Assembly (NCBI GenBank): GCA_963662545.2
Contig: CAXXLL010000003.1
Coordinates: 2,112,001-2,176,000, forward strand
Direction of reading: 5' to 3'
Origin: Gammaproteobacteria bacterium
GTDB lineage: Bacteria; Pseudomonadota; Gammaproteobacteria; Ga0077536
DNA: 64,000 nucleotides
Shown here piece after piece: positions 1 through 64,000 of the stretch. The position numbers and the translations under genes are program-made. A model generated the notes under the pieces. That model saw only the letters and a list, made by a program, of their open reading frames with translations, was not told the origin of the DNA and ran no database searches. The first letter of the stretch is position 1. Each line of letters begins with the position of its first letter.

Positions 1-1
1 T

Positions 2-295
2 CTCGATCCGACGACCAAGGCACTCGATTCGAGCGGCGAATACTTTTATTTCGCCCGAAAATCCGTCTGGCGTACTCAGGCGGGGGCGGTATCGCGCTAC
101 GTGACTAATGGCGGCGGCGGTTGGGGCGAGCCGAAGGCACGGGACCCGGAGCGCGTCATGGCAGATGTTCGCAACGGTTACGTAAGCCTTACGAAGGCGC
201 GCGAAATTTACGGCGTTGCGATCGAGGGCGATCCGGATCGGGATCCGGAAGGTCTAGTGTTGAATACGAAAGCCACGCAAAAGCTGAGGCAGTAA
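2..295 (+). CDS. Hydantoinase B/oxoprolinase family protein, C-terminal part (starts before window)
   Basis: TNGGGGWGEP...RDPERVMADVRNGYVS...AREIYGV is the typical hydantoinase B C-terminus. Confidence 0.8.
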   Translation, partial: LDPTTKALDSSGEYFYFARKSVWRTQAGAVSRYVTNGGGGWGEPKARDPERVMADVRNGYVSLTKAREIYGVAIEGDPDRDPEGLVLNTKATQKLRQ

Positions 296-617
296 TTGGC
301 GTCAGGCAGCAGCAATTGCAGCCGGACATTAACCTATCAATTGCCTTTCCTACCTTGGGCGGTGTCGCTCGCCGTTGAGCCATGACTTATTCAGAGGCTC
401 CTTAGGGCCTTGCGATACTGATGCCGGCCATTAAAAGCCATTTTCGGCGCTGAGAATCGCAGTCCCAACGAGTTGGGTGCGCAGCATCCGAGGACGCCGT
501 GCGCCGCTGATTACAGGGGTATGGATCAAAATCATGGACGCTCGATTACACGAAAAAGGGCGGTTATCCTTCTTCTATTCATGTGTAAAGCCTTCTTGCT
601 CATCGGGTGATCCCTGA

Positions 618-1928
618 ATGTTAGAAACGGCGTATTTCCTCACCGCTTTGATCTCGCTCGGTATGGCGTGGGCTTTCGTGCGCGCGGATCCGGATTCGAG
701 TACCAGCCGGGCTCTGGGAATCGCTCTTGCGATGACGGGCTTTGCCATCATCGGAAATAATCTGGTATTGGATATGGCTGTTGGCGGGCCCTTGCCAGGT
801 TGGGCCGGTGTACTTGTCGTCCCGGAAGTCATCGCGTTTTGTGCGGTGTTTGAATGGGTGCACCGCGTTCGCCGCACGATCCCGGCAGGCGAACTCAAGA
901 CCCTGTTTGGCGATAATTCGATTCGTATCGCGCAGGGCCTGGTCATTATTTATGGCATTGCTTCTTGTCGGTATCCCGATCTGCGCATGCGCGAGTTTTT
1001 CGGTGGTATACATAATCCGCTGGACTGGTCCGGACCTGTAATCGTGATGTTCGCTGTGCCTTTGAGTCTTGCGATGTTGTTATGGGCCGGTTCCATCCTC
1101 CTGTGTCTGAATCGGCGCCCGGATCCGGCCGAACGCGTGCGGCTGGTTGCATTCCTTCTCGCTTGTCCGTTGATAGTGGTGGGACTGGTACTACCAAGAT
1201 CGATATCACCCACGACGACAACCCTTGGTCTCATCGTGCTCCTGGGGGGGGCCATGCGCCATGCGCAATTGCACGGCCGTCGCGGTTTATTCATGAGCCG
1301 CTTTCTGTCGCCTCAGGTAGCATCGCTGGTGAATCGAGAAGGCCTACGCAAAGCGATGCAGGAAGACTGCCTTGAGCTCTCGGTCGTGTGTTGTGATTTG
1401 CGTGGGTTCACGGCGTTCGCCGGGGCGAATACCTCAGAGCAAGTGATTCAATTGTTGCGCGAATACTATGATGCGGTGGGCGCCGTCGTTCTTGAGGTCG
1501 AGGGTACGATCAAAGATTACGCGGGCGACGGGGTCTTGATCTTGATCGGAGCGCCGGTGCGTATGGACGATCATGCGCAACGCGCGGTGCGGTTGGCCGA
1601 TCGTATTCGAGAGGTCGTGACCGAGGTGACCATTAAATGGGGCCGCAAAGAATATCCGCTCGGTGTCGGCGTTGGCGTGGCGAGTGGTCCCGTTACCGTT
1701 GGCATCATTGGCGGTGAGGGCCGGCTGGAATACGCGGCAGTCGGTTTGGCGGTAAACCTTGCATCACGGCTTTGCGAGCAAGCAAAACCCGAAGAAGTTC
1801 TGGTCGATCGCAACACGTTCGAGGTGTTTGAAGATCAGGCCGGCGCAGGGTTTGAACCTCGCGATCCGTTGACACTAAAGGGCTTCCGGGATCCGGTGGC
1901 GACTTTCGCGCTGGGAGGGATCTCATGA
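618..1928 (+). CDS. Membrane-bound class III adenylate/guanylate cyclase
   Basis: N-terminal TM helices; CDLRGFT, GDG, GVGVASG, VNLASRLC, LKGF motifs. Confidence 0.9.
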   Translation: MLETAYFLTALISLGMAWAFVRADPDSSTSRALGIALAMTGFAIIGNNLVLDMAVGGPLPGWAGVLVVPEVIAFCAVFEWVHRVRRTIPAGELKTLFGDNSIRIAQGLVIIYGIASCRYPDLRMREFFGGIHNPLDWSGPVIVMFAVPLSLAMLLWAGSILLCLNRRPDPAERVRLVAFLLACPLIVVGLVLPRSISPTTTTLGLIVLLGGAMRHAQLHGRRGLFMSRFLSPQVASLVNREGLRKAMQEDCLELSVVCCDLRGFTAFAGANTSEQVIQLLREYYDAVGAVVLEVEGTIKDYAGDGVLILIGAPVRMDDHAQRAVRLADRIREVVTEVTIKWGRKEYPLGVGVGVASGPVTVGIIGGEGRLEYAAVGLAVNLASRLCEQAKPEEVLVDRNTFEVFEDQAGAGFEPRDPLTLKGFRDPVATFALGGIS

Positions 1929-2068
1929 CGAAGCAGAAGCGATACAAACGATCTAGAAGGATGCATGAATCCAGTTCGACCGTGCGGGGGGGGATTGTCC
2001 TCGATAGTGTCGAGGTGAAGCGTGTAACTGGAAATTGATTCCTCGATTCGATCGCCGGGTGTTGACGC

Positions 2069-3058
2069 ATGCAATATTTGAACGAATGCCCGCTTTGTTC
2101 GAACCCCGAGCTCGAGCTGGTTCATCGTCCCAACAACTTGCAAAATCCCGAGGCCCGAGGAGAGGTGCCGGCGGAGTGGGGCAGAAGCGATTACTCTTTT
2201 TGCAGCCGCTGCGGTCTGATCTCGGCCCGGCAACGTCAGGATCCCGGCTCGGTTGCTGATTTCTACGATGAGTTCAAGAGACTCGAGCGCCGCCACTACG
2301 TCACTTATCCGCTGCCAGAGAAGTACATCGAGAATCAGACTGTGCTGGCGAACGGACTCTTTGAGGCCTCCGCCGCGCGCACGAAACATCTCGAAGAACC
2401 TGTCGTCCTCAACCTCAGGTCCGAGTGCGGCATCGTGCTCGAGCGCTTCAGGCGTGGCCTGGCAACTGAGCAGGTCTACGCGCTGGATCACTTCGAAACG
2501 AACTGCCGCTACGCCACTGAGGATCTGCATCTTCCTCACGTTGCCGTGCTTATGCCCGGGACTCCGAACATACCCGAGTCGTGGCCGCCGCGCTACGATC
2601 TCGTCCTCGCGAACCACATGTTGACGCACGCTCTCGATCTCCGTCGCTGCATGGAGATCTTGAAGGCGCTGCTGAAGCCCGGGGGCATGCTCCTCTGCTA
2701 CAACGAAATCGACCACGCGAAGATGCTTCTACGCCACGGAGTTTACAAACGCGGCCTCAACAGCTTCCACACCCAACTCTTCTCCCCTAAGAGCTTCGAG
2801 AACCTGTTTCGGGTGTGTGGACTTGAGCTCGTTCACCTGCGATCAATACCGGGAATTCAATGGGCGGTGCCCTATCACAGTATGATCGTCATCGCCACAG
2901 CTGGCGCTCCGCCGTCTGGGCTTATCGGTGATCATGAAAGTTACCGTGACACGTTCAAGGACTGGGAGCGGAGACGCGAGTCTTCAAGGCGGTCGATCGT
3001 TTCGCGCGCGAAACGCGGGTTGAAGTCGCTATTACAGCGGGCTACTCCGTCTTCGTGA
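2069..3058 (+). CDS. Class I SAM-dependent methyltransferase-like protein with N-terminal Zn-binding motif
   Basis: CPLC...CSRCG; YDLVLANHMLTH...LLKPGG; the glycine-rich motif I is degenerate. Confidence 0.65.
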   Translation: MQYLNECPLCSNPELELVHRPNNLQNPEARGEVPAEWGRSDYSFCSRCGLISARQRQDPGSVADFYDEFKRLERRHYVTYPLPEKYIENQTVLANGLFEASAARTKHLEEPVVLNLRSECGIVLERFRRGLATEQVYALDHFETNCRYATEDLHLPHVAVLMPGTPNIPESWPPRYDLVLANHMLTHALDLRRCMEILKALLKPGGMLLCYNEIDHAKMLLRHGVYKRGLNSFHTQLFSPKSFENLFRVCGLELVHLRSIPGIQWAVPYHSMIVIATAGAPPSGLIGDHESYRDTFKDWERRRESSRRSIVSRAKRGLKSLLQRATPSS

Positions 3059-3153
3059 CGCCAGCTAAGGCACGCGAAGGCGGACACGGCCTCGACGCGG
3101 TTCCGACGATACGGGCACGGTTTACTTAACGACACTCGAACCATGAGATTGCG

Positions 3154-4333
3154 ATGAACAGCGCGACCACCCAAGCATGTATTGTTGGCGTCGGCGAAAC
3201 GGCCTACACCCGTTGGGGCCAGATGAGCGATCGGGGCGAATGGCAATTGGCCTGCGAAGCTGTTATCAACGCCGTGACGGACGCCGGTCTCGATATTGAC
3301 CAGATCGATGGGCTGGCGTCCTTCTCGAACGATACAAGTCTGCCGTGGCTGATGCAGCAGGCACTCGGACTCCCGCGGCTCGGTTTTACCTCCATGGTCT
3401 GGGGTGGCGGTGGTACGGGCACTTGCGGTGCTATCGCCCATGCTGCCGCCGCGGTCGAATCCGGCCAGGGCCACCTATGTCGCTGTTTTACGCTCTCTGT
3501 GCCAGCTTGAAGGCCATCGCTATGGCCAGTATGGGGGCTTTAGTGATCTACCCCATCTCAGTTTCATGGTGCCGTTTGGAATGTTTTCGCCGCCGATCAT
3601 GATCGCGCCGCTGGTACAACGCTATGTTCACGAATTCGGAGCGCAGCCGGAGCACTTTGGTGAGGTCGCCCTCGTCTGCCGGGAGAATGCCCGCCGCAAC
3701 CCCCGTGCGGTAATGGGCGATCGCGCGCTGACCATGCATGATTACTTGAACTCTAGGATGATTTCAGAGCCGCTTCGTTTGTACGACTGCTGCCAGGAGA
3801 ATGACGGCGCGTGTGCGTTGATCGTAACGACGCTGGAACGTGCGCGCGACCTGCGCCAAAAACCGGTCCTGATCCTGGCTGCGGCTCAAGGTGGTTCAGC
3901 CGGCTGGGGCGATGGCGCCTTGGGGTCGCACAATATGCCAATTGAAGAGTATGGATTAGGTAATGGTGCAAGCTTGGCGAAGGAGTTGTATCAACGGGCC
4001 GGTGTATCACCTAAGGATGTCGATGTAGTGCAGGTCTATGACCACTTCACGGGTTGTGTGCTCATGACATTGGAGAACTTCGGCTTCTGTGGGCGAGGAG
4101 AAGCCGGGCCTTTTGTTGCTGACGGCAATATTCGCTGGCCAAACGGAAGCCTGCCGCTCAACACCTCGGGTGGCCATCTTTCCGAAGCTTACATTCACGG
4201 CCTCAATCTCGCGGTAGAGGGGGTACGGCAACTACGCGGAGAATCAAGCTCGCAGGTAGACAAAGCCGAAGTCTGTTTGGTGACGGCCGGGCTCACGGCC
4301 TCGCCCGTGAGCGCGGCCTTGCTGGGAGTGTAA
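3154..4333 (+). pseudogene. Thiolase-like (SCP-x/lipid-transfer type) protein, frameshifted at ~3468-3470
   Basis: IVGVGET...AAAAVESGQ continues as ATYVAV...DCCQENDGA...NTSGGHLSEAY in another frame; one extra G in CAGGGCC (may be a sequencing error). Confidence 0.8.
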
Positions 4334-4335
4334 GC

Positions 4336-4758
4336 TTGGCCTACCTATCGAAGGACACCCCGGGCCCAACTCCAAATTTGGCCGACCAGGTATTCTGGGA
4401 CTACTGTCAGCAGCGCGAATTACGTTTTCAGCGCTGCCCTGCTTGCCGTCGTTTTCGGCATCCGCCTACACCCGTCTGTCCTTCCTGCCGATCGTTCGAA
4501 ATAGAGTGGGTGCAGGCCACGGATATCGGAGTCGTATTCAGTTTCACCATCGTTCATTACGCGGCCCACGCGTCTATCAAATCAGTCGTGCCCTACAATG
4601 TGGCCATCATAGATTTCCCGGAGTGTGGCCATGCACGCCTCGTCAGTAACGTGATTGACGTGGGCCCGACGGAAATGCACATCGGCATGCAGGTCTCGCT
4701 CGTATGGGAAATGGCCGGAAATGACATGCTGGTGCCACGGTTTCGTAAAAAGATCTGA
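4336..4758 (+). CDS. DUF35 Zn-ribbon/OB-fold protein (thiolase partner)
   Basis: QRCPAC...HPP..CPSC; VFSFTIVH; IGMQV; directly follows the thiolase. Confidence 0.9.
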   Translation: MAYLSKDTPGPTPNLADQVFWDYCQQRELRFQRCPACRRFRHPPTPVCPSCRSFEIEWVQATDIGVVFSFTIVHYAAHASIKSVVPYNVAIIDFPECGHARLVSNVIDVGPTEMHIGMQVSLVWEMAGNDMLVPRFRKKI

Positions 4759-4807
4759 GAGTCGAAAGAGCAATTGTTCGGAATACCTTTCCAGGAGTCC
4801 AACCGAC

Positions 4808-5146
4808 ATGTCGTCAATCGTCAAAACGCCCGAGCCGCCGTATTACGCCGTGATATTCACCGTAACGCATACCGATGACATTAAAGGCTACCTGGAGAAG
4901 GCCGAAGAGATGGCTGCACTCGCATCGACGATGCCGGGCTTCATCGGCGTCGAAGCGGCCGAAATGGAATCCGGCGGCGAAGTCTCGGTGACCTACTGGC
5001 GGGACGAAGAATCGATCCGTCATTGGAAAGCGAACGCCGATCATCTCGTCGCCCAGAAACTGGGGCGGGAGCGTTGGTTCGAAAGCTACGCCATTCGCGT
5101 CGCGAAGGTCGAGCGCGCGTACGACTTTGCGCGGCAGAGCGAATAA
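4808..5146 (+). CDS. Antibiotic biosynthesis monooxygenase (ABM) family protein
   Basis: TPEPPYYAVIFT...PGFIG...YWRDEESI..WK...H..AQ.LGRERW. Confidence 0.85.
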   Translation: MSSIVKTPEPPYYAVIFTVTHTDDIKGYLEKAEEMAALASTMPGFIGVEAAEMESGGEVSVTYWRDEESIRHWKANADHLVAQKLGRERWFESYAIRVAKVERAYDFARQSE

Positions 5147-5296
5147 TTCTCTCGCCGATACTTCGACCACGATAAACGATGCGAAAAGGCAAGCACCGGT
5201 TCCAGGCGACAGACTTTAGTAATGTGGACAGACGGCGGTTTGTATGCCCGTAGAGCGGCTTAGGGAGCGTAAGCCGTTATTCGCCCAATATTCAAT

Positions 5297-5644
5297 GTGA
5301 GGCGTGAACACTCGGTCCCAGGCGTTATCCGATGGAATGCCTGTCAACGAATAGAAGTTCAGGCTAGCCGATCCATCACAGAGTACATTGTCACGTTCCA
5401 AAAGACGCCAGAGAGCATAAGTCACCGCCAGTACTGCACTAAATGCGGTGGGCATTTGATGATCAGTCATCCAACTTTCGGGCTGTTTGATGTGTATGCA
5501 GCAACTTTGCCAACACTGAAGTTTATTCCCAGTTTTCACGTCAACTATTCAGAGTCGGTGCTAGCCATAAAGGACGGACTCCCAAAGTTCCGCGATTTCC
5601 CGAGCGAGCTCGGCGGATCGGGGGAACACGTACCGGAGCTCTAG
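5297..5644 (+). pseudogene. GFA/CENP-V family protein, N-terminus missing
   Basis: RQYCTKCGGHL...HVNY.E.VL..KDGLPK..DFP.ELGGSG; the N-terminal CxC and CHC motifs are absent. Confidence 0.7.
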
Positions 5645-5773
5645 GCGCGAGCTACGCTGCCCCAGCGACGCCTTGCGGGCTTAGTTCGTAGCAAGCGTTC
5701 GCCTGGGGTCGGCAGCTGTGAGCCCGAATGCGGGCCTGTTTCGGTTGGAGTAATTTGGATGCGGAGAGGTGGC

Positions 5774-6526
5774 GTGAACAAGGTAGATAGCGAAAGGATC
5801 GATGACTGCGTTCGGATCCGCTTGTCGTCCGGCGATACTAATGTGCTGACCACAGATGTCATAAGGGACCTGTCAGCGGCGCTGGAAGATGCCGAGCATA
5901 GTGCCCAAGGTGTGATGCTTTGTGGTGGCGAAAAGTTCTTCTCAAACGGCGTCGATCTTGAATGGGCCCTGTCACAGTCGAGTGCGGAGATGCGCACAAT
6001 GTTTCTCGAACTGGGTCACTGCATCCTAAAGGTCATGGAATCTCCGTTGCCTGTCGTCGGGGTCATTAAAGGGCATGCAATTGGCGGGGCGCTGGCGCTT
6101 CTTCTCGCCTGTGACTATCGCTACGGAGCAACAGGGCGGGTGCTGCTCGGTAAACCCGAAATTCTGCTCGGTGTCCCAAACCCCTACTTTGGCGATCAAT
6201 TGTTACGCTTTATAGCAGGGGATTTTATTGCCTCAGACTTGATTTACAGCGGAAAGCTGGTTTCAGCCGACGAAGCCACCGCACTCAACATGATTCACGG
6301 CGTTGAGACGAAAGAGAAAATTGAAGATGTTGCTTGGAAGCAGCTGATGTTCCTGATCGGTCTCGCCCCGGAAGCATTCGCTGAGTCGAAACGCATGCGA
6401 ACCGGACGCTTTTGCTCCGATGTCAGAGCACAAATGTCGGCCCGTGTAGCGCGCCAAGTCGAGATCTGGAGCAGCGCAGACGCCCAGGCACGGTTACACG
6501 ACGCGGCGAAGCGGCTTTCTCGCTAA
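5774..6526 (+). CDS. Enoyl-CoA hydratase/isomerase family protein
   Basis: KFFSNGVDL, GHAIGG..L.LACDYR, PEILLG. Confidence 0.9.
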   Translation: MNKVDSERIDDCVRIRLSSGDTNVLTTDVIRDLSAALEDAEHSAQGVMLCGGEKFFSNGVDLEWALSQSSAEMRTMFLELGHCILKVMESPLPVVGVIKGHAIGGALALLLACDYRYGATGRVLLGKPEILLGVPNPYFGDQLLRFIAGDFIASDLIYSGKLVSADEATALNMIHGVETKEKIEDVAWKQLMFLIGLAPEAFAESKRMRTGRFCSDVRAQMSARVARQVEIWSSADAQARLHDAAKRLSR

Positions 6527-6643
6527 CCGAATAATATTCTGGGGTCGGAGGCACCTCAGGGCGAGCCTGCCAGGAATTTTGTGTTTATGAGCCGGTTCAT
6601 CGATCGGTTACCACGAAGTGTCTGAGTAAATTCCGCGATGCGT

Positions 6644-7951
6644 CTACCCCTCTTCAACCACGGGTACTGTTGTTACATTCACCTGACCTGCGTCACGATC
6701 GTTGAAGACACTTAAGTCCATCGAACCTTCGCTCTTAGCGATAATGCAGGTCACGGCACAGTCGCCGGTGACGTTGCAGGCGGTGCGCATCATGTCCAAC
6801 AGCCGATCCACACCGATGATCAACGCGATCCCCTCGACCGGCAAGCCGACTTGATTGAGCACCATGGTCAACATGACGAGCCCCACACCTGGCACAGCGG
6901 CCGTACCGATCGAGGCGAGGGTGGCGGTCAGGACCACCATAAGATAGTCCGCAACGCCTAAGTCGACGCCGTATACATTCGCAATGAAGACTGTCGCCAC
7001 GCCCTGCATGATGGCCGTGCCGTCCATATTGATGGTGGCCCCGAGCGGCACGGTGAACGACGACACCGTGTCTTTGACCCCCATTTTCACTTCCGTCGTG
7101 CGCAGTGTTATCGGAATCGTCGCCCCAGAGCTTGCAGTTGAGAACGCGAACGTCGCTGGGTCACGCATCTTGCGCAGGAAGGTCAACGGATTGAGGTTCA
7201 CCAGGCCCTTCAGCAACGTCGGGTAGACGCAGAACGCGTGTACACCGAGGGCCAAGGTCAAGGTTAGAAAATAGCCGATGAGGGGCCCGATGAGATCGAT
7301 GCCCTGGGTCGCAAAGGTCCGGGTGATCAACGCAAACACGCCGTATGGCGCGAGACCCATGATGATCTCGACCATTTTCATGATGATCACGTCCAGATCC
7401 TTGAAGACGTCGAGCACGTGCTTACCGCGCTCTCCGGACAAGGTGATGGCGATGCCAAACAACAGCGCGAAGACGATGATCTGCAGCATGTTGGCCGAGG
7501 CCATCGCCTCGATCGGATTTGACGGCACCATATCTATGAATACTTCAGCGAGCGGCGGCGCCTCCTTGCCCTTGAACGCCACCTCTTGAACGCCGGCATC
7601 CAGGCCCGCGCCCGGCGCGAACGAAATCGCCAATGTCAATGCAATGGTGATCGCGATGGCCGTGGTCAGCAAATAAAGCGTAATGGCCTTGACGCTCATG
7701 CGTCCCAACGCGGCTAGATTGCCCAACGACGTGACCCCGCCGACCAGTGACACGAACACCAAGGGCACCACGAGCATCTTCAGCGATGCGATGAAGATGG
7801 ATCCCACGACGTAGAGCAACCCATCGATCACGTAATCCCTGATAATGCCGGTGTCACCGACGAACAGATTGATCAATACGCCCAACACGGCGCCTACCGC
7901 CATGCCGATTATGATTTTTTTGGTCAGACTGGTCGTTTTAGGTTCTGCCAA
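6644..7951 (-). CDS. Dicarboxylate/amino acid:cation symporter (DAACS)
   Basis: AFSTASSGATIP, PLGATINMDGT, GVDRLLDMMRT. Confidence 0.95.
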   Translation of the reverse strand: MAEPKTTSLTKKIIIGMAVGAVLGVLINLFVGDTGIIRDYVIDGLLYVVGSIFIASLKMLVVPLVFVSLVGGVTSLGNLAALGRMSVKAITLYLLTTAIAITIALTLAISFAPGAGLDAGVQEVAFKGKEAPPLAEVFIDMVPSNPIEAMASANMLQIIVFALLFGIAITLSGERGKHVLDVFKDLDVIIMKMVEIIMGLAPYGVFALITRTFATQGIDLIGPLIGYFLTLTLALGVHAFCVYPTLLKGLVNLNPLTFLRKMRDPATFAFSTASSGATIPITLRTTEVKMGVKDTVSSFTVPLGATINMDGTAIMQGVATVFIANVYGVDLGVADYLMVVLTATLASIGTAAVPGVGLVMLTMVLNQVGLPVEGIALIIGVDRLLDMMRTACNVTGDCAVTCIIAKSEGSMDLSVFNDRDAGQVNVTTVPVVEEG

Positions 7952-8131
7952 TGGGGTACTCCTGCCGCGCTGTGACGCATCGCCGCTCGAAATCCGAATT
8001 CGGCGACACTAACGAAGCGTCGAGGCCGCTGCAAGCATAATCCGGCCCCGTATCGACGGGAGGCGGGCAATGTCGATATCATTACGAATGGCTCGAATGC
8101 GAGTCGTATTTCTCATTGACGGGTACCAACC

Positions 8132-8683
8132 ATGCAACGATTCGGCTCTGTAATCGTAAGTTCGTTAACGATGTGGTTTCTGCGTGCCGCTGCGATGGCG
8201 CTATTGGCGTCTCAAACGTTCGCCGCGGACTTGCAAATCGGTGATGCTGCGCCGGACTTTAATATGCAAGGATCGGACGATAAGGTGCACAAGCTATCCG
8301 ACTATCGCGGGCAGACAGTCGTCCTCGCCTGGTTTCCGAAAGCGTTCACCGAGGGCTGAACCCTCGAGTGTAAATCGCTCCGTGAGAGTGGTGCCGAAAT
8401 AAAATCCTTCGAGGTCGCTTATTTCATGGCGAGCACGGACGATGCGAATATCAATCGGAAGTTTGCCGAGGCGAACGAGGCCGATTTTCCGGTGCTGAGT
8501 GATCCCGACAGGCATGTGGCGGAGGCGTTTGGCGTTCTATCGGACGTCGGTTATGCCTCACGCTGGACCTATTACATCGACCGCGACGGCAAGATCGCGT
8601 ATGTCGACAAGCGCGTGAAAGCGTTGACTGCCGGGCAGGATATCGCCAAACGATTGGAAACATTGGGTGTGCCTAAAAAATAG
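8132..8683 (+). CDS. Selenocysteine-containing peroxiredoxin (AhpC/TSA, BCP-like) with signal peptide; Sec at TGA 8357-8359
   Basis: ORFs 8132-8359 and 8426-8683 share a frame; WFPKAFTEG-U-TLEC puts TGA at the peroxidatic Cys of PxxxTxxC; SECIS-like hairpin follows. Confidence 0.88.
8374..8392 (+). promoter_or_regulatory. Bacterial SECIS-like hairpin
   Basis: AUCGCUC-[CGUGA]-GAGUGGU, a 7-bp stem with two G-U pairs; loop begins 21 nt after the UGA with G at loop position 2 followed by U. Confidence 0.7.
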
Positions 8684-8695
8684 TGGAGAACCACG

Positions 8696-9118
8696 ATGTC
8701 GAAAAATGACAAAACCGTAACGATGGTCAAAGATGCTATTCACAACCCTGCCGATGCGCGCCATTTCATGCGCCTAGGTCGCCCCGAATACACCATCTCG
8801 GCGACCGTCAACGGCACCGAACTCGCGCGCTCGTCGCGAGCGCTCAAGCTCAAAGAGGTGGGATACGACATCTACGACCCGGTCATCTATTTTCCGCGCG
8901 ACGACGTGCAGATGGATCGTTTACAGAAAAATGAAAAATCCACACACTGTCCGCTCAAAGGCGATACTGAATATTTCGACGCGGTCACGGATAAAGGCAC
9001 GGTCGATAACGCGGCCTGGTCCTACGATCGCGCCATCGAGATCGCCAAAGAAATTGAGAATTACATCGGCTTCGACGTGCGTTACACGCAGATCGTCGAA
9101 CATACCGTGCAGAGTTAA
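8696..9118 (+). CDS. DUF427 domain protein
   Basis: PVIYFPRDDV, THCPLKGD.EYF, NAAWSY. Confidence 0.9.
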   Translation: MSKNDKTVTMVKDAIHNPADARHFMRLGRPEYTISATVNGTELARSSRALKLKEVGYDIYDPVIYFPRDDVQMDRLQKNEKSTHCPLKGDTEYFDAVTDKGTVDNAAWSYDRAIEIAKEIENYIGFDVRYTQIVEHTVQS

Positions 9119-9128
9119 TGGCGAGCTA

Positions 9129-10080
9129 TCAATGCGCTAGATGACGTTTGTCCACCAGTTGCTCGTCGCCGGTCGGGGCCGCGGTCATGCGCCGCGTGAC
9201 GATCACGAACCGCCCGAAAAGTAGGCCGGCCGCCGTCCACAGTGCGCAGGTCAATCCGATCCAGATCCCGCGCTCTCCAAATTCGAAATAGATCCCGAGA
9301 CCATAGGCGAGCGTAAACCCCACGCCCCAGTAATTGATCGCGTTCAGGATCATCGGCACCTGTGTATCCTTGAGTCCGCGCAGGGCGAACGCGGCCGCAA
9401 CCTGAGTGGCGTCGCCGATCTGTAGCACTGCGGCGACCTTAAACAACATGATCGCTAGCGCGACGATTTGTGGGTCACTGACATAAGCGCGGGTGATGGT
9501 CTCGGCGAAGACGAACGTGGTGACGCCGAAAAAAAGCGAAATCGACGTACACAGTGCAATGCCTGTGAAACCAATGCGGATCGCGCCGGAAACGTCCTGC
9601 CGGCCGACCGCCTGCCCGACAACGACTGTGATGGCCATGCCCAACCCGAGCGGAATCATGAATACCAATCCCGAATAGTTGAGCACGACTTGATGGGCGG
9701 CGAGCGCGGTGGTGCCGAGCGTGCCCATCAACAGCGCCACGACCGTGAATAATCCGGATTGCATGGAAAGCGATAAACCGATCGGGAGACCGAGGACGAC
9801 CAGCCGCCTCAGCGCAACCGGATCCGGCGGTTCAAGGCCACGCCAGATGTCGAACCGCCGATAATGCGGTGAACGCGAGGTATACAGCGCCAGCATGATG
9901 AACATCAGCCAGAAACTGATGCCGTTGCCGAGTCCGCAGCCGACCGCCCCTAGCGGTTCCGCACCGAAGCGGCCGTACATAAAGGAATAATTCATGAGGA
10001 TATTGATCGGCAAAGCAACACCCATAACGGCCATGATAGGTACCGTGCGACCGACCCCTTCGCTCATCTGTTTAAGCGTG
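9129..10080 (-). pseudogene. MATE (NorM-like) efflux transporter, 5'-truncated
   Basis: LGLPIG, ALAAHQV, LRGLKDT motifs; about 320 aa remain of a typical ~450; abuts an IS1182 fragment. Confidence 0.85.
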
Positions 10081-10290
10081 TGCTCCAACCCCGAGTAGGG
10101 CCACCGCCCGTTTCATGTTGTACGCCAGCACGTGCAAACTCATTTCCGTATCCACGTTCTTCAGCGTCTTCATCTGGAAGTGTGTCGAGCCCATCCAGGA
10201 TTTCAGCTTGCCGAAGGGATGTTCGACGGTCTGTCGTCGAACGCGCATGCGCTCAGGCTCTTTATCCAACCTGAGCCGTCGAGCCCCCAG
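10072..10290 (-). mobile_element. IS1182-family transposase C-terminal remnant
   Basis: RRQTVEHPFG.LKSWMG.THF.MKTL..V.TEMSLHVLAYNMKR. Confidence 0.8.
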
Positions 10291-10731
10291 CCATTCGGTT
10301 GCCGCCCTACCGGGCGCCGCCCCAGTGGGGCTGTTCGACTGAGCCGGATGACCCAACGATGACGACTCGGGGCTGCGACACCAGCGGCGCGGCCACGGTG
10401 GCGGCTGGCCTGTGGGCCGGCGCCACGGCGAACCGTGCACAGGCGAACCCGTGGCCGGGGTAGATTCGGGCGCCGGAATACCGGTTTGAGGGCGTTCGCG
10501 GGTCAGACCGGCCACCGACAAACGTGACGACGGGATGCTGCTGGACGAAAAGCCTGTTTATACTGCTTATAAGCAGGTGTTATTTGACTCGACGCGGTAC
10601 CAAAAACGTTAGTAGGCACTAACATTATTCGCCTATACGCATTGCAGCCGCTCGGCATTGACGGGCGGCGTGAGCGGCCCCCGCGGCGCAACGAAAACAG
10701 CACGAAACGACACAGGACCCCCGCGCATTCC

Positions 10732-11214
10732 ATGGACATACAAGGTGAATACCACATAGCGGCGCCACCCGCCGAGGTCTGGCAACGGCTCATCGACCCC
10801 GACGTGCTGTCGGCCTGCATACCCGGATGCGAGTCGATGACGAGGGCGTCGGAGGATGCCTATGACTGCGTCGTCACGGCGAAGTACGGCCCCGTCAAGG
10901 CGAAATTCAAGACCACCCTGACCTTGTCGAACATCAACGCGCCCGTGTCCTACACTTTGAGCGGGCGCGGCCAGGGCGGCGCGGCAGGGTTCGGAGAAGG
11001 CGTTGCCGACGTCATGCTCGAGGAAACCGGGGACGGAACGGTGTTGCGCTACACCGCCAAGTTCAATGCGGGCGGGCGCATCGCGCAGGTCGGATCGCGT
11101 CTGATCGTGGCGGTAACGCGCAAGCTCGCCGACAAGTTTTTCGCGGCCTTTTCATCGGGCTTCGATGCCGCGGCGGACGACGCGTCCGCGTTCATGACTT
11201 CCACGGTGTTCTGA
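10732..11214 (+). CDS. coxG: CoxG/SRPBCC protein; C-terminus altered by island integration
   Basis: PDVLSACIPGC...GQGGAAGF...GGRIAQVGSRL. Confidence 0.9.
   Translation: MDIQGEYHIAAPPAEVWQRLIDPDVLSACIPGCESMTRASEDAYDCVVTAKYGPVKAKFKTTLTLSNINAPVSYTLSGRGQGGAAGFGEGVADVMLEETGDGTVLRYTAKFNAGGRIAQVGSRLIVAVTRKLADKFFAAFSSGFDAAADDASAFMTSTVF
11173..11191 (+). repeat. attL of the integrative island
   Basis: GCGGACGACGCGTCCGCGT, 18/19 identical to 51727-51745. Confidence 0.85.
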
Positions 11215-11330
11215 GTGATGCCAGACTATTCATAAGATTCAATCTGTTCGGTTGACTCTGGTAGCTTGACGGTTCTACCAAGTGCTACTACATTCCCACT
11301 CGTTGTGTGGGATCGAATGAGGGTACGACT

Positions 11331-12521
11331 GTGGCAGCCAGACTGACGGCGAGGTTCTCGGCGACGGTGACGAAGCCCGGCCGGCACGGCGACGGCAATG
11401 GCCTGTATCTGCTGATCAAGCCGAGCGGCACGAAGTCTTGGGTTTTGCGAACTGTCGTGCACGGGCGCCGATGCGACATCGGACTGGGCGGCTATCCACT
11501 GGTCTCGCTGGCCGAAGCCCGCACGGCGGCTTTCGAGCATCGCAAGCTGGCTCGTGCCGGTGGCGACCCGCTGGCACGCAAGCGGCGACGGGACATACCG
11601 ACCTTTGAAGAAGCCGCTCGCATGGTGATCGAAATCCACACACCGACGTGGCGCAAAGGCGGCAAGTCCGCGGAGCAATGGGAGTCCTCGTTGCGGCAAT
11701 ACGCCTTTCCGCGCCTCGGGGCCAAGTGCGTGGACACGATCACCACGGCGGACGTGATGGCCGTCCTGGTTCCGATCTGGACCGATAAGGCCGAGACTGC
11801 CCGCCGTGTTCGCCAACGTATAAGCGCGGTTATGAAATTGGCGGTCGCGCAAGGGTATCGCGCCGACAATCCCGCCGGCGAGGCAATTGCGGCCGCGTTG
11901 CCGAGAGTCGGCGGCACACCCCGGCATTTTCGAGCGGTTCATCACGCCGAGGCCGGCGATGTGGTCCGGGCGGTCAGGGAATCGCAGGGCTCGCTTGCGG
12001 CACGGCTGGCGTTCGAGTTCCTGGTTCTGACCGCGGCGCGCTCTGGGGAGGTACGGGGCGCTATGTGGTCCGAGTTCGACCTCAAGGCGGCGGTATGGAC
12101 GATACCCGGCGAGCGGATGAAGGGCGGACGCGCGCATCGCGTTCCGCTATCGGACCGGGCGCTGTCGCTTCTAGACGAGGCGCGGGCGCTCGATGACGGA
12201 AGCGGTTTGGTGTTTCCGTCGCCGACCGGGCGCAAGCCGATGTCCAATTCTATGCTTTCCAAGCCGTTGCGCGAACTCGGTATCGATGCCGTTCCGCACG
12301 GTTTCCGTTCCACCTTCCGGGACTGGTGTTCGGAGTCCGCGCAGGTGCCCCGGGATGTTGCCGAAGCCTGCCTTGCCCACGTCGTGAAGGGTGTCGAGGG
12401 CGCCTATGCCCGCTCGGACTTGCTGGACCGCCGCCGCACTCTGATGGCGCGGTGGGCCGCGTATCTAAATCCCGAGCCGGCAACTGTGGTGTCGCTTGAC
12501 GTGCGGCGGACGACAAGTTGA
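11331..12521 (+). CDS. P4-type tyrosine integrase with arm-binding domain
   Basis: HGDGNGLYL, LGGYPLVSLAEAR, TAARSGE, MK...H.VPL, HGFRSTFRDW, LAH...AY. Confidence 0.95.
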   Translation: MAARLTARFSATVTKPGRHGDGNGLYLLIKPSGTKSWVLRTVVHGRRCDIGLGGYPLVSLAEARTAAFEHRKLARAGGDPLARKRRRDIPTFEEAARMVIEIHTPTWRKGGKSAEQWESSLRQYAFPRLGAKCVDTITTADVMAVLVPIWTDKAETARRVRQRISAVMKLAVAQGYRADNPAGEAIAAALPRVGGTPRHFRAVHHAEAGDVVRAVRESQGSLAARLAFEFLVLTAARSGEVRGAMWSEFDLKAAVWTIPGERMKGGRAHRVPLSDRALSLLDEARALDDGSGLVFPSPTGRKPMSNSMLSKPLRELGIDAVPHGFRSTFRDWCSESAQVPRDVAEACLAHVVKGVEGAYARSDLLDRRRTLMARWAAYLNPEPATVVSLDVRRTTS

Positions 12522-12667
12522 CGCGGTGGGCAGCGATTACCACCCTCTCCCCGGGTGGGAGGACTTTAACGAATGCCGCACGACGGTCCCGGTGCCGGCG
12601 ACTCCGGGCGAACCTGCGGTGAGGCCTGAGCCGTTGCGCCCATTGCCTCCGGCAAAACCGCGCAGAC

Positions 12668-13576
12668 GTGAACAAACCTAACACACCGGACACGAGCGTG
12701 CCGGCAGCGGGTGCGGATTTGGATAGGTTCCTGCTCAAGATAACCGGCTTCGCGGCCTTGACGGATTTGTTCTGTACGGGCATGTCCGAGACCGAATCCG
12801 AAAGGCTATGTTGGGACGCCCAACATTTCGCCTTTCTGGCTTCTAATTACCGAGAGCGTTTCGAGAATGACAAAATCATCCTAAGGCATGACGAAGCCGT
12901 GGAGGCCTACCGACTCTTATCACCGCTTATACGCGCGTCACAGGACCCAATTGTTTATAGCCGGATGATGGTTTCCCGGCTTCTCGATACCGGAGGCTTG
13001 GCCCTTGACCCTGGCGCCGTAGAGACGCTTCTCCACGAGCATGAGGATGATGCCTGTTTCGAGGGCAAAGAGGCTTGGGACAGATATATAACCCACGAAG
13101 CACTCCTCCTCTCCGTGGAGCGCATAGACCGCAAGGAGCGCACCGAAGCGATCGATCCCGATTGGCGCTGGTTGCGCGATCAGTGCCGAGACGTACTTGA
13201 ACGCCGGCCCGTCACTCGCCCACGCGGCGGGAGGCTCGATCCGCGCATTCGCGAACTGCGCGACGCGCTGGTGAGCGCGTACTTGCAATTGTTCGACGGC
13301 TGCGGGCTTACCGTCACTTCCCGGAACGGTGTCTCACTTGCTAGCGCGATGGCAGAGGCGACGGACATCCCCGAAACCACCATCGACAGCATTTGGCGGC
13401 GCGCTGGCGCTGGGGTTGGAGCATTTCCACCGTATCGTGACGATATGCACTCACGGGAGCGATTCGTTACGTGCGCCGGTTGCGGCGCCCTGGTGTCGAA
13501 GATTGACGCAGGACTCGACTTTGAGTCTGGGCGAGGCGAGCCGCGCTGCGAGTCGTGCCGCGGCCTTCGGGAATAG
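12668..13576 (+). CDS. Hypothetical protein with C-terminal HTH-like segment and CxxC-CxxC finger
   Basis: 302-aa ORF between int and alpA; CAGC...CESC. Confidence 0.6.
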   Translation: MNKPNTPDTSVPAAGADLDRFLLKITGFAALTDLFCTGMSETESERLCWDAQHFAFLASNYRERFENDKIILRHDEAVEAYRLLSPLIRASQDPIVYSRMMVSRLLDTGGLALDPGAVETLLHEHEDDACFEGKEAWDRYITHEALLLSVERIDRKERTEAIDPDWRWLRDQCRDVLERRPVTRPRGGRLDPRIRELRDALVSAYLQLFDGCGLTVTSRNGVSLASAMAEATDIPETTIDSIWRRAGAGVGAFPPYRDDMHSRERFVTCAGCGALVSKIDAGLDFESGRGEPRCESCRGLRE

Positions 13577-13673
13577 CACGACCAATTTTATTCTTCGTAC
13601 CGCGAGCCGCGGTTCTTCTGTAATCCTCTCGAGCTAAGCCGGTACTTGACCGGTCTGAACGAGGATTTCAAAG

Positions 13674-13916
13674 ATGAACAGATTGTTGCGGCGCCCCGAA
13701 GTCGAATCGATCACCGGACTGTCGAGGGCGAGCATCTACGCCAAGATGCAGAAGGGCGAATTCTCCGCACCGGTGCGACTCGGCACCAACTCCGTCGCAT
13801 GGCGTGCGGCCGACATCAAGACATGGATTGACGCCCTGCCCCCAGCGAGGTTGGGGAGATCTAGCCGTACAACATCCCGTGCGGCGGCTGGCCCAGAAAC
13901 GAGTACGCCGCGGTAG
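13674..13916 (+). CDS. alpA: AlpA-family regulator/excisionase
   Basis: RLLRRPEVE..TGLSRASIY..M..G.F..PV.LG..SVAW. Confidence 0.92.
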   Translation: MNRLLRRPEVESITGLSRASIYAKMQKGEFSAPVRLGTNSVAWRAADIKTWIDALPPARLGRSSRTTSRAAAGPETSTPR

Positions 13917-14045
13917 TGATCGGGGCGCGGGGATGTATCGGTGGGATGCGCAGGTTCGCCGGGAGCGGTGTCGAGAGCCAGCTCCGTCGGGCTCGATTCC
14001 CGAGTCGCCAACCCAACTCCGAACAACCGCAGGCAGGCCGTCACG

Positions 14046-15719
14046 GTGAGTGATTCTACGCTTACCGATTGGCTACCGGCACTTGAGCGTGTTACGGGAA
14101 AGGCGCCCCGGCGCTCTGGGGACGAGTACCGCTCTCCCTGCCCGGCGCACGGTGGTGAGGACGACAACCTGTCCGTGACGAAGCGCGACGGGCGGGTGCT
14201 GACAACCTGCCACTCGCACGGCTGCGCGCACGAGGATATCCGGGTGGCCACGTTCGGCGTAAACGGAACGACCTATCAGGACCGGGACCGACCCCCATAT
14301 GTGAGTCCCGGTCCCGACAGGCCCTGGAACTACTACAACGCTGACGGCTCGCTACATCTGACGGTCATTCGGTCGAATACTCCGCATGGGAAACGCATTC
14401 GTCGAGAGCCGAGCGGCGTAAAACCGCCGCACCCGATCTATGCCGTGCGTGAAGTCCTGGAACGTCAAGGTGACCCAGTCCTTGTCGTCGAGGGTGAGAA
14501 GGCTGCCGACGCAGCAGCGAAGCGATTCCCCGGGTACGTCGTGACGACATCGTGCGGCGGCTCGAAGCAAGCAAAGCAATCGGACTGGAAACCCGTCGCG
14601 GGCCGCGAGGTGGTGATCTGGCCGGACGCGGACGACCCGGGCCTAAAGTACGCCGCGGACGTCGCAGCGCTTACGCGGGAGGCTGGCGCGGCAGAGGTGC
14701 GGATCGTCGAGTTGCCGGTTGGTTTGCCAGAATCATGGGATCTGGCCGACGCAGTGCCGACCGGTACCGACATCGAGCTCATCCTCGAGAGCCGGCCGAT
14801 GCTTCCGGTGGTGAGCCTGGGCGAGCTGTACGCGGAGCCCGATGCAGAGGTGGATTGGCTCGTCGACGGCCTGCTGCCGTCAGACGGTATCTCCCTGCTG
14901 GTGGCGCCGCCGAAGGTCGGAAAGTCGACCTTGGTGCGGTGTCTAGCGGTAACGGTGGCGGACGGTCGGGGGTGGTGGCTCGGCAGGGCGGTGAAGGCCG
15001 GGACTGTGCTGCACTTGGCGCTCGAAGAACGGCGGTCCACGGTGCGCGACCACTACCGTAGTCTGAACGCCCCGGAAAACAGCATCTATGCGTTCGTCGG
15101 GATGGCGCCGGCACAAAAAGATCGGCTCCGGCTGTTGCGAGAAACGGTGCGCGCTATCCGGCCCGCGCTTGTCATCATCGATCCGCTGTTCAGGTACGCG
15201 CACATCCTGGACGGGAACAACTACGCTGAGACTGTGGAGAGGCTCGGTCCCTTTATCGACCTCGCCCGGAGTGAATCAACGCATGTCCTGCTCGTGCACC
15301 ATGCGCGCAAAGGAGGTGGCGAGCATGGCGCCGAATCGCTCGGCAGTACAGGCCTATGTGCGTCTGTCGATACCTTCATGGGTCTTTCTCGAAACGAAAC
15401 CACCCGAAATTTGTACGCATTCGGCCGCGATGGGGTTGAGATCGAGAAAACCGTGCTGCGCATGGACGAGGACGGATGGGTCACGGCGGCCGGGACGAAG
15501 CATCAAGCCGGCGTGCGCGACGTCATGCGCGAGGTCCTCGACTTCATTGGCGAAAGTCCAAAACCAGTGTCGGGGCCGGAGGTCAGGGAAGGGGTTTCGC
15601 GAGGTAAGCCGGTGGTTCGAGAAGCGCTCAAGAAGCTAGTGGCCGACGGCGACCTTGAGCAGACCGGCAATGGGCCAACGGTTCGGTATTCGGCTATCGG
15701 GACCAGGACTCACCCATAG
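14046..15719 (+). CDS. Primase-helicase (Zn-binding + Toprim + RecA-like AAA_25 helicase + wHTH); start uncertain (13941 or 14046)
   Basis: CPAH..D...SV...CH..C; VEGEKAAD, WPDADDPG; Walker A APPKVGKS, Walker B IIDP; VHHARK. Confidence 0.88.
   Translation: MSDSTLTDWLPALERVTGKAPRRSGDEYRSPCPAHGGEDDNLSVTKRDGRVLTTCHSHGCAHEDIRVATFGVNGTTYQDRDRPPYVSPGPDRPWNYYNADGSLHLTVIRSNTPHGKRIRREPSGVKPPHPIYAVREVLERQGDPVLVVEGEKAADAAAKRFPGYVVTTSCGGSKQAKQSDWKPVAGREVVIWPDADDPGLKYAADVAALTREAGAAEVRIVELPVGLPESWDLADAVPTGTDIELILESRPMLPVVSLGELYAEPDAEVDWLVDGLLPSDGISLLVAPPKVGKSTLVRCLAVTVADGRGWWLGRAVKAGTVLHLALEERRSTVRDHYRSLNAPENSIYAFVGMAPAQKDRLRLLRETVRAIRPALVIIDPLFRYAHILDGNNYAETVERLGPFIDLARSESTHVLLVHHARKGGGEHGAESLGSTGLCASVDTFMGLSRNETTRNLYAFGRDGVEIEKTVLRMDEDGWVTAAGTKHQAGVRDVMREVLDFIGESPKPVSGPEVREGVSRGKPVVREALKKLVADGDLEQTGNGPTVRYSAIGTRTHP
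14276..14317. repeat. 42-bp palindromic GGGACC/GGTCCC element, copy 1 (candidate ori)
   Basis: 34/42 identical to the reverse complement of 15697-15738. Confidence 0.7.
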
Positions 15720-15738
15720 AGAGCGGTCCCGGTCCCGA
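15697..15738. repeat. 42-bp palindromic GGGACC/GGTCCC element, copy 2 (candidate ori)
   Basis: Inverted copy of 14276-14317 spanning the primase stop codon. Confidence 0.7.
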
Positions 15739-15857
15739 TTCGGGGGAGAACATGTCATCAACGCATACATCGCAGCCTGCCGGCCAGCGTTCAGACGGGC
15801 GATGACGGCGGACTCCCCAGATGACTTAATGCAAGCTGTCATCAGGAGCAATCGATT

Positions 15858-16376
15858 ATGACGAAAAGGAAACTTGCCAAGGGAAAGGCACCGGCGACCG
15901 TCGTCGCCAACGATGGGGAAGACGGAAGAGGCGCGCTTGCGCGTGTCGGCGGCTCGCAGTCCAACGATTGGAACACCACCATCGCGAATCAAGCGTTGCA
16001 GACGCTGTGGTTGAACAACTCGGATGATGAGGAACGGGACCGCCAACTGCAGAGGGCCACGCTCGTCGCCTTGGCCGGCATCGGGCCGAAGGACGAATTG
16101 GAAGGCATGATGGCTGCACAGCTGCTCGCCGCACACAACACTGCGATGGAGTGCTACCGCCGGGCCATGCTCGAAGAACAGACCGTCGAGGGACGGCGCG
16201 AGAACCTCAATCAGGCGAACAAGCTCTCGCGTACTTGGGCGACACTGCTGGAGGCGCTCAACAAGCATCGCGGCAAGGGCCAGCAGAAGGTCACGGTCGA
16301 GCACGTCCATGTCCACCCTGGCGGGCAGGCCGTAGTCGGCAATGTCGAAAGACCGGGGGGTGGGGGTGAGGAGTAA
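15858..16376 (+). CDS. Hypothetical protein preceding the HGGxSTG gene
   Basis: P.DELEGMMAAQL...H...MEC...QQKVTVEHVHV..GGQAVVG; AGGAG RBS. Confidence 0.8.
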   Translation: MTKRKLAKGKAPATVVANDGEDGRGALARVGGSQSNDWNTTIANQALQTLWLNNSDDEERDRQLQRATLVALAGIGPKDELEGMMAAQLLAAHNTAMECYRRAMLEEQTVEGRRENLNQANKLSRTWATLLEALNKHRGKGQQKVTVEHVHVHPGGQAVVGNVERPGGGGEE

Positions 16377-16392
16377 TTGGAGGAACAACCCC

Positions 16393-16650
16393 ATGCAAAG
16401 CAGATTGGCGATGCACCGGAGTCCTCGATGTGGAGCCCGAACGAGAAAAGGCAACCCGTGCCGGTCGCCCGCGATGGCGAACGGCCGATGCCGGATGCAC
16501 GGGGGCACGTCCCCCGGCGCACCGCGGGGTAACGACAACGCCCTGAAGCACGGTCGCTACACAGCCACTGCCATCGCAGAACGGCGGAAACTGGTGGCAC
16601 TCATCCGTTCCATACGCAAGTTAGTGGTGGAGGTGAACGGGTCCGATTGA
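16393..16650 (+). CDS. HGGxSTG-domain protein (small terminase-like motif)
   Basis: CGARTR.G.PC..PAM.NGRCRMHGG.SPGAP.GN.NALKHG. Confidence 0.85.
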   Translation: MQSRLAMHRSPRCGARTRKGNPCRSPAMANGRCRMHGGTSPGAPRGNDNALKHGRYTATAIAERRKLVALIRSIRKLVVEVNGSD

Positions 16651-16751
16651 GACCGCGGTCGGCGCTTACGGGTCCTTCCGGTTTGATCTTCAAGCGGGGC
16701 CCATGAGGACATGTGAAACCGGACCGCGAGTGGCGATGTTTGCCAGCGCCG

Positions 16752-17018
16752 CTAATGCTCACAGGCGTACGAAGATGCAGGAGCGAGCCCGGACTCCGAA
16801 GCGCAATCGACCCCGAACGTTGCAAGTCTAGCATCGGCTGACTGTCTGGCTGGCCCTGATTCGCCAAGCAGCGTGTAGAGATCTTTCTCGACCATTAGGT
16901 TCTTCGGGGTCGTGGCAAACACACCGCGGGCCGGGTTCGACTTCACGAAGCCGTAGATCTTCCCACTTGAATCCCGGAAGTTCCGTAATAGCCATTGTGG
17001 AATGTAGTGATGCCGCAC
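16752..17018 (-). pseudogene. DUF4238 protein, N-terminal fragment
   Basis: HHYIPQWLLRNF...EKDLYT; similarity ends early. Confidence 0.7.
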
Positions 17019-17329
17019 GTTCCCGTCTTCACTTGAGACAAGATTAGTCTGATGTTCTCACGCGGGTTAGTCGAGCACCGGTAAGAGTTTATCCGTCACC
17101 CACGAGTCAGCATCTTCGATCTCAGCAATACGTGCCGCCCGGTCGTACCTTGCAGAGTTGGCAGCCCCGTACCTTCGACGGTGAGACGAACCGCATGATT
17201 GTGTCTGCCTCTGGCCATTAGTTCCCGTTCTTCTCGTTCATCATCTCGATGAGCCCACCCTCGGCTGCCCGCAGCAGTTCGAAGATCATGCCTTCATCGA
17301 AGGCTCGCGCCCGAGTGTTAGGCCGATTC

Positions 17330-17520
17330 GTCATAAGCGTTGATTCTCGTGGTAAAAGCTTGATTGGCCAACGCCGAAGTATCTGCAGGTTCTCGCCACA
17401 TGCCTGTCTTTTCAGCGTGGCGCAGTACTTTGAGCTTGCGCTGAATGTCATGTGCATCGTTGATCATTCGCTCCATCCTGCTTTCTGCCAATCGGCAGCA
17501 AGCAGGATGCCCCGCAAGTC
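17330..17520 (-). mobile_element. IS481-family 5' remnant
   Basis: DIQRKLKVLRHAEKTG then frameshifted CRYFGV...FY. Confidence 0.6.
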
Positions 17521-17771
17521 CGTACAGTGCTACAGTCACTAACGGCGGCGGTGTACACATAGATTCACCGTCGGACCCACTGCGACAATGCGCAGTTGCT
17601 GAGATGCTTGTGACCTGCTCGGGGGCTTACCGCCCTACCACGAGCACGTTGCCCTTGGACGCAAGTTCAATCGGGGGAAAGCCCAACCCTTTGCTAATAC
17701 TGCCCGACGAGTAGCAGCGATGTTGCAAGCCACGGAAACTGCTAAGTTCCGGAAACGGAGAGATATACGAC

Positions 17772-18638
17772 GTGAAACATCACTTCATACCTCAATTCTT
17801 ACTGAAAGCCTGGGCCGACACGACGGAGGACGCAAAGCTTGAGGTCTTTCGACTTGACTTGCCAAATTTTCCATCCTCTCGGTGGATGCCCGAATACACT
17901 GCATACGAAGACAACCTTTACACGTTGACTAAACCTGTAGTGGCCGGTGTTGAGCAACAAGCCATCGAGACAGACTTCCTACAGCGCGTTGATAGTGACG
18001 GTGCAATGGTGCTGCACAAGTTAAGCACTATGGGTCTCTCCAACCTGAGTCCTCAGGAATTAGGTGTTTGGGCTTACTTCATAGAATCGCTTTTGTTTCG
18101 CACTCCAGACGCTGCTTCATGGCTCCGCGCTAAGGCACCCAATAATCTAAGAGCCTCTTTGAATGAACGGCCGGAGGAGTACGATGCGATAGCGGCAACT
18201 TGCGACCCACCGACGCTCGCAGACTTTGTTGAAGAGAATTTCCCAGGATACATTGAAAATTACGGAATCATGTCTTTAGGTAAATTGGTCTGCGATCAAG
18301 AGCGCGTCGAGAAGATACTACACATGAGATGGTGGTTATGGGATTTTAGTGGGCAAAAAAACCATTTGTTTCTTGCAGATCGGCCCTGCATTTTCACGGC
18401 AAACATCGACGATCCCGACTTGATCGTTGCGCTACCCATCGGTCCATGGAAGGCGTTTATGGCTACCAAGACGGAAGGGGTTGCAAGCGCGGTCAGACAG
18501 CAACGCCGACAGGACTTGCTAATGCAGATAAACGAGAGTTCGATCGGGCAAGCGAAGCAACGTGTTTACGCACGTGACGCGTCTACACGCCGTTTCATTT
18601 CCAATCGCTTGGCCAATCAAACGTCGGTGCGGCGTTGA
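17772..18638 (+). CDS. DUF4238 domain protein (candidate anti-phage)
   Basis: HHFIPQFLLK.W, EDNLY, RTP, LADRP, LPIGP, N..S..QA...VY. Confidence 0.85.
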   Translation: MKHHFIPQFLLKAWADTTEDAKLEVFRLDLPNFPSSRWMPEYTAYEDNLYTLTKPVVAGVEQQAIETDFLQRVDSDGAMVLHKLSTMGLSNLSPQELGVWAYFIESLLFRTPDAASWLRAKAPNNLRASLNERPEEYDAIAATCDPPTLADFVEENFPGYIENYGIMSLGKLVCDQERVEKILHMRWWLWDFSGQKNHLFLADRPCIFTANIDDPDLIVALPIGPWKAFMATKTEGVASAVRQQRRQDLLMQINESSIGQAKQRVYARDASTRRFISNRLANQTSVRR

Positions 18639-18861
18639 CGTGGAGACGGGCCAATGAAGGCGTCATTTGCGCCTTTACGGTTGTCGGTAGTCCGAAGGAA
18701 AAAGGCGAAGCGATGCATTGATGCTGTATTCCAGCATGTGCACTCGGAACGGAAACGAAAGAGAGTTGAGCCTTGATGTGGTCGTCATTGCAATTCCTAA
18801 ATCGCTACGGAGTGGATAATTGTCGACTGCCCACATAGGGGCAGAAGCATTGCCATCGGTC

Positions 18862-20140
18862 TGGCCTGAGTTGGGTTTTTTGGTCCAATTTAATTGAGAG
18901 AGTCTGGCTTATTCTGAATCTTGAAGAAGGAGGAACGAATGAGCCGGAAGAGATATGCGACGGAACAGATTATTGGGATGCTGCGTGAAGCGGAGGTGCT
19001 GCTTTCGCAGGGCAAGACGGCCGGCGAGGTCTGCCGTCATCTCGGTGTGTCAGAGCAGAGCTACTACCGCTGGCGTAGGGAGTACGGCGACCTCAAGGTC
19101 GATCAGGCGAAGCGCCTGAAAGAACTTGAACGGGAGAACGCCCGGCTTCGCAAGGCAGTGTCTGACCTGACCCTGGACAAGATGATCCTTAAAGAGACGT
19201 CCAAGGGAAACTTCTAAGCCCCGCCCGCCGCCGTGCTGCAGTCGAGCATATGCAGGAAGTGTTGTCTATCTCGGAGCGCCGGGCCTGCTGGGTTCTGGGC
19301 CAGCACCGCTCGACCCAGCGCAAGGTGCCGCGGGGCCGCCCAGATGAGGATGCCCTGAGCCGAGCCATTATTGCTCTGGCAAGTGAATATGGCCGCTATG
19401 GCTACCGGCGTATCTGCGCCCTGTTGAATGAGCAGGGCTGGAGTGTCGGTGTCAGCCGGGTGGCCCGGGTCTGGCGACGGAAGGGCTCAAGGTTCCCAGT
19501 AAACAGCCCAAACGGAGCCGTCTGTGGCTGAACCATGGCTCCTGTATCCGGCTGAGGCCGAGCTGGCCCAACCACGTCTGGGCTTACGACTTCGTCATGG
19601 ACCGGACCCACGACGGCAAGGCCTTCCGCATGCTCACTGTGATCGATGAGTACACCCGCAGGTGCCTGGCCATTGAGGTGGAACGGAAGCTCCGCCATGA
19701 CGATGTCCTGGCCTGTCTGACTGAGCTGTTCACCCAGTATGGGCCACCAGATCATATCCGGTCTGATAACGGGGCCGAGTTCACAGCCAAAGCAGTGCGC
19801 AAATGGCTCCCCAAAGTAGGCGTGAAGACCCTGTTCATAGAGCCGGGCTTACCCTGGGAGAACGGCTACAACGAGAGTTTCAACGGCAAACTCAGAGACG
19901 AGTTACTCAACGGAGAAATCTTCTACACTTTGAAGGAGGTCAAAGTGCTCATCGAACAATGGCGCAACCACTACAACACGGTCAGGCCGCATAGCGCGCT
20001 GGGCTACAGGCCGCCGGCTCCAATGGCCATCTTGCCAGCACCTCACGCAGCCCATTACCCTGATCACGCATCACTGCAAAAAGGAAACCAACAGGCCAGA
20101 TTCTCTCTTAACACTTGGACCACTTAAATCTGGCTGGCCA
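18862..20140 (+). mobile_element. IS3-family element: orfA 18939-19217, orfB to 20127, extra frameshift at ~19480
   Basis: TGGCC...TGGCCA ends; AAGGGAAAC at the orfA end; [24 protein letters not shown]. Confidence 0.92.
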
Positions 20141-20435
20141 CCCGATAGTCCGCCTTTAAGCCTTTTTCTCTTTTCATGGCTTCAAATGTACCCGCCTGCC
20201 CATATCAGGGCAAAGCGACTCTGGCCGACCTCGCACTAGTTCTGCAATAATCACGAATCGTGACAACCCGCAGGGTTCGCATCGTCGGGCTACCTGCTGA
20301 ATACAATAGTCATTTATATCTGGCATAGGGTAGCTCCCTAAGCCTGACGAATAGGCGGGAACGCTTCGCATACCTGTGTGGTTGTCACAAATGGCCCGGC
20401 ATCATTTCGATGCTGGGGACAATTAGTAGCAAGCT

Positions 20436-20750
20436 ATGCGGATCTATCACTTTGCCATTTTTCTCGGCATCTTCGCTTGTGCGATCCCATCTGCGCATGC
20501 AGCGTGCAGCACCTACGACACGGACTGCGTCACCCCTCGATACGGGTACGATCGATTGGCAGAGCCCTACGACCCAAACCCGCCACGACTCTACGACCGC
20601 GAGGGAAGATACCGGGGAGACTACAGCTCGAACCGATATGACCCTGATTCGGTATCCAACCCTTACGGGAGGTATGGAAGCGAATACTCGCCCGACAGCA
20701 TCAACAACCCCATCAATGCGTGGGAGGACTACGAAATTAGGCGGGAATAG
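20436..20750 (+). CDS. Small secreted hypothetical protein
   Basis: Signal peptide; YDPDSVSNPYGRYGSEYSPDSINNP. Confidence 0.7.
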   Translation: MRIYHFAIFLGIFACAIPSAHAACSTYDTDCVTPRYGYDRLAEPYDPNPPRLYDREGRYRGDYSSNRYDPDSVSNPYGRYGSEYSPDSINNPINAWEDYEIRRE

Positions 20751-20760
20751 GGGACAGAGG

Positions 20761-21312
20761 ATGGGAGGCCTTGAAAATTACCATCGGGAAATTACCGCGA
20801 GAATTCGGGCGGGCAAATTGCGTTTGGAAGTGATCAAAGAGGCAGGCGCAGATCCTAATTCTGTCGCCTTCTCGAAATTCTGGACGCTTTTTTCCTTCTA
20901 TGCTGCTGCTGGGAGCATAGGCATCGTCTGGAGATTGAATGGTCCGTGGTGGTGGTACCTCATTGGCGCTATTTGTGCGTTCTTTTGCGGCTCAGCGATC
21001 GCATTCATACTAGGGAAGAGAAGGGCAAGGCGATTAGCCATGGGGAAGCCGCTCGCCTTCGATAGCCTCTGGACAGAAGGCGTCCTAGCACTCGAACTGC
21101 CAGAATTAGACTCCCTCGACGAAGAGGGTACATGCGTGTCTCCCGATGATGATTACAGGGAGTTCGTGGCCCGACATTTCCTTAAAGCACCTCAAACTCG
21201 TATTGACGGTCTACAGCCCGCCATCATCGAATATCCAGACGGCACGGAGGTGGAAACGCTCGTGAGAGTCTGCCGCGGCCACGACTCAACACACAAGAAG
21301 GAGGATTCTTAA
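20761..21312 (+). CDS. Hypothetical 2-TM membrane protein
   Basis: ATG 10 nt after the upstream stop; two hydrophobic helices. Confidence 0.6.
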   Translation: MGGLENYHREITARIRAGKLRLEVIKEAGADPNSVAFSKFWTLFSFYAAAGSIGIVWRLNGPWWWYLIGAICAFFCGSAIAFILGKRRARRLAMGKPLAFDSLWTEGVLALELPELDSLDEEGTCVSPDDDYREFVARHFLKAPQTRIDGLQPAIIEYPDGTEVETLVRVCRGHDSTHKKEDS

Positions 21313-21344
21313 TATCAAGTGTTGAGACCATTCCTGAGAGTAAA

Positions 21345-21596
21345 TTGCGCTCGAACGAGAATTTGCGTGGAGGATTGGGAGAGGTCACGGTTCATTCCGC
21401 TGAAGGGAAACCGGCTGACTTGGTTTTAACAGTTGACGTAGATTCACCCTTCGACGGCGAATGTAATCGTCATACATTCCTGACGAATGCGGTCCGGCTT
21501 TTGGAATTGGCGTCCCGCATACAGAACACGCTTCTGCCGAAGAGTGAGATTCTTGAGGCTCTAGAACGGATTGAGTCGAAGCTTGATTCGACATAA
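21345..21596 (+). CDS. Hypothetical protein
   Basis: Co-oriented ORF only. Confidence 0.4.
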   Translation: MRSNENLRGGLGEVTVHSAEGKPADLVLTVDVDSPFDGECNRHTFLTNAVRLLELASRIQNTLLPKSEILEALERIESKLDST

Positions 21597-21748
21597 CAGG
21601 TTCCCTCAATTGTAGTTGATAAAAGTCGCCATGCGACGCTACCGTTCTCATGCGAATAGAAGCGAGCGGTTCCTCAAAACCGCCAATGCACCCCGACCTC
21701 GATGGCCTTGCGCTCGAAGTAGTAGTCGTACGGGTTAAGCGCCCAGGG

Positions 21749-24220
21749 TGTTGATTTGCACTGAAAACTGACCCACCTGAGGCCGATATTTGCATCGAAA
21801 TTTGACCCACGACTAGACACTGACCTGCCCGATATCCGGGCAGGAGACAAAGGAGTGATCGACGTGGCGTTATTGAGTGTGATCCGAAGGTGGCGGTGAC
21901 GGGACGGACTCCCGATCCGCGAGATCTGCAGACGAAGCGGATTGTCGCGGAACACCATCCGTAAATATCTGAAGAACAAAGTCGTTGAGCCGAAGTAGGC
22001 AACGCCGAAACGAGCCAGCAAGCTTGATGCGTTTGAGAACAAGCTCGGACGTTGGCTGGAGACAGAGCCCGGTAAAGGCCGCAAGCAGCGCCGTAATCTG
22101 CGGCAGATGTACGGTGACCTGGTCGCATTGGGTTACCGGGGCTCCTACGATCGGGTAGCTGCTTTTGCGCGAGACTGGCGTCGCCGGCAACGGGAAGTGG
22201 CCCGGATTGCTGGCGGTGGTACGTTCGTAGCGTTGGTATTTGCGCCGGGCGAGGCGTTCCAATTCGACTGGAGCGAGGATTGGGCTGTGATCGGCGGCGA
22301 GCGTATGAAGCTCAAGGTCGCGCACTTCAAGTTGGCCCATAGTCGGGCGTTTGTCCTGCGCGCCTACCGACAGGAAACCCACGAGATGTTGTTCGATGCG
22401 CACAATCATGCGCTGCCGGTCTTGGGCGGAGTACCGGCCCGGGGCTTGTACGACAACATGAAGACTGCGGTCGATAAGATTGGCCGCGGCAAAGCGCGAA
22501 CGGTCAACGCGCGCTTCATCGCCATGGCCAGTCATTACCTGTTCGAGCCGACGTTCTGCAATCCGGCGTCGGGCTGGGAGAAGGGCCAGGTCGAGAAGAA
22601 CGTACAGGATGCACGGCGTCGGGTGTGGCAGGACGTGCCGGCGTTTGCGCGTCTGGCGGCGCTGAATGACTGGCTAGAACAACGTTGTGTGGCGCTGTGG
22701 CACGCGATAAAACACCCCGAGCAGAAAGATCGCACGAGAGCCGAGGTGTGGGCTGACGAGCAGCCCCACTTGATGCTGCTGCCGCCACCCTTCGACGGCT
22801 TTGTCGAACACACCAAGCGCGTTTCACCGACCTGCCTGCTTGCGTTCGAGCGTGACCGCTACAGCGTCCCGTCGCCGTTCGCTAATCGGCCGGTCACTCT
22901 GCGTGTTTACGCTGATCGGCTGATCGTGGTGGCTGAAGGCGAGGTCATCGCCGAGCATGCGCGGTTGATGGCGCAGAGCCACGACCGCCCAGGCCGCACG
23001 GTGTACGACTGGCGGCATTATCTCGCCATCGTACAGCGCAAGCCCGGTGCCCTACGCAACGGTGCACCGTTTGCCGAGTTGCCGGAAGCCTTCAAACGCC
23101 GGCAGTCGATTGTGGTTAAGCGGCCCGGTGGTGATCGCGAGATGGCCGAGGTCCTGGCTTTGGTATTGCATCATGACGAGCAAGCGGTGTTGTGCGCGGT
23201 CGAACTTGCGCTCGACGCCGAGGGCGTCTCCAAGCAACACGTTCTGAACGTATTAGCGCGTCTGCTCGAGCCGGCATTACCTGCGCCAATCGATACCCCA
23301 GGGCACCTGGCGTTAGAAGCTGAGCCAGTCGCCAACGTTAGCCGTTACGACGGTTTACGGGAGGTGGACCATGCATCCTGAGGCGATGATTGCGACACTC
23401 AAATCGCTCAAGCTGTTCGGCATGGCACAAGCCATCGACGATCTTGCCCAACAAAGTTCACCGGCCTGGCAAGGTGCTGAGTCGGTCCTCGACAGCCTGC
23501 TCAAAGCCGAGGTGGCCGAGCGCGAGGTGCGCTCGATTAACGACCAAACCAAGGTTGCGCGCTTCCCCGTCCATCGTGACCTGGTTGGCTTTGAGTTCCA
23601 CGAGAGCACGGTCAACGAGGCCCTGGTGAGGTCGCTGCATCGCGGCGACTTCATTGATGATGCGCACAACGTCGTGCTAATCGGCGGACCGGGAACGGGT
23701 AAAACCCATCTCGCTACAGCCATCGGCTGACAGGCGATTGTGCACCAACATCGACGCGTTCGCTGCTTCTCGACTATCGAGCTGGTTAACGTACTGGAGC
23801 AGGAGAAAGCCCGTGGCAAGCCGGGACAAATGGCTCATCGGCTGGTCCACACCGATCTGGTTGTGCTCGACGAACTCGGCTCTCTACCGTTCAGCCAGGC
23901 CGGTGGTGCGCTGCTGTTCCACTTATTGAGTAAGCTCTATGAGCGCACCAGCATCCTAATCACGACCAACCTGAGCTTCGCCGAGTGGGCCAATGTGTTC
24001 GGTGATCCCAAGATGACGACGGCGTTACTCGACCGGCTGACTCATCACTGCCACATCGTTGAAACCGGCAACGATAGCTACCGCTTCAAACACAGCTCGA
24101 CGAAGAAAACCAAGGAGACAAAAACTAGAAAATCCAAGAACACTTGAGCCATACTCTGGCTCTTCCAGGTGGGTCACTTTTAAATGCAAAACCTGGGTCA
24201 GTTTTAGGTGCAACTCAACA
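21749..24220 (+). mobile_element. IS21-family element, degenerate (stops in istA; TGA at 23728 in istB); no target duplication
   Basis: TGTTGA...TCAACA ends with internal repeats; FQFDW, YDNMKT, EKGQVE; [19 protein letters not shown]. Confidence 0.93.
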
Positions 24221-24391
24221 CCGTGGTCTCCCGTCGCTTTTTATACCCTCCGCCTTTACCCGATAATCAGCACGCGATACGGCGGAGACGGCTATCAAAT
24301 CGTTTAGCGGTAATTCAAGCGCGCACGCCAATGCGCGGTCGCTACGGATAGGTTTGTGCCTATAACAAGGTTGAATTTCGGAGGGTGTCAT
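24221..24391 (-). pseudogene. Retron-type reverse transcriptase N-terminus (57 aa), truncated by IS21
   Basis: MTPSEIQPCYRHKPIRSDRALACALELPLNDL...DYRVKAEGIKSDGRPR; YR..KxDGxxR resembles a retron RT N-terminus; overlaps the HTH gene end; not in the ORF track. Confidence 0.7.
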
Positions 24392-24665
24392 CTTCTAGAA
24401 AGGTGAGACTCGATAAGGCTAGGCGTTGGGCCAAATCTTCATCAATGCCCGATAGCTCGCCCTTATCCACCGCCAGAAATATCAGAATGCTAAATGGCAT
24501 ATTCAGCGCGTGGGCGATCTTCTCAACCGTACTTAAGGTCGGGTCGCGCTTGTTCTTTTCCAATAGAGACACGTACGACACGGAAAAACCCGCGCGGTTG
24601 GCGAGGGCAGCTTGCGTCATCCGACGCTGACTGCGGCAAAGTTTAAGTGCGCGTCCTATATCCAT
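24360..24665 (-). CDS. XRE/Cro-C1 HTH protein (retron type VI-like)
   Basis: IGRALKLCR..R.MTQ..LA..AG.SVSYVSLLE..KRDP.LST. Confidence 0.9.
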   Translation of the reverse strand: MDIGRALKLCRSQRRMTQAALANRAGFSVSYVSLLEKNKRDPTLSTVEKIAHALNMPFSILIFLAVDKGELSGIDEDLAQRLALSSLTFLEDDTLRNSTLL

Positions 24666-24704
24666 GCGAAAACCAAAGATTAGAGATTTAAAGGGTCTGT
24701 GACA

Positions 24705-24953
24705 TCATTTGAAAAAGCGGTCTACCAGGTTTGCAATATTCGTCACGGCCGGAAGCAGACGACCGAGGACATCCAAGGCCCGTTGCTTCTGTTTTGGACT
24801 GAGTTGCGAACTCTGTGTTCCTGTTTTTTCCTTGCGCTTGAGCTCGTCTATGACGCTATCAAGCTCATCCATCATGTCGCGTTCTATCTTGCCATTTACG
24901 TGTGCCCGAAATTCTTCGAGCACCTCGAGCGTGTTTTTAACGTACTTCGTCAT
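24705..24953 (-). CDS. Small helical protein (candidate type VI retron small-protein effector)
   Basis: 82 aa, AAGGGA RBS, amphipathic C-terminus, directly upstream of HTH-RT. Confidence 0.7.
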   Translation of the reverse strand: MTKYVKNTLEVLEEFRAHVNGKIERDMMDELDSVIDELKRKEKTGTQSSQLSPKQKQRALDVLGRLLPAVTNIANLVDRFFK

Positions 24954-25343
24954 TTACACGTCCCTTTGGTAGCGACGCAAAATTGCGCCTGCCCTGTCGC
25001 AAATCTGGTGTCGATACGGAAGCAAGAAAGAACTGCAGACCCAAAAATCCCGGGCTGAACCTGCCCCTATCTATCACCTGGTTGCCAAGTACTTAGCCAG
25101 GTGCAAGAGGAGCTATTAGCCGCAAAGGAGCAATTACCAACTCAACTCGCTCAGTTACCCATCGCCGGATATCGGCTATCCGGGTTGCAGGTGCCGAAGA
25201 GCTTGCCCGATAATCAGGCCGTCTTTGCCAAGGACACTCTACCGCCCGGTCCGGCTTTCGGGTCTAACCCCCGTAAGCCTTGGCCGGGGGCCTCACAGAG
25301 CGCCCGTTACTGAAGTTGGTCGGTTGGCGGTCCAACCAGCCCG
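24954..25343 (-). ncRNA. Candidate retron msr-msd-like structured RNA
   Basis: Nested complementarity 25336-25343/25051-25058 and 25314-25320/25136-25142, several internal hairpins, TATAAC just upstream. Confidence 0.55.
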
Positions 25344-25519
25344 TTATACCGAGTGGGTTGCACCGATGCGCGTTTATGCAGGGATGAAGAGACAGCGTGA
25401 AGCTAACGGACGACAATCAAGCGAACCTCGATGCGATTATCGAAGTGTTAGCGCTTCGGGTGCCAAAGGACAAGATCGATTCCGCGTTCGCGTTACGCTC
25501 GATTGGACGGCGGCTTGTT

Positions 25520-25755
25520 TCAAGAGCGGCACGCTGACAATGTCGCGCGCGCGTTACGCGACGCTGGCGAATGCGAAAGCCGTGTCGTGCGCCGTCGAAG
25601 CGCTGCGCGCGTTAGGTCACATTGTCGAAGTGGGCGAACTGAACGGCAAGGCCGTGCTAACCGTCGATGGTGAGGCGCTTGTGTTGGATAGCGGCTTGAT
25701 CGATGAGCAACTACGCCGCGCGGCGGCACAATGCGAAGATGCGCGCGTTCACTAG
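25520..25755 (+). CDS. Small hypothetical protein (start uncertain)
   Basis: 3' part of ORF 25225-25755 looks protein-like. Confidence 0.35.
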
Positions 25756-25785
25756 GCACGCTACGCGGCTGTTCAAATATCTGCT

Positions 25786-26238
25786 TTAGCTATCGCGCTG
25801 TTGTTCCAGATCGAGATACTTGAAAACGCCGTAGCCGGCGCGGCGGTTGTCGTTCACATACCGAATCGGCACGAGTTGAAGACCCTCCCATTGCGCATAT
25901 TCGGCAAACTCGCGGGTCCCTGTCAGAAAAAGCCCAACGGACACGCGCTGACCTGTCGTTGTCTCGAATCGGCAGTCATACCCGGCTGTGAATCGAGAGT
26001 CTGCGGGCGAGAACACGTTGGATAACCACTTGATAACGTTCGAGCGTTTCTCCGTGCGCGCGGAGCGCTCGCGGTAGTCGAGCGCGTTGGCTTCGGCGTA
26101 TGCCTTCGCGAACGCTTCGCAATAGCTGGTAACGGATACGTTGTCCCGTTGCGCGACGGCGACGACCGCAACCGCGATGAGGCCGAGGGCGCATAGCCGT
26201 CGTGCCCTACTGCCACCGCGCATATTAGACGTGCTCAA
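25786..26238 (-). CDS. Secreted hypothetical protein
   Basis: Signal peptide; starts 1 nt after the upstream stop. Confidence 0.6.
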   Translation of the reverse strand: MSTSNMRGGSRARRLCALGLIAVAVVAVAQRDNVSVTSYCEAFAKAYAEANALDYRERSARTEKRSNVIKWLSNVFSPADSRFTAGYDCRFETTTGQRVSVGLFLTGTREFAEYAQWEGLQLVPIRYVNDNRRAGYGVFKYLDLEQQRDS

Positions 26239-26239
26239 T

Positions 26240-26752
26240 CTAATCCGCGAGATAGCGCCTGCACGCTAAGTCAAACTCGTGTCCGTCCTCTTTCCGGCGC
26301 GGATAGTTGCGATAGTCCTGCCACAGCCCGGCTTCTCGCGCTATGCCCCTTTCCTCGCCGTAGTGATACCGGAAACGGGTCTTTGCCCATGAACTAACAG
26401 GCCCGTAGACGTGCTCCAGGTCCCGGCAGCCAGCATCACAGAGATCCGACACATTCAGAAGTGTTTGAACAGATGAGCAGCTAAGATATTTGACAGCCTC
26501 GTCCAATTCATCGAATGATGGATCGCGAGTTAAATCAATTCCGCTTCTGGCCGCGCGACCAAGAAGATCGACGAGCTGCCCTACTGTAGAGGCATAGACC
26601 GCGTTGGCCCCATTGGTCAGGTTGACAACGTCGACTGTGCAGCGCGAGTAACACTCGCTGACCTTCTCGCGGCCGGCTTCGGCTTTGGTCAGATCGTGCG
26701 CGTGCGAAACGTACGCGATCGCGCAGAGCGCCATGATTGAAAAGTGTTTCAT
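26240..26752 (-). CDS. Secreted Cys-rich hypothetical protein
   Basis: MKHFSIMALCAIAYVSHA signal; CYSRC, CDAGC. Confidence 0.65.
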   Translation of the reverse strand: MKHFSIMALCAIAYVSHAHDLTKAEAGREKVSECYSRCTVDVVNLTNGANAVYASTVGQLVDLLGRAARSGIDLTRDPSFDELDEAVKYLSCSSVQTLLNVSDLCDAGCRDLEHVYGPVSSWAKTRFRYHYGEERGIAREAGLWQDYRNYPRRKEDGHEFDLACRRYLAD

Positions 26753-26781
26753 GTCGGGTGTCCTGTAATAAGCCAATAGAG

Positions 26782-27586
26782 GGCATTGTCAGAGTAAATG
26801 GGCTTGAGCTGAAAAGTAAGGCCTCGTAGCCTCCGGTGATGCACAATCCTTTCCGTTATTTCAACAGTTCGCCCGAAGTGATCCGCTTCGCGGTGATGTT
26901 GTATGTCCGATACCCTTTGTCGCTGAGACAGGTCGAAGATCTCCTGTTCGAGCGCGGCATCGAGATCTGCCATGAGACCGTGCGGTATGGGTGGAACCGC
27001 TTTGGTCCGCTGTTTGCCGCGGAGATCCGGACACGCCGTGTTCATCATGGATCCTATTCGAACTGGCGCTGGCACCTTGATGAAGTGTTTGTCCGCATCA
27101 ACGGCAAGACACATTACCTATGGCGTGCCGTTGACCATGAAGGCGAAGTCCTTGAGGGTTTTGTGACGAAACGGCGGGACCGCAAGGCTGCGCTTGAGTT
27201 CCTGAAGGGCACGATGAAGCGTTATGGCCGGCCGGCTTCGATGGTCACGGATAGGCTACCGTCATATCGTGCTGCGATGAAGGTGATCGGCAACGAAGGT
27301 TGCCAAGAGACCGGGCGTTGGCTGAACAACCGGGCAGAAAACTCACATCAGCCCTTTCGAAGGCGGGAAGGGGCAATGGCGCGGTTCAGAGACATCAAGA
27401 CCCTACAGAAATTCGCCGCCGTCCATGCCTCGATCTATAACCATTTCAACCACCAACGCCACCTCAACCGCCGCGCTATTTTCAAACAAGCCCGAGCCGC
27501 TGCCCTGGCTGAGTGGTGTCAACTTGCAGCCTAAAAGGCCTCGATTGCAGGTTCTACCGGTCCGACCCAGTTAGTCTGACAATGCC
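26782..27586 (+). mobile_element. IS6-family element; transposase 26836-27534
   Basis: GGCATTGTCAGA inverted repeats; WHLDEVFV, YLWRAVD, LNNRAENSH. Confidence 0.95.
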
Positions 27587-27722
27587 CCAGCGACGTACTA
27601 GAGGCGGACCAAGCCCCGCCAGCGGACGCCCTCGAGCTGCTCCCGGAGCGCCCGCGGAGAACCTCGATTCGCCCCCACCAGACCTGACGCGCTCGCCAGC
27701 CAGGTCCAGACCACACTTCCTT

Positions 27723-28523
27723 CTAGTTTATCGTCCTGGTCGCAATGCCTTCCAGGCAGGCCCTCCACCGAATGGTCGGCCAATCATTGCTCTGAACCGC
27801 AAGGTTCCGGTCGATGTAGAACAGGAACAGATCCCGCACACGTCCGGGCCTGGTGATCCTGTCGCATTCGGCCATCGCCTCATCCGAAACCGCCGCCTCG
27901 TCAGCGTACTCGCTCCACAAGGATGTGTTTTGCAACATGTCCGACACCAGCAGGAACGAATCGATGTCCTCATTTCGCTCAACGAGCGAGGCCATCGTCT
28001 CGACGATCGGCGACACGTCCGCTTCTTCCCGGTCCCGCAGTTCATCGAGTATGCGTCTGAGCCGGTTCAGGAATGTCGCAAACTCGATTTCGACGACTCG
28101 GGGATTCTCGTAGAGCAGATCAGCCATCCTCCCCTGCTTGGGTATGCACCACGAGCGGCCGGATTGGCTCGGGGCCTCGTGTTCCGATTCGGGCAGTCCA
28201 TGGATGGACAGTTTCTGCAGGAATGGCGCCCGCAGCGTGTCCCTGGTCCATTCCTCGATTCTCTCGAAGGCCTTCGCTCCGTCCTCCTCCGATATCTCGT
28301 TGGAGGTGTCAACGAGGATTACCGTGTGACCGGGTATCCGTATTCCTTCCCGCACTTGCGCTCTTGTACCCGTCGGACAATACCCGTTGGCCTCACGCAC
28401 CCGAAGTTGGTCGGCGTAGTTCAATCTGTATCCGACGAAGACCACCACCACACCGAGCAACACGATAACCGAGACGAGTCCTATTACCTTGAAGAGGTGG
28501 GGCGACTCGCTGCCGGAGCTCAT
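27723..28523 (-). CDS. Membrane-anchored VWA-like protein
   Basis: N-terminal TM; VILVDTS, SPIVE, LLVSDMLQN (MIDAS-like). Confidence 0.7.
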   Translation of the reverse strand: MSSGSESPHLFKVIGLVSVIVLLGVVVVFVGYRLNYADQLRVREANGYCPTGTRAQVREGIRIPGHTVILVDTSNEISEEDGAKAFERIEEWTRDTLRAPFLQKLSIHGLPESEHEAPSQSGRSWCIPKQGRMADLLYENPRVVEIEFATFLNRLRRILDELRDREEADVSPIVETMASLVERNEDIDSFLLVSDMLQNTSLWSEYADEAAVSDEAMAECDRITRPGRVRDLFLFYIDRNLAVQSNDWPTIRWRACLEGIATRTIN

Positions 28524-28528
28524 CGGTG

Positions 28529-29902
28529 TCAGGGTTTCCTGTCCCGGTTGGTCGGCTCGAGGACGACGGTTTCATATCGCTTCCACAAATCGGCCACCTT
28601 TGCGCACTCCTGTTCAACGCTGTCGAAGAATTCCTCCTGCCCCGAATCCCGCCACTCGGTCACAATTGCATCCGCCTCGTCCAGGATGTGCCAATCCGCA
28701 GGTGTAGCCGGAAACGACCAGTCGATATTGACGCTTTCCCTGTGCACGTTCAGCATCCCCCGGTCAATCTTATCGGCGTTGTGTTTGTTGTGTGCGGCAA
28801 TGAAATCGGCTTCTACGAGATCCAGATACACCCTTTGCTCCCAGCTTTCCCTGACGTCCTCCAGAACGTTCCATGCACCTCGCCGCTTTCTGTCGAGTTC
28901 CTCAATCCATCCCGCAACATCGGCCCTGACACCCTTCGTGAGTTGCGTCCGGTAGCGCCCCGACAAAGTTGTGTAGCTCTCCTTGATATCCTTCCATTCG
29001 CGGTCCAGGCGCCTTTCCGCCTCTTCGCGCTTGATCCCCGTTCGCACGAAGGTGAATCCCTTGTAGAAACCCACGGCACAGAGCGCCAAGCCCAGCACGA
29101 AGAAGAGTAGAGACTCCAGTTCCCACGTCGCCGGATTGAACGAGATGCCCGCTACGAGCTCCCGCACCGATGCCAGGTCGATTTCGGTTGCCTGCAGCGT
29201 TTGCCGTTCTCTTTCCTCGATCAGCCTCGCGAAATTCTCCCGGTGACGTCCCACGATGAGGTTCAGACCCGTAGCGAACACCAGCAGCAAACCACACGCC
29301 GATAGAAAAGGCACGCGTGATTTCGAGTGGCGCCGCACCGCCGACAGCGTCAATCCACCTCCTGCGCCGAGGGCGCCCACGTTGATGGCGGACACGAGCA
29401 CTGCCGTGATGAAAGCACCAACCAGGCCGGTCGACAGGGCGCGGGTCAGGAGGGTTACATTTGCCAGGGCCTCGACAACGATGCAGACCACGAGCAACGC
29501 AATGAGCTTCAACCACTGGTACGCCGTTGGGGGATCGATATCGCTCGCCGGAGGCAACTCTGTCCGAGCTTTCCGATGCTGCGAGCGGCGGTGCTGGAGG
29601 GCCTTGAGTTCCTCTTCGGCGTCGATTGTTACCTGTCGAGACCCCTTGGTTCGTTTGAAATCCCAGCCGTTCAGCGGTTGGCCGATTTCCTTGGCGACGG
29701 TACCGAGGGTGCGGTTGACCAGGTCGCGATAGGCCAGCGCCAAAGAAGTGAGGAGCTTGTGGTGGGCCGGCTTCCAGTCTCCATCGGCGTGGATGGCGAT
29801 CTCGGCCGGATCGAGGCCCAGAGACCGGGGATCGGTCGGCCAGGAGGCCGGCGGGGTCAGGCCCGATCCGGCGGCTTCAGGCGACCCGTTCGTTGGTTCC
29901 AA
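28529..29902 (-). CDS. Four-TM coiled-coil hypothetical protein
   Basis: AGGAGG RBS; about 4 TM helices between charged helical regions; 5 nt from the next gene. Confidence 0.75.
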   Translation of the reverse strand: MEPTNGSPEAAGSGLTPPASWPTDPRSLGLDPAEIAIHADGDWKPAHHKLLTSLALAYRDLVNRTLGTVAKEIGQPLNGWDFKRTKGSRQVTIDAEEELKALQHRRSQHRKARTELPPASDIDPPTAYQWLKLIALLVVCIVVEALANVTLLTRALSTGLVGAFITAVLVSAINVGALGAGGGLTLSAVRRHSKSRVPFLSACGLLLVFATGLNLIVGRHRENFARLIEERERQTLQATEIDLASVRELVAGISFNPATWELESLLFFVLGLALCAVGFYKGFTFVRTGIKREEAERRLDREWKDIKESYTTLSGRYRTQLTKGVRADVAGWIEELDRKRRGAWNVLEDVRESWEQRVYLDLVEADFIAAHNKHNADKIDRGMLNVHRESVNIDWSFPATPADWHILDEADAIVTEWRDSGQEEFFDSVEQECAKVADLWKRYETVVLEPTNRDRKP

Positions 29903-30297
29903 AGCCCTTTGGCCTCCTGTCCTCAGTCATCGGGTATCCCGTCCTCGGCGTTGAGCCTGGCAGTGACATGGCGAATTCGGAGTGTAGTCCTACGGCCTCA
30001 GCTCACGCAACCGCATCCCGGCCCGCCAGATCTCCTGGTCGGCCATCTCGCCGAGTTCCGCTTCGAGGCGCTCCCGGTAGACGGCCCGGCCGCACTCCTC
30101 AATGACGTATATGGAATCCTCTTCATTTTGCAAGCAACCTGACTGAGGGCATAGCATGTTGTGTTGTCGGTGCCGGCGCGCGATGCGGTATCGTGGGCGG
30201 CATGCATCGGGGCAAGGTCGCGTGATGAAGGGGGCATTCACGGCGAAAGGATTGACGAACCCGGCACAGTTCAAGCGTCGGCATTCTTAGCCGATGC

Positions 30298-33148
30298 TAA
30301 ATAGGTGTTCCAAAAACTCGATCAAATAAAAAGAACTCAGGTGACATTCAGAGATCAGAGGTTGTATCGAGCAATCTACGTTCCCGAAAGAGGTCACCTG
30401 AGTATGGATAGTTTAGTGTCATTGACGCGCTCACAGAAACGTCGCTTTAAGCGGTTGATTCAACGCAGCGATAACGGGCGGGTGGTTCGCCGCGCTCAAG
30501 TCCTGTTGCAGTTAGCTTCAGGCGTCTCACCGACGGCCGTGTCACGCAGTTTGTCGGTCGCGCGTTCAACGGTTTATCGATGGGTCACGCAATTCCAGAC
30601 CGCGGGTGAAGCCTTTCTCGAGGCGTGCGGCTCGGGCCGGCGGGCGTATACGGTGGATGACACCCTGTTGGAGACGCTCGCCGAGTTAGTTGAGCAGCCG
30701 CCCAGTGATTATGGCTACCTGCGCAGTACGTGGACGAGCGAGATGCTGGCCGAGACGCTGAATTCGTTGCTGTCACGGCCCATTCACGCCTCTACGGTAC
30801 GTCGCTGGCTAGTTAGTGTCCGTCCATAAACAGGCATTTTCTTCGATGGGCACGGAGAAATCGAGGTGTTGAAAGTAGGTTGTTGGAGCGGTAGCGGCGG
30901 TTCGGTGGGGGTCGAAGGGCTCTTCGAGCGTAATTGTGAGTACGTTCGCCGGCCGCAGAGCGCTGCAACCCAAAGTCGCCCGTTCGACGATATCGAGGAG
31001 GTCAGTTAGTGCGAGTGAACGTCGCTATTCGAGTTGATAGCGCGCGAGCAGGCTGAGGTTGTAGGCGACCACAGAAGACCACACGTAGGCTTCGAAGTGC
31101 GGCAGGCTCTTCCAGGTGCAACGTGCCAATCCGTATGCACGCTTCAGGCAGGAGATACCGGCCTCGATGCCGGCGCGGAAGTTGCGCAAGCGTCGATAGA
31201 CCCACTGACTCTTGACCATGTCGGCGATCGCGAGCCCGCGCTTCTTGTGGAAGGCAACGTCTTCGATGCCTTCTGCTTTCGCCGCCCGGAGATTGTCGAG
31301 GCTCGCATAGCCGCCATCGGCGGCGACCTGTCGTGGCATCGTCCCGTAGTGTGTTCGATGCCGTTCGAGCATCGGCATGAAGCGCTGACTATCGACCGGA
31401 TTGCCTCGCTCGATGACCACGTCGAGGATGAGGCCACTGCGCCCCGAAGCCAGATTGATTTTGTGTCCGTACTGAACGTCGCGCGCACCCTTTATGATGA
31501 TGTCGGTATGCGGCTCGAACAAGCTCACGCACTTCTCGCTCGCGGGGACCTTCTCACCGCCGAACACCCGCCGCTCAGTTTGCGAAATCACCTGCAGAAC
31601 AAGTGTTTCGTAGTGCGCTACCTGCGCTAGCCAGTCCGGCAGTTCAACGCCGGTGACGCCCGGGCTCAGCAGCTGCTCACGTACCCTCGCTACCGCTTCC
31701 AAGGTTGAACGCGTCGCCCCAATCAAATCGCGATACAGACGTTGGCGTTGCTTCGCACCACGCGCATACCACAGCGCCCGCGCACGCTTCTTCGCCAATC
31801 GAGTGTGGTTCACGAAGCACAACTCCGGCGCGCCAGGCAACTCGCGCGCCTGTGCGAGCAGACGAACCACAACACGCACGCCATCCCACAGCAGATGACT
31901 GTCGCTCGGCGCGTGGATGGCACTGTCCGTTACCGTGCTATCAATCCGTACACGCTGTGCCGGCTCAATGCGCGTCTCTTTCGCCGTCGCCAGCAGGGCG
32001 CGATGAATAGACTCCCACGTCGATACCTGGATCGCCGAGACCACCCGCTGTAAGGCAGACTTCTTCGGACGTTCATTACCCGGCAACCGGGCGAAGGCCT
32101 GAAAGCTCGCCGAGTCCTGCAGGTGAAAGGCCAGCTCCTCGTAACTCAATTGCCGGTGCTGCTTGAGCACCGCGCAGCGCAGCACCGACTCCGCCGACAG
32201 TCCGCGTCGACCGGTGGGCTTCAAACCCCGCCGACACAGATCGTTCATGACCGGCGTGAGGACCTTGGGGTGAGCATCGAGCCACTCGGACATGCCCTGC
32301 AGCTCTCGCCCCAGGTCATGGTCAGCAAACAGCTCGTATATACTCGCTTGGGCCGTGCGTTTCTGACGCATTCCCCCTCCTGTGGTGTCGATGATTGTGT
32401 GGAAAATCAGAGGTTTGAAGTTCCATTAGATCACGACCCACCGGAGGTTTCGATCCCTTAAGCGACAAATTTTCCTTTTTATTTCAACCGCATCGCGTTT
32501 AGGGATGCACACTAGTTAATTTGGGATTCGGCTGGCGTCGTGCTCGTCCGACCTTACATCTGCGCGACCCACGGGCAGCCACGCGCCTGAAAGCCATTCA
32601 TCGTGCGTTGTCTCGAGCCCCATCGGGCATGAAGTGTTTTACGCCGATGAGGTCGATATCGACCTCAATCCCAAAATCGGTTTCCTTTGGTCTACTCAAG
32701 GTTGTCAACGTGCCATCCCCACGCCTGGGCAAAACCGGAAACGCTATCTGGCGGGCGCGCTGCACGCACGAACCGGTCGCGTTGCGTATGTCGAGGGCAC
32801 ACGGAAAAACAGCGACCTATTCCTTTGCCTGCTCGACCACCTGCGGCAAACTTACCGCGCCGCGCGTCGAATTATCTTGATCGTGGATAACTACATCATC
32901 CACAAATGTCGCTTGGCACACGTCTGGCTAAAGCACAATCCGAAATTCCGATTGCTGTTCCAGCCGGCCTATCAGCCCTGGGTCAATGACATTGAGAAAC
33001 TCTGGAAACAGTTGCACGACAATGTCACCCGGAATCATCGTTACTCGACCATCGACCGTCTGATGGACGCAGTACGTGCCTTCATGCGTGCGGCAAGTCC
33101 ATTCCCGGGAAACTGCCCGAGTGTCGCAAGATTTGGATCACCTATTTA
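30298..33148 (+). mobile_element. IS630-family element (tnp 30404-33149), interrupted by ISNCY and frameshifted at ~32620
   Basis: TAAATAGGTG(T/A)TCCAAA inverted repeats at a CTAG/TA target; YADE, VDNY.IHK, IEKLWK. Confidence 0.9.
30816..32512 (-). mobile_element. ISNCY/IS5-like element; intact transposase 31025-32371; 6-bp TSD TAGTTA
   Basis: GTGTCCGTCCATAAAC / GTGTGCATCCCTAAAC ends; removal restores the IS630 frame RRWLVNLGFGWRR. Confidence 0.92.
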
Positions 33149-33308
33149 GCTCTATTTCGAGTTCCTTGCATCCGATGCTGAGGGTGCGCAGCAAGGCCGC
33201 CTTTCCCGCATCATTCACTGCGGCGGATAGCTCTCCGTAATGGTGGGAGAGGTGGGCTGCCGTTAGCTGTGCCTGCCGCACTTCGTTTTGCACTTCATCG
33301 CTGGTCAT
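33149..33308 (-). pseudogene. Small ORF interrupted by IS630 (continues at 30297 as ASAKNADA-stop)
   Basis: Frame is restored across the TA target. Confidence 0.5.
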
Positions 33309-33316
33309 AGGCGATC

Positions 33317-33550
33317 CTAGATCCGCAATTCTTCGGGTTCTGGTAATTCCTCGAAGGAGCCTCCCAGCCACTCAGCGACCTGTATGCGGTAGTCCGTCCG
33401 TCCGCGCTCATAAGCGCAGATAGCGCAGGCGTGACGAGCCAGCTTCTCGCCTGACTGGTTGCGCGGCAAAGCTTGCATGATGTCGTCGTAAGGTTGCCGC
33501 CTGTCCTCGTTCGCGTTGCCGTGATGTTGCGGACAGTCGTGCTCAGCCAT
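33317..33550 (-). CDS. Small hypothetical protein (C..H / H.CxxC)
   Basis: TGATG overlap with the nuclease stop. Confidence 0.65.
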   Translation of the reverse strand: MAEHDCPQHHGNANEDRRQPYDDIMQALPRNQSGEKLARHACAICAYERGRTDYRIQVAEWLGGSFEELPEPEELRI

Positions 33551-34005
33551 CAGATCCTCCCCTGTGTCTGCCAGCGATGCAGCCCGCCTTGATCTAGAAC
33601 GTCCACGAGATTCCGTTTCCCGCGCTGGCTAAGAAGCCAGTCCTTCGCGCCCTTGCTTGCGCCACCGCCGTCCAACACGATGATCGCCGGAAACGCATCA
33701 TGGGCTATGCACTCGACCTCGAACGGGAACTTCTCGTCCACGCTCCCAGATGACGCTTGCCACTTGCACTGAATAACCAGGCAGTCGGGCCACTTCTGCG
33801 GGTGATGCAGGATGAAGTCTACGCGGCGCTGTTTCGCATAAATATTCAGCCCGGTTGGAACCTGTGCTGCGTAGATGGGCTGTTGCAGGCACCTTGCGGC
33901 AAAGAATCGCGCGGGCGTGATGCGCTCGTAATCTTCGGACAGGAGATCCGCAACGCTAGTTTCCAGCGCCCGGCCGCGCCGATTGGCCCGGGTACCTCTA
34001 GTCAC
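33550..34005 (-). CDS. PD-(D/E)XK nuclease, probable type II restriction endonuclease
   Basis: G..LE, VDF, IQCKWQ.SSGSVDEKFPF. Confidence 0.8.
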   Translation of the reverse strand: MTRGTRANRRGRALETSVADLLSEDYERITPARFFAARCLQQPIYAAQVPTGLNIYAKQRRVDFILHHPQKWPDCLVIQCKWQASSGSVDEKFPFEVECIAHDAFPAIIVLDGGGASKGAKDWLLSQRGKRNLVDVLDQGGLHRWQTQGRI

Positions 34006-34876
34006 GGATCAGCAGTTCCGGCACGCTGTCCCTGCCGTTGACATCCGAGTTGATGTTGCGCGGCGCGGTAACGTCAACGATTTCGTAATTGGCATACAGG
34101 CTGCGCATCGAGGACGTGTCCGCATTGCTCAGCAACACGCCCGCTCCCTCTCCCACCCAACCGTCGGCTGCGTCCCGTAACCGGCGCTGCGCGTCACCAG
34201 AAAAGCCCGCCGCCTGATAGCCGGTGAATGTGCCATCGTAGGGCGGGTCGCAGTAGATCAGATCTCCGGCGTCCGGCTGGACCACGCGGCCGAAGTCGCC
34301 AAGCTGAATCTGTGCACGGATCAAGGCCTTGCTCGCCTTACGCAAGCGTTCCGAGTTGCAGATATCCGGTTTCTTGTAACTGCCTTCGGGCACATTGAAT
34401 TTTCCGCTCTTGTTCACGCGGTACAGACCGTTGAAGCACGTTTTATTGAGATAGATGAATCGGGCGGCTACCTCGACCGGATCGGTCGGCTCCGATTCGC
34501 GGACGCGGTAGTAGTAGGTCTTGCCGTCTTTGTACTTTTTCCCCGCGCGCCGCCGGTGCGCCGTCTCATGCTGCGCCAGACGCGCTATCAGGGCCTCTAC
34601 GTCGTTCTTGACTATCTGATAGGTGATCATCAGCTCTTCATTCGTATCGGACAACACGGCCTGCTCGATGCGTTTGGCAAAGGTGAAGAACACGGCCCCG
34701 CCGCCCACGAACGGCTCCCAGTAGGTATTCACCTGTTCCGGGAAGTGCTGCGCTATAGCCGGGATCAGCACCCGCTTGCCACCAGCCCACTTGACGAACG
34801 GCATGGCCGCAGCAGGGCCGATATGCGGCGCGGTGGTGTGCTTGAGGACGCGCTTCAGGGGTACGACGTTACTCAT
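33998..34876 (-). CDS. Dam-family (D12) DNA adenine methyltransferase
   Basis: FVKWAGGK, EPFVGGG, YLNKTCFNGLYRVN, CDPPY; ATGA overlap with the transposase stop. Confidence 0.92.
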   Translation of the reverse strand: MSNVVPLKRVLKHTTAPHIGPAAAMPFVKWAGGKRVLIPAIAQHFPEQVNTYWEPFVGGGAVFFTFAKRIEQAVLSDTNEELMITYQIVKNDVEALIARLAQHETAHRRRAGKKYKDGKTYYYRVRESEPTDPVEVAARFIYLNKTCFNGLYRVNKSGKFNVPEGSYKKPDICNSERLRKASKALIRAQIQLGDFGRVVQPDAGDLIYCDPPYDGTFTGYQAAGFSGDAQRRLRDAADGWVGEGAGVLLSNADTSSMRSLYANYEIVDVTAPRNINSDVNGRDSVPELLIRD

Positions 34877-35862
34877 GCCCGCGCAGCGACCAGCGCCTTG
34901 TAGGGCATCTTGACGGTTAGCCCCTGCTCGACCAGACGGGACACGCGGCCATGCTGGTCCTCGTCGTGGTTCTGCCGGAAGGCGCAAGGATCGACGTACC
35001 GAACTGAGTGCTTGTGGCTCCACCAATGGTGTGTCCCGACGTAGCAACGCTTGAGCGTCGACCAAAATGACTCGATGGAGTTCGTGTGTACGTTTCCTCT
35101 CACGTACTCGCCAGCACCATGGTTCACGCTGGCCGTGGCATAAGGCAGCCCGCGATAACCGCCATGCTCATCGGTGTAGACGCGCGATCCGGCTTCCACG
35201 GTTTCGACTATCGGCGGATGCAGATCTGCCCTCGCATTCCCATCGATCGGTCTGGCCGTCACTCGGCCGCCGCGCTCCCGAAGGCCGAGGACCGCCTGCT
35301 TTCCAACCGTCCCACGCCCCGATTCGGCTTTCGCCAGCATCTTCCGCTTCGCTTTGCTCATGTTTTTACGCTTGCCGCCGATGTACGTTTCGTCGGCTTC
35401 CACAATCCCGCTGAGCGGCGTGTCATCGTCATTGCCGGCAGCGTGGCGGATCCGTTGGAGCATGTGCCATGCGGTCTTTTGGGTCACGCCAATGTCGCTC
35501 GCCAACTGGACGCTCGAGATCCCCTTGGCGTGGTTCGTGTCGAGATAGATAGCCATGAACCACTTGGGGAGCAGCTTGATCGGGCTGTCCGCGAAAATGG
35601 TTCCGGTGATCAGCCGAAAGGTGCGTCCACACGCTTTGCACTTGTGGCGGCGTCCATCGGAGAAGTGATAGATCCCCTCTATGTTACCGCAGTGCGGGCA
35701 ATAGGGGCCGTCCGCCCATCGGGTTTCACGCAGCAGATCTAGGCAATCATCGACCGTGGCATACTTGGCCGCGAACTCCATGACCGTCATCATCTTAATT
35801 TTCTCCAATTCGTGATGTGGCCATTTTATGAGAGAATTTCTGGATCGTCTAGTATATAATTC
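34873..35862 (-). mobile_element. IS1595-family transposase (to 35808) and left end GGGAATTATATAC
   Basis: CPHC..CKAC Zn ribbon; EADETYIGG, TDE, NSIESFW. Confidence 0.92.
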
Positions 35863-36348
35863 CCTTCGTTTAAGCCTTGGCGGACCAAAGCCGACAAGCC
35901 GTGAAAAGATTTACGCATGTCGGTCGGCGACCGGCACAACCAAATGCGCAAACCGCAAGGCGCTGACCACATCAGCGACGCGCCAACCGCAACACAATAT
36001 CGGGGCCCAGGGTGACCTCGACATCCCAACCATCATTTGACGATGACCGTGGCGGTGATAACTCAATGAAGGGGATTGTTTGTGACGCGGTTTGCTCCGC
36101 CCCGGATAATGCCGACTTCCAGCGCGCAAAGGTTGAATAACCGATGCCGCGTTGCGCGCAAAAAGCTTTGACCGAGAGCCCACTTTGGGCTTGCTCTGCG
36201 AACAATGCTCGCCACGCGGCGGGTGTACGGCGCTTCCAGCGGGATTTGCGTTGTGGTGTCATGTGCCAGGCTCCTAACGGGACGGAAAACCTGGCAAACT
36301 AACTCACTGCCATTTAAATCGGAATGACGGTCTGGTTTAACCGCTTAC
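35863..36348 (-). mobile_element. IS66 5' remnant (tnpA 35972-36262, start of tnpB)
   Basis: GTAAGCGG end; TDMRKSFHGL; cut by IS1595. Confidence 0.85.
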
Positions 36349-37098
36349 GACCGGGCGCGGGTGTGGGTGGGATTGTAGGGGGGTATCGCCGGATCAACTG
36401 GTCAAACGATCTCGCCGAATCAAGGTGTTGCGCTGGGTCAGGTGCAGCATGAAGGTAGGCGAAAGGTTGGTGCGTGTTGCGTAGCTTTCGATTAGTAGCA
36501 CACTATTATACGACTGGTTGTCAACCACCCCTGGCCCTGCATTCAATGAGCTCTCCGCTTTTGGCGATATGCACCTGAAGCGTGTCGCTTGTTCCTCTGG
36601 CGATGGTGGCGCATCCGTTCAAAAACACGATGAGAAATATCGAACAGCGCATCTTAGTCCTCCTACCTACTCTGTTTCCTCCACACTGGATATTTGCGCC
36701 GTAGAAAGATTGAAGAACCGCCCGGTTGGGTTGCGCGTTGCCGACGAATACGGTCACCGAGGTGGCGGGCTATGCCGATGGCGGAGCGGCTCGGGTGAAG
36801 CGGTCGTTGGCCGCATTGTCCGCGGTACTCCCAATGACAGGGTGGGCGTGGAACGCGCAGTCGTTCGCCTTCCCGCCGGCAATCTGGAGAAGTACGCCCG
36901 GGCGTGCCCCAAGATCGATCAGGCGACGCAGCTCGCGATTGGGGACCGCCGATAATGCACCCACGCCCAACTCTCCGACGCGGCATGTCAGACAGAGGTC
37001 AACTGACATCCCCCGTGTACGGGACCATCCATACAGTTCACCTGTCAAGTTGATCACCGTAAACTGGCTTGCGCCCTACTTCTACTTGGAGATGACAA

Positions 37099-39814
37099 GT
37101 GCCTAGTCTACCAGTCGACACCCCAGACGATGCGACTTCCCAAGAAGTAGTAGTTGAGGCCAACCGAAGAGGCATTATTTCGATTTCCGAAAACAGGATA
37201 AATTACTTCCTGTCCCGAGAACAATCCTACAATTGGAATGATCCAGAGGAATGGGTGCGAGCGGTCACAGTTGCCTGGATGGTTGTCGAAAAAGGATATC
37301 CAACTAATCGAATGAAACTGGAAGTCAGTGTGCCTCGCAGAACGCCGACGGATTTCGCGGATATCGTGATCTATGAAGACGATTCCTGTCGAGTGCCCTA
37401 CCTGGTTATCGAGAATAAGGCGTCGAATCAGAGTCGACGCAGTCGAGACCAAGGAATCGAGCAGGCGTTCGGAAATGCGAATTCTCTTCGCGCGCCTTTT
37501 ACGCTTTACGACGAAGCAGGGTTTAGCGCCCTATTTGATGTCGCCAATTTCCCGTCTACGGAACGAGTAGAAAATCTCCTTGGCGAGAGTACGACGCTAC
37601 CACCGGAGTACGGTAACGTACCCACATACTCACTCATTGCTGGAGAGCCCACCGACATTGCGGCCCTAGATTCGTACTCTCTGGAAACCCGTATTCGGCG
37701 CGCACATTCCCTTATCTGGGCAGGAGGTCGTCGAGATCCGCTTATGGCTTTCGACGAATGGAGCAAACTACTATTCGCTAAGGTAGTGGATGAACGTACT
37801 ACGCAAACCGGCGAGCCCCGTCGGTTCCAAATCGGAACGAATGAGACAACAGCCACTGTTGCAACACGAATTCATTCTCTCTTTGCACAGGCATGTTTGT
37901 CCGATCCAACGATTTTTCCTGCAGAAACACGAATTAGTTTGCCCGACTCTAAGGTTGCGGATGTTGTCAACATTTTGCAGCGTGTAGCCTTTACACGAAC
38001 TGACGTAGATAGCATTGGAAAGGCCTTTGAACAATTCTTTGGATCTATATTTCGCGGAGGGCTAGGGCAGTATTTCACCATGCGTCAATTGGCGCGATTC
38101 ATTGTCTCTGCCTTAGACATTTCGCATACTGACTATGTACTGGATCCGACATGTGGCAGTGGAGGATTTCTACTAGAGCAGCCTGCTGCAAGTGTGGTCG
38201 CGAATTGATTCGACATTCGATGGCCAACCACCGGGTCAAGTTCAACGAGTAAAGTATGACTTTTCTATGAACCAAGTATATGGAATAGAGGTTCACGAAA
38301 TACTTGCACGAATTTGCAAGATAAATCTATTGTTGCACCACGACGGCCACACAAACATCGAAGGTAATCGATCCGTACTAGATGCTGCATTTTCGAACGC
38401 CAGGCTAAATCCCCCTGAGAACAGATTTACCGCGGTAGTGGGAAATCCACCGTTCGGTACCGAGGTGGTGGAAGGGGATGAGGAGCAACTAGGTCAGAAC
38501 CGACTTGAGAATTTCGTCGTGGCCCGCGGGTTGGGAAAGGTAGATTCGGAACAGATCATTGTGGAACAAGCAATTAGAATGTTGGAACCTGGGGGACGAT
38601 TCGGGCTAATTGTGCCCGACGGCCTTCTGAACAATCAAGGGGGGAGATCGAATTGCCCGCGCTCTAGAAGGTTCATTGCAACGCAGGGAAGGATTTCGGC
38701 GATTGTGTCCCTTCCGGATCACGCATTCCGCAAATCAGGCGCGCAAAATAAGACTTCTATCCTCATGTTCGAGAAGTTCTCTATCGCAGAAAAGCGGCGA
38801 TTTGATAGAGAATACAATCGACATCGTGAGGAGGATGGAAGTCCAAGTGCTTGTATTCAACTAGCCATTAGATCCGCGCGGCTCGGATATCGGACATTTC
38901 TTGGCGAAGCCTCTGATGTAGGGTATACGCCGGCGGGTGTGTCAACACGCGCCAATGATTTGTTTGCGAGCACAGAGAACGGTGGTTTGAGCGCTGAGCA
39001 GGTGGGCACGGTATTGGGGGAATTGCGTCGGTTTAGAGCGAACCCAGGGAGATATGAGGGTTATGTCAGGCCGGATTGCGCCGGACTGTCATTCGGGGAT
39101 CTTTGGTCTGCACACCCAAGCAACCGGCTAGATCCTAAATACCATCTCTTTAAGCGTGAGTCGGGCCGAGAGGTTCCACCGGGGTGGGTAAGAAGTCGAT
39201 TAGGTGATGTATTGGAGAGACGTGAAGAGAGAGCCGTATTTGAGGGAAACGAAGATCGTCTATATACAGTAATTACAATTGCGCAAACTGGTGAAATCAG
39301 AGCGAGGGAGGCGGGCAAAGGTCACAATCCACCCGAATGGCGTGGAACATATTTTCTGGAAAGTCCTGGCAAGTGGTACGCAGCGCACGTTGGGGATGTG
39401 GTATTTTCATCTATAGACCTATGGAAGGGGTGTATTGCAATCGTACCTGAAGGCTTTGAAGGCGCGTTGGTGACGAGTGAATTTCCTATTTATTCCGTAA
39501 GAGATGGTAGATTGTCTCCAATGTTTCTACAGGTGCTCTTGCGAAGCAGGTATTATCAAAGGGCGTTTAGAGCGATCACCACGGGACACAGTAATCGGCG
39601 CAGGACGCAAGTGCCTGATTTCGAGGACTTGGAGATTGTCTTTCCGGCAGAGCTTGACGAACAGGAACAGTTGATTCTGGAGGTTCGCATCGTTAGGGGC
39701 CAGCAGCAAGGTGCCGTCAACTCATTAGCACTGGCTTTGAGGAATTTTGATGACGTCATCGACGGCAGAGGTGACGAAGTTCTTCCTGATGTTGAAGGCT
39801 CGGACAATGAATAG
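37099..39814 (+). pseudogene. Fused restriction-modification enzyme (HsdR_N-like nuclease + N6-adenine MTase + TRD), frameshift at ~38180
   Basis: PEEWVR, ADIVIY, IENK; GQYFT, DPTCGSGGFL, GNPPFG; C-terminal GDVVFS...SEFP. Confidence 0.85.
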
Positions 39815-40720
39815 GCAGCCTCGCAATCGCGAAGACAGGAGAGTGAATCGTGAAGCGACTGAGGCCAACTTCCTGGCGTTCTTGAAGAAGTCCCCCCAGT
39901 TCTTGATACCGATCTACCAGCGCACTTATAGCTGGACGGAACGGGAGTGCGGGCAGCTCTGGGAGGACATCCTGCGAACCGGCGGCAATGACGCCATTGC
40001 GGCTCACTTTACGGGCTCCATTGTCTACATCGAAAAGGGTCTGTTTCAAATTTCTAGCCAGTCGTCACTGCTGGTTATCGACGGCCAGCAGCGTCTTGCA
40101 ACGATCATGCTCATACTTGAGGCGGTTGCGAGACATGTCGGTGACGGTGAACCAGTGGATGGATTTTCAGCGAAAAAGGTGCGCAGCTACTACCTCCTCA
40201 ACCCATTAGAAGAGGGGGAACGCGGCTTTAAGCTGCTGCTGACACAGACAGACAAGCAGAGCCTGCTTGCCCTCATGCAGCAGAAGCCAACACCGGGGGC
40301 GCGTTCGCTCCGGATTGAGCAAAATTTTGTGTTCTTCGAGGAACGGATGGGTGCGCTCGGGGCGTCCGGACTCGCAGCGCTTTGCAAGGGCATCGGAAAG
40401 CTCACGATCGTGGACGTCGCCCTCAGTCGTGATCAGGACAATCCGCAGCTCATCTTCGAGAGCATGAATTCGACCGGTCGTGAGTTGAGCCAGGCCGATC
40501 TGATCCGCAATTTCATTTAGATGGGGCTGGAGCCAGCCCATCAGACATGCCTCTATGGGGATTACTGGCGGCCGATGGAGGTCGCCTTTGGTCAGGAGGC
40601 CTACGGCACTCACTTCGACGGATTCATGAGGCACTACCTTACGTTCAAGACGGGTGACATTCCCAACGTCCGGGCGGTCTATGAAGCGTTCAAAGGCCAC
40701 GCCCGCTCTCCGACCTCTCA
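39807..40720 (+). pseudogene. GmrSD-like DUF262 protein; in-frame TAG at 40518, 3'-truncated
   Basis: IPIYQRTYSW, IDGQQRL, IFESMNSTG.ELSQADLIRN. Confidence 0.88.
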
Positions 40721-40723
40721 ATA

Positions 40724-40874
40724 CATACGCGCGGATCGTCTCCAGAATGCTCATAACGTCCCGCTCGTTCTCCATCGTATCGTGGTAATGAATGTGGGAT
40801 CATGAGGAATTAAGCCAATTAATTATCTTAAACATCAATTATTTATTGTCGACTGTTCGCGGACGTTCTGACCG
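40724..40874 (+). repeat. Internal diverged copy of the island right end (attR-like)
   Basis: Homologous to 51592-51745; ends in CGCGGACG. Confidence 0.8.
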
Positions 40875-41187
40875 GGGCTTTGCTGGACCGCCTGACCCAC
40901 CCTGTCCATATCCTGGAAATGAACGGCGAGAGCTATCGTCTCAACCAAAGCCAAAAACGGCGGAAATCCCCAAATACGCCTGCTTGACCACCGAACTCAA
41001 GGTTGACCCGGTGGGTCCACAGGAACCTCCCACGCTGCTTCGCTCCGCGTAACGCAAGCGCTACACGAAGCAGCGCGGGTCCCTCCTATGGACTACCGGG
41101 ACAACCCCCCAACACTGCGTACCGCATAACGTTAAGTGGACTAGTTTTGCTCCGCCCGGGTGGACTAATTTTGCTCCGCCGTTGACA
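40866..41187 (+). mobile_element. IS21 3' remnant (istB C-terminus and right end)
   Basis: [25 protein letters not shown]; repeated GTGGACTA.TTTTGCTCCGCC; TTGACA end. Confidence 0.85.
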
Positions 41188-41190
41188 CAC

Positions 41191-41667
41191 TGAGCGGTGG
41201 ACCCCATCGATTGGACAGCTGAACGGCGGAGCTAAGTGAAATCTTCTGTATTAAAGTACTCGGCGGAGAAGGAGCAGAAGATGACAAAGAGGAAACGACG
41301 CAATCATTCGGCAAGCTTCAAGGCGAAAGTGGCTGTGGCGGCGGTTCGAGAGGACCGCACGGTGGTTGAACTCGCTGAGCAGTTTGATATTCACCCCAAT
41401 CAAATCCAGGACTGGAAGAAGAAGCTGTTGTCGCATGCGGAGGAGTTTTTTGGCAATGGCGCTAAGGACGGAGGCGAGAACGGTGAACGCGAGACCGAGA
41501 AGCTCCACGCCAAAATCGGTCAACTGACAATGGAGAAGGATTTTTTATCCAAAGCGCTCGGTCGCGACCGATGAGCGAGCGCAGACAGATGGTCCAGCGC
41601 GAACATTCGTTGCCGGTCACCCGGCGCTGTGAGCTGCTCGAGGTCGCGCGCTCGACGGCGTACTACC
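41191..41667 (+). mobile_element. IS3-family copy truncated by IS66 (orfA 41281-41574)
   Basis: Near-identical inverted copy of 49891-50367. Confidence 0.9.
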
Positions 41668-44022
41668 GTAACCGGTCAAACGGCGGCGTCTGGTAATTGA
41701 TCTCGTGTTGCGGTAACGACGGCCAAGTTAGAACGCAGCGGTTGGGTAGCGAACAATGTCTTCCACACCCGAGGCGTGAGTTGTTCCACTGCGCTATCCG
41801 GATGGATCGCGATCCTCTGGAGTACATCAACCAGGTAGGTGTACGGATTAATGCCGTGTATTCGGCAAGTACAGATCAAACTTTGTATGATCCCAACGTG
41901 TTCAGCGCCCACCTCAGTCCAACAGAACATCCAATTCTTTCGGCCCATCGGAATGGGTCTCAGAGCGCGCTCTAAATGATTCGTGTCGATCGCGACGCTC
42001 GCATCCGATAAGTAAACACGTAACGCGCCCTCACGCTCGGCTGCATAGGCCAGCGCCTTCGTAAACGGCTGACTCGGTAATAAACCCATGCACTGGCGTT
42101 GCTCGTCAAGCCAGGCAAAAAATGCATCAACCGCAGGCAAGGCGTACCGGCTGCGGTAGGTCTGGGTCGCCGCTTCATCCATTGCCTGGTCACGGATGGT
42201 GGCCTCAACGGCATACAGTGCCGCGATCAAATCAAGTGCCTGCGCCGCACTTTGTGGCCTATCGGATAATGCCCTTTCGAACTGACGACGCGTGTGCGCC
42301 CAGCATTGCGCATGCACGACTTCATCGCCGCGATCGGCGGCAAAACGCGCATAAGCCGCGGCGCCATCGGTTAGTAAGGTGCCTTTAAAGTCCACCAACG
42401 TTTTGTCGATGTGCGACCGCGCCTTGGTTCGCGCAAACGTGAACGCAATCTCATCCGCTTCGCCATAAATTGGCCAATACCACGCCGCGTTCATCTTGCC
42501 CTTGCCCGAGCGACCCGCCTTAATCGGCGTTTCATCCATCGCCAGCGTCTTCGATAACAAGATATGCCGCAACTGCGCCAGATAAATCGGCTTCAACAGG
42601 TCACTTGCCTTCTGCACCCAGTGCGTCAGACTCGACCGCGCCACGGTAATGCCGTTCAGCCCCATTCGTTGATGTTGACGGTACAGCGGCAGGTGATAAG
42701 CGAACTTATCAACCAGCATCCCCGCAACCACACTCACATCCGCCAATGAGCCGGACCACAGACCATCGGGCGCCGGGATCGTGAAGATCTGACCGTCGCT
42801 TTTGCGCTTCACTACCGGTTGGATGTACTTCAAGACCACATAGGCCGCCGGCCGTTGCGCTAAACGATAGGTGATCTTTTCACTGCTCGCTTCAAACGCA
42901 TCCGCGACATCTTCAGGTACCGACAATTGGATGCATTCAATCGGCACCGAGTCATCGAAACGTAACCCTTGATCAGTCACACAATCATCGCCACGGCGCT
43001 TTCCTTTGCGCCGCTGATAAGTGATCGTTTCTTTCTCAACCGCCGCCGTCGATGACGACTCATCCTCGAAGCCATTGAGTAACCGTTGATCGGGATTGGG
43101 ATCAATCAGCCGCCGTTCAGACTTGCGACCGAACAGTTGGCGTTTGAACCAGTCGAGTTGTTGGGTGAGTGTGGCGACCTGCGTTTTGAGGGCTGTGTTT
43201 TCCGCTTGTAACACCGCCGCATCAAGTGATATTTCCGGCGTTGCATAACCCCCATTCATGGGTACGTATTGTACCGTTTACACTGCTGACCGTCGATCGT
43301 TTTCCGGTAATCGAAACCGTTTTAATCGACGCACTGAGCGTAGATCGATCCCTTCAATAATGCACTGCCATTCGCTGCGTTGCAGCCGCTGTTTGACCTC
43401 GCTATTCCACCGAACCTGGAACTGACCGCGTTCGAGTTTCTTACTCCACAGACAATATCCGTCCGACTCAAAGTACAGCGCTTTTAATAACGTACGCCGG
43501 CGATTGACGAAAACGTACAGTGCCCCATCGAGGGGCTCCTCGTGTAACGCCTGCCGCACCAACGCCGATAAACCATGGAACGATTGACGCATATCAGTCG
43601 GTGCCCGACATAACCATATACGCAAACCCGATGGGGGCGACCACATCAGTGCCGTGACACACGTAGCACGATGTCATCACCGAGCGCTAACTCGATATCC
43701 CATTGTGCATTGGTTAATGGTTGTAACGGGGCCAACTCGACGAAACGTGTTTCCGCCTTCCCTATCTGAGCGTCCCTCGCTGACCTCGACTTCCTTTTAC
43801 TGAACGTCGAATATCCAATTCCTCGCTCAGCACAGAATGCGCGGATCGATGAACCGCTTTGTGCCTGCTCCGCTAATAGGCCACGCCACTCATCCGCACT
43901 ACGTCGTTTGTTCCGAGGTTTTCCGTGATCATTCATTTACCAAGCTCCCGATTGACTGGGAAACCTGGCAAACTAAACCATCTGCCCGAGACCGTGAATA
44001 ACGGCCTGGATTGACCGGTTAC
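41668..44022 (-). mobile_element. IS66 element: tnpA 43646-43936, tnpB 43278-43646, tnpC 41676-43259; no TSD
   Basis: GTAACCGGTCAA inverted repeats; DETP, CWAHTRR, N..ERALR. Confidence 0.95.
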
Positions 44023-44888
44023 ACTCAAACTCCTTCGCGTATTTCTGAAGGTGCTTCCCGGAAACGTGGACGTGCGTCCCGCGGATCGAAAGCTTGAGGC
44101 GTGCCCAGTAGCCTTCCATGCCGTTGACGTGGCACGCACCGCTCACATATTCACCCGCGCCGTGATTAACCGTCTCATGCTCGTATCCGGCCCGAGACAG
44201 CCCGCTATAGGACTTCAGTTCGTCGGTATGAACCGTGCTGCCCGCTTTGACGTTCGCCTTGATGATGGGCTGAAGGGTCTTTTTACGCACGTTCGGAACG
44301 ACCTTCGTCATCACATCGCCGCCACGTTCAAGCATACCGAACACAACAGTTTTACCGGGAGCGCCGCGTCCGCGTTTGCCGCCAGATCTCTTACCGCCCA
44401 CATACGTCTCATCCGCCTCAATATCGCCGCCTCCAGGTCCGCCCAACGGCCACTCGCCGTCCGTATCGGCCATATACTTGCGGATCTGGTGCGCCATGCG
44501 CCACGCACACTTGTAAGTCACACCAAGCTGACGCTCCAATTCCTTCGCTGCCACCCCGTGACGAGAGACAGAGAACAAGTGCATCGCATAAAACCACTTA
44601 TGGAGCGGGGTGCGACTGCGGTGCATGAGCGTTCCGGCGCAGGGGTAGATATGATGCTTGCAGTGCTGGCACAGATAGGCTCGGTCGCGTTTCAGGCGAT
44701 AGAACTTGCTGTGCTGCCCGCACTTCGGGCAGTCGAACTCTGTACCGCCGTAGCGCGCGGTCATCATGTGATGCAAGCACGCCTCATCGTCCGGGAACTG
44801 CTTTTGAAATTCGTAGAATGTCGTCATCGCCTTCTCCTATGCCCCTATATTAGGGCATGAGTGATGACGTGTTAAGGGGATAATTACG
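44023..44888 (-). mobile_element. IS1595 copy, 3'-truncated by IS66
   Basis: Inverted copy of the element starting at 47065; same protein sequence up to the break. Confidence 0.92.
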
Positions 44889-44924
44889 TTAAAGAATAAT
44901 AGCCGCGTGAGCGGATATGCCCCC

Positions 44925-45165
44925 TTCGTCGGTTACTACAACCACGAGCGCTACCACGAGAGTCTGAATAACTTGACTCCGGCGGATGTGTACTACGGGC
45001 GCGGTGAGACGATTATATCGATGCGGCAAAAAATTTAGCGGCGCACGCTCGAACCGCGCCGGCAGTTACACTATCAACAAAAGGCAGCTTGAATGGCAAA
45101 CCCGATGAGCCGAATACTCTCTTAATTCTGACTGCCCTCTGTCCGAAAAGCTTTGACGACGTATA
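44925..45165 (+). mobile_element. IS3-family 3' remnant
   Basis: YYNHERYHESLNNLTPADVYYGR. Confidence 0.75.
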
Positions 45166-45216
45166 GTATAAGGAGTCACACCTCAATTCTATTAAACACT
45201 ATCAGGAGCGTGTTCG

Positions 45217-46446
45217 ATGGAATCTAAACAAAGTTCGGATCTGACTCGCAGGCGATTCCTTCAAGGGGGGCTGACCGCAGGCACCACGTTGTGGGCGGTT
45301 ACATCTAGCGCCGATGCTCCCGACCCAACTCGCGTACCCGGAAGGACATTCAGCGAAACCGGCGGCTACGGAGTACGTTCGCAATTCGCCGACGAGTCGC
45401 GGCTGGCACTCACACGCAATGGCCTCACGGGCGGCAGCCTCACGCCGCTTGCCAGCGGGCACGGCATCGTGACTCCCGCCGGTCTCCACTACGAGGCCCA
45501 CCACAATGGCTGCCCGACCATCGACCCGAGTCAACATCGGCTGCTCGTACACGGCGGTGTGAATTCTCCAAAGACGTTCACGGTCGCGGATCTGATGCGC
45601 TTCCCGTCCGTAACACGGTTTCACTTTCTCGAGTGCGCTGGCAACGGCTGGTCCGAATGGGAAAAACCGGTCGGGAAAGACGTGCAGTGGACGCACGGAC
45701 TCACGAGCTGCTCTGAGTGGACGGGGGTTCGGCTTGCGACGCTGTTGCGCGAGCTGGGCATTCGGAGCGATGCGAAATGGGTGCTCGCCGAAGGGGGCGA
45801 CGGAGCCGGGTTGATGCGGAGTTTCCCCATTGAAAAGGCGATGGACGATGCCATCCTCGCCTATGCGCAGAACGGCGAGCCCCTCCGCCCAGAGCAGGGC
45901 TTCCCGTTACGCCTCCTCGTGCCCGGATTCGAGGGCAATATGAACGTGAAATGGTTACGCCGCATCGAACTCGGCGACCAACCGTGGTGGACGCAATCCG
46001 AGGTGGCCGAATACGCGGACCCGATGCTCGGTGGCAAGACGCGGGTGTTCTCTTTCGAGATGCACGCCAAATCGGTGATCACAACACCCTCCGGTGGGAT
46101 GCGTCTCGATGCGCCGGGCTTCTATGAGATCAGCGGGCTGGCTTGGAGTGGCCTCGGGAAAGTACACCGCGTCGAAGTGTCGACCGACGGTGGGGGCCGT
46201 TGGCAAGACGCGGTACTGCAACGCCCCGTGCTTTCAAAGTGCCACACCCGCTTTAGCGTCCCATGGAAATGGAAGGGCGAAGAGGCGGTGCTGCAGAGCC
46301 GCGTGACTGACGACAGCGGCTATGTCCAGCCGACCCTCGCGGCGCTTCACAAAGTCCGCGCCGCCGACGGAGGAAACCACAACAACGCCGTCCAGAGCTG
46401 GCGCATCGCCCGCGATGGGGAGGTCGGCAATGTCCACCACACCTAA
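45217..46446 (+). CDS. soxC: SoxC/SorA-type sulfite dehydrogenase molybdoprotein with Tat signal
   Basis: TRRRFL; LECAGN, SCSEWTGV, NGEPLRPEQGFPLRL, GLAWSG. Confidence 0.9.
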   Translation: MESKQSSDLTRRRFLQGGLTAGTTLWAVTSSADAPDPTRVPGRTFSETGGYGVRSQFADESRLALTRNGLTGGSLTPLASGHGIVTPAGLHYEAHHNGCPTIDPSQHRLLVHGGVNSPKTFTVADLMRFPSVTRFHFLECAGNGWSEWEKPVGKDVQWTHGLTSCSEWTGVRLATLLRELGIRSDAKWVLAEGGDGAGLMRSFPIEKAMDDAILAYAQNGEPLRPEQGFPLRLLVPGFEGNMNVKWLRRIELGDQPWWTQSEVAEYADPMLGGKTRVFSFEMHAKSVITTPSGGMRLDAPGFYEISGLAWSGLGKVHRVEVSTDGGGRWQDAVLQRPVLSKCHTRFSVPWKWKGEEAVLQSRVTDDSGYVQPTLAALHKVRAADGGNHNNAVQSWRIARDGEVGNVHHT

Positions 46447-47017
46447 CGCTCCGGTAATCGCCGCGCTGGGTTTTTTCGCTCTGGCCTGCAACGCGGACGA
46501 ACTCCCGAAGCCAACGGCAAGCGAGTTCGGGTTTGGCCGTGTCGCTAGCGCCGAGGAGATCGCGCGCGCAGACATTGACGTGCGCTTCGACGGATTAGGG
46601 CTACCGCCCGGACGTGGCAACGCTACCGAGGGCGCAGCAACCTACGGCGCCCAATGCGCCGCGTGTCACGGAAGCGAACTCGAGGGCAACCCAAACCTTG
46701 GGGTGCGGCCGCTGATCAGCGACTTCCGCCACTCCGTCAACAACCTCCCCTATGCGCCACCGCTCTTCGCCTATATTCGCCGGTCGATGCCACTCACTGC
46801 TCCCGGATCGCTCAGTGACAACGAGGTCTACGGGTTGGTCGCGTTCCTTCTGTCCCGAGCTGGGATCAACACCGCGCCGGACTTAGTACTAGATGCCGCT
46901 GCGCTCGCCGCTGTTGAGATGCCCAATCGCAAGAATTTTTTTACGGACGATGATCCCGGTGTCGTACTCCCGGAGCCGGCGCACCGCAAAGATATAGGCT
47001 CTGGTCTCCGAAGGTAG
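46430..47017 (+). CDS. SoxD/SorB-like monoheme cytochrome c, probable lipoprotein
   Basis: LAC lipobox; DG.GLPPG.G, CAACHG, YIRRSMP, MPNR. Confidence 0.85.
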   Translation: MSTTPNAPVIAALGFFALACNADELPKPTASEFGFGRVASAEEIARADIDVRFDGLGLPPGRGNATEGAATYGAQCAACHGSELEGNPNLGVRPLISDFRHSVNNLPYAPPLFAYIRRSMPLTAPGSLSDNEVYGLVAFLLSRAGINTAPDLVLDAAALAAVEMPNRKNFFTDDDPGVVLPEPAHRKDIGSGLRR

Positions 47018-47064
47018 ACTCGAGCGGTTTTCAAGCATGTCCCGATGGGGAAAGCATTAATATA

Positions 47065-48111
47065 CGTAATTATCCCCTTAACACGTCATCACTCATGCCC
47101 TAATATAGGGGCATAGGAGAAGGCGATGACGACATTCTACGAATTTCAAAAGCAGTTCCCGGACGATGAGGCGTGCTTGCATCACATGATGACCGCGCGC
47201 TACGGCGGTACAGAGTTCGACTGCCCGAAGTGCGGGCAGCACAGCAAGTTCTATCGCCTGAAACGCGACCGAGCCTATCTGTGCCAGCACTGCAAGCATC
47301 ATATCTACCCCTGCGCCGGAACGCTCATGCACCGCAGTCGCACCCCGCTCCATAAGTGGTTTTATGCGATGCACTTGTTCTCTGTCTCTCGTCACGGGGT
47401 GGCAGCGAAGGAATTGGAGCGTCAGCTTGGTGTGACTTACAAGTGTGCGTGGCGCATGGCGCACCAGATCCGCAAGTATATGGCCGATACGGACGGCGAG
47501 TGGCCGTTGGGCGGACCTGGAGGCGGCGATATTGAGGCGGATGAGACGTATGTGGGCGGTAAGAGATCTGGCGGCAAACGCGGACGCGGCGCTCCCGGTA
47601 AAACTGTTGTGTTCGGTATGCTTGAACGTGGCGGCGATGTGATGACGAAGGTCGTTCCGAACGTGCGTAAAAAGACCCTTCAGCCCATCATCAAGGCGAA
47701 CGTCAAAGCGGGCAGCACGGTTCATACCGACGAACTGAAGTCCTATAGCGGGCTGTCTCGGGCCGGATACGAGCATGAGACGGTTAATCACGGCGCGGGT
47801 GAATATGTGAGCGGTGCGTGCCACGTCAACGGCATGGAAGGCTACTGGGCACGCCTCAAGCTTTCGATCCGCGGGACGCACGTCCACGTTTCCGGGAAGC
47901 ACCTTCAGAAATACGCGAAGGAGTTTGAGTACCGCTATAACCGCCGGAATCGGCCTGACGCGATTTTCGGTGATCTGGTGGCAAACCTCTGACCGCGGCA
48001 TCAAGCAACACCTCGAAGCGTTGGGCTGCGTAGGGGTGCGGGTCTTCAACATCTCGCGGATTCATAGGCTTGTATACGCTCATATCGCCTCCAGAAATGG
48101 TATGTAATTAC
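47065..48111 (+). mobile_element. IS1595 element; transposase 47126-47992
   Basis: GTAATTA ends; Zn ribbon, EADETYVGG, EFEYRYNRR. Confidence 0.93.
47856..48083 (-). CDS. Small convergent ORF inside IS1595
   Basis: Strong GGAGG RBS; overlaps the transposase 3' end by 137 nt. Confidence 0.45.
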   Translation of the reverse strand: MSVYKPMNPRDVEDPHPYAAQRFEVLLDAAVRGLPPDHRKSRQADSGGYSGTQTPSRISEGASRKRGRASRGSKA

Positions 48112-48846
48112 TCAAGAAAATTCTTCTTCTAACGTTTCAAGCGCATCAAATATTTGGCCCGGCACATGATCATTTGCATTTGCAAAGCCTTCTTCCAACG
48201 CGTCTTCCGCCAAATCCCACAACGAATCTACTTCATCCGGGTTGTTACTTGGCAGGTGGAGCTTTCCTGACAGGCGGCGCTTCTTTAAAGCTTGCGCCGC
48301 GAAAACATCCATTTCAGATGTTCTGTGCTGGGCATTTTTAAAATCCTTGTAAAATGCTTCAATTTCTTCTGTTGTCGAGGCATTCATAATGGCCCGGACA
48401 ACTCGCCAGCCGTTGCCGGGATTCTTTCGCGCGACTCTTTTATCGGCCCATATTTGCCAGAATCTTCGAATGCGAAACCAGATGGACGGAGGTTTAGCGG
48501 TTCCTGTCGCGGGCAGCGTCGTGATGTGAGCCACTATTGGCTGTGCTTTGCCAGTACTACGTAGCTTCTGTTGGCGAATGCTAAATTCACAAACAATCCC
48601 TAATAGGAGGACGAGCCCGATAATGGTCCACCAATACCAAGGCAAAAAGCCGCCAGTCATGATTGCCACGTCGTAGACAGTGGGCAATTTATCCGCCAAT
48701 TCCTTCGATAAAAATTGAGCGCCAAAGAGGTCCCAACCAGAGGCAAGGAAGTATAACCACAGGACGACTTTTGCTGCCGGACGACCAAGCGCAAGACTGA
48801 AAAAAACTCTCCACCGATCTTCAAACCATTGGCGCGGCTGCAGCAT
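48112..48846 (-). CDS. Hypothetical membrane protein, lower GC
   Basis: 244-aa ORF with two N-terminal TM helices. Confidence 0.6.
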   Translation of the reverse strand: MLQPRQWFEDRWRVFFSLALGRPAAKVVLWLYFLASGWDLFGAQFLSKELADKLPTVYDVAIMTGGFLPWYWWTIIGLVLLLGIVCEFSIRQQKLRSTGKAQPIVAHITTLPATGTAKPPSIWFRIRRFWQIWADKRVARKNPGNGWRVVRAIMNASTTEEIEAFYKDFKNAQHRTSEMDVFAAQALKKRRLSGKLHLPSNNPDEVDSLWDLAEDALEEGFANANDHVPGQIFDALETLEEEFS

Positions 48847-49092
48847 CCATACAGCATGCCCGTTAGGTTATGACGTGTCAATGGGATAAACACGAAAAAC
48901 TTTCCCAGTGCTCTCCTGGAATTGGACTCAATGGGTATGGGTTTCATCCGTGTCGATGGTTGAATATTTTCGCCCCCAACAGGCTAACTGACCTGTGCTG
49001 CCATAATCTTCGATATCGCGGGCTAACTTGAACTCATCTACGCCATCGTTCCATAGACGCTGGTAAAGTTCATGCATTGTCCGATCTGGATA

Positions 49093-50367
49093 CAAGAAGT
49101 GGACCCCGGATCTTGGACACTGTCTTAAGTGAAATCTCCACTGGGTCTTAGGCCGCTTGGGCGACCTCATCGAAGTACACCGCATCCGGGGTGCGTCGGT
49201 CCAGCGCCGTGTGGCGGCGCCGAGCATTGTAGAAATCGAAATAGCGGGTGAGGCCGACACGCAGCGCGGCCGGCGTGTCATAGGCTCGCAGGTAGATATC
49301 CTCGTACTTCACGCTGCGCCACAGTCGCTCGACGAAAACGTTGTCGAGCCAGCGCCCCTTGCCATCCATGCTGATCGCCACGCCGTGTGTCTTGAGCACA
49401 TCGGTGAACGCCTCGGAGGTGAATTGCGCGCCCTGGTCGGTGTTGAAGATCTCCGGCGCCCCGTACCGAGCCAACGCCTCCTCAAGTGCCTCGACACAGA
49501 ACGCACTGTCCAACGTGTTCGATACCCGCCACGAGAGCACCCGCCGCGAGTACCAATCCATCACCGCGACCAGATACATGAACCCCCGGGCCATCGGGAT
49601 ATAGCAGATGTCCGTTGCCCAGACCTGGTTCGCCCGCGCGACCGAAATGTCCCTGAGCAAGTACGGGTAGACCTTATGGCCACGACCCGCCACGCTTGTG
49701 CGAGGCTTCGGATAGAGCGCCGCCAGCCCCATCTGGCGCATCAGTCGCTGCACCCGCTTGCGATTGACCCAATGCCCGCGGGTCTCCAGTTCGTCGCGCA
49801 TCCGACGACTGCCGTAGAACGGGCGTTCGAGATGAATCTCGTCGATCAGACGCATCAGCGCCAAGTCTGCCTCCGACACTGGGCTCGGGCGGTAGTACGC
49901 CGTCGAGCGCGCGACCTCGAGCAGCTCACAGCGCCGGGTGACCGGCAACGAATGTTCGCGCTGGACCATCTGTCTGCGCTCGCTCATCGGTCGCGACCGA
50001 GCGCTTTGGATAAAAAATCCTTCTCCATTGTCAGTTGACCGATTTTGGCGTGGAGCTTCTCGGTCTCGCGTTCACCGTTCTCGCCTCCGTCCTTAGCGCC
50101 ATTGCCAAAAAACTCCTCCGCTTGCGACAACAGCTTCTTCTTCCAGTCCTGGATTTGATTGGGGTGAATATCAAACTGCTCAGCGAGTTCAACCACCGTG
50201 CGGTCCTCTCGAACCGCCGCCACAGCCACTTTCGCCTTGAAGCTTGCCGAATGATTGCGTCGTTTCCTCTTTGTCATCTTCTGCTCCTTCTCCGCCGAGT
50301 ACTTTAATACAGAAGATTTCACTTAGCTCCGCCGTTCAGCTGTCCAATCGATGGGGTCCACCGCTCA
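49093..50367 (-). mobile_element. IS3-family element, complete (orfA 49984-50277, orfB 49148-49987)
   Basis: GTGGACCCC...TTGGACA inverted repeats; WATDI, NTDQG.QFTS, DNVFVERLW. Confidence 0.95.
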
Positions 50368-51013
50368 CCTCACCATCTCCTGGCTCTCCCCGCGGATAGG
50401 CGCGCACGTAGGCCATCGGTGAGTGACTCACACGCAGGTGCGTGACCTTCGCCGTCGTCGTCACCCCGTCAATGACGACCATCTCATGCGACCAGTCAAA
50501 CTGATAGACCTCACCCGGCGCGAACACCAGCGCGACGTAGGCGTCGCTGACGGTCGACCCGCGCCGTTGCTGCCACGTCTTTGTGTACCGCCGCACCGCC
50601 TCGTAGCTGCCGGCGTAGCCTTCCGCGCGTAACTGCTCGAACAACCGCATCAACGTCAGCCGTTCGCGTTTGGTTTTGCCCGCATTCTCCTCGAGCAACC
50701 CTTCTAACCGTGCCAGATGAGGGCCCAGCTTGGGATAGACCACCAACGCCCGTTCGTAGCTGAACGTCGTCTCCTGCGCACGCAGCGCCTTGTGAACCGT
50801 ATTCCGAGATACCCCGCGCGACCCGACGATCGATTTAATACTTTTCCCGTGTACGAAATGATCCCGCCGGATCTTCCCCAGTGTCCCCACCGTCAACATC
50901 CCCACCAAGCCTCAGCGATAAAACGCCGGACTTTCTCATGAAGACCCAGGGTGGAGTCATTTTTCGACGCCGAGCACCCCATAAACAGGGTCAATATCCC
51001 ACGCCGATCAACA
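50368..51013 (-). mobile_element. IS21 5' remnant (istA N-terminus)
   Basis: TGTTGATC end; VSRNTV, YQFDW. Confidence 0.85.
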
Positions 51014-51099
51014 CGGTATAGATTGACCCCGCTGGCTGATTGAGCTGGGCCATGTCAAGGTACCCGCCGCACAGGAACACATCGTGAACACTTGAAAGA

Positions 51100-51432
51100 A
51101 TGACAGCACAGCGTCCAGGATATGACGGCACCCAACCCGACGACGGGTGGCCAGTGGAACAGCGCGTGCCTGATGCTGGCGCCGTGCGGCTGTGCGACCT
51201 TCACCCTCGCGACACGCTGGCGCTGGTTTGCGGGCCCTGCGGGCGACGTGGCCGCTATCAGGTCGCGCTCCTGATTGGGACCTGCGGACCGCAGGCCGGA
51301 CTACCCGATATTCGTTGCGCCCTGGCGGCGGTGGGCGAATGCGACGCCTCAACCCATCCGCTGCGACCCTGCCAGGCGCGGTTTGAGGGTCTTGACGGCA
51401 GGCGACGCTCACATGCTGCATCGCCGTGCTGA
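51100..51432 (+). CDS. Small Cys-rich hypothetical protein
   Basis: CGPCGRRGRY...C...C. Confidence 0.55.
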   Translation: MTAQRPGYDGTQPDDGWPVEQRVPDAGAVRLCDLHPRDTLALVCGPCGRRGRYQVALLIGTCGPQAGLPDIRCALAAVGECDASTHPLRPCQARFEGLDGRRRSHAASPC

Positions 51433-51726
51433 GCCGCTCGCATCGCGACTGACCAACCCCCCGGGGACATCGAGAACACAAGGTCAGCGTCGATGTCGCT
51501 TCGACACGATGGCCAGACAAGTCTATATCCGGCAGGACAAGACTTTTGAGCGGTCAAGGTGCCGCGCCGGACAACGGGCGTCACCGCTCATCATAAGTGC
51601 GCATCGTCTCCAGAATGCTTATAACGTCTCGCTCGTTCTCCATCCCACCGTGGTAATGAACGTGGGATCAACAAGGATTTAGACAATTAAAAACAATATC
51701 TATCAATCACCTACTTAGATCTATTC

Positions 51727-51745
51727 GCGGACGACGCGACCGCGT
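51727..51745 (+). repeat. attR; carries the original coxG end (ADDATA-TAA)
   Basis: GCGGACGACGCGACCGCGT followed by AA. Confidence 0.85.
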
Positions 51746-51804
51746 AAATTATTCGGACATAATTCGCTAGAATGCAGGGCCTTCGGCCGGGGGGAGTAAC
51801 AACA

Positions 51805-52263
51805 ATGAAAGTCTCGTTTTCAGTCAACGGCACAGAGGTCAGCGGGGACGTGGAACCGCGCACCCTGCTGGTTGATTTTCTCCGCAACGACCTCCGTCTG
51901 ACCGGCACACACGTGGGCTGTGACACCAGCCAGTGCGGCGCCTGCGTCGTTCACGTGGACGGCCGCTCGATCAAGAGCTGCACCCTGCTCGCAGTACAGG
52001 CCGAGGGCACGCAGGTCACGACCATCGAGGGCCTGGCCGACGGCGACACGCTGCATCCCATGCAGGCCGCATTTCGCGAAGAGCACGGCTTGCAGTGCGG
52101 GTTCTGCACGCCCGGCATGATCATGAGCGCGATCGACCTGCTGCAGAACAACGCGGATCCGACGGAAAAGGAGATCCGGGACTGGCTGGAAGGCAACCTG
52201 TGCCGGTGCACGGGCTATCACAACATCGTCAAGTCGATACAAACAGCGGCGAAATCGCAGTAA
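51805..52263 (+). CDS. coxS: CoxS-like (2Fe-2S) subunit
   Basis: [26 protein letters not shown]. Confidence 0.93.
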
Positions 52264-52305
52264 GCCCCGCCTTCGTACGCGCGGCCAAGCAAGAGGGAAC
52301 GAACC

Positions 52306-53100
52306 ATGTACCGATTCGATTATCAGGCACCCGACTCGATCGAAGCCGCGCTGGCGGCGTTGCGCGAGAATGACGAGGCGAAGATCATAGCCGGCGGCAT
52401 GACACTGTTGCCGACGATGAAACTGCGTTTGGCACGTCCCGATGTGCTGATCGACATCAACCGCATCGGATCGCTCGCCGGGATCGCGGAGAAGGACGGG
52501 GCGATCGTGATCGGCGCTATGACGCGTCATGCCGACGTCGCCGCCTCGAAGTTCGTACGGGATCGCATTCCCGGTCTCGCGGACCTGGCGGAGGCAATCG
52601 GGGATCCCCAGGTGCGAAACCGCGGCACGCTCGGTGGCTCCGTCGCCAACAACGATCCCACGGCAGACTATCCGGCCGGGCTCGTCGGTCTCGGCGCCAC
52701 GGTCGTCACCGACACCCGCGAGATCGCGGCCGACGATTTCTTCACCGACATGTTCGAAACCGCCCTCAAGGACGACGAGATAATCACCGCCGTGCGCTTC
52801 CCGATTCCCAAACGCGCCGCCTACATGAAGTTTCCCAATCCCGCCTCGCGCTACGCCATCGTCGGCGTCATGGTGGCGGAGGCCCCTCACGGAATCCGTG
52901 TCGCGGTCACCGGGGCCGCGCCCTGCGTGTTTCGGGTGACGGCGATGGAGGATGCACTCGGGCAGGACTTCACGTCGGACGCCATCGCGTCGATCGTGGT
53001 GGACGGCGCCGAATTCAACGAGGACATGCACGCCAGCGCCGAGTATCGCGCCCATCTCGTGAACGTGATGGCCAGGCACGCGGTGGCTGCCGCGGGCTAG
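52306..53100 (+). CDS. coxM: CoxM-like FAD subunit
   Basis: [23 protein letters not shown]. Confidence 0.92.
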
Positions 53101-53254
53101 AGAAGCAGTCTCAAAATGCGCCTGAGACCTTGATACTGCGTTGCACGACCTTCTCCGGTGCGGGGCGGTGAAGCCGCAAATTGGTCATAAACTGCGCTCC
53201 TCGAAGGCCGCGCGCCTTGTCTGAACGCCTCAGGCGCATTTTGAGACCGTTTCT
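53101..53254. mobile_element. MITE-like element with 26-bp terminal inverted repeats (2 mismatches)
   Basis: AGAAGCAGTCTCAAAATGCGCCTGAG ... CTCAGGCGCATTTTGAGACCGTTTCT. Confidence 0.75.
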
Positions 53255-54105
53255 AACCCCGGTATCGGTCTCGGCGAACTCGCGAGCGTTTTTGACGACC
53301 TGCGGCCGGACATCGTCGTGACGGTGGCTGATCGGTTCGAAACCATGGCGACCGCGGTGGCGGCGAGTTACCTGAATATTCCGCTCGCGCATATCCAGAG
53401 CGGCGAGGTCACCGGATCCATCGATGAGAAGGTTCGGCATGCGGTGACCGAACGCGCCGATCTGCACTTCGTGGCCTCGCCCCATGCGCAGAAACGTGTT
53501 GAATCGTTGGGTGGGCGCGCGGAGAAGGTGTTCTTGAGCGGTTGTCCGTCCATCGACATCGTCAAGCAGGCACTTAGCTGTCCGGATCCGGATTTCGACG
53601 TGTTCGAGCGCTATACCGGTGTCGGTCCGAGACTCGATCTTTAGGACGGCTATATCGTGGTGATGCAGCACCCTGTCACGACCGAATATGACGAATCGCG
53701 GCGGCACGTAGAGGAGACATTACACGCGGTGAATGATCTCGGCCTCGCGACATTGTGGTTCTGTCCCAACGTGGATGCCGGTGCTGACGGAACGTCGTCC
53801 GGAATTCGCGCTTTTAGTGAGATACATGCGCCGCGGAACATTCACTTTTTCAAAAGCACCGCTCCTGAAGATTTCGTCCGAATTCTAGACAGCAGCGAGT
53901 GCATCGTCGGTAATTCGAGCGCGGGTATACGCGAGTGCGCTTATCTCGGCGTTCCCGCGGTAAACATTGGCAGCCGGCAGGCAGGACGCGGCCGCGGCAC
54001 GAACGTTCGCGATGTCGATTATGACCGCGCGGCGATTAGCGCCGCGATCGAGGCCTATCGGTAGGAAGGACAGCTCGCGCCGGATCTGATCTACGGCGGA
54101 GGCGG
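53255..54105 (+). pseudogene. neuC: UDP-GlcNAc 2-epimerase (hydrolysing) relic
   Basis: ADRFE, HIQ.GEVTGSIDE, QHPVTTE, GNSSAGIRE; 5' end missing, internal stops. Confidence 0.85.
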
Positions 54106-54259
54106 GGGAAAAATGGTATTGATCATAGAGCTCCATATCCTGGCTCGTGACTATGATCGTCTCACCGCTCGCTCCAGTCTTGTTGAAATTGTCGTCCGCC
54201 GCGAGGGTTGTCGCGAACAGCATTGCAGCCGCGAATATCGTTACGAATCGGTTCGTCAA
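54100..54259 (-). pseudogene. Probable secreted Rid-family protein, N-terminal fragment
   Basis: Signal peptide then YDQYHFSPA; breaks at the neuC relic. Confidence 0.45.
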
Positions 54260-54296
54260 ATGCTCCCTTAATAGATGTTTTTCAGATGGTTCGAGC

Positions 54297-54683
54297 TCAG
54301 GCTTTAGCGGCGACGAGCTCTACCTCGACCAGCCATTCCGGCTTGGCCAGCGCCTTGACGATAATGCCCGTGGAAGCGGGCCGCGCATCACCAAAGAACT
54401 TGGCGCGGGCTTGCGCCATCGGCCAGAAGTCGTCCTCGCTCGTCACGAAGGTCGTTACTTTGACGACATCATCCATCCCCATTCCGGCGGATTCCAGAAT
54501 CGCCATGAGATTGGTCCAGGTGGCTTCAGTCTGGGCCTCGATTCCATCGGGCGTCGTGCCGTCGGGCAATAGGCCTACCTCCCCCGCGGTGTAGAGGACT
54601 CGCGAGTTCGGCGGGATCTCAATGCCGTGGCTGTAGGCTGCGACCGGCGGCGCGATCGTGTCGGGTACATGCTTCTTGTTCAT
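54297..54683 (-). CDS. RidA/YjgF family protein
   Basis: YSHG, VVKV, R...F...PAST, LVEVE. Confidence 0.9.
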   Translation of the reverse strand: MNKKHVPDTIAPPVAAYSHGIEIPPNSRVLYTAGEVGLLPDGTTPDGIEAQTEATWTNLMAILESAGMGMDDVVKVTTFVTSEDDFWPMAQARAKFFGDARPASTGIIVKALAKPEWLVEVELVAAKA

Positions 54684-54704
54684 GGGACCTCCGTTGTTGT
54701 GAGT

Positions 54705-54973
54705 AGAAGCGGTCTCAAAATTATACGGGGTCGCGCCGCTGGCTGTTTTCGCGAAGTTCAAGGCGCGAGGAGCGTGGTTGACCGGGTGTCAATGAGCGAC
54801 GAGCAACGCCGAAATGCGCGAAAACAGGTGGCGGCCCTCCGGGTTGGTACCCAAAAAGCCCATCTACCGCGTTGCAGCGCTTGAACATAGAACCACTATG
54901 CCCTGCGCACTGCGCCTTGTAGCTGGGCTTTTTGGGTACCAACGCGACCCCGTATAATTTTGAGACCGCTTCT
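54705..54973. mobile_element. MITE-like element with perfect 31-bp terminal inverted repeats and an internal 20-bp inverted repeat
   Basis: AGAAGCGGTCTCAAAATTATACGGGGTCGCG at both ends; internal GTTGGTACCCAAAAAGCCCA repeat. Confidence 0.8.
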
Positions 54974-55058
54974 CGGAAGATGATGATTTTGGCTACTCCG
55001 CGGGCTGCCACCTCGTTTCGGGTTGACGCGCGCTGCGCCGCCCCGCGCGATCCGCCGC

Positions 55059-55511
55059 TCAGGCTTCGACGAGCTCGAGAACGATGCCGTCCGGATCCCG
55101 GAAGCAGCAGAACTTGAAGTCGCCGAAGGGCGGGAAGTTCAGCGTCTGCGGGGGCGAGAGAAACGCCACGCCCTTGTCCTTGAGATCGCCGTAGGTCTTG
55201 TCGATGTCGTCGACTTTGAGCGCGATGCGCCCGATCCCGTTGTTGCTGCACTCGGGGTAAGGCCGGCCCGTCATCGCGGGCTCGATCCATTGCTCGACGT
55301 CGATGATCAGTCCATCCTCGTCGTCACCTAGGCGTATGAGCGCCCAGCGCATGCGACCGTTCCCTTCATAGCCAAAACCTCTGGCGAGGATGGGATTGTC
55401 GACCGTGAGCTCGCCTTCGACCACGGAAAAGCCCAGCACGTCACAGTAAAACGCGAGCGTTCTGTCCAGATCCTCTATCACGATGTTGATGTGAAATATT
55501 CGCTGCAGCAT
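55059..55511 (-). CDS. VOC/glyoxalase family protein
   Basis: HINI...DLDR.LAFY..VLGF, FRDPDG..LELV. Confidence 0.9.
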   Translation of the reverse strand: MLQRIFHINIVIEDLDRTLAFYCDVLGFSVVEGELTVDNPILARGFGYEGNGRMRWALIRLGDDEDGLIIDVEQWIEPAMTGRPYPECSNNGIGRIALKVDDIDKTYGDLKDKGVAFLSPPQTLNFPPFGDFKFCCFRDPDGIVLELVEA

Positions 55512-55930
55512 GGCTTGTCTCCTCTTTCGTTGATAATGGCCGCGGCGCACGCCTACCAGAGCGCCTATCCGCTCACGGACCGGCGCCCGCCGCTGAAAGG
55601 TTGTTGCCCTGAACAGCGGACATCTGCCTCGAGCGGATCAGGCACGACGCACTCTACGCCGAGGGGGAAACTGACGATTAGGTTCCGCAGCACGCTCACA
55701 GGTTCCGGAGCATCTCGTCCTGCTCGCGGCGCTGCTGCTCGGGAAGTTCCTGGTCCAGCGTGCCCTGCCTTTCGATCTCCCTGTCGACATAGGTGCTCCA
55801 CTGCCGCGCAGCCTTGGCGCTACGCTTGTCGGCCCCTTCGCTGTCGCCGGGCAGGTCGGCGGCTGAAGGGCCCCATACCCTCAGCGCCGTAACGCGCCGC
55901 GGCCATCGAGCGCGGATCTTCGACCCGCAC

Positions 55931-56332
55931 TCAATCGAGCAGCGCGATGCACTCGATCTCGAGCATCAGCTCCGGCGCGGCCAGGCGGGTGCAGCCAATC
56001 CAGGTCGAGGCCGGCGGCGCCGACGCCGCTTCCTCGTAGAACCGGGTGCGAATGTCGTTGTTCGCTTCCAGCGCCTCAATGTCGGTGGTGAAGACGGTTT
56101 CCTTGATCACGTTCTGCAAGGTCGCGCCGTTCGCCTCGAGCGTTTCCTTGAGATCGGTGTAGACCTGCGTGACCTGTGCCTTCATGTCGCCCTCGCCGAT
56201 GATGTTCCCCTCGGCGTCCCAGCTGACGGAGCCCGAGATGAACAACATGTTGCCGGCCTTGCACGCCTGCGCATAGAAGAAGCCTTTCTCGAGGTCGGGG
56301 CGCTTGTGATAGATCTGTTTGGCCTTGGGCAT
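55931..56332 (-). CDS. RidA/YjgF family protein
   Basis: YAQA, FISG, R..F....PAST, IEIE-like C-terminus. Confidence 0.9.
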   Translation of the reverse strand: MPKAKQIYHKRPDLEKGFFYAQACKAGNMLFISGSVSWDAEGNIIGEGDMKAQVTQVYTDLKETLEANGATLQNVIKETVFTTDIEALEANNDIRTRFYEEAASAPPASTWIGCTRLAAPELMLEIECIALLD

Positions 56333-56383
56333 GGTGGTTCCTCCGAATTATCGTTCTCTGTTTAAGTTTAACGGATCGGCACG

Positions 56384-56410
56384 CCGGGCGGAGTCGGTGA
56401 CTCCGCCCGG
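56384..56410. terminator. Perfect 12-bp stem-loop after the TonB receptor gene (terminator or mRNA stabiliser)
   Basis: CCGGGCGGAGTC-GGT-GACTCCGCCCGG. Confidence 0.55.
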
Positions 56411-56455
56411 ACGCATTGAGAGTTTACACATATTGGCGGCTCGCGCCGCGCTTGA

Positions 56456-58900
56456 CTAGAAGTTGACGCGCACGGTTCCGTAGAACCACCTCGGTCGATC
56501 GAAGAAGCGCTGGATGCTGCCGAAGTCCCCTCCGACATCGAAGATCTGTGTGGAGTAGAACTGATCGGCGATATTCTTGATCGCAAACGCCGCCTCCCAG
56601 CGGCCGTCTTCGCTGGCGTAGCTGACGCGCGTGTTGCCGATAACGTATGCCGACTGCACGCCCGCGGGTGCGTTGGTCAGGAGGAAGTTGAATTCGGTCC
56701 GGTAGTTGAAGTCCGCCTGCAAGGCGAAGCGGCCGGCAAAGAACGTGTTTTTGAACACTGGCTGGAACTGGTAGCGCACCAGGCCGTTGACGGTCCACAT
56801 CGGCGACTTCGGGATTGTGCGTTCAAACGGGTTGGAGGGGAACCCGGCCCCTGTGTTGGCGAAATCGAGATCAAAGACCTTCGTTTGCAAGTACGAGACG
56901 CCGCCCACGAAATCCAGGCCGCGCCACGGCGAGCCCTGGAACTCGAGTTCGGCCCCGTAGACTTGGGCGTCTTTGTTGAGCACTAACTGCGACAGTCCCT
57001 CGAAGATAAAGGCTTGAAACTTTTCGTAGTCGTAGTAGAACATGGCCCCATTCAAGCGTATCCTGTTTTCGTAGGCGCTCAGCTTGAAGCCGAGTTCGTA
57101 GGCTTTGAGGACCTCTTCATCGAATGGAACATTCTCGGGCCTTATGGTGTCGGCTGCGAGCGCCGCATTGAAGCCACCGCCCTTGACGCCGCGGTTCCAA
57201 GTGAAATACGCCAGCAGGTCGTCGTTGACGTCCCATTCGAGCCCGATTTTGGCCGACCACAGGCCCTTATTGTAGTTGGCGAGCGTGCCGGCCGAGTCTT
57301 CGCTGAAGACGTACAAGACCGCGCCGATTTCCTGGGTGTGCAAGCGATCTTTTTGGCCCGGGATCCGCTCGTCCCACACGGCGAGATGATGCTGCATGTT
57401 GTAGTCTTTCTGCTCCTCGATCCAACGGAAGCCCGTGATCAGCGTAAAGTCAGGGCGCAGGTCGAATTCGGTCTGAAAAAAGACTGAATACGAATCCGTA
57501 TTCTGTTCCCAGGAAGTTTGCAAGACGAGGGTGCCTTCCGGATGCGACGTGGGCTGGGGGCCGCAGGTGTTGATTAAATCGGGGAAATTGGCTCCGAAGC
57601 ACGGAACGAGGGTACCCGCGGGACCGATCAGCCCATCGGCCGGTATAACGCCGCCGTCGAATACAGCGTGATCGACCGTGAAACCGGTGCCGTACTCGCC
57701 ACGGATTTTCAGGTAGTAGAGACCCGCCACCCAGCGAAAGTTCTCCATTTCCCCGTTGAAGCGGATCTCCTGCGTGAACTGCTCGGCGTTGTTATCGAGG
57801 AAAAAATTCAAAGCAGTGAGCGGCCCGTTTTCGCTGTCTTCCTGATACGTCTTGTCGGTGTGGGCATAGTCGGTGATGGAGACGAAGTCGAACCTGTCGA
57901 AAGACCATTCCAGGCGGGCGCCGCCGCCCCACGTGTGCAGGTCGGCGAACCCGATGACGTCGTGGCTGAGCGTGAGGGGGTCGTCGTCTGGCTCTTTATG
58001 ACCGAGATGATCGCAGCCGGGGCATATGATCGCGCCCGGCGGCGAGGCACTGTGGAGTACGGTGTCTCCCCGTCTGAAGCCGAAACCGTTGGCCGGATTT
58101 TGGTCGCCCGGTATGGTGTCGGCGGCACCGTCGACGACCTCGCTGTACGCGCCCCGGCCGTTGACGAGGAGGCTCACGTCATCGTTGACCTCGAACAGGA
58201 CCTGCCCGCGGAACGCAGCTGCGTTATCGTCGAACTGGTCCGGCCCGACGCGGTTTTCGGCATAGGGGTCGTGCCAATTCCCCGAGCCCGAGAAGCGGGC
58301 GGATACCTGCTTGGTAAGAGGGCCGCCGATCGCGAACTCGACACCCTTGTTATCGTACGAACCGTATTTGGCTTGGACGTACCCATCGAATTCCTGCGAC
58401 GGCTTATTGGTGACGAACGACACCGTACCGCCGGTCGCGTTACGGCCGTACAGCGTGCCCTGCGGTCCGCGCAGTATTTCGACGCGCTCCAGATCGAACA
58501 GCTGGAAACCGGCGCCGGAGGACTGACTGATATACGCCTCGTCGATATAGATCGACACCGGGTGCTCCTGGTGATCGGCGAAATCGGTCTGGATGACGCC
58601 GCGGATGGCAACACCGTATGACGCGCGGGAGTTGGGCTGCACGAGCTGCACGCCCGGCGCCATGTCGAACACCATCGTTGACCGTTCATAGCCGAGTGCG
58701 TTGATCTGATCGCCCGACATCGCGGTGACCGCGATGCCGATGTCCTGGACGTTCTGCTCGCGTTTCTGCGCGGTGACGACGACCTCTTCCATATACACTT
58801 GCGCGCCGGCGTTCATGCCGGTGAGGAAAACGGCTGCTGCGACGATTGAAATTAAAGTTATTGAACGCGAACGGGCTCGCTCGGATGACGGCTGATGCAT
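56456..58900 (-). CDS. TonB-dependent receptor
   Basis: EEVVVTAQKRE, ERVEILRGPQGTLYG, C-terminal F. Confidence 0.95.
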   Translation of the reverse strand: MHQPSSERARSRSITLISIVAAAVFLTGMNAGAQVYMEEVVVTAQKREQNVQDIGIAVTAMSGDQINALGYERSTMVFDMAPGVQLVQPNSRASYGVAIRGVIQTDFADHQEHPVSIYIDEAYISQSSGAGFQLFDLERVEILRGPQGTLYGRNATGGTVSFVTNKPSQEFDGYVQAKYGSYDNKGVEFAIGGPLTKQVSARFSGSGNWHDPYAENRVGPDQFDDNAAAFRGQVLFEVNDDVSLLVNGRGAYSEVVDGAADTIPGDQNPANGFGFRRGDTVLHSASPPGAIICPGCDHLGHKEPDDDPLTLSHDVIGFADLHTWGGGARLEWSFDRFDFVSITDYAHTDKTYQEDSENGPLTALNFFLDNNAEQFTQEIRFNGEMENFRWVAGLYYLKIRGEYGTGFTVDHAVFDGGVIPADGLIGPAGTLVPCFGANFPDLINTCGPQPTSHPEGTLVLQTSWEQNTDSYSVFFQTEFDLRPDFTLITGFRWIEEQKDYNMQHHLAVWDERIPGQKDRLHTQEIGAVLYVFSEDSAGTLANYNKGLWSAKIGLEWDVNDDLLAYFTWNRGVKGGGFNAALAADTIRPENVPFDEEVLKAYELGFKLSAYENRIRLNGAMFYYDYEKFQAFIFEGLSQLVLNKDAQVYGAELEFQGSPWRGLDFVGGVSYLQTKVFDLDFANTGAGFPSNPFERTIPKSPMWTVNGLVRYQFQPVFKNTFFAGRFALQADFNYRTEFNFLLTNAPAGVQSAYVIGNTRVSYASEDGRWEAAFAIKNIADQFYSTQIFDVGGDFGSIQRFFDRPRWFYGTVRVNF

Positions 58901-59094
58901 GATTAGGCTCCCCCACCTATGTTGCTGAAACCCAACAGATCGGACGTTAAGTTTCTACTATTTACCGGAGCATAACATTGCCGATGTAGAAACGCACCAG
59001 AGATCGCACCTTTATTTTGCGTATGTGGCAGCACAACGACAACCGTCTTGACCTACGCCGACAGGATTGGTTCCTCCGCATTATCGTTCTCTCA

Positions 59095-59315
59095 TCTTCC
59101 ATCATCTGTGCAGCGGCATTCATGCCGGTCAGAAAAACCATTGCTGCAATGATTGAGATTAACGGTGCGAAACGCGCCCGCGTTCCCCGGAATGACGTGT
59201 GATGCATAGTCGGCTTCCCCCACCTATGTTGCTGGGACGCAACACAACCAACGTTAAAGTTCCGTTATCGGCTCAGCATAACGTTAATGCGTAAATGCGT
59301 ATCGAAATGCACCAG
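59095..59315 (-). repeat. Diverged tandem duplicate of the TonB receptor leader and signal-peptide region
   Basis: LISIIAAMVFLTGMNAAAQ vs LISIVAAAVFLTGMNAGAQ; shared CCCCCACCTATGTTGCTG. Confidence 0.75.
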
Positions 59316-59418
59316 GGATGGCCAGGCCTGGTGCGTTTGTGGCAGCGGAACAACATACGCCTTGACCTATGCCACCACGGCGTGAGGCAATAGCCCAATA
59401 ACCAAGGAGTTCAGCATC

Positions 59419-61263
59419 ATGCGCCAGCATGCGATCGCCACCCTTACCGCCTTTCTCGTACTCGCTACTACGGCCACTAGTGCCGCCGAAGGTACCGCTC
59501 CGGATCCAGCGGCCATCTACCAGGCGCGCTGTGCGATGTGTCACGACCTCGGGGTGGTCGCGCCGACTACCGACCAGATGGGACGCATGACGGTCGAAGA
59601 GATCGAGGCCTCGCTGTGGCACGGCACGATGCAGGAGCACGCCAACGGTTTGTCGCGCGGCGAACGCTTGATGATTTCGCGCATGCTCGCGTCGAAAGGG
59701 ACCGGTGAGAAGAAACGCGAGTCGGGTATAAAACGCTGCGCATCCAAAGACGCCAAACCGGCGGCACAAGGTGCCTGGCCCGGCTGGTCAGTCAATAACC
59801 GCTTCGCGCGCCACGTGGCCGACGCCAGCATGACGGCCGAGCGCGTCGCCGGCATCAAGCTGAAGTGGGCGCATACCATGCCCATCAGTACTGCGTTCTC
59901 GGGTTTAGGTAACTCGGTCGCGGTCAGGGATGGACGCGTTTATAGCGGCAGCATCAACCACTGGGTCTATGCGCTGGATGCCGAATCCGGTTGCGCCTAT
60001 TGGGCGTTCCGGGCCGAGGGCCGCGTGCGTTCGAACATGGCGCTCGAGGGCGACACCGTGGTGTTCGGCGATCTGATGGCGAATGTCTACGCGCTCGACG
60101 TGAACGACGGCTCCTTGCGTTGGCGCACGCGGATCGACTGGAGCCCGGGTGCGCGCATCACGGGTAATGTGACTGCGCACAAGGGCGTGGTCTACGCACC
60201 GGTATCGAGTCTCGAGGAAGTGCTGGTGATGAAATTGGACATCCCGTGCTGCCTGACCCGCGGCGCGGTCGTCGCGCTGGATATCAAGACCGGCCAGATC
60301 ATCTGGAAGACGTATACCATCGACCAGTACGCCGAATACCTGGGTCACAATAAGATGGGCATCGCGCGCTTCGGTCCGTCCGGCGTGCCGGTGTGGTCCG
60401 GCATCAGCGTCGACGACAAGCGTGGCGTGGTCTACGTCGGTAACGGTAACCAGTTCACCGAGCCGCGGGTGGAGGAATCGGACGCCGTCATGGCGCTCGA
60501 CATGCAGACGGGCAAGAAGCGCTGGGTGAAAGGACTCGCGCCGGAGCAGATGGGCGGGCAGGATATCTATCACCTGGCCTGCGAGGCCTGGTGGGATCCC
60601 GAGCGCAAGGGCTGTTCGCCCGAGAATCCCAAGGGCCAGGGCGACCGCGACATCGGCGCGCCGCCGATCCTCACGACCCGGCCTGACGGCAAGGACGTGA
60701 TAGTCGTCGGAACAAAAGACGGCATGCTCTACACCCTCGATCCCGACAACGACGGCGCGGTGATATGGAACATCCGCGTCGGCAAGGGTGGTGAAGCCGG
60801 CGGTATCGAGTACGGCGTCGCGTCCGACGGACGCTATGCCTTCGCACCGGTGGTCGACATGGACGTCGACTTGATTTCCAACGGCTCGCTGACTGCGGTC
60901 GATCTCATGACCGGCAAGTCGGTGTGGCGGGTCGAGAACATCGACGCCCGCTGCGAAGGTAAGAAGAAACCACCCTGCGGCACGGCGGTCAACACACCGC
61001 CGACGGTCGTCGGTGACGTGGTGTTCGTCGGTTTGATCGACGGGACCCTCCGCGCTTATGCGATCGACAGCGGCACCGAGGTCTGGGTTTACGACACCGT
61101 GCGCGATTACGAGGGCGTCAACGGATTGAAGGGTCGTGGCGGATCGCTCGGCAACGGGGGGCCCGTGGTGGCCGGCGACCGGTTGTATATCAACAGCGGT
61201 TTCAACATCTTCAACGTCGGGATGACGGGGAACGTGTTGCTATCGTTCGAAATTCCGCGTTGA
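59419..61263 (+). CDS. PQQ-dependent dehydrogenase with N-terminal cytochrome c (PVA dehydrogenase-like)
   Basis: Signal peptide; CAMCH; vicinal CC; repeated AxDxxTG..xW propeller motifs. Confidence 0.9.
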   Translation: MRQHAIATLTAFLVLATTATSAAEGTAPDPAAIYQARCAMCHDLGVVAPTTDQMGRMTVEEIEASLWHGTMQEHANGLSRGERLMISRMLASKGTGEKKRESGIKRCASKDAKPAAQGAWPGWSVNNRFARHVADASMTAERVAGIKLKWAHTMPISTAFSGLGNSVAVRDGRVYSGSINHWVYALDAESGCAYWAFRAEGRVRSNMALEGDTVVFGDLMANVYALDVNDGSLRWRTRIDWSPGARITGNVTAHKGVVYAPVSSLEEVLVMKLDIPCCLTRGAVVALDIKTGQIIWKTYTIDQYAEYLGHNKMGIARFGPSGVPVWSGISVDDKRGVVYVGNGNQFTEPRVEESDAVMALDMQTGKKRWVKGLAPEQMGGQDIYHLACEAWWDPERKGCSPENPKGQGDRDIGAPPILTTRPDGKDVIVVGTKDGMLYTLDPDNDGAVIWNIRVGKGGEAGGIEYGVASDGRYAFAPVVDMDVDLISNGSLTAVDLMTGKSVWRVENIDARCEGKKKPPCGTAVNTPPTVVGDVVFVGLIDGTLRAYAIDSGTEVWVYDTVRDYEGVNGLKGRGGSLGNGGPVVAGDRLYINSGFNIFNVGMTGNVLLSFEIPR

Positions 61264-61269
61264 TAGAGT

Positions 61270-62362
61270 CTATGGACGGCTCATAGGTTAGTTCTTAAGC
61301 GGCCGCATGAACATGGTGGAGGCCGAGTTTGAGTCGTCCCGAAATGCAATCGCGGCCAGGTTTTGCGCGCTGAGCGTTGCTGGCCAAATAGCGCAACGCG
61401 CGTTCGAGCGGTCGGTGTAAAGCGCGGGGCCGATGGATAAGCGTATGGAGAATGGGACCGAGCACGTGATGAATGCACTTGGCCGCGGTATGAGTCGAGA
61501 TGGCGACGTTCAACCAGCGCTCGGTGACATGAGCGCAATAGCGCTGCAGCGTTGCGGCGCATAGTGCGGCCCAGATAAGCCCTTCGGCGATGTGCGGGTT
61601 GGCGGTATCAAAGGCGTGTAGATTGGCGTAAGACTTCCACTCTTTGAAGAGCAGTTCTACCTGCCAGCGCAAGCGATACGCGTCGCTGACATGCTCGGGG
61701 GTAAAGGTGGCGGCGTCGAGATTGGTGATGAGATAACGAGGCGCTGTGCCTTTGAGGTTGGGGTGCACGACTAAACGACAGGTCCAAGGTTCCTGCACGC
61801 CGTCGAATTGCACGACCATGTCGAGGCAGTCGAAACGCTTTAACGTCGATGCCACCGCTTTCAAGCGTTGATTCTCAAAGCGTTTAACCCGCCGCCCATG
61901 GGTCTGACGAGCGCACAGGATCAGCGGATTGATGCCCTGACCCGCGCGCACGATGAAATGGCCGCCGGCGGTGTCGAGCGCTTCAAAGTAAGGCCGTGCG
62001 AAGTAGCCACGGTCGGCCAGCAACAAACCGCCAGCGACCTCTTCAACCGCCGGCAAGAACTGCCGCTCTGCTGAGCTGTCAGGGCTGAGTACGACCTCGT
62101 TCAGGGTCTCACTGAGCAGGTCGAGATCGGCATGGAGTTCCACCGCGGCGGGACTCACGGTCGTGAAGCGACCGGGAAAGCTGTCCTTCAGCGCCGGTTT
62201 TAACGCAAACGAGGTGCCGTCCTGGATGCGGATGTGGTCAAACTGCGCAAATGGGCTGTTGGGTTCGAATCGGAGGACATCGCAGGCCAGGCCATTGAGC
62301 AATTCGCTCAGCAGCGCTTGCATAAACATCGGAAACTGCTTTTTAGCGAGCTGATTATGAAT
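61270..62362 (-). mobile_element. IS4-family element, 5'-truncated
   Basis: QDGT, LADRGY, YRLRWQVELLFKEWKS (YREK). Confidence 0.9.
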
Positions 62363-62545
62363 CAGTTATATAAACATTTCCCGTCATCTATCTCAATCCA
62401 TCTGGTTCAATAACCGGTTAATTATTAGATAGATTAAATCTACTTACCTCCACTTGCATCAAGGGCGTTCGACGGGTATCTTGGCGCTGGGGTGACATAG
62501 TGGTGATGTAAATAGACGGTGTCACTCCTTAACCAGGAGGACGCC

Positions 62546-63709
62546 ATGCTGAGCGAACTTAAGATCCGGAATGCCCGACCCGAGACTAAGACCCGCATCC
62601 TGTGGGACCAGCAGGTGAAGGGCTTAGGCGTCCGCATCACGCCGAAGGGCACCAAAGCCTATGTGCTCGACTATCGCATGAACGGCCGCCGCCATCGTGT
62701 GGTGCTGGCGCGAACGACCGAGATCTCCTTGGAAGAAATCCGCAAGCGCGCCGGTGCCGAGCGGGTCCGGATCCGCGCCGGCGAGGGCGATCTGCTGACG
62801 CGGCGGCGCGAAGCGCGTGCGTCACCCACGGTGACCGAGGGATTGGAGCGGTTCTTCGCCGAATATGTGCCGACGCGGCTGGCAGCGGGCCGCATGGCTC
62901 AGGGCACGGTGGACGGCTATCGCCGACAAGCCGCCCGTCACCTGCGGCCTGCCCTCGGCCGGCGGCGGATCGCCGACGTCACGCGCCACGACATCGAGCG
63001 CATGGTGGCGCCGCTCGCGACGGCCGCCCCGGTGCAACGCAACCGCGTGCTGGCGTTCACGAGCCGGCTGTTCAGGTTGTTCGAAGATTGGGAGTTGCGC
63101 CCGCAGCACACGAACCCTACGCGGGGTATCGAGCGGGCGCGTGAGGAAGCGCGTGACCGGGTGCTCACGCCGTCGGAGATGAAGGCACTCGGTGCGGCGC
63201 TGGCACGCGCGGAGAAGGACAAGCCCGCGGCCGTGGCGGCGATCCGGTTGGCGGCCCTGACGGGCCTGCGCATTGGCGAGGTGCTGGCGATGCGCTGGGA
63301 GCACGTGGACGCTGAGCACAAAGCCGTGGTGCTGCCCCACACGAAGACCGGGCGGCGCGTGCACGGCCTGCCCACGGCGGCGCTCGAGCTGCTCGCGGGC
63401 AGGCCGCGCATCAACGGCTACGTGTTCACCACCGGGCGTGACGCGGCCATTACGTATCAGACGGTCCACGCCGCCTTTGTAGCCCTGGCGCGCGAGGCCA
63501 GCCTGTCGGATGTACGCCTGCACGACCTGCGCCGCACAGTGATGACGAGCGCGGCGCGAGCGGGGGTCGGCACCCATGTACTACGCGACCTGCTCGGGCA
63601 CAAGACTACGGCGATGGCCGACCGCTACATCCGGCATGCCGGTGCGGCGGTTCACGAGGCCCAGGAGCACATCGGTGCGGCCATCGATGCGCAGCTGCGG
63701 GGCGTGTGA
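62546..63709 (+). CDS. Tyrosine integrase of a second integrative element
   Basis: WD..VKGLGVRI, TGLRIGE, HDLRRT, LLGH...Y; AGGAGG RBS. Confidence 0.95.
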   Translation: MLSELKIRNARPETKTRILWDQQVKGLGVRITPKGTKAYVLDYRMNGRRHRVVLARTTEISLEEIRKRAGAERVRIRAGEGDLLTRRREARASPTVTEGLERFFAEYVPTRLAAGRMAQGTVDGYRRQAARHLRPALGRRRIADVTRHDIERMVAPLATAAPVQRNRVLAFTSRLFRLFEDWELRPQHTNPTRGIERAREEARDRVLTPSEMKALGAALARAEKDKPAAVAAIRLAALTGLRIGEVLAMRWEHVDAEHKAVVLPHTKTGRRVHGLPTAALELLAGRPRINGYVFTTGRDAAITYQTVHAAFVALAREASLSDVRLHDLRRTVMTSAARAGVGTHVLRDLLGHKTTAMADRYIRHAGAAVHEAQEHIGAAIDAQLRGV

Positions 63710-63740
63710 CGGCGCCCGATACACGACGGAGAACCATTCG

Positions 63741-64000
63741 ATGAGTGAAACGGAGAACAGTCCCGAGCCGACCGAACCGTGTCCACAGTGCGGTTTGCCA
63801 GGCACGGCACCGAGGAACCCGCCGATGAGCGTGGAGGTCGGCGTCTGCTCGGCGTGTGGGCAGGCCCCGCTGGCGGCGGATGTTCAATCCCTCTACGGCC
63901 CGGACACAAATCCGGGCGAACATCGAAGGAAGCTTACCGAGTACCGGTCGGAACTGGCAAGGCTCCAAGAGCGCCTGAGAGAGGAGGGTCTGTCCCCATC
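63741..64000 (+). CDS. Hypothetical Zn-finger protein running off the window end
   Basis: GGAG RBS; CPQC...CSAC; frame open to the end. Confidence 0.45.
   Translation, partial: MSETENSPEPTEPCPQCGLPGTAPRNPPMSVEVGVCSACGQAPLAADVQSLYGPDTNPGEHRRKLTEYRSELARLQERLREEGLSP

Follow-up and report, generated by a model that had tools for sequence, protein, structure and literature searches.

Gene content of the locus

The locus lies on the minus strand of the window, by which we mean the whole 64,000-nt stretch of DNA analysed. Read 5' to 3', it consists of a leader of 390 nt, the genes of an 82-aa protein (SP_VI) and of a 101-aa protein (HTH_VI), and, at its end, 57 codons from the beginning of an RT_VI reverse transcriptase (RT) gene. 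The RT gene is broken by a 2,472-bp IS21-family element, and the junction is at 24220|24221. The locus is a type VI retron remnant: its RT is truncated by an IS, and its RNA leader, small toxin and repressor-antitoxin are whole. A preliminary description of this DNA had listed the 82-aa protein, an XRE HTH protein and an overlapping 57-codon ORF cut by IS21, and all these coding features were found in their places. The surroundings in the window are full of transposase genes. Pfam gave no match for the flanking ORFs at 25397-25755, 21345-21597, 25786-26776, 20410-21312 and 27723-29902, and an Rfam scan of positions 23000-27000 with E up to 1 gave no family.

The SP gene (24705..24953, minus strand, read from 24953) stands 39 nt upstream of the HTH gene. 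Its product is identified as the toxin of type VI retrons by the PADLOC model SP_VI (PDLC02969, E 1.3e-8), with residues 4-76 matching positions 5-76 of the 77 in the profile. Within its own lineage, three proteins share 76-90% identity with it; they are 76-96 aa long and have an invariant C-terminal stretch in common. Identity to the SPs of the sampled loci is at most 31%, and sequence search gave no relative of solved structure. The HTH gene (24360..24665, minus strand, read from 24665) encodes the putative repressor or antitoxin, which matches the PADLOC model HTH_VI (PDLC02926, E 1.5e-26) over profile positions 2-89 of 92 as well as Pfam HTH_3 (E 7.5e-13). Its lineage relatives are of equal length and up to 92% identical.

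Do the two proteins bind each other? The predicted SP-HTH complex scores 0.80, against 0.00 for the best of three controls. The mark set for this score is attained by 58 of 80 complexes of solved structure and by 2 of 110 mismatched pairs, counts that apply here only roughly since own alignments were used. The runs share at least 93% of contacts, with a partner pLDDT of at least 80. In the predicted complex the C-terminal extension of HTH (residues 55-91) sits on SP, and the model supports binding of SP by HTH.

The last part of the locus, 24221..24391 on the minus strand, is the RT stub. The stub ORF has 58 codons (24391..24215, minus strand) and overlaps the 3' end of the HTH gene by 32 nt; its last codon and its stop are IS sequence, and the RT break falls on a codon boundary. 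The 57 genuine codons align to positions 6-60 of an RT profile built from 13 neighbouring RTs (E 3.9e-6), so the stub does align to RT N-termini, a comparison that the preliminary description had asked for. Among 2,130 six-frame pieces of the window it is the sole match to this profile, the runner-up having E 1.7. Over its full length the stub is 86-88% identical to two full-length proteins, P0001 and P0002, whose best PADLOC family is RT_VI. The earlier assignment of the locus as type VI retron-like is borne out by this identity together with the SP_VI and HTH_VI matches. The same is true of the gene order, which had been taken as that of type VI retrons: the order SP-HTH-RT is found in relatives.

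Could the locus instead be a generic XRE-family regulator, accompanied by a chance small ORF and a chance ORF abutting the IS? The HTH does match numerous generic HTH families, and at E 1e-10 HTH_VI finds some match in 149 of 400 genomes of the class and also in 10 of 14 control genomes. The picture is different at stricter thresholds. With a threshold of E 1e-20, HTH_VI has a full-length match in just 14 of the 400 genomes, own genome included, and the other 13 all have an RT-like ORF adjoining the HTH; none of the 14 controls matches at E 1e-19. The SP_VI and HTH_VI matches, the match of the stub to the RT profile and its identity to P0001 and P0002 rule out the non-retron reading, to which we give practically no weight.

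Relatives of the locus

In total 93 related loci were collected, and 65 of them have enough flank, at least 1 kb downstream of HTH, for their neighbours to be read. An RT beside the HTH homologues, another check proposed earlier, is the rule among these: 54 of the 65 loci have an intact-looking RT, 6 have a broken RT and 5 belong to another system. HTH_VI matched none of 60 relative genomes and none of 80 other genomes of the order. Among the matches listed for a search of genome contigs with HTH as the sole query, there were only generic HTH proteins, 34-41% identical. The query of the metagenome scan was a 4-sequence alignment. Plasmids gave no match at the DNA level and a best protein identity of 42.8%, and viral contigs gave no match.

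The insertion and the missing RT sequence

The IS element occupies 21749..24220 on the plus strand. It bears terminal inverted repeats, has its ends at 21749 and 24220, and encodes a degenerate IstA (with rve and Mu-transposase C-terminal domains) and IstB. In-frame stops are at 21897 and 21996 in IstA and at 23728 in IstB. Near-identical copies are present elsewhere in the genome, and the copies differ by 8-12 of 2,472 bases (at least 99.5% alike). The copy in the window has two nonsense changes, which one sister copy lacks and the other sister copy shares; for this reason the IS lineage is taken to be decaying. No target-site duplication was found at the IS flanks (CCAGGG, CCGTGG), and the other two full copies are likewise without one.

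Is the rest of the RT gene elsewhere in the genome? The remaining ~265 codons are absent from the window and from the 5.58-Mb assembly. The RT_VI model gives 0 matches in the own genome at E 0.01, and the match of P0002 to the genome is limited to P0002 residues 1-59. The palm domain and the catalytic xxDD motif that a complete RT would have are both missing: the genome has nothing past P0002 residue 59. Full-length RTs of the same lineage do occur elsewhere, namely P0001 and P0002. Moreover, two contigs of the public run X8 cross 24221 without the IS, and past this point they continue with non-IS sequence which, read by hand, is identical to P0002 residues 58-67. The X8 allele differs from the window at 1 of 130 and 8 of 130 positions. 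With the IS ends mapped and the X8 contigs reading through, the earlier statement that the RT was cut by IS21 holds. These results demonstrate what the four parts are, where the RT is broken, that its remainder is missing from the assembly, and that unbroken relatives exist. Since intact sister alleles are present in public data, a side-by-side test is possible.

The leader RNA

The leader (24954..25343, minus strand, with a provisional 5' end) is the non-coding leader of a predicted hybrid RNA, an assignment based on its fold and on a profile of relatives' leaders. Alone it folds at z = -2.0 (2 of 100 shuffles as good); together with SP, as a 701-nt RNA, it reaches z = -3.8 (0 of 20 shuffles as good). 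None of the leader ORFs has a family match. The 3' ~95 nt of the leader (25049-24955) have E 7.5e-4 against a profile made from the leaders of 67 relatives, and no other place in the window matches it better. On this sequence match, the last ~100 nt of the leader are assigned as homologous to the hybrid RNA of type VI retrons. Farther upstream, BLASTN and nhmmer comparisons of the leader with the 93 loci gave nothing significant, family profiles of the regions -240..-120 and -360..-240 found no match in the leader, and no relatives with an alignable 5' leader were found.

The leader is single copy in the genome. RNA-library contigs from two studies cover 24863-25013 and 24967-25138, which is weak evidence and speaks of presence only: the lack of such contigs over the HTH gene, stub, IS and upstream genes is no evidence of silence. 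A second contig of X10 can be placed on 25245-25316 alone; it shows 8 differences there, and its flanks do not resemble the window. Upstream of the leader, a scan for promoters and terminators gave no candidate on the minus strand. A palindromic operator-like site, present upstream of relatives' leaders, was not seen by eye in the window.

The preliminary description had named five pairings in the leader. All of them exist, but as bare complementarity they are weak evidence, and long-range stems are no commoner than in shuffled sequence. The outer pairing, CGGGCUGG (25343-25336) with UCAGCCCG (25058-25051), has 7 Watson-Crick pairs and one G-U. GGUUGG/CCAACC spans 25337-25322, ACCAACU (25320-25314) pairs with AGUUGGU (25142-25136), CCGGAUA/UAUCCGG spans 25183-25165, and CACCUGG/CCAGGUG spans 25103-25075. 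There are 6 perfect 7-bp stems in the leader, compared with 5.1 in dinucleotide shuffles (193 of 500 reach this), and 5 local 6-bp hairpins, compared with 1.4 (24 of 500). In pair probabilities calculated for a 686-nt RNA, the core of the outer stem has 0.95, CACCUGG 1.0, CCGGAUA 0.8 and ACCAACU/AGUUGGU 0.37. These probabilities outline a predicted 5' domain at 25051..25343 on the minus strand, closed by the outer stem and containing a long hairpin at about 25305-25232 as well as the CCGGAUA and CACCUGG hairpins. Thus the genes and the RT break are far beyond chance; the leader stems alone are not.

At the 5' end is the hairpin GGUUGG-ACCG-CCAACC (25322..25337, minus strand; 6 bp with a 4-nt loop; pair probability 0.3-0.44), which in shape and place is like the conserved 5' stem-loop of relatives. 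A covariance model of the relatives' hairpin, R1, finds no match in the leader at E up to 10. Note that R1 was made from 38 relatives (94.7% paired, 7 of 7 pairs changed on both sides), whose sequences had been chosen by a hairpin finder. The motif UGYUCUUUAA, located 3' of the hairpin in relatives, is missing in the window. The distance from the 5' hairpin to the AUG is 384 nt, inside the range of 258-444 nt in the 38 relatives, and so the earlier view that the RNA is a long one does not stand.

Covariation or positional conservation is seen in part in other elements, namely the relatives' 5' hairpin family and a repeat that brackets the SP gene. This repeat was overlooked in the preliminary description. 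Its 5' arm IR1 (25036..25051, minus strand) pairs with its 3' arm IR2 (24683..24699, minus strand) through 7+7 bp, with pair probability 0.76-1.0. IR1 ends 82 nt upstream of the AUG, and in most of 68 loci the best arm ends 57-97 nt upstream; IR2 begins 5 nt past the SP stop codon. Relatives have a repeat at the same two places with other sequences, and the helix score within one locus has a median of 28, versus 19 for arms taken across loci. The ungapped core in the window does not stand out from cross-locus pairs, since 24 of 67 others have an equal or higher score. The duplex energy of IR1-IR2, -20.0 kcal/mol, is matched by 76 and 51 of 2,000 shuffles; because 2.6-3.8% of shuffles do as well, support for the repeat is moderate. 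When the upstream 250 nt were compared with the SP-HTH spacer by RNAduplex, many relatives were significant; the window had z -0.32, with 17 of 40 shuffles as good.

The 7-mer GGGCAGG recurs in the leader (copy 1 at 25060..25066, minus strand; copy 2 at 24994-24988), so that the copies, at 25066 and 24994, are 113 and 41 nt upstream of the AUG. Chance alone would give some five repeated 7-mers in 400 nt, and by our own arithmetic the chance of this placement is ~0.06. In relatives a 7-nt repeat (CGACUGG in 20 of 61 loci) is found ~100-143 and 36-57 nt upstream in the loci listed, and both copies in the window fall inside these ranges. Copy 2 is part of a hairpin before the RBS (24972..25000, minus strand), which was aligned to a hairpin at the same place in relatives. 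Thermodynamic prediction for this one sequence has the predicted SP Shine-Dalgarno GGG and the AUG paired with codons 7-9 (probability 0.86-1.0). The SP-bracketing repeat and the pre-RBS stem-loop would thus be kept even in the divergent lineage of the window.

Proposed state of the remnant

What has become of this retron? We think it probable that it is a horizontally acquired type VI retron minus its RT, now dead in defence and surviving as a toxin-antitoxin-like pair. The IS21-family element now stands behind RT codon 57, with ~265 codons missing from the assembly. With the RT gone there would be no msDNA, and phage defence would be lost, because defence depends on an active RT in the two type VI retrons studied. 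SP and HTH would be left as a toxin-antitoxin-like pair, in which HTH would grip SP by means of its C-terminal extension, in the manner of Retron-Sen3. The SP ribosome-binding site and start codon would also be hidden by the RNA fold, and IR1-IR2 would link the coding region of SP with the leader, in the manner of Retron-Vpa2. If loss of HTH is harmful, retention of the pair would therefore be favoured once the RT is gone. Such toxin-antitoxin-like behaviour is inferred by analogy, and transfer of function from Sen3 and Vpa2 to the SP of the window goes by family, not by close kinship.

The two model systems have been studied without their RTs. In the Retron-Sen3 preprint, SP and HTH together cause no toxicity when RNA leader and RT are missing, loss of HTH does cause it, and a catalytic mutant of the RT gives no defence (10.64898/2026.04.27.721009). 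In the Retron-Vpa2 preprint, the system with a dead RT is not toxic, and deletion of the leader or the HTH change R7D makes it toxic (10.1101/2025.10.22.683967). The preliminary description had reasoned that the effector must be silent without the RT. The silence agrees with RT-less Vpa2 and with the Sen3 pair, but the inference is not new: retrons of this type lacking a working RT have already been constructed and assayed in the two preprints, and the locus opens no new question.

Might the locus still defend the cell, with SP, HTH and RNA sensing phage without reverse transcription, or with an RT borrowed from elsewhere in the cell? The same preprints give this some ground: activation of Sen3 is described as uncoupled from ssDNA levels, with an HTH-SP pair that works independently of RT and RNA (10.64898/2026.04.27.721009), and Vpa2 msDNA supplied in trans can turn SP on (10.1101/2025.10.22.683967). 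The defence loss of the Sen3 catalytic mutant speaks against it, and so does the lack of any RT_VI match in the own genome at E 0.01; this model would probably catch other retron RTs too, as it cross-matches other retron RT families. We hold a working defence to be very improbable.

Why, then, are SP and HTH still whole? Their intactness may reflect young damage, given an X8 allele that differs at so few positions and IS copies that are 8-12 of 2,472 bases apart. Taken further, the locus would be silent or neutral after a recent IS insertion, with both genes intact for lack of time to decay and with no addiction. The near-identical empty-site allele in X8, the IS copies at least 99.5% alike, the failure to recognise a promoter or operator upstream and the transposase-rich region fit this, and SP decays too in relatives, e.g. 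L125 (broken SP frame and an RT stub). The RNA-library contigs on the leader and SP start argue weakly the other way. An HTH-SP interface is still predicted with high confidence, the IS lineage is decaying, with two nonsense changes in the window copy that one sister is without and the other has too, and another locus, L083, likewise has whole SP and HTH genes beside an RT cut by another IS. We consider such an inert state unlikely and favour the surviving toxin-antitoxin-like pair.

The IS in L083 also belongs to the IS21 family, though it is unrelated to the one in the window, and its relative orientation is the same. L127 has an RT stub as well. Within the lineage of the window itself there is a C-terminal RT fragment whose contig is equal in length to those recorded for a shortened HTH and for an SP, a link that goes by length alone. 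It is conceivable, though we would not expect it, that RT loss is a recurrent end-state of type VI retrons, that SP-HTH in its RNA outlives the RT as a selfish addiction module, and that IS21-family elements favour these RT genes. If so, such orphans would be natural tests of SP held by HTH (the Sen3 model) versus RNA repression that needs msDNA for release (the Vpa2 model). For annotation, the lesson is that a 57-codon stub beside an IS can identify an otherwise anonymous small-protein/HTH pair.

Comparison with known systems

The element is like the IS21 family in having istA and istB between inverted repeats that start with TGT, and in its repeated sub-terminal motifs. It is unlike the family in having in-frame stops in both genes and no target-site duplication. 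The HTH resembles the antitoxins of type II toxin-antitoxin pairs (HipB, HigA) and SinR of SinR-SinI, all with a Cro/C1-type HTH and extra C-terminal helices that hold, or here are predicted to hold, a small partner; the HTH profile matches HipB, HigA and SinR chains. In contrast to those pairs, the toxin gene here comes first and lies inside a retron RNA, and the likeness rests on the HTH domain.

The closest comparison is with the two studied type VI retrons, as described in their preprints. Retron-Sen3 of Salmonella enterica shares the order leader-SP-HTH-RT with overlapping HTH and RT genes, an SP that is small, helical and hydrophobic at its C-terminus, a leader with a stem-loop close to its 5' end, and the long-range repeat IR1/IR2 around the SP gene with IR2 just past the stop codon. 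Its HTH neutralises SP without RT or leader, as is predicted for the window. Unlike Sen3, the window has only 57 RT codons, its 5' hairpin falls outside the model of relatives' hairpins, and its leader is longer, with 384 nt between hairpin and AUG as against the conserved element within ~280 nt reported in the cl2075 group. The hybrid RNA of Retron-Vpa2 from Vibrio parahaemolyticus is likewise one RNA made of a structured leader and the SP coding region. In Vpa2 the RBS and start codon are in stems and the 3' end folds back onto the leader, as is predicted for the window. Vpa2 also has a 7-nt direct repeat, with copies in the pre-RBS stem-loop and ahead of the fold-back arm; a candidate for it in the window is GGGCAGG, which differs in sequence from the CGACUGG of many sampled relatives. 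Unlike Vpa2, the predicted RNA of the window is ~661 nt long (25343-24683) versus ~470 nt, and with no RT there would be no msDNA to turn translation on. The anti-phage system is thus of a kind already described, and the present locus, as its decayed copy, is a divergent new member that lost its RT in nature, in a retron type with a mechanism first described in 2025-2026.

Identity of the locus

The preliminary description had placed this minus-strand locus in the gene order of type VI retrons. With the PADLOC type VI retron models, the ORF of the small protein SP (24953-24705, 82 aa) matched SP_VI near full length (E 1.3e-8), and the HTH ORF (24665-24360, 101 aa), which begins 39 nt after it, matched HTH_VI over its full length (E 1.5e-26). 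The stub ORF (24391-24215, 58 codons), which overlaps the end of the HTH ORF by 32 nt, had no match by itself to these models. Pfam gave only the generic HTH_3 domain for the HTH ORF, and Rfam gave no family over 23000-27000.

What then is the stub? A profile built from 13 RTs adjoining the HTH in other genomes matched it at profile positions 6-60 (E 3.9e-6) among the 2,130 six-frame pieces of the window; no second RT piece was found among them, the next best having E 1.7. When a large protein collection was queried with the 57 residues of the stub for longer proteins only, two clusters of 323-324 aa were returned with 86-88% identity across the whole query, and the best family of both is RT_VI (E 5e-64 and 3e-65). 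The profile match and this identity bear out the proposal that the 57 codons are the N-terminus of an RT. With SP_VI and HTH_VI matched, the stub as the head of an RT and relatives in the same order, the type VI order SP-HTH-RT is confirmed, and we read the locus as a type VI retron from which the RT has been lost. Intact RTs in the lineage of the window (P0001, P0002, P0004 and P0005) carry LTDD, and the other aligned RT_VI relatives carry Y[VIAG]DD or FVDD.

Insertion and loss of the RT

The RT frame stops on a codon boundary at 24221, one further codon and a stop being contributed by the end of a 2,472-bp IS21-family element (21749-24220), so the RT is cut by IS21 as was claimed. The element was bounded by comparison with other copies in the genome; it has terminal inverted repeats and encodes IstA (rve and Mu-transposase C-terminal domains) and IstB. 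It has no target-site duplication (CCAGGG and CCGTGG flank it), nor do two other full copies, and no RT sequence lies on its far side. The RT_VI model had no match in the 5.58-Mb, three-contig assembly (96.85% complete), and the intact RT P0002 matched it only by residues 1-59; about 265 RT codons are therefore missing from the assembly. They may have gone in a deletion beside the IS and mediated by it, or through recombination of one IS copy with another.

Copies of the element differ from one another at 8-12 of 2,472 bases. In the window copy IstA is degenerate, with an in-frame TGA at 21897 and TAG at 21996, and so is IstB, with an in-frame TGA at 23728. The copy at C3:2947951 reads TTA at 21897 and 23728; the TAG is common to all three.

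Two 304-nt contigs of the public sequencing run X8 lie on 24221-24350 with 1 and 8 differences and continue for about 174 letters as non-IS sequence. A 30-letter consensus of them, reverse-complemented and translated by hand in the RT frame, gave 10 residues identical to P0002 58-67. Since the contigs pass 24221 without the IS and match P0002, an uninterrupted allele exists in public data.

Relatives of the locus

An HTH_VI profile was scanned over 400 genomes of the same class, of which G283 was left unscored and the unpublished G176 enters the tally only. Some match at E 1e-10 occurred in 149 of the 400, representing generic HTH proteins, and also in 10 of 14 control genomes; only 14, own genome counted, gave a match over the full length with E of 1e-20 or lower. 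An RT-like ORF follows the HTH in all 13 other full-length loci. For five of these RTs the best PADLOC family was RT_VI in four and RT_V in one, and the small proteins upstream at five such loci were SP_VI in three. At E 1e-19, HTH_VI was found in none of 80 other genomes of the window's own order.

Metagenomes scanned with a four-sequence HTH alignment gave 80 loci (44-61% identity). By our own profiles, SP was matched in 71 and RT in 71, always in the order SP-HTH-RT. Pooling these with the 13 genome loci gives 93, and in 65 of them the sequence continues for at least 1 kb past the HTH. The RT looks intact in 54 of the 65 and broken in six: L066, L074 and L085 (two frames), L072 (short), L083 (cut at profile position 145) and L125 (a stub of positions 7-43). 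In the remaining five an AAA ATPase appears to take the place of the RT beside the HTH, probably as another system. An adjacent RT had been expected beside HTH homologues; an RT-like ORF is found at all 13 genome loci, and the RT is intact-looking in most flanked ones.

Several of these loci deserve description. L070, L106, L108, L109 and L123 have an HTH_VI-like protein (E 1e-30 to 1e-33, own HTH profile) followed by an ORF of about 350 aa and another ORF, with neither RT after nor SP before the HTH. For L070, Pfam places an AAA ATPase domain in the ~350-aa ORF (E 2.2e-29), and the ORFs of the other four loci were read by eye; the arrangement looks like that of a distinct system with a common HTH. 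In L083 (832-2833), SP and HTH are whole and the RT is cut by a different IS21-family element, with IstB and IstA on the opposite strand and the IstB-proximal end (starting TGTTG) adjoining the RT; it has no nucleotide similarity to the window IS, and its orientation relative to the RT is the same. L125 (135-1100) also has a broken SP frame. L127 (583-1071, shorter flank) has RT positions 7-82 followed by a convergent ORF resembling, by eye, a serine-protease gene. In the window's lineage, a 142-aa C-terminal RT fragment, an 86-aa HTH and a 76-aa SP (proteins P0003, P0009 and P0014 as a group) may lie on one contig, as their equal 28,089-bp longest-contig entry suggests.

Leader RNA

The leader is the non-coding part (24954-25343) of the predicted hybrid RNA. 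All five pairings listed in the preliminary description are present, but stems of 7 bp are as common in the shuffled leader: 6 perfect ones were observed against 5.1 in shuffles. Local 6-bp hairpins numbered 5 against 1.4, with 24 of 500 shuffles reaching 5. The fold z was -2.0 for the leader alone and -3.8 for leader plus SP. None of the 93 loci showed nucleotide similarity to the leader, whose 5' 290 nt occur once in the genome.

A further pairing, absent from that list, brackets the SP gene: 25051-25036 pairs with 24699-24683 as 7+7 bp with a small internal loop between them, at a probability of 0.76-1.0 in the whole-RNA fold. Is such a repeat common to the family? For 68 non-redundant loci, we sought the best helix that the 200 nt ahead of AUG can form with the 35 nt past the stop. 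In most it ends 57-97 nt before AUG and starts soon after the stop; the arms have lineage-specific sequences with a common CUG/CAG centre. The median score was 28 for own-locus arms versus 19 across loci, and in 44 of 68 loci no more than 6 of 67 foreign arms scored as high as the own arm. The window's arms lie 82 nt before AUG and 5 nt after the stop. Their ungapped core is ordinary, being matched in score by 24 of 67 foreign arms; the two-part duplex has -20.0 kcal/mol, reached in 2.6-3.8% of shuffles.

When the final 120 nt of the leaders of 67 relatives (window excluded) were made into a profile, its best match in the window was at 25049-24955 (E 7.5e-4), in register. A 7-nt direct repeat is also found in relatives. 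Its sequence is CGACUGG in 20 of 61 loci, and in the loci listed the two copies precede AUG by about 100-143 and 36-57 nt; in the window the 7-mer GGGCAGG occurs 113 and 41 nt before AUG. The SD GGG and AUG of SP are predicted to pair with codons 7-9. Two look-alike stretches on the minus strand, UGCUCCUUUGCGGCU (25128-25112) and UGCUUCCGUAUCGAC (25021-25005), both resemble the relatives' conserved UCC(U/G)U-UCGG/UCGAC motif after IR1, the 5' arm of the bracketing repeat, the second profile match having a non-significant E 9.2.

Relatives' leaders open with a 7-bp hairpin and then UGYUCUUUAA, 258-444 nt before AUG, so that the window's leader, stressed earlier as a long RNA, is not unusual in length. 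In 38 relatives the stem is 94.7% paired with both-side changes at 7 of 7 pairs, the pairing being partly by construction as the sequences were pre-picked by a hairpin finder. The covariance model of this hairpin did not find the window's hairpin at 25337-25322.

Two RNA-library contigs, from two studies, cover 24863-25013 (151 nt, 0 differences) and 24967-25138 (176 nt, 4 differences). The runs were selected for containing this stretch and DNA contamination is possible in such libraries, so these contigs indicate presence only and give a weak hint that the leader and SP start are expressed. A 188-nt RNA-library contig of run X10 fits only at 25245-25316 (72 nt, 8 differences), with unlike flanks on both sides; a related RNA in some other organism is a possible source.

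Genomic setting

The remnant is surrounded (13941-35065) by transposase genes of several families and other mobile genes: an AAA_25 protein gene (13941-15719), a DUF4238 gene (17772-18638), an IS3-type integrase fragment (19597-20127), IS6/IS240 (26836-27534) and DDE_Tnp_1 (31025-32371) transposases, and a D12 (Dam-type) adenine methylase (33998-35065). This setting is most naturally read as an island acquired horizontally.

Diverging from the leader at 25397-25755 (plus strand) are two ORFs in different frames, of 46 aa and then about 71 aa inside a 176-aa ORF, neither with a Pfam match; they may be one frameshifted gene. The 46-aa ORF begins about 60 nt from the 5' hairpin, and this leaves little space for a promoter of the retron's own. 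In L013, L078, L105, L118 and about two dozen other relatives (counted by eye), a TTGAC -35-like box upstream of the leader is overlapped by a long palindrome such as TTGACTGNCAGTCAA or TTTCACTGNCAGTGAAA, which precedes the 5' hairpin by some 55-75 nt. It is likely an HTH operator. No comparable palindrome was seen by eye at window 25391-25420.

The remnant and known systems

Why might SP and HTH persist? Judged from sequence, both genes look whole. SP relatives in the window's lineage have 76-90% identity and 76-96 aa with an invariant C-terminal stretch, and HTH relatives have up to 92% identity and 101 aa. Folded as a complex (49-row alignment each), HTH and SP scored 0.80 versus 0.00 for the best of three controls. 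Of solved complexes 58 of 80 attained the mark, as did 2 of 110 mismatched pairs, both counts being approximate since own alignments were used. At least 93% of contacts recur between runs, partner pLDDT is 80 or more, and the predicted interface joins HTH residues 55-91, outside the DNA-binding domain, with SP residues 51-81 and 4-18. No solved structure related to SP was found by sequence, and the HTH profile matched generic HTH chains only, such as SinR, C-proteins and HipB.

According to two preprints (10.1101/2025.10.22.683967; 10.64898/2026.04.27.721009), an inactive RT abolishes defence without toxicity, SP and HTH alone are harmless, and loss of HTH is toxic. Because of these phenotypes we take the remnant as probably defence-dead and kept as a toxin-antitoxin-like pair. 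On this reading the locus would give no defence, SP and HTH would persist together, and SP would be held back a second time by the RNA fold. The main rival explanation is that the locus is simply a young wreck.

The suggestion of a natural mutant stands in that the RT is lost and SP and HTH look whole, but the RT-less state has already been made in the laboratory; the locus is a damaged addition to a known retron type. The hybrid RNA of the same preprints has its RBS and start codon within stems, a 3' fold-back, conserved 7-nt direct repeats, the inverted repeat arms IR1/IR2 and a 5' stem-loop, and the leader features described here, some of them predicted or seen in relatives, resemble it.
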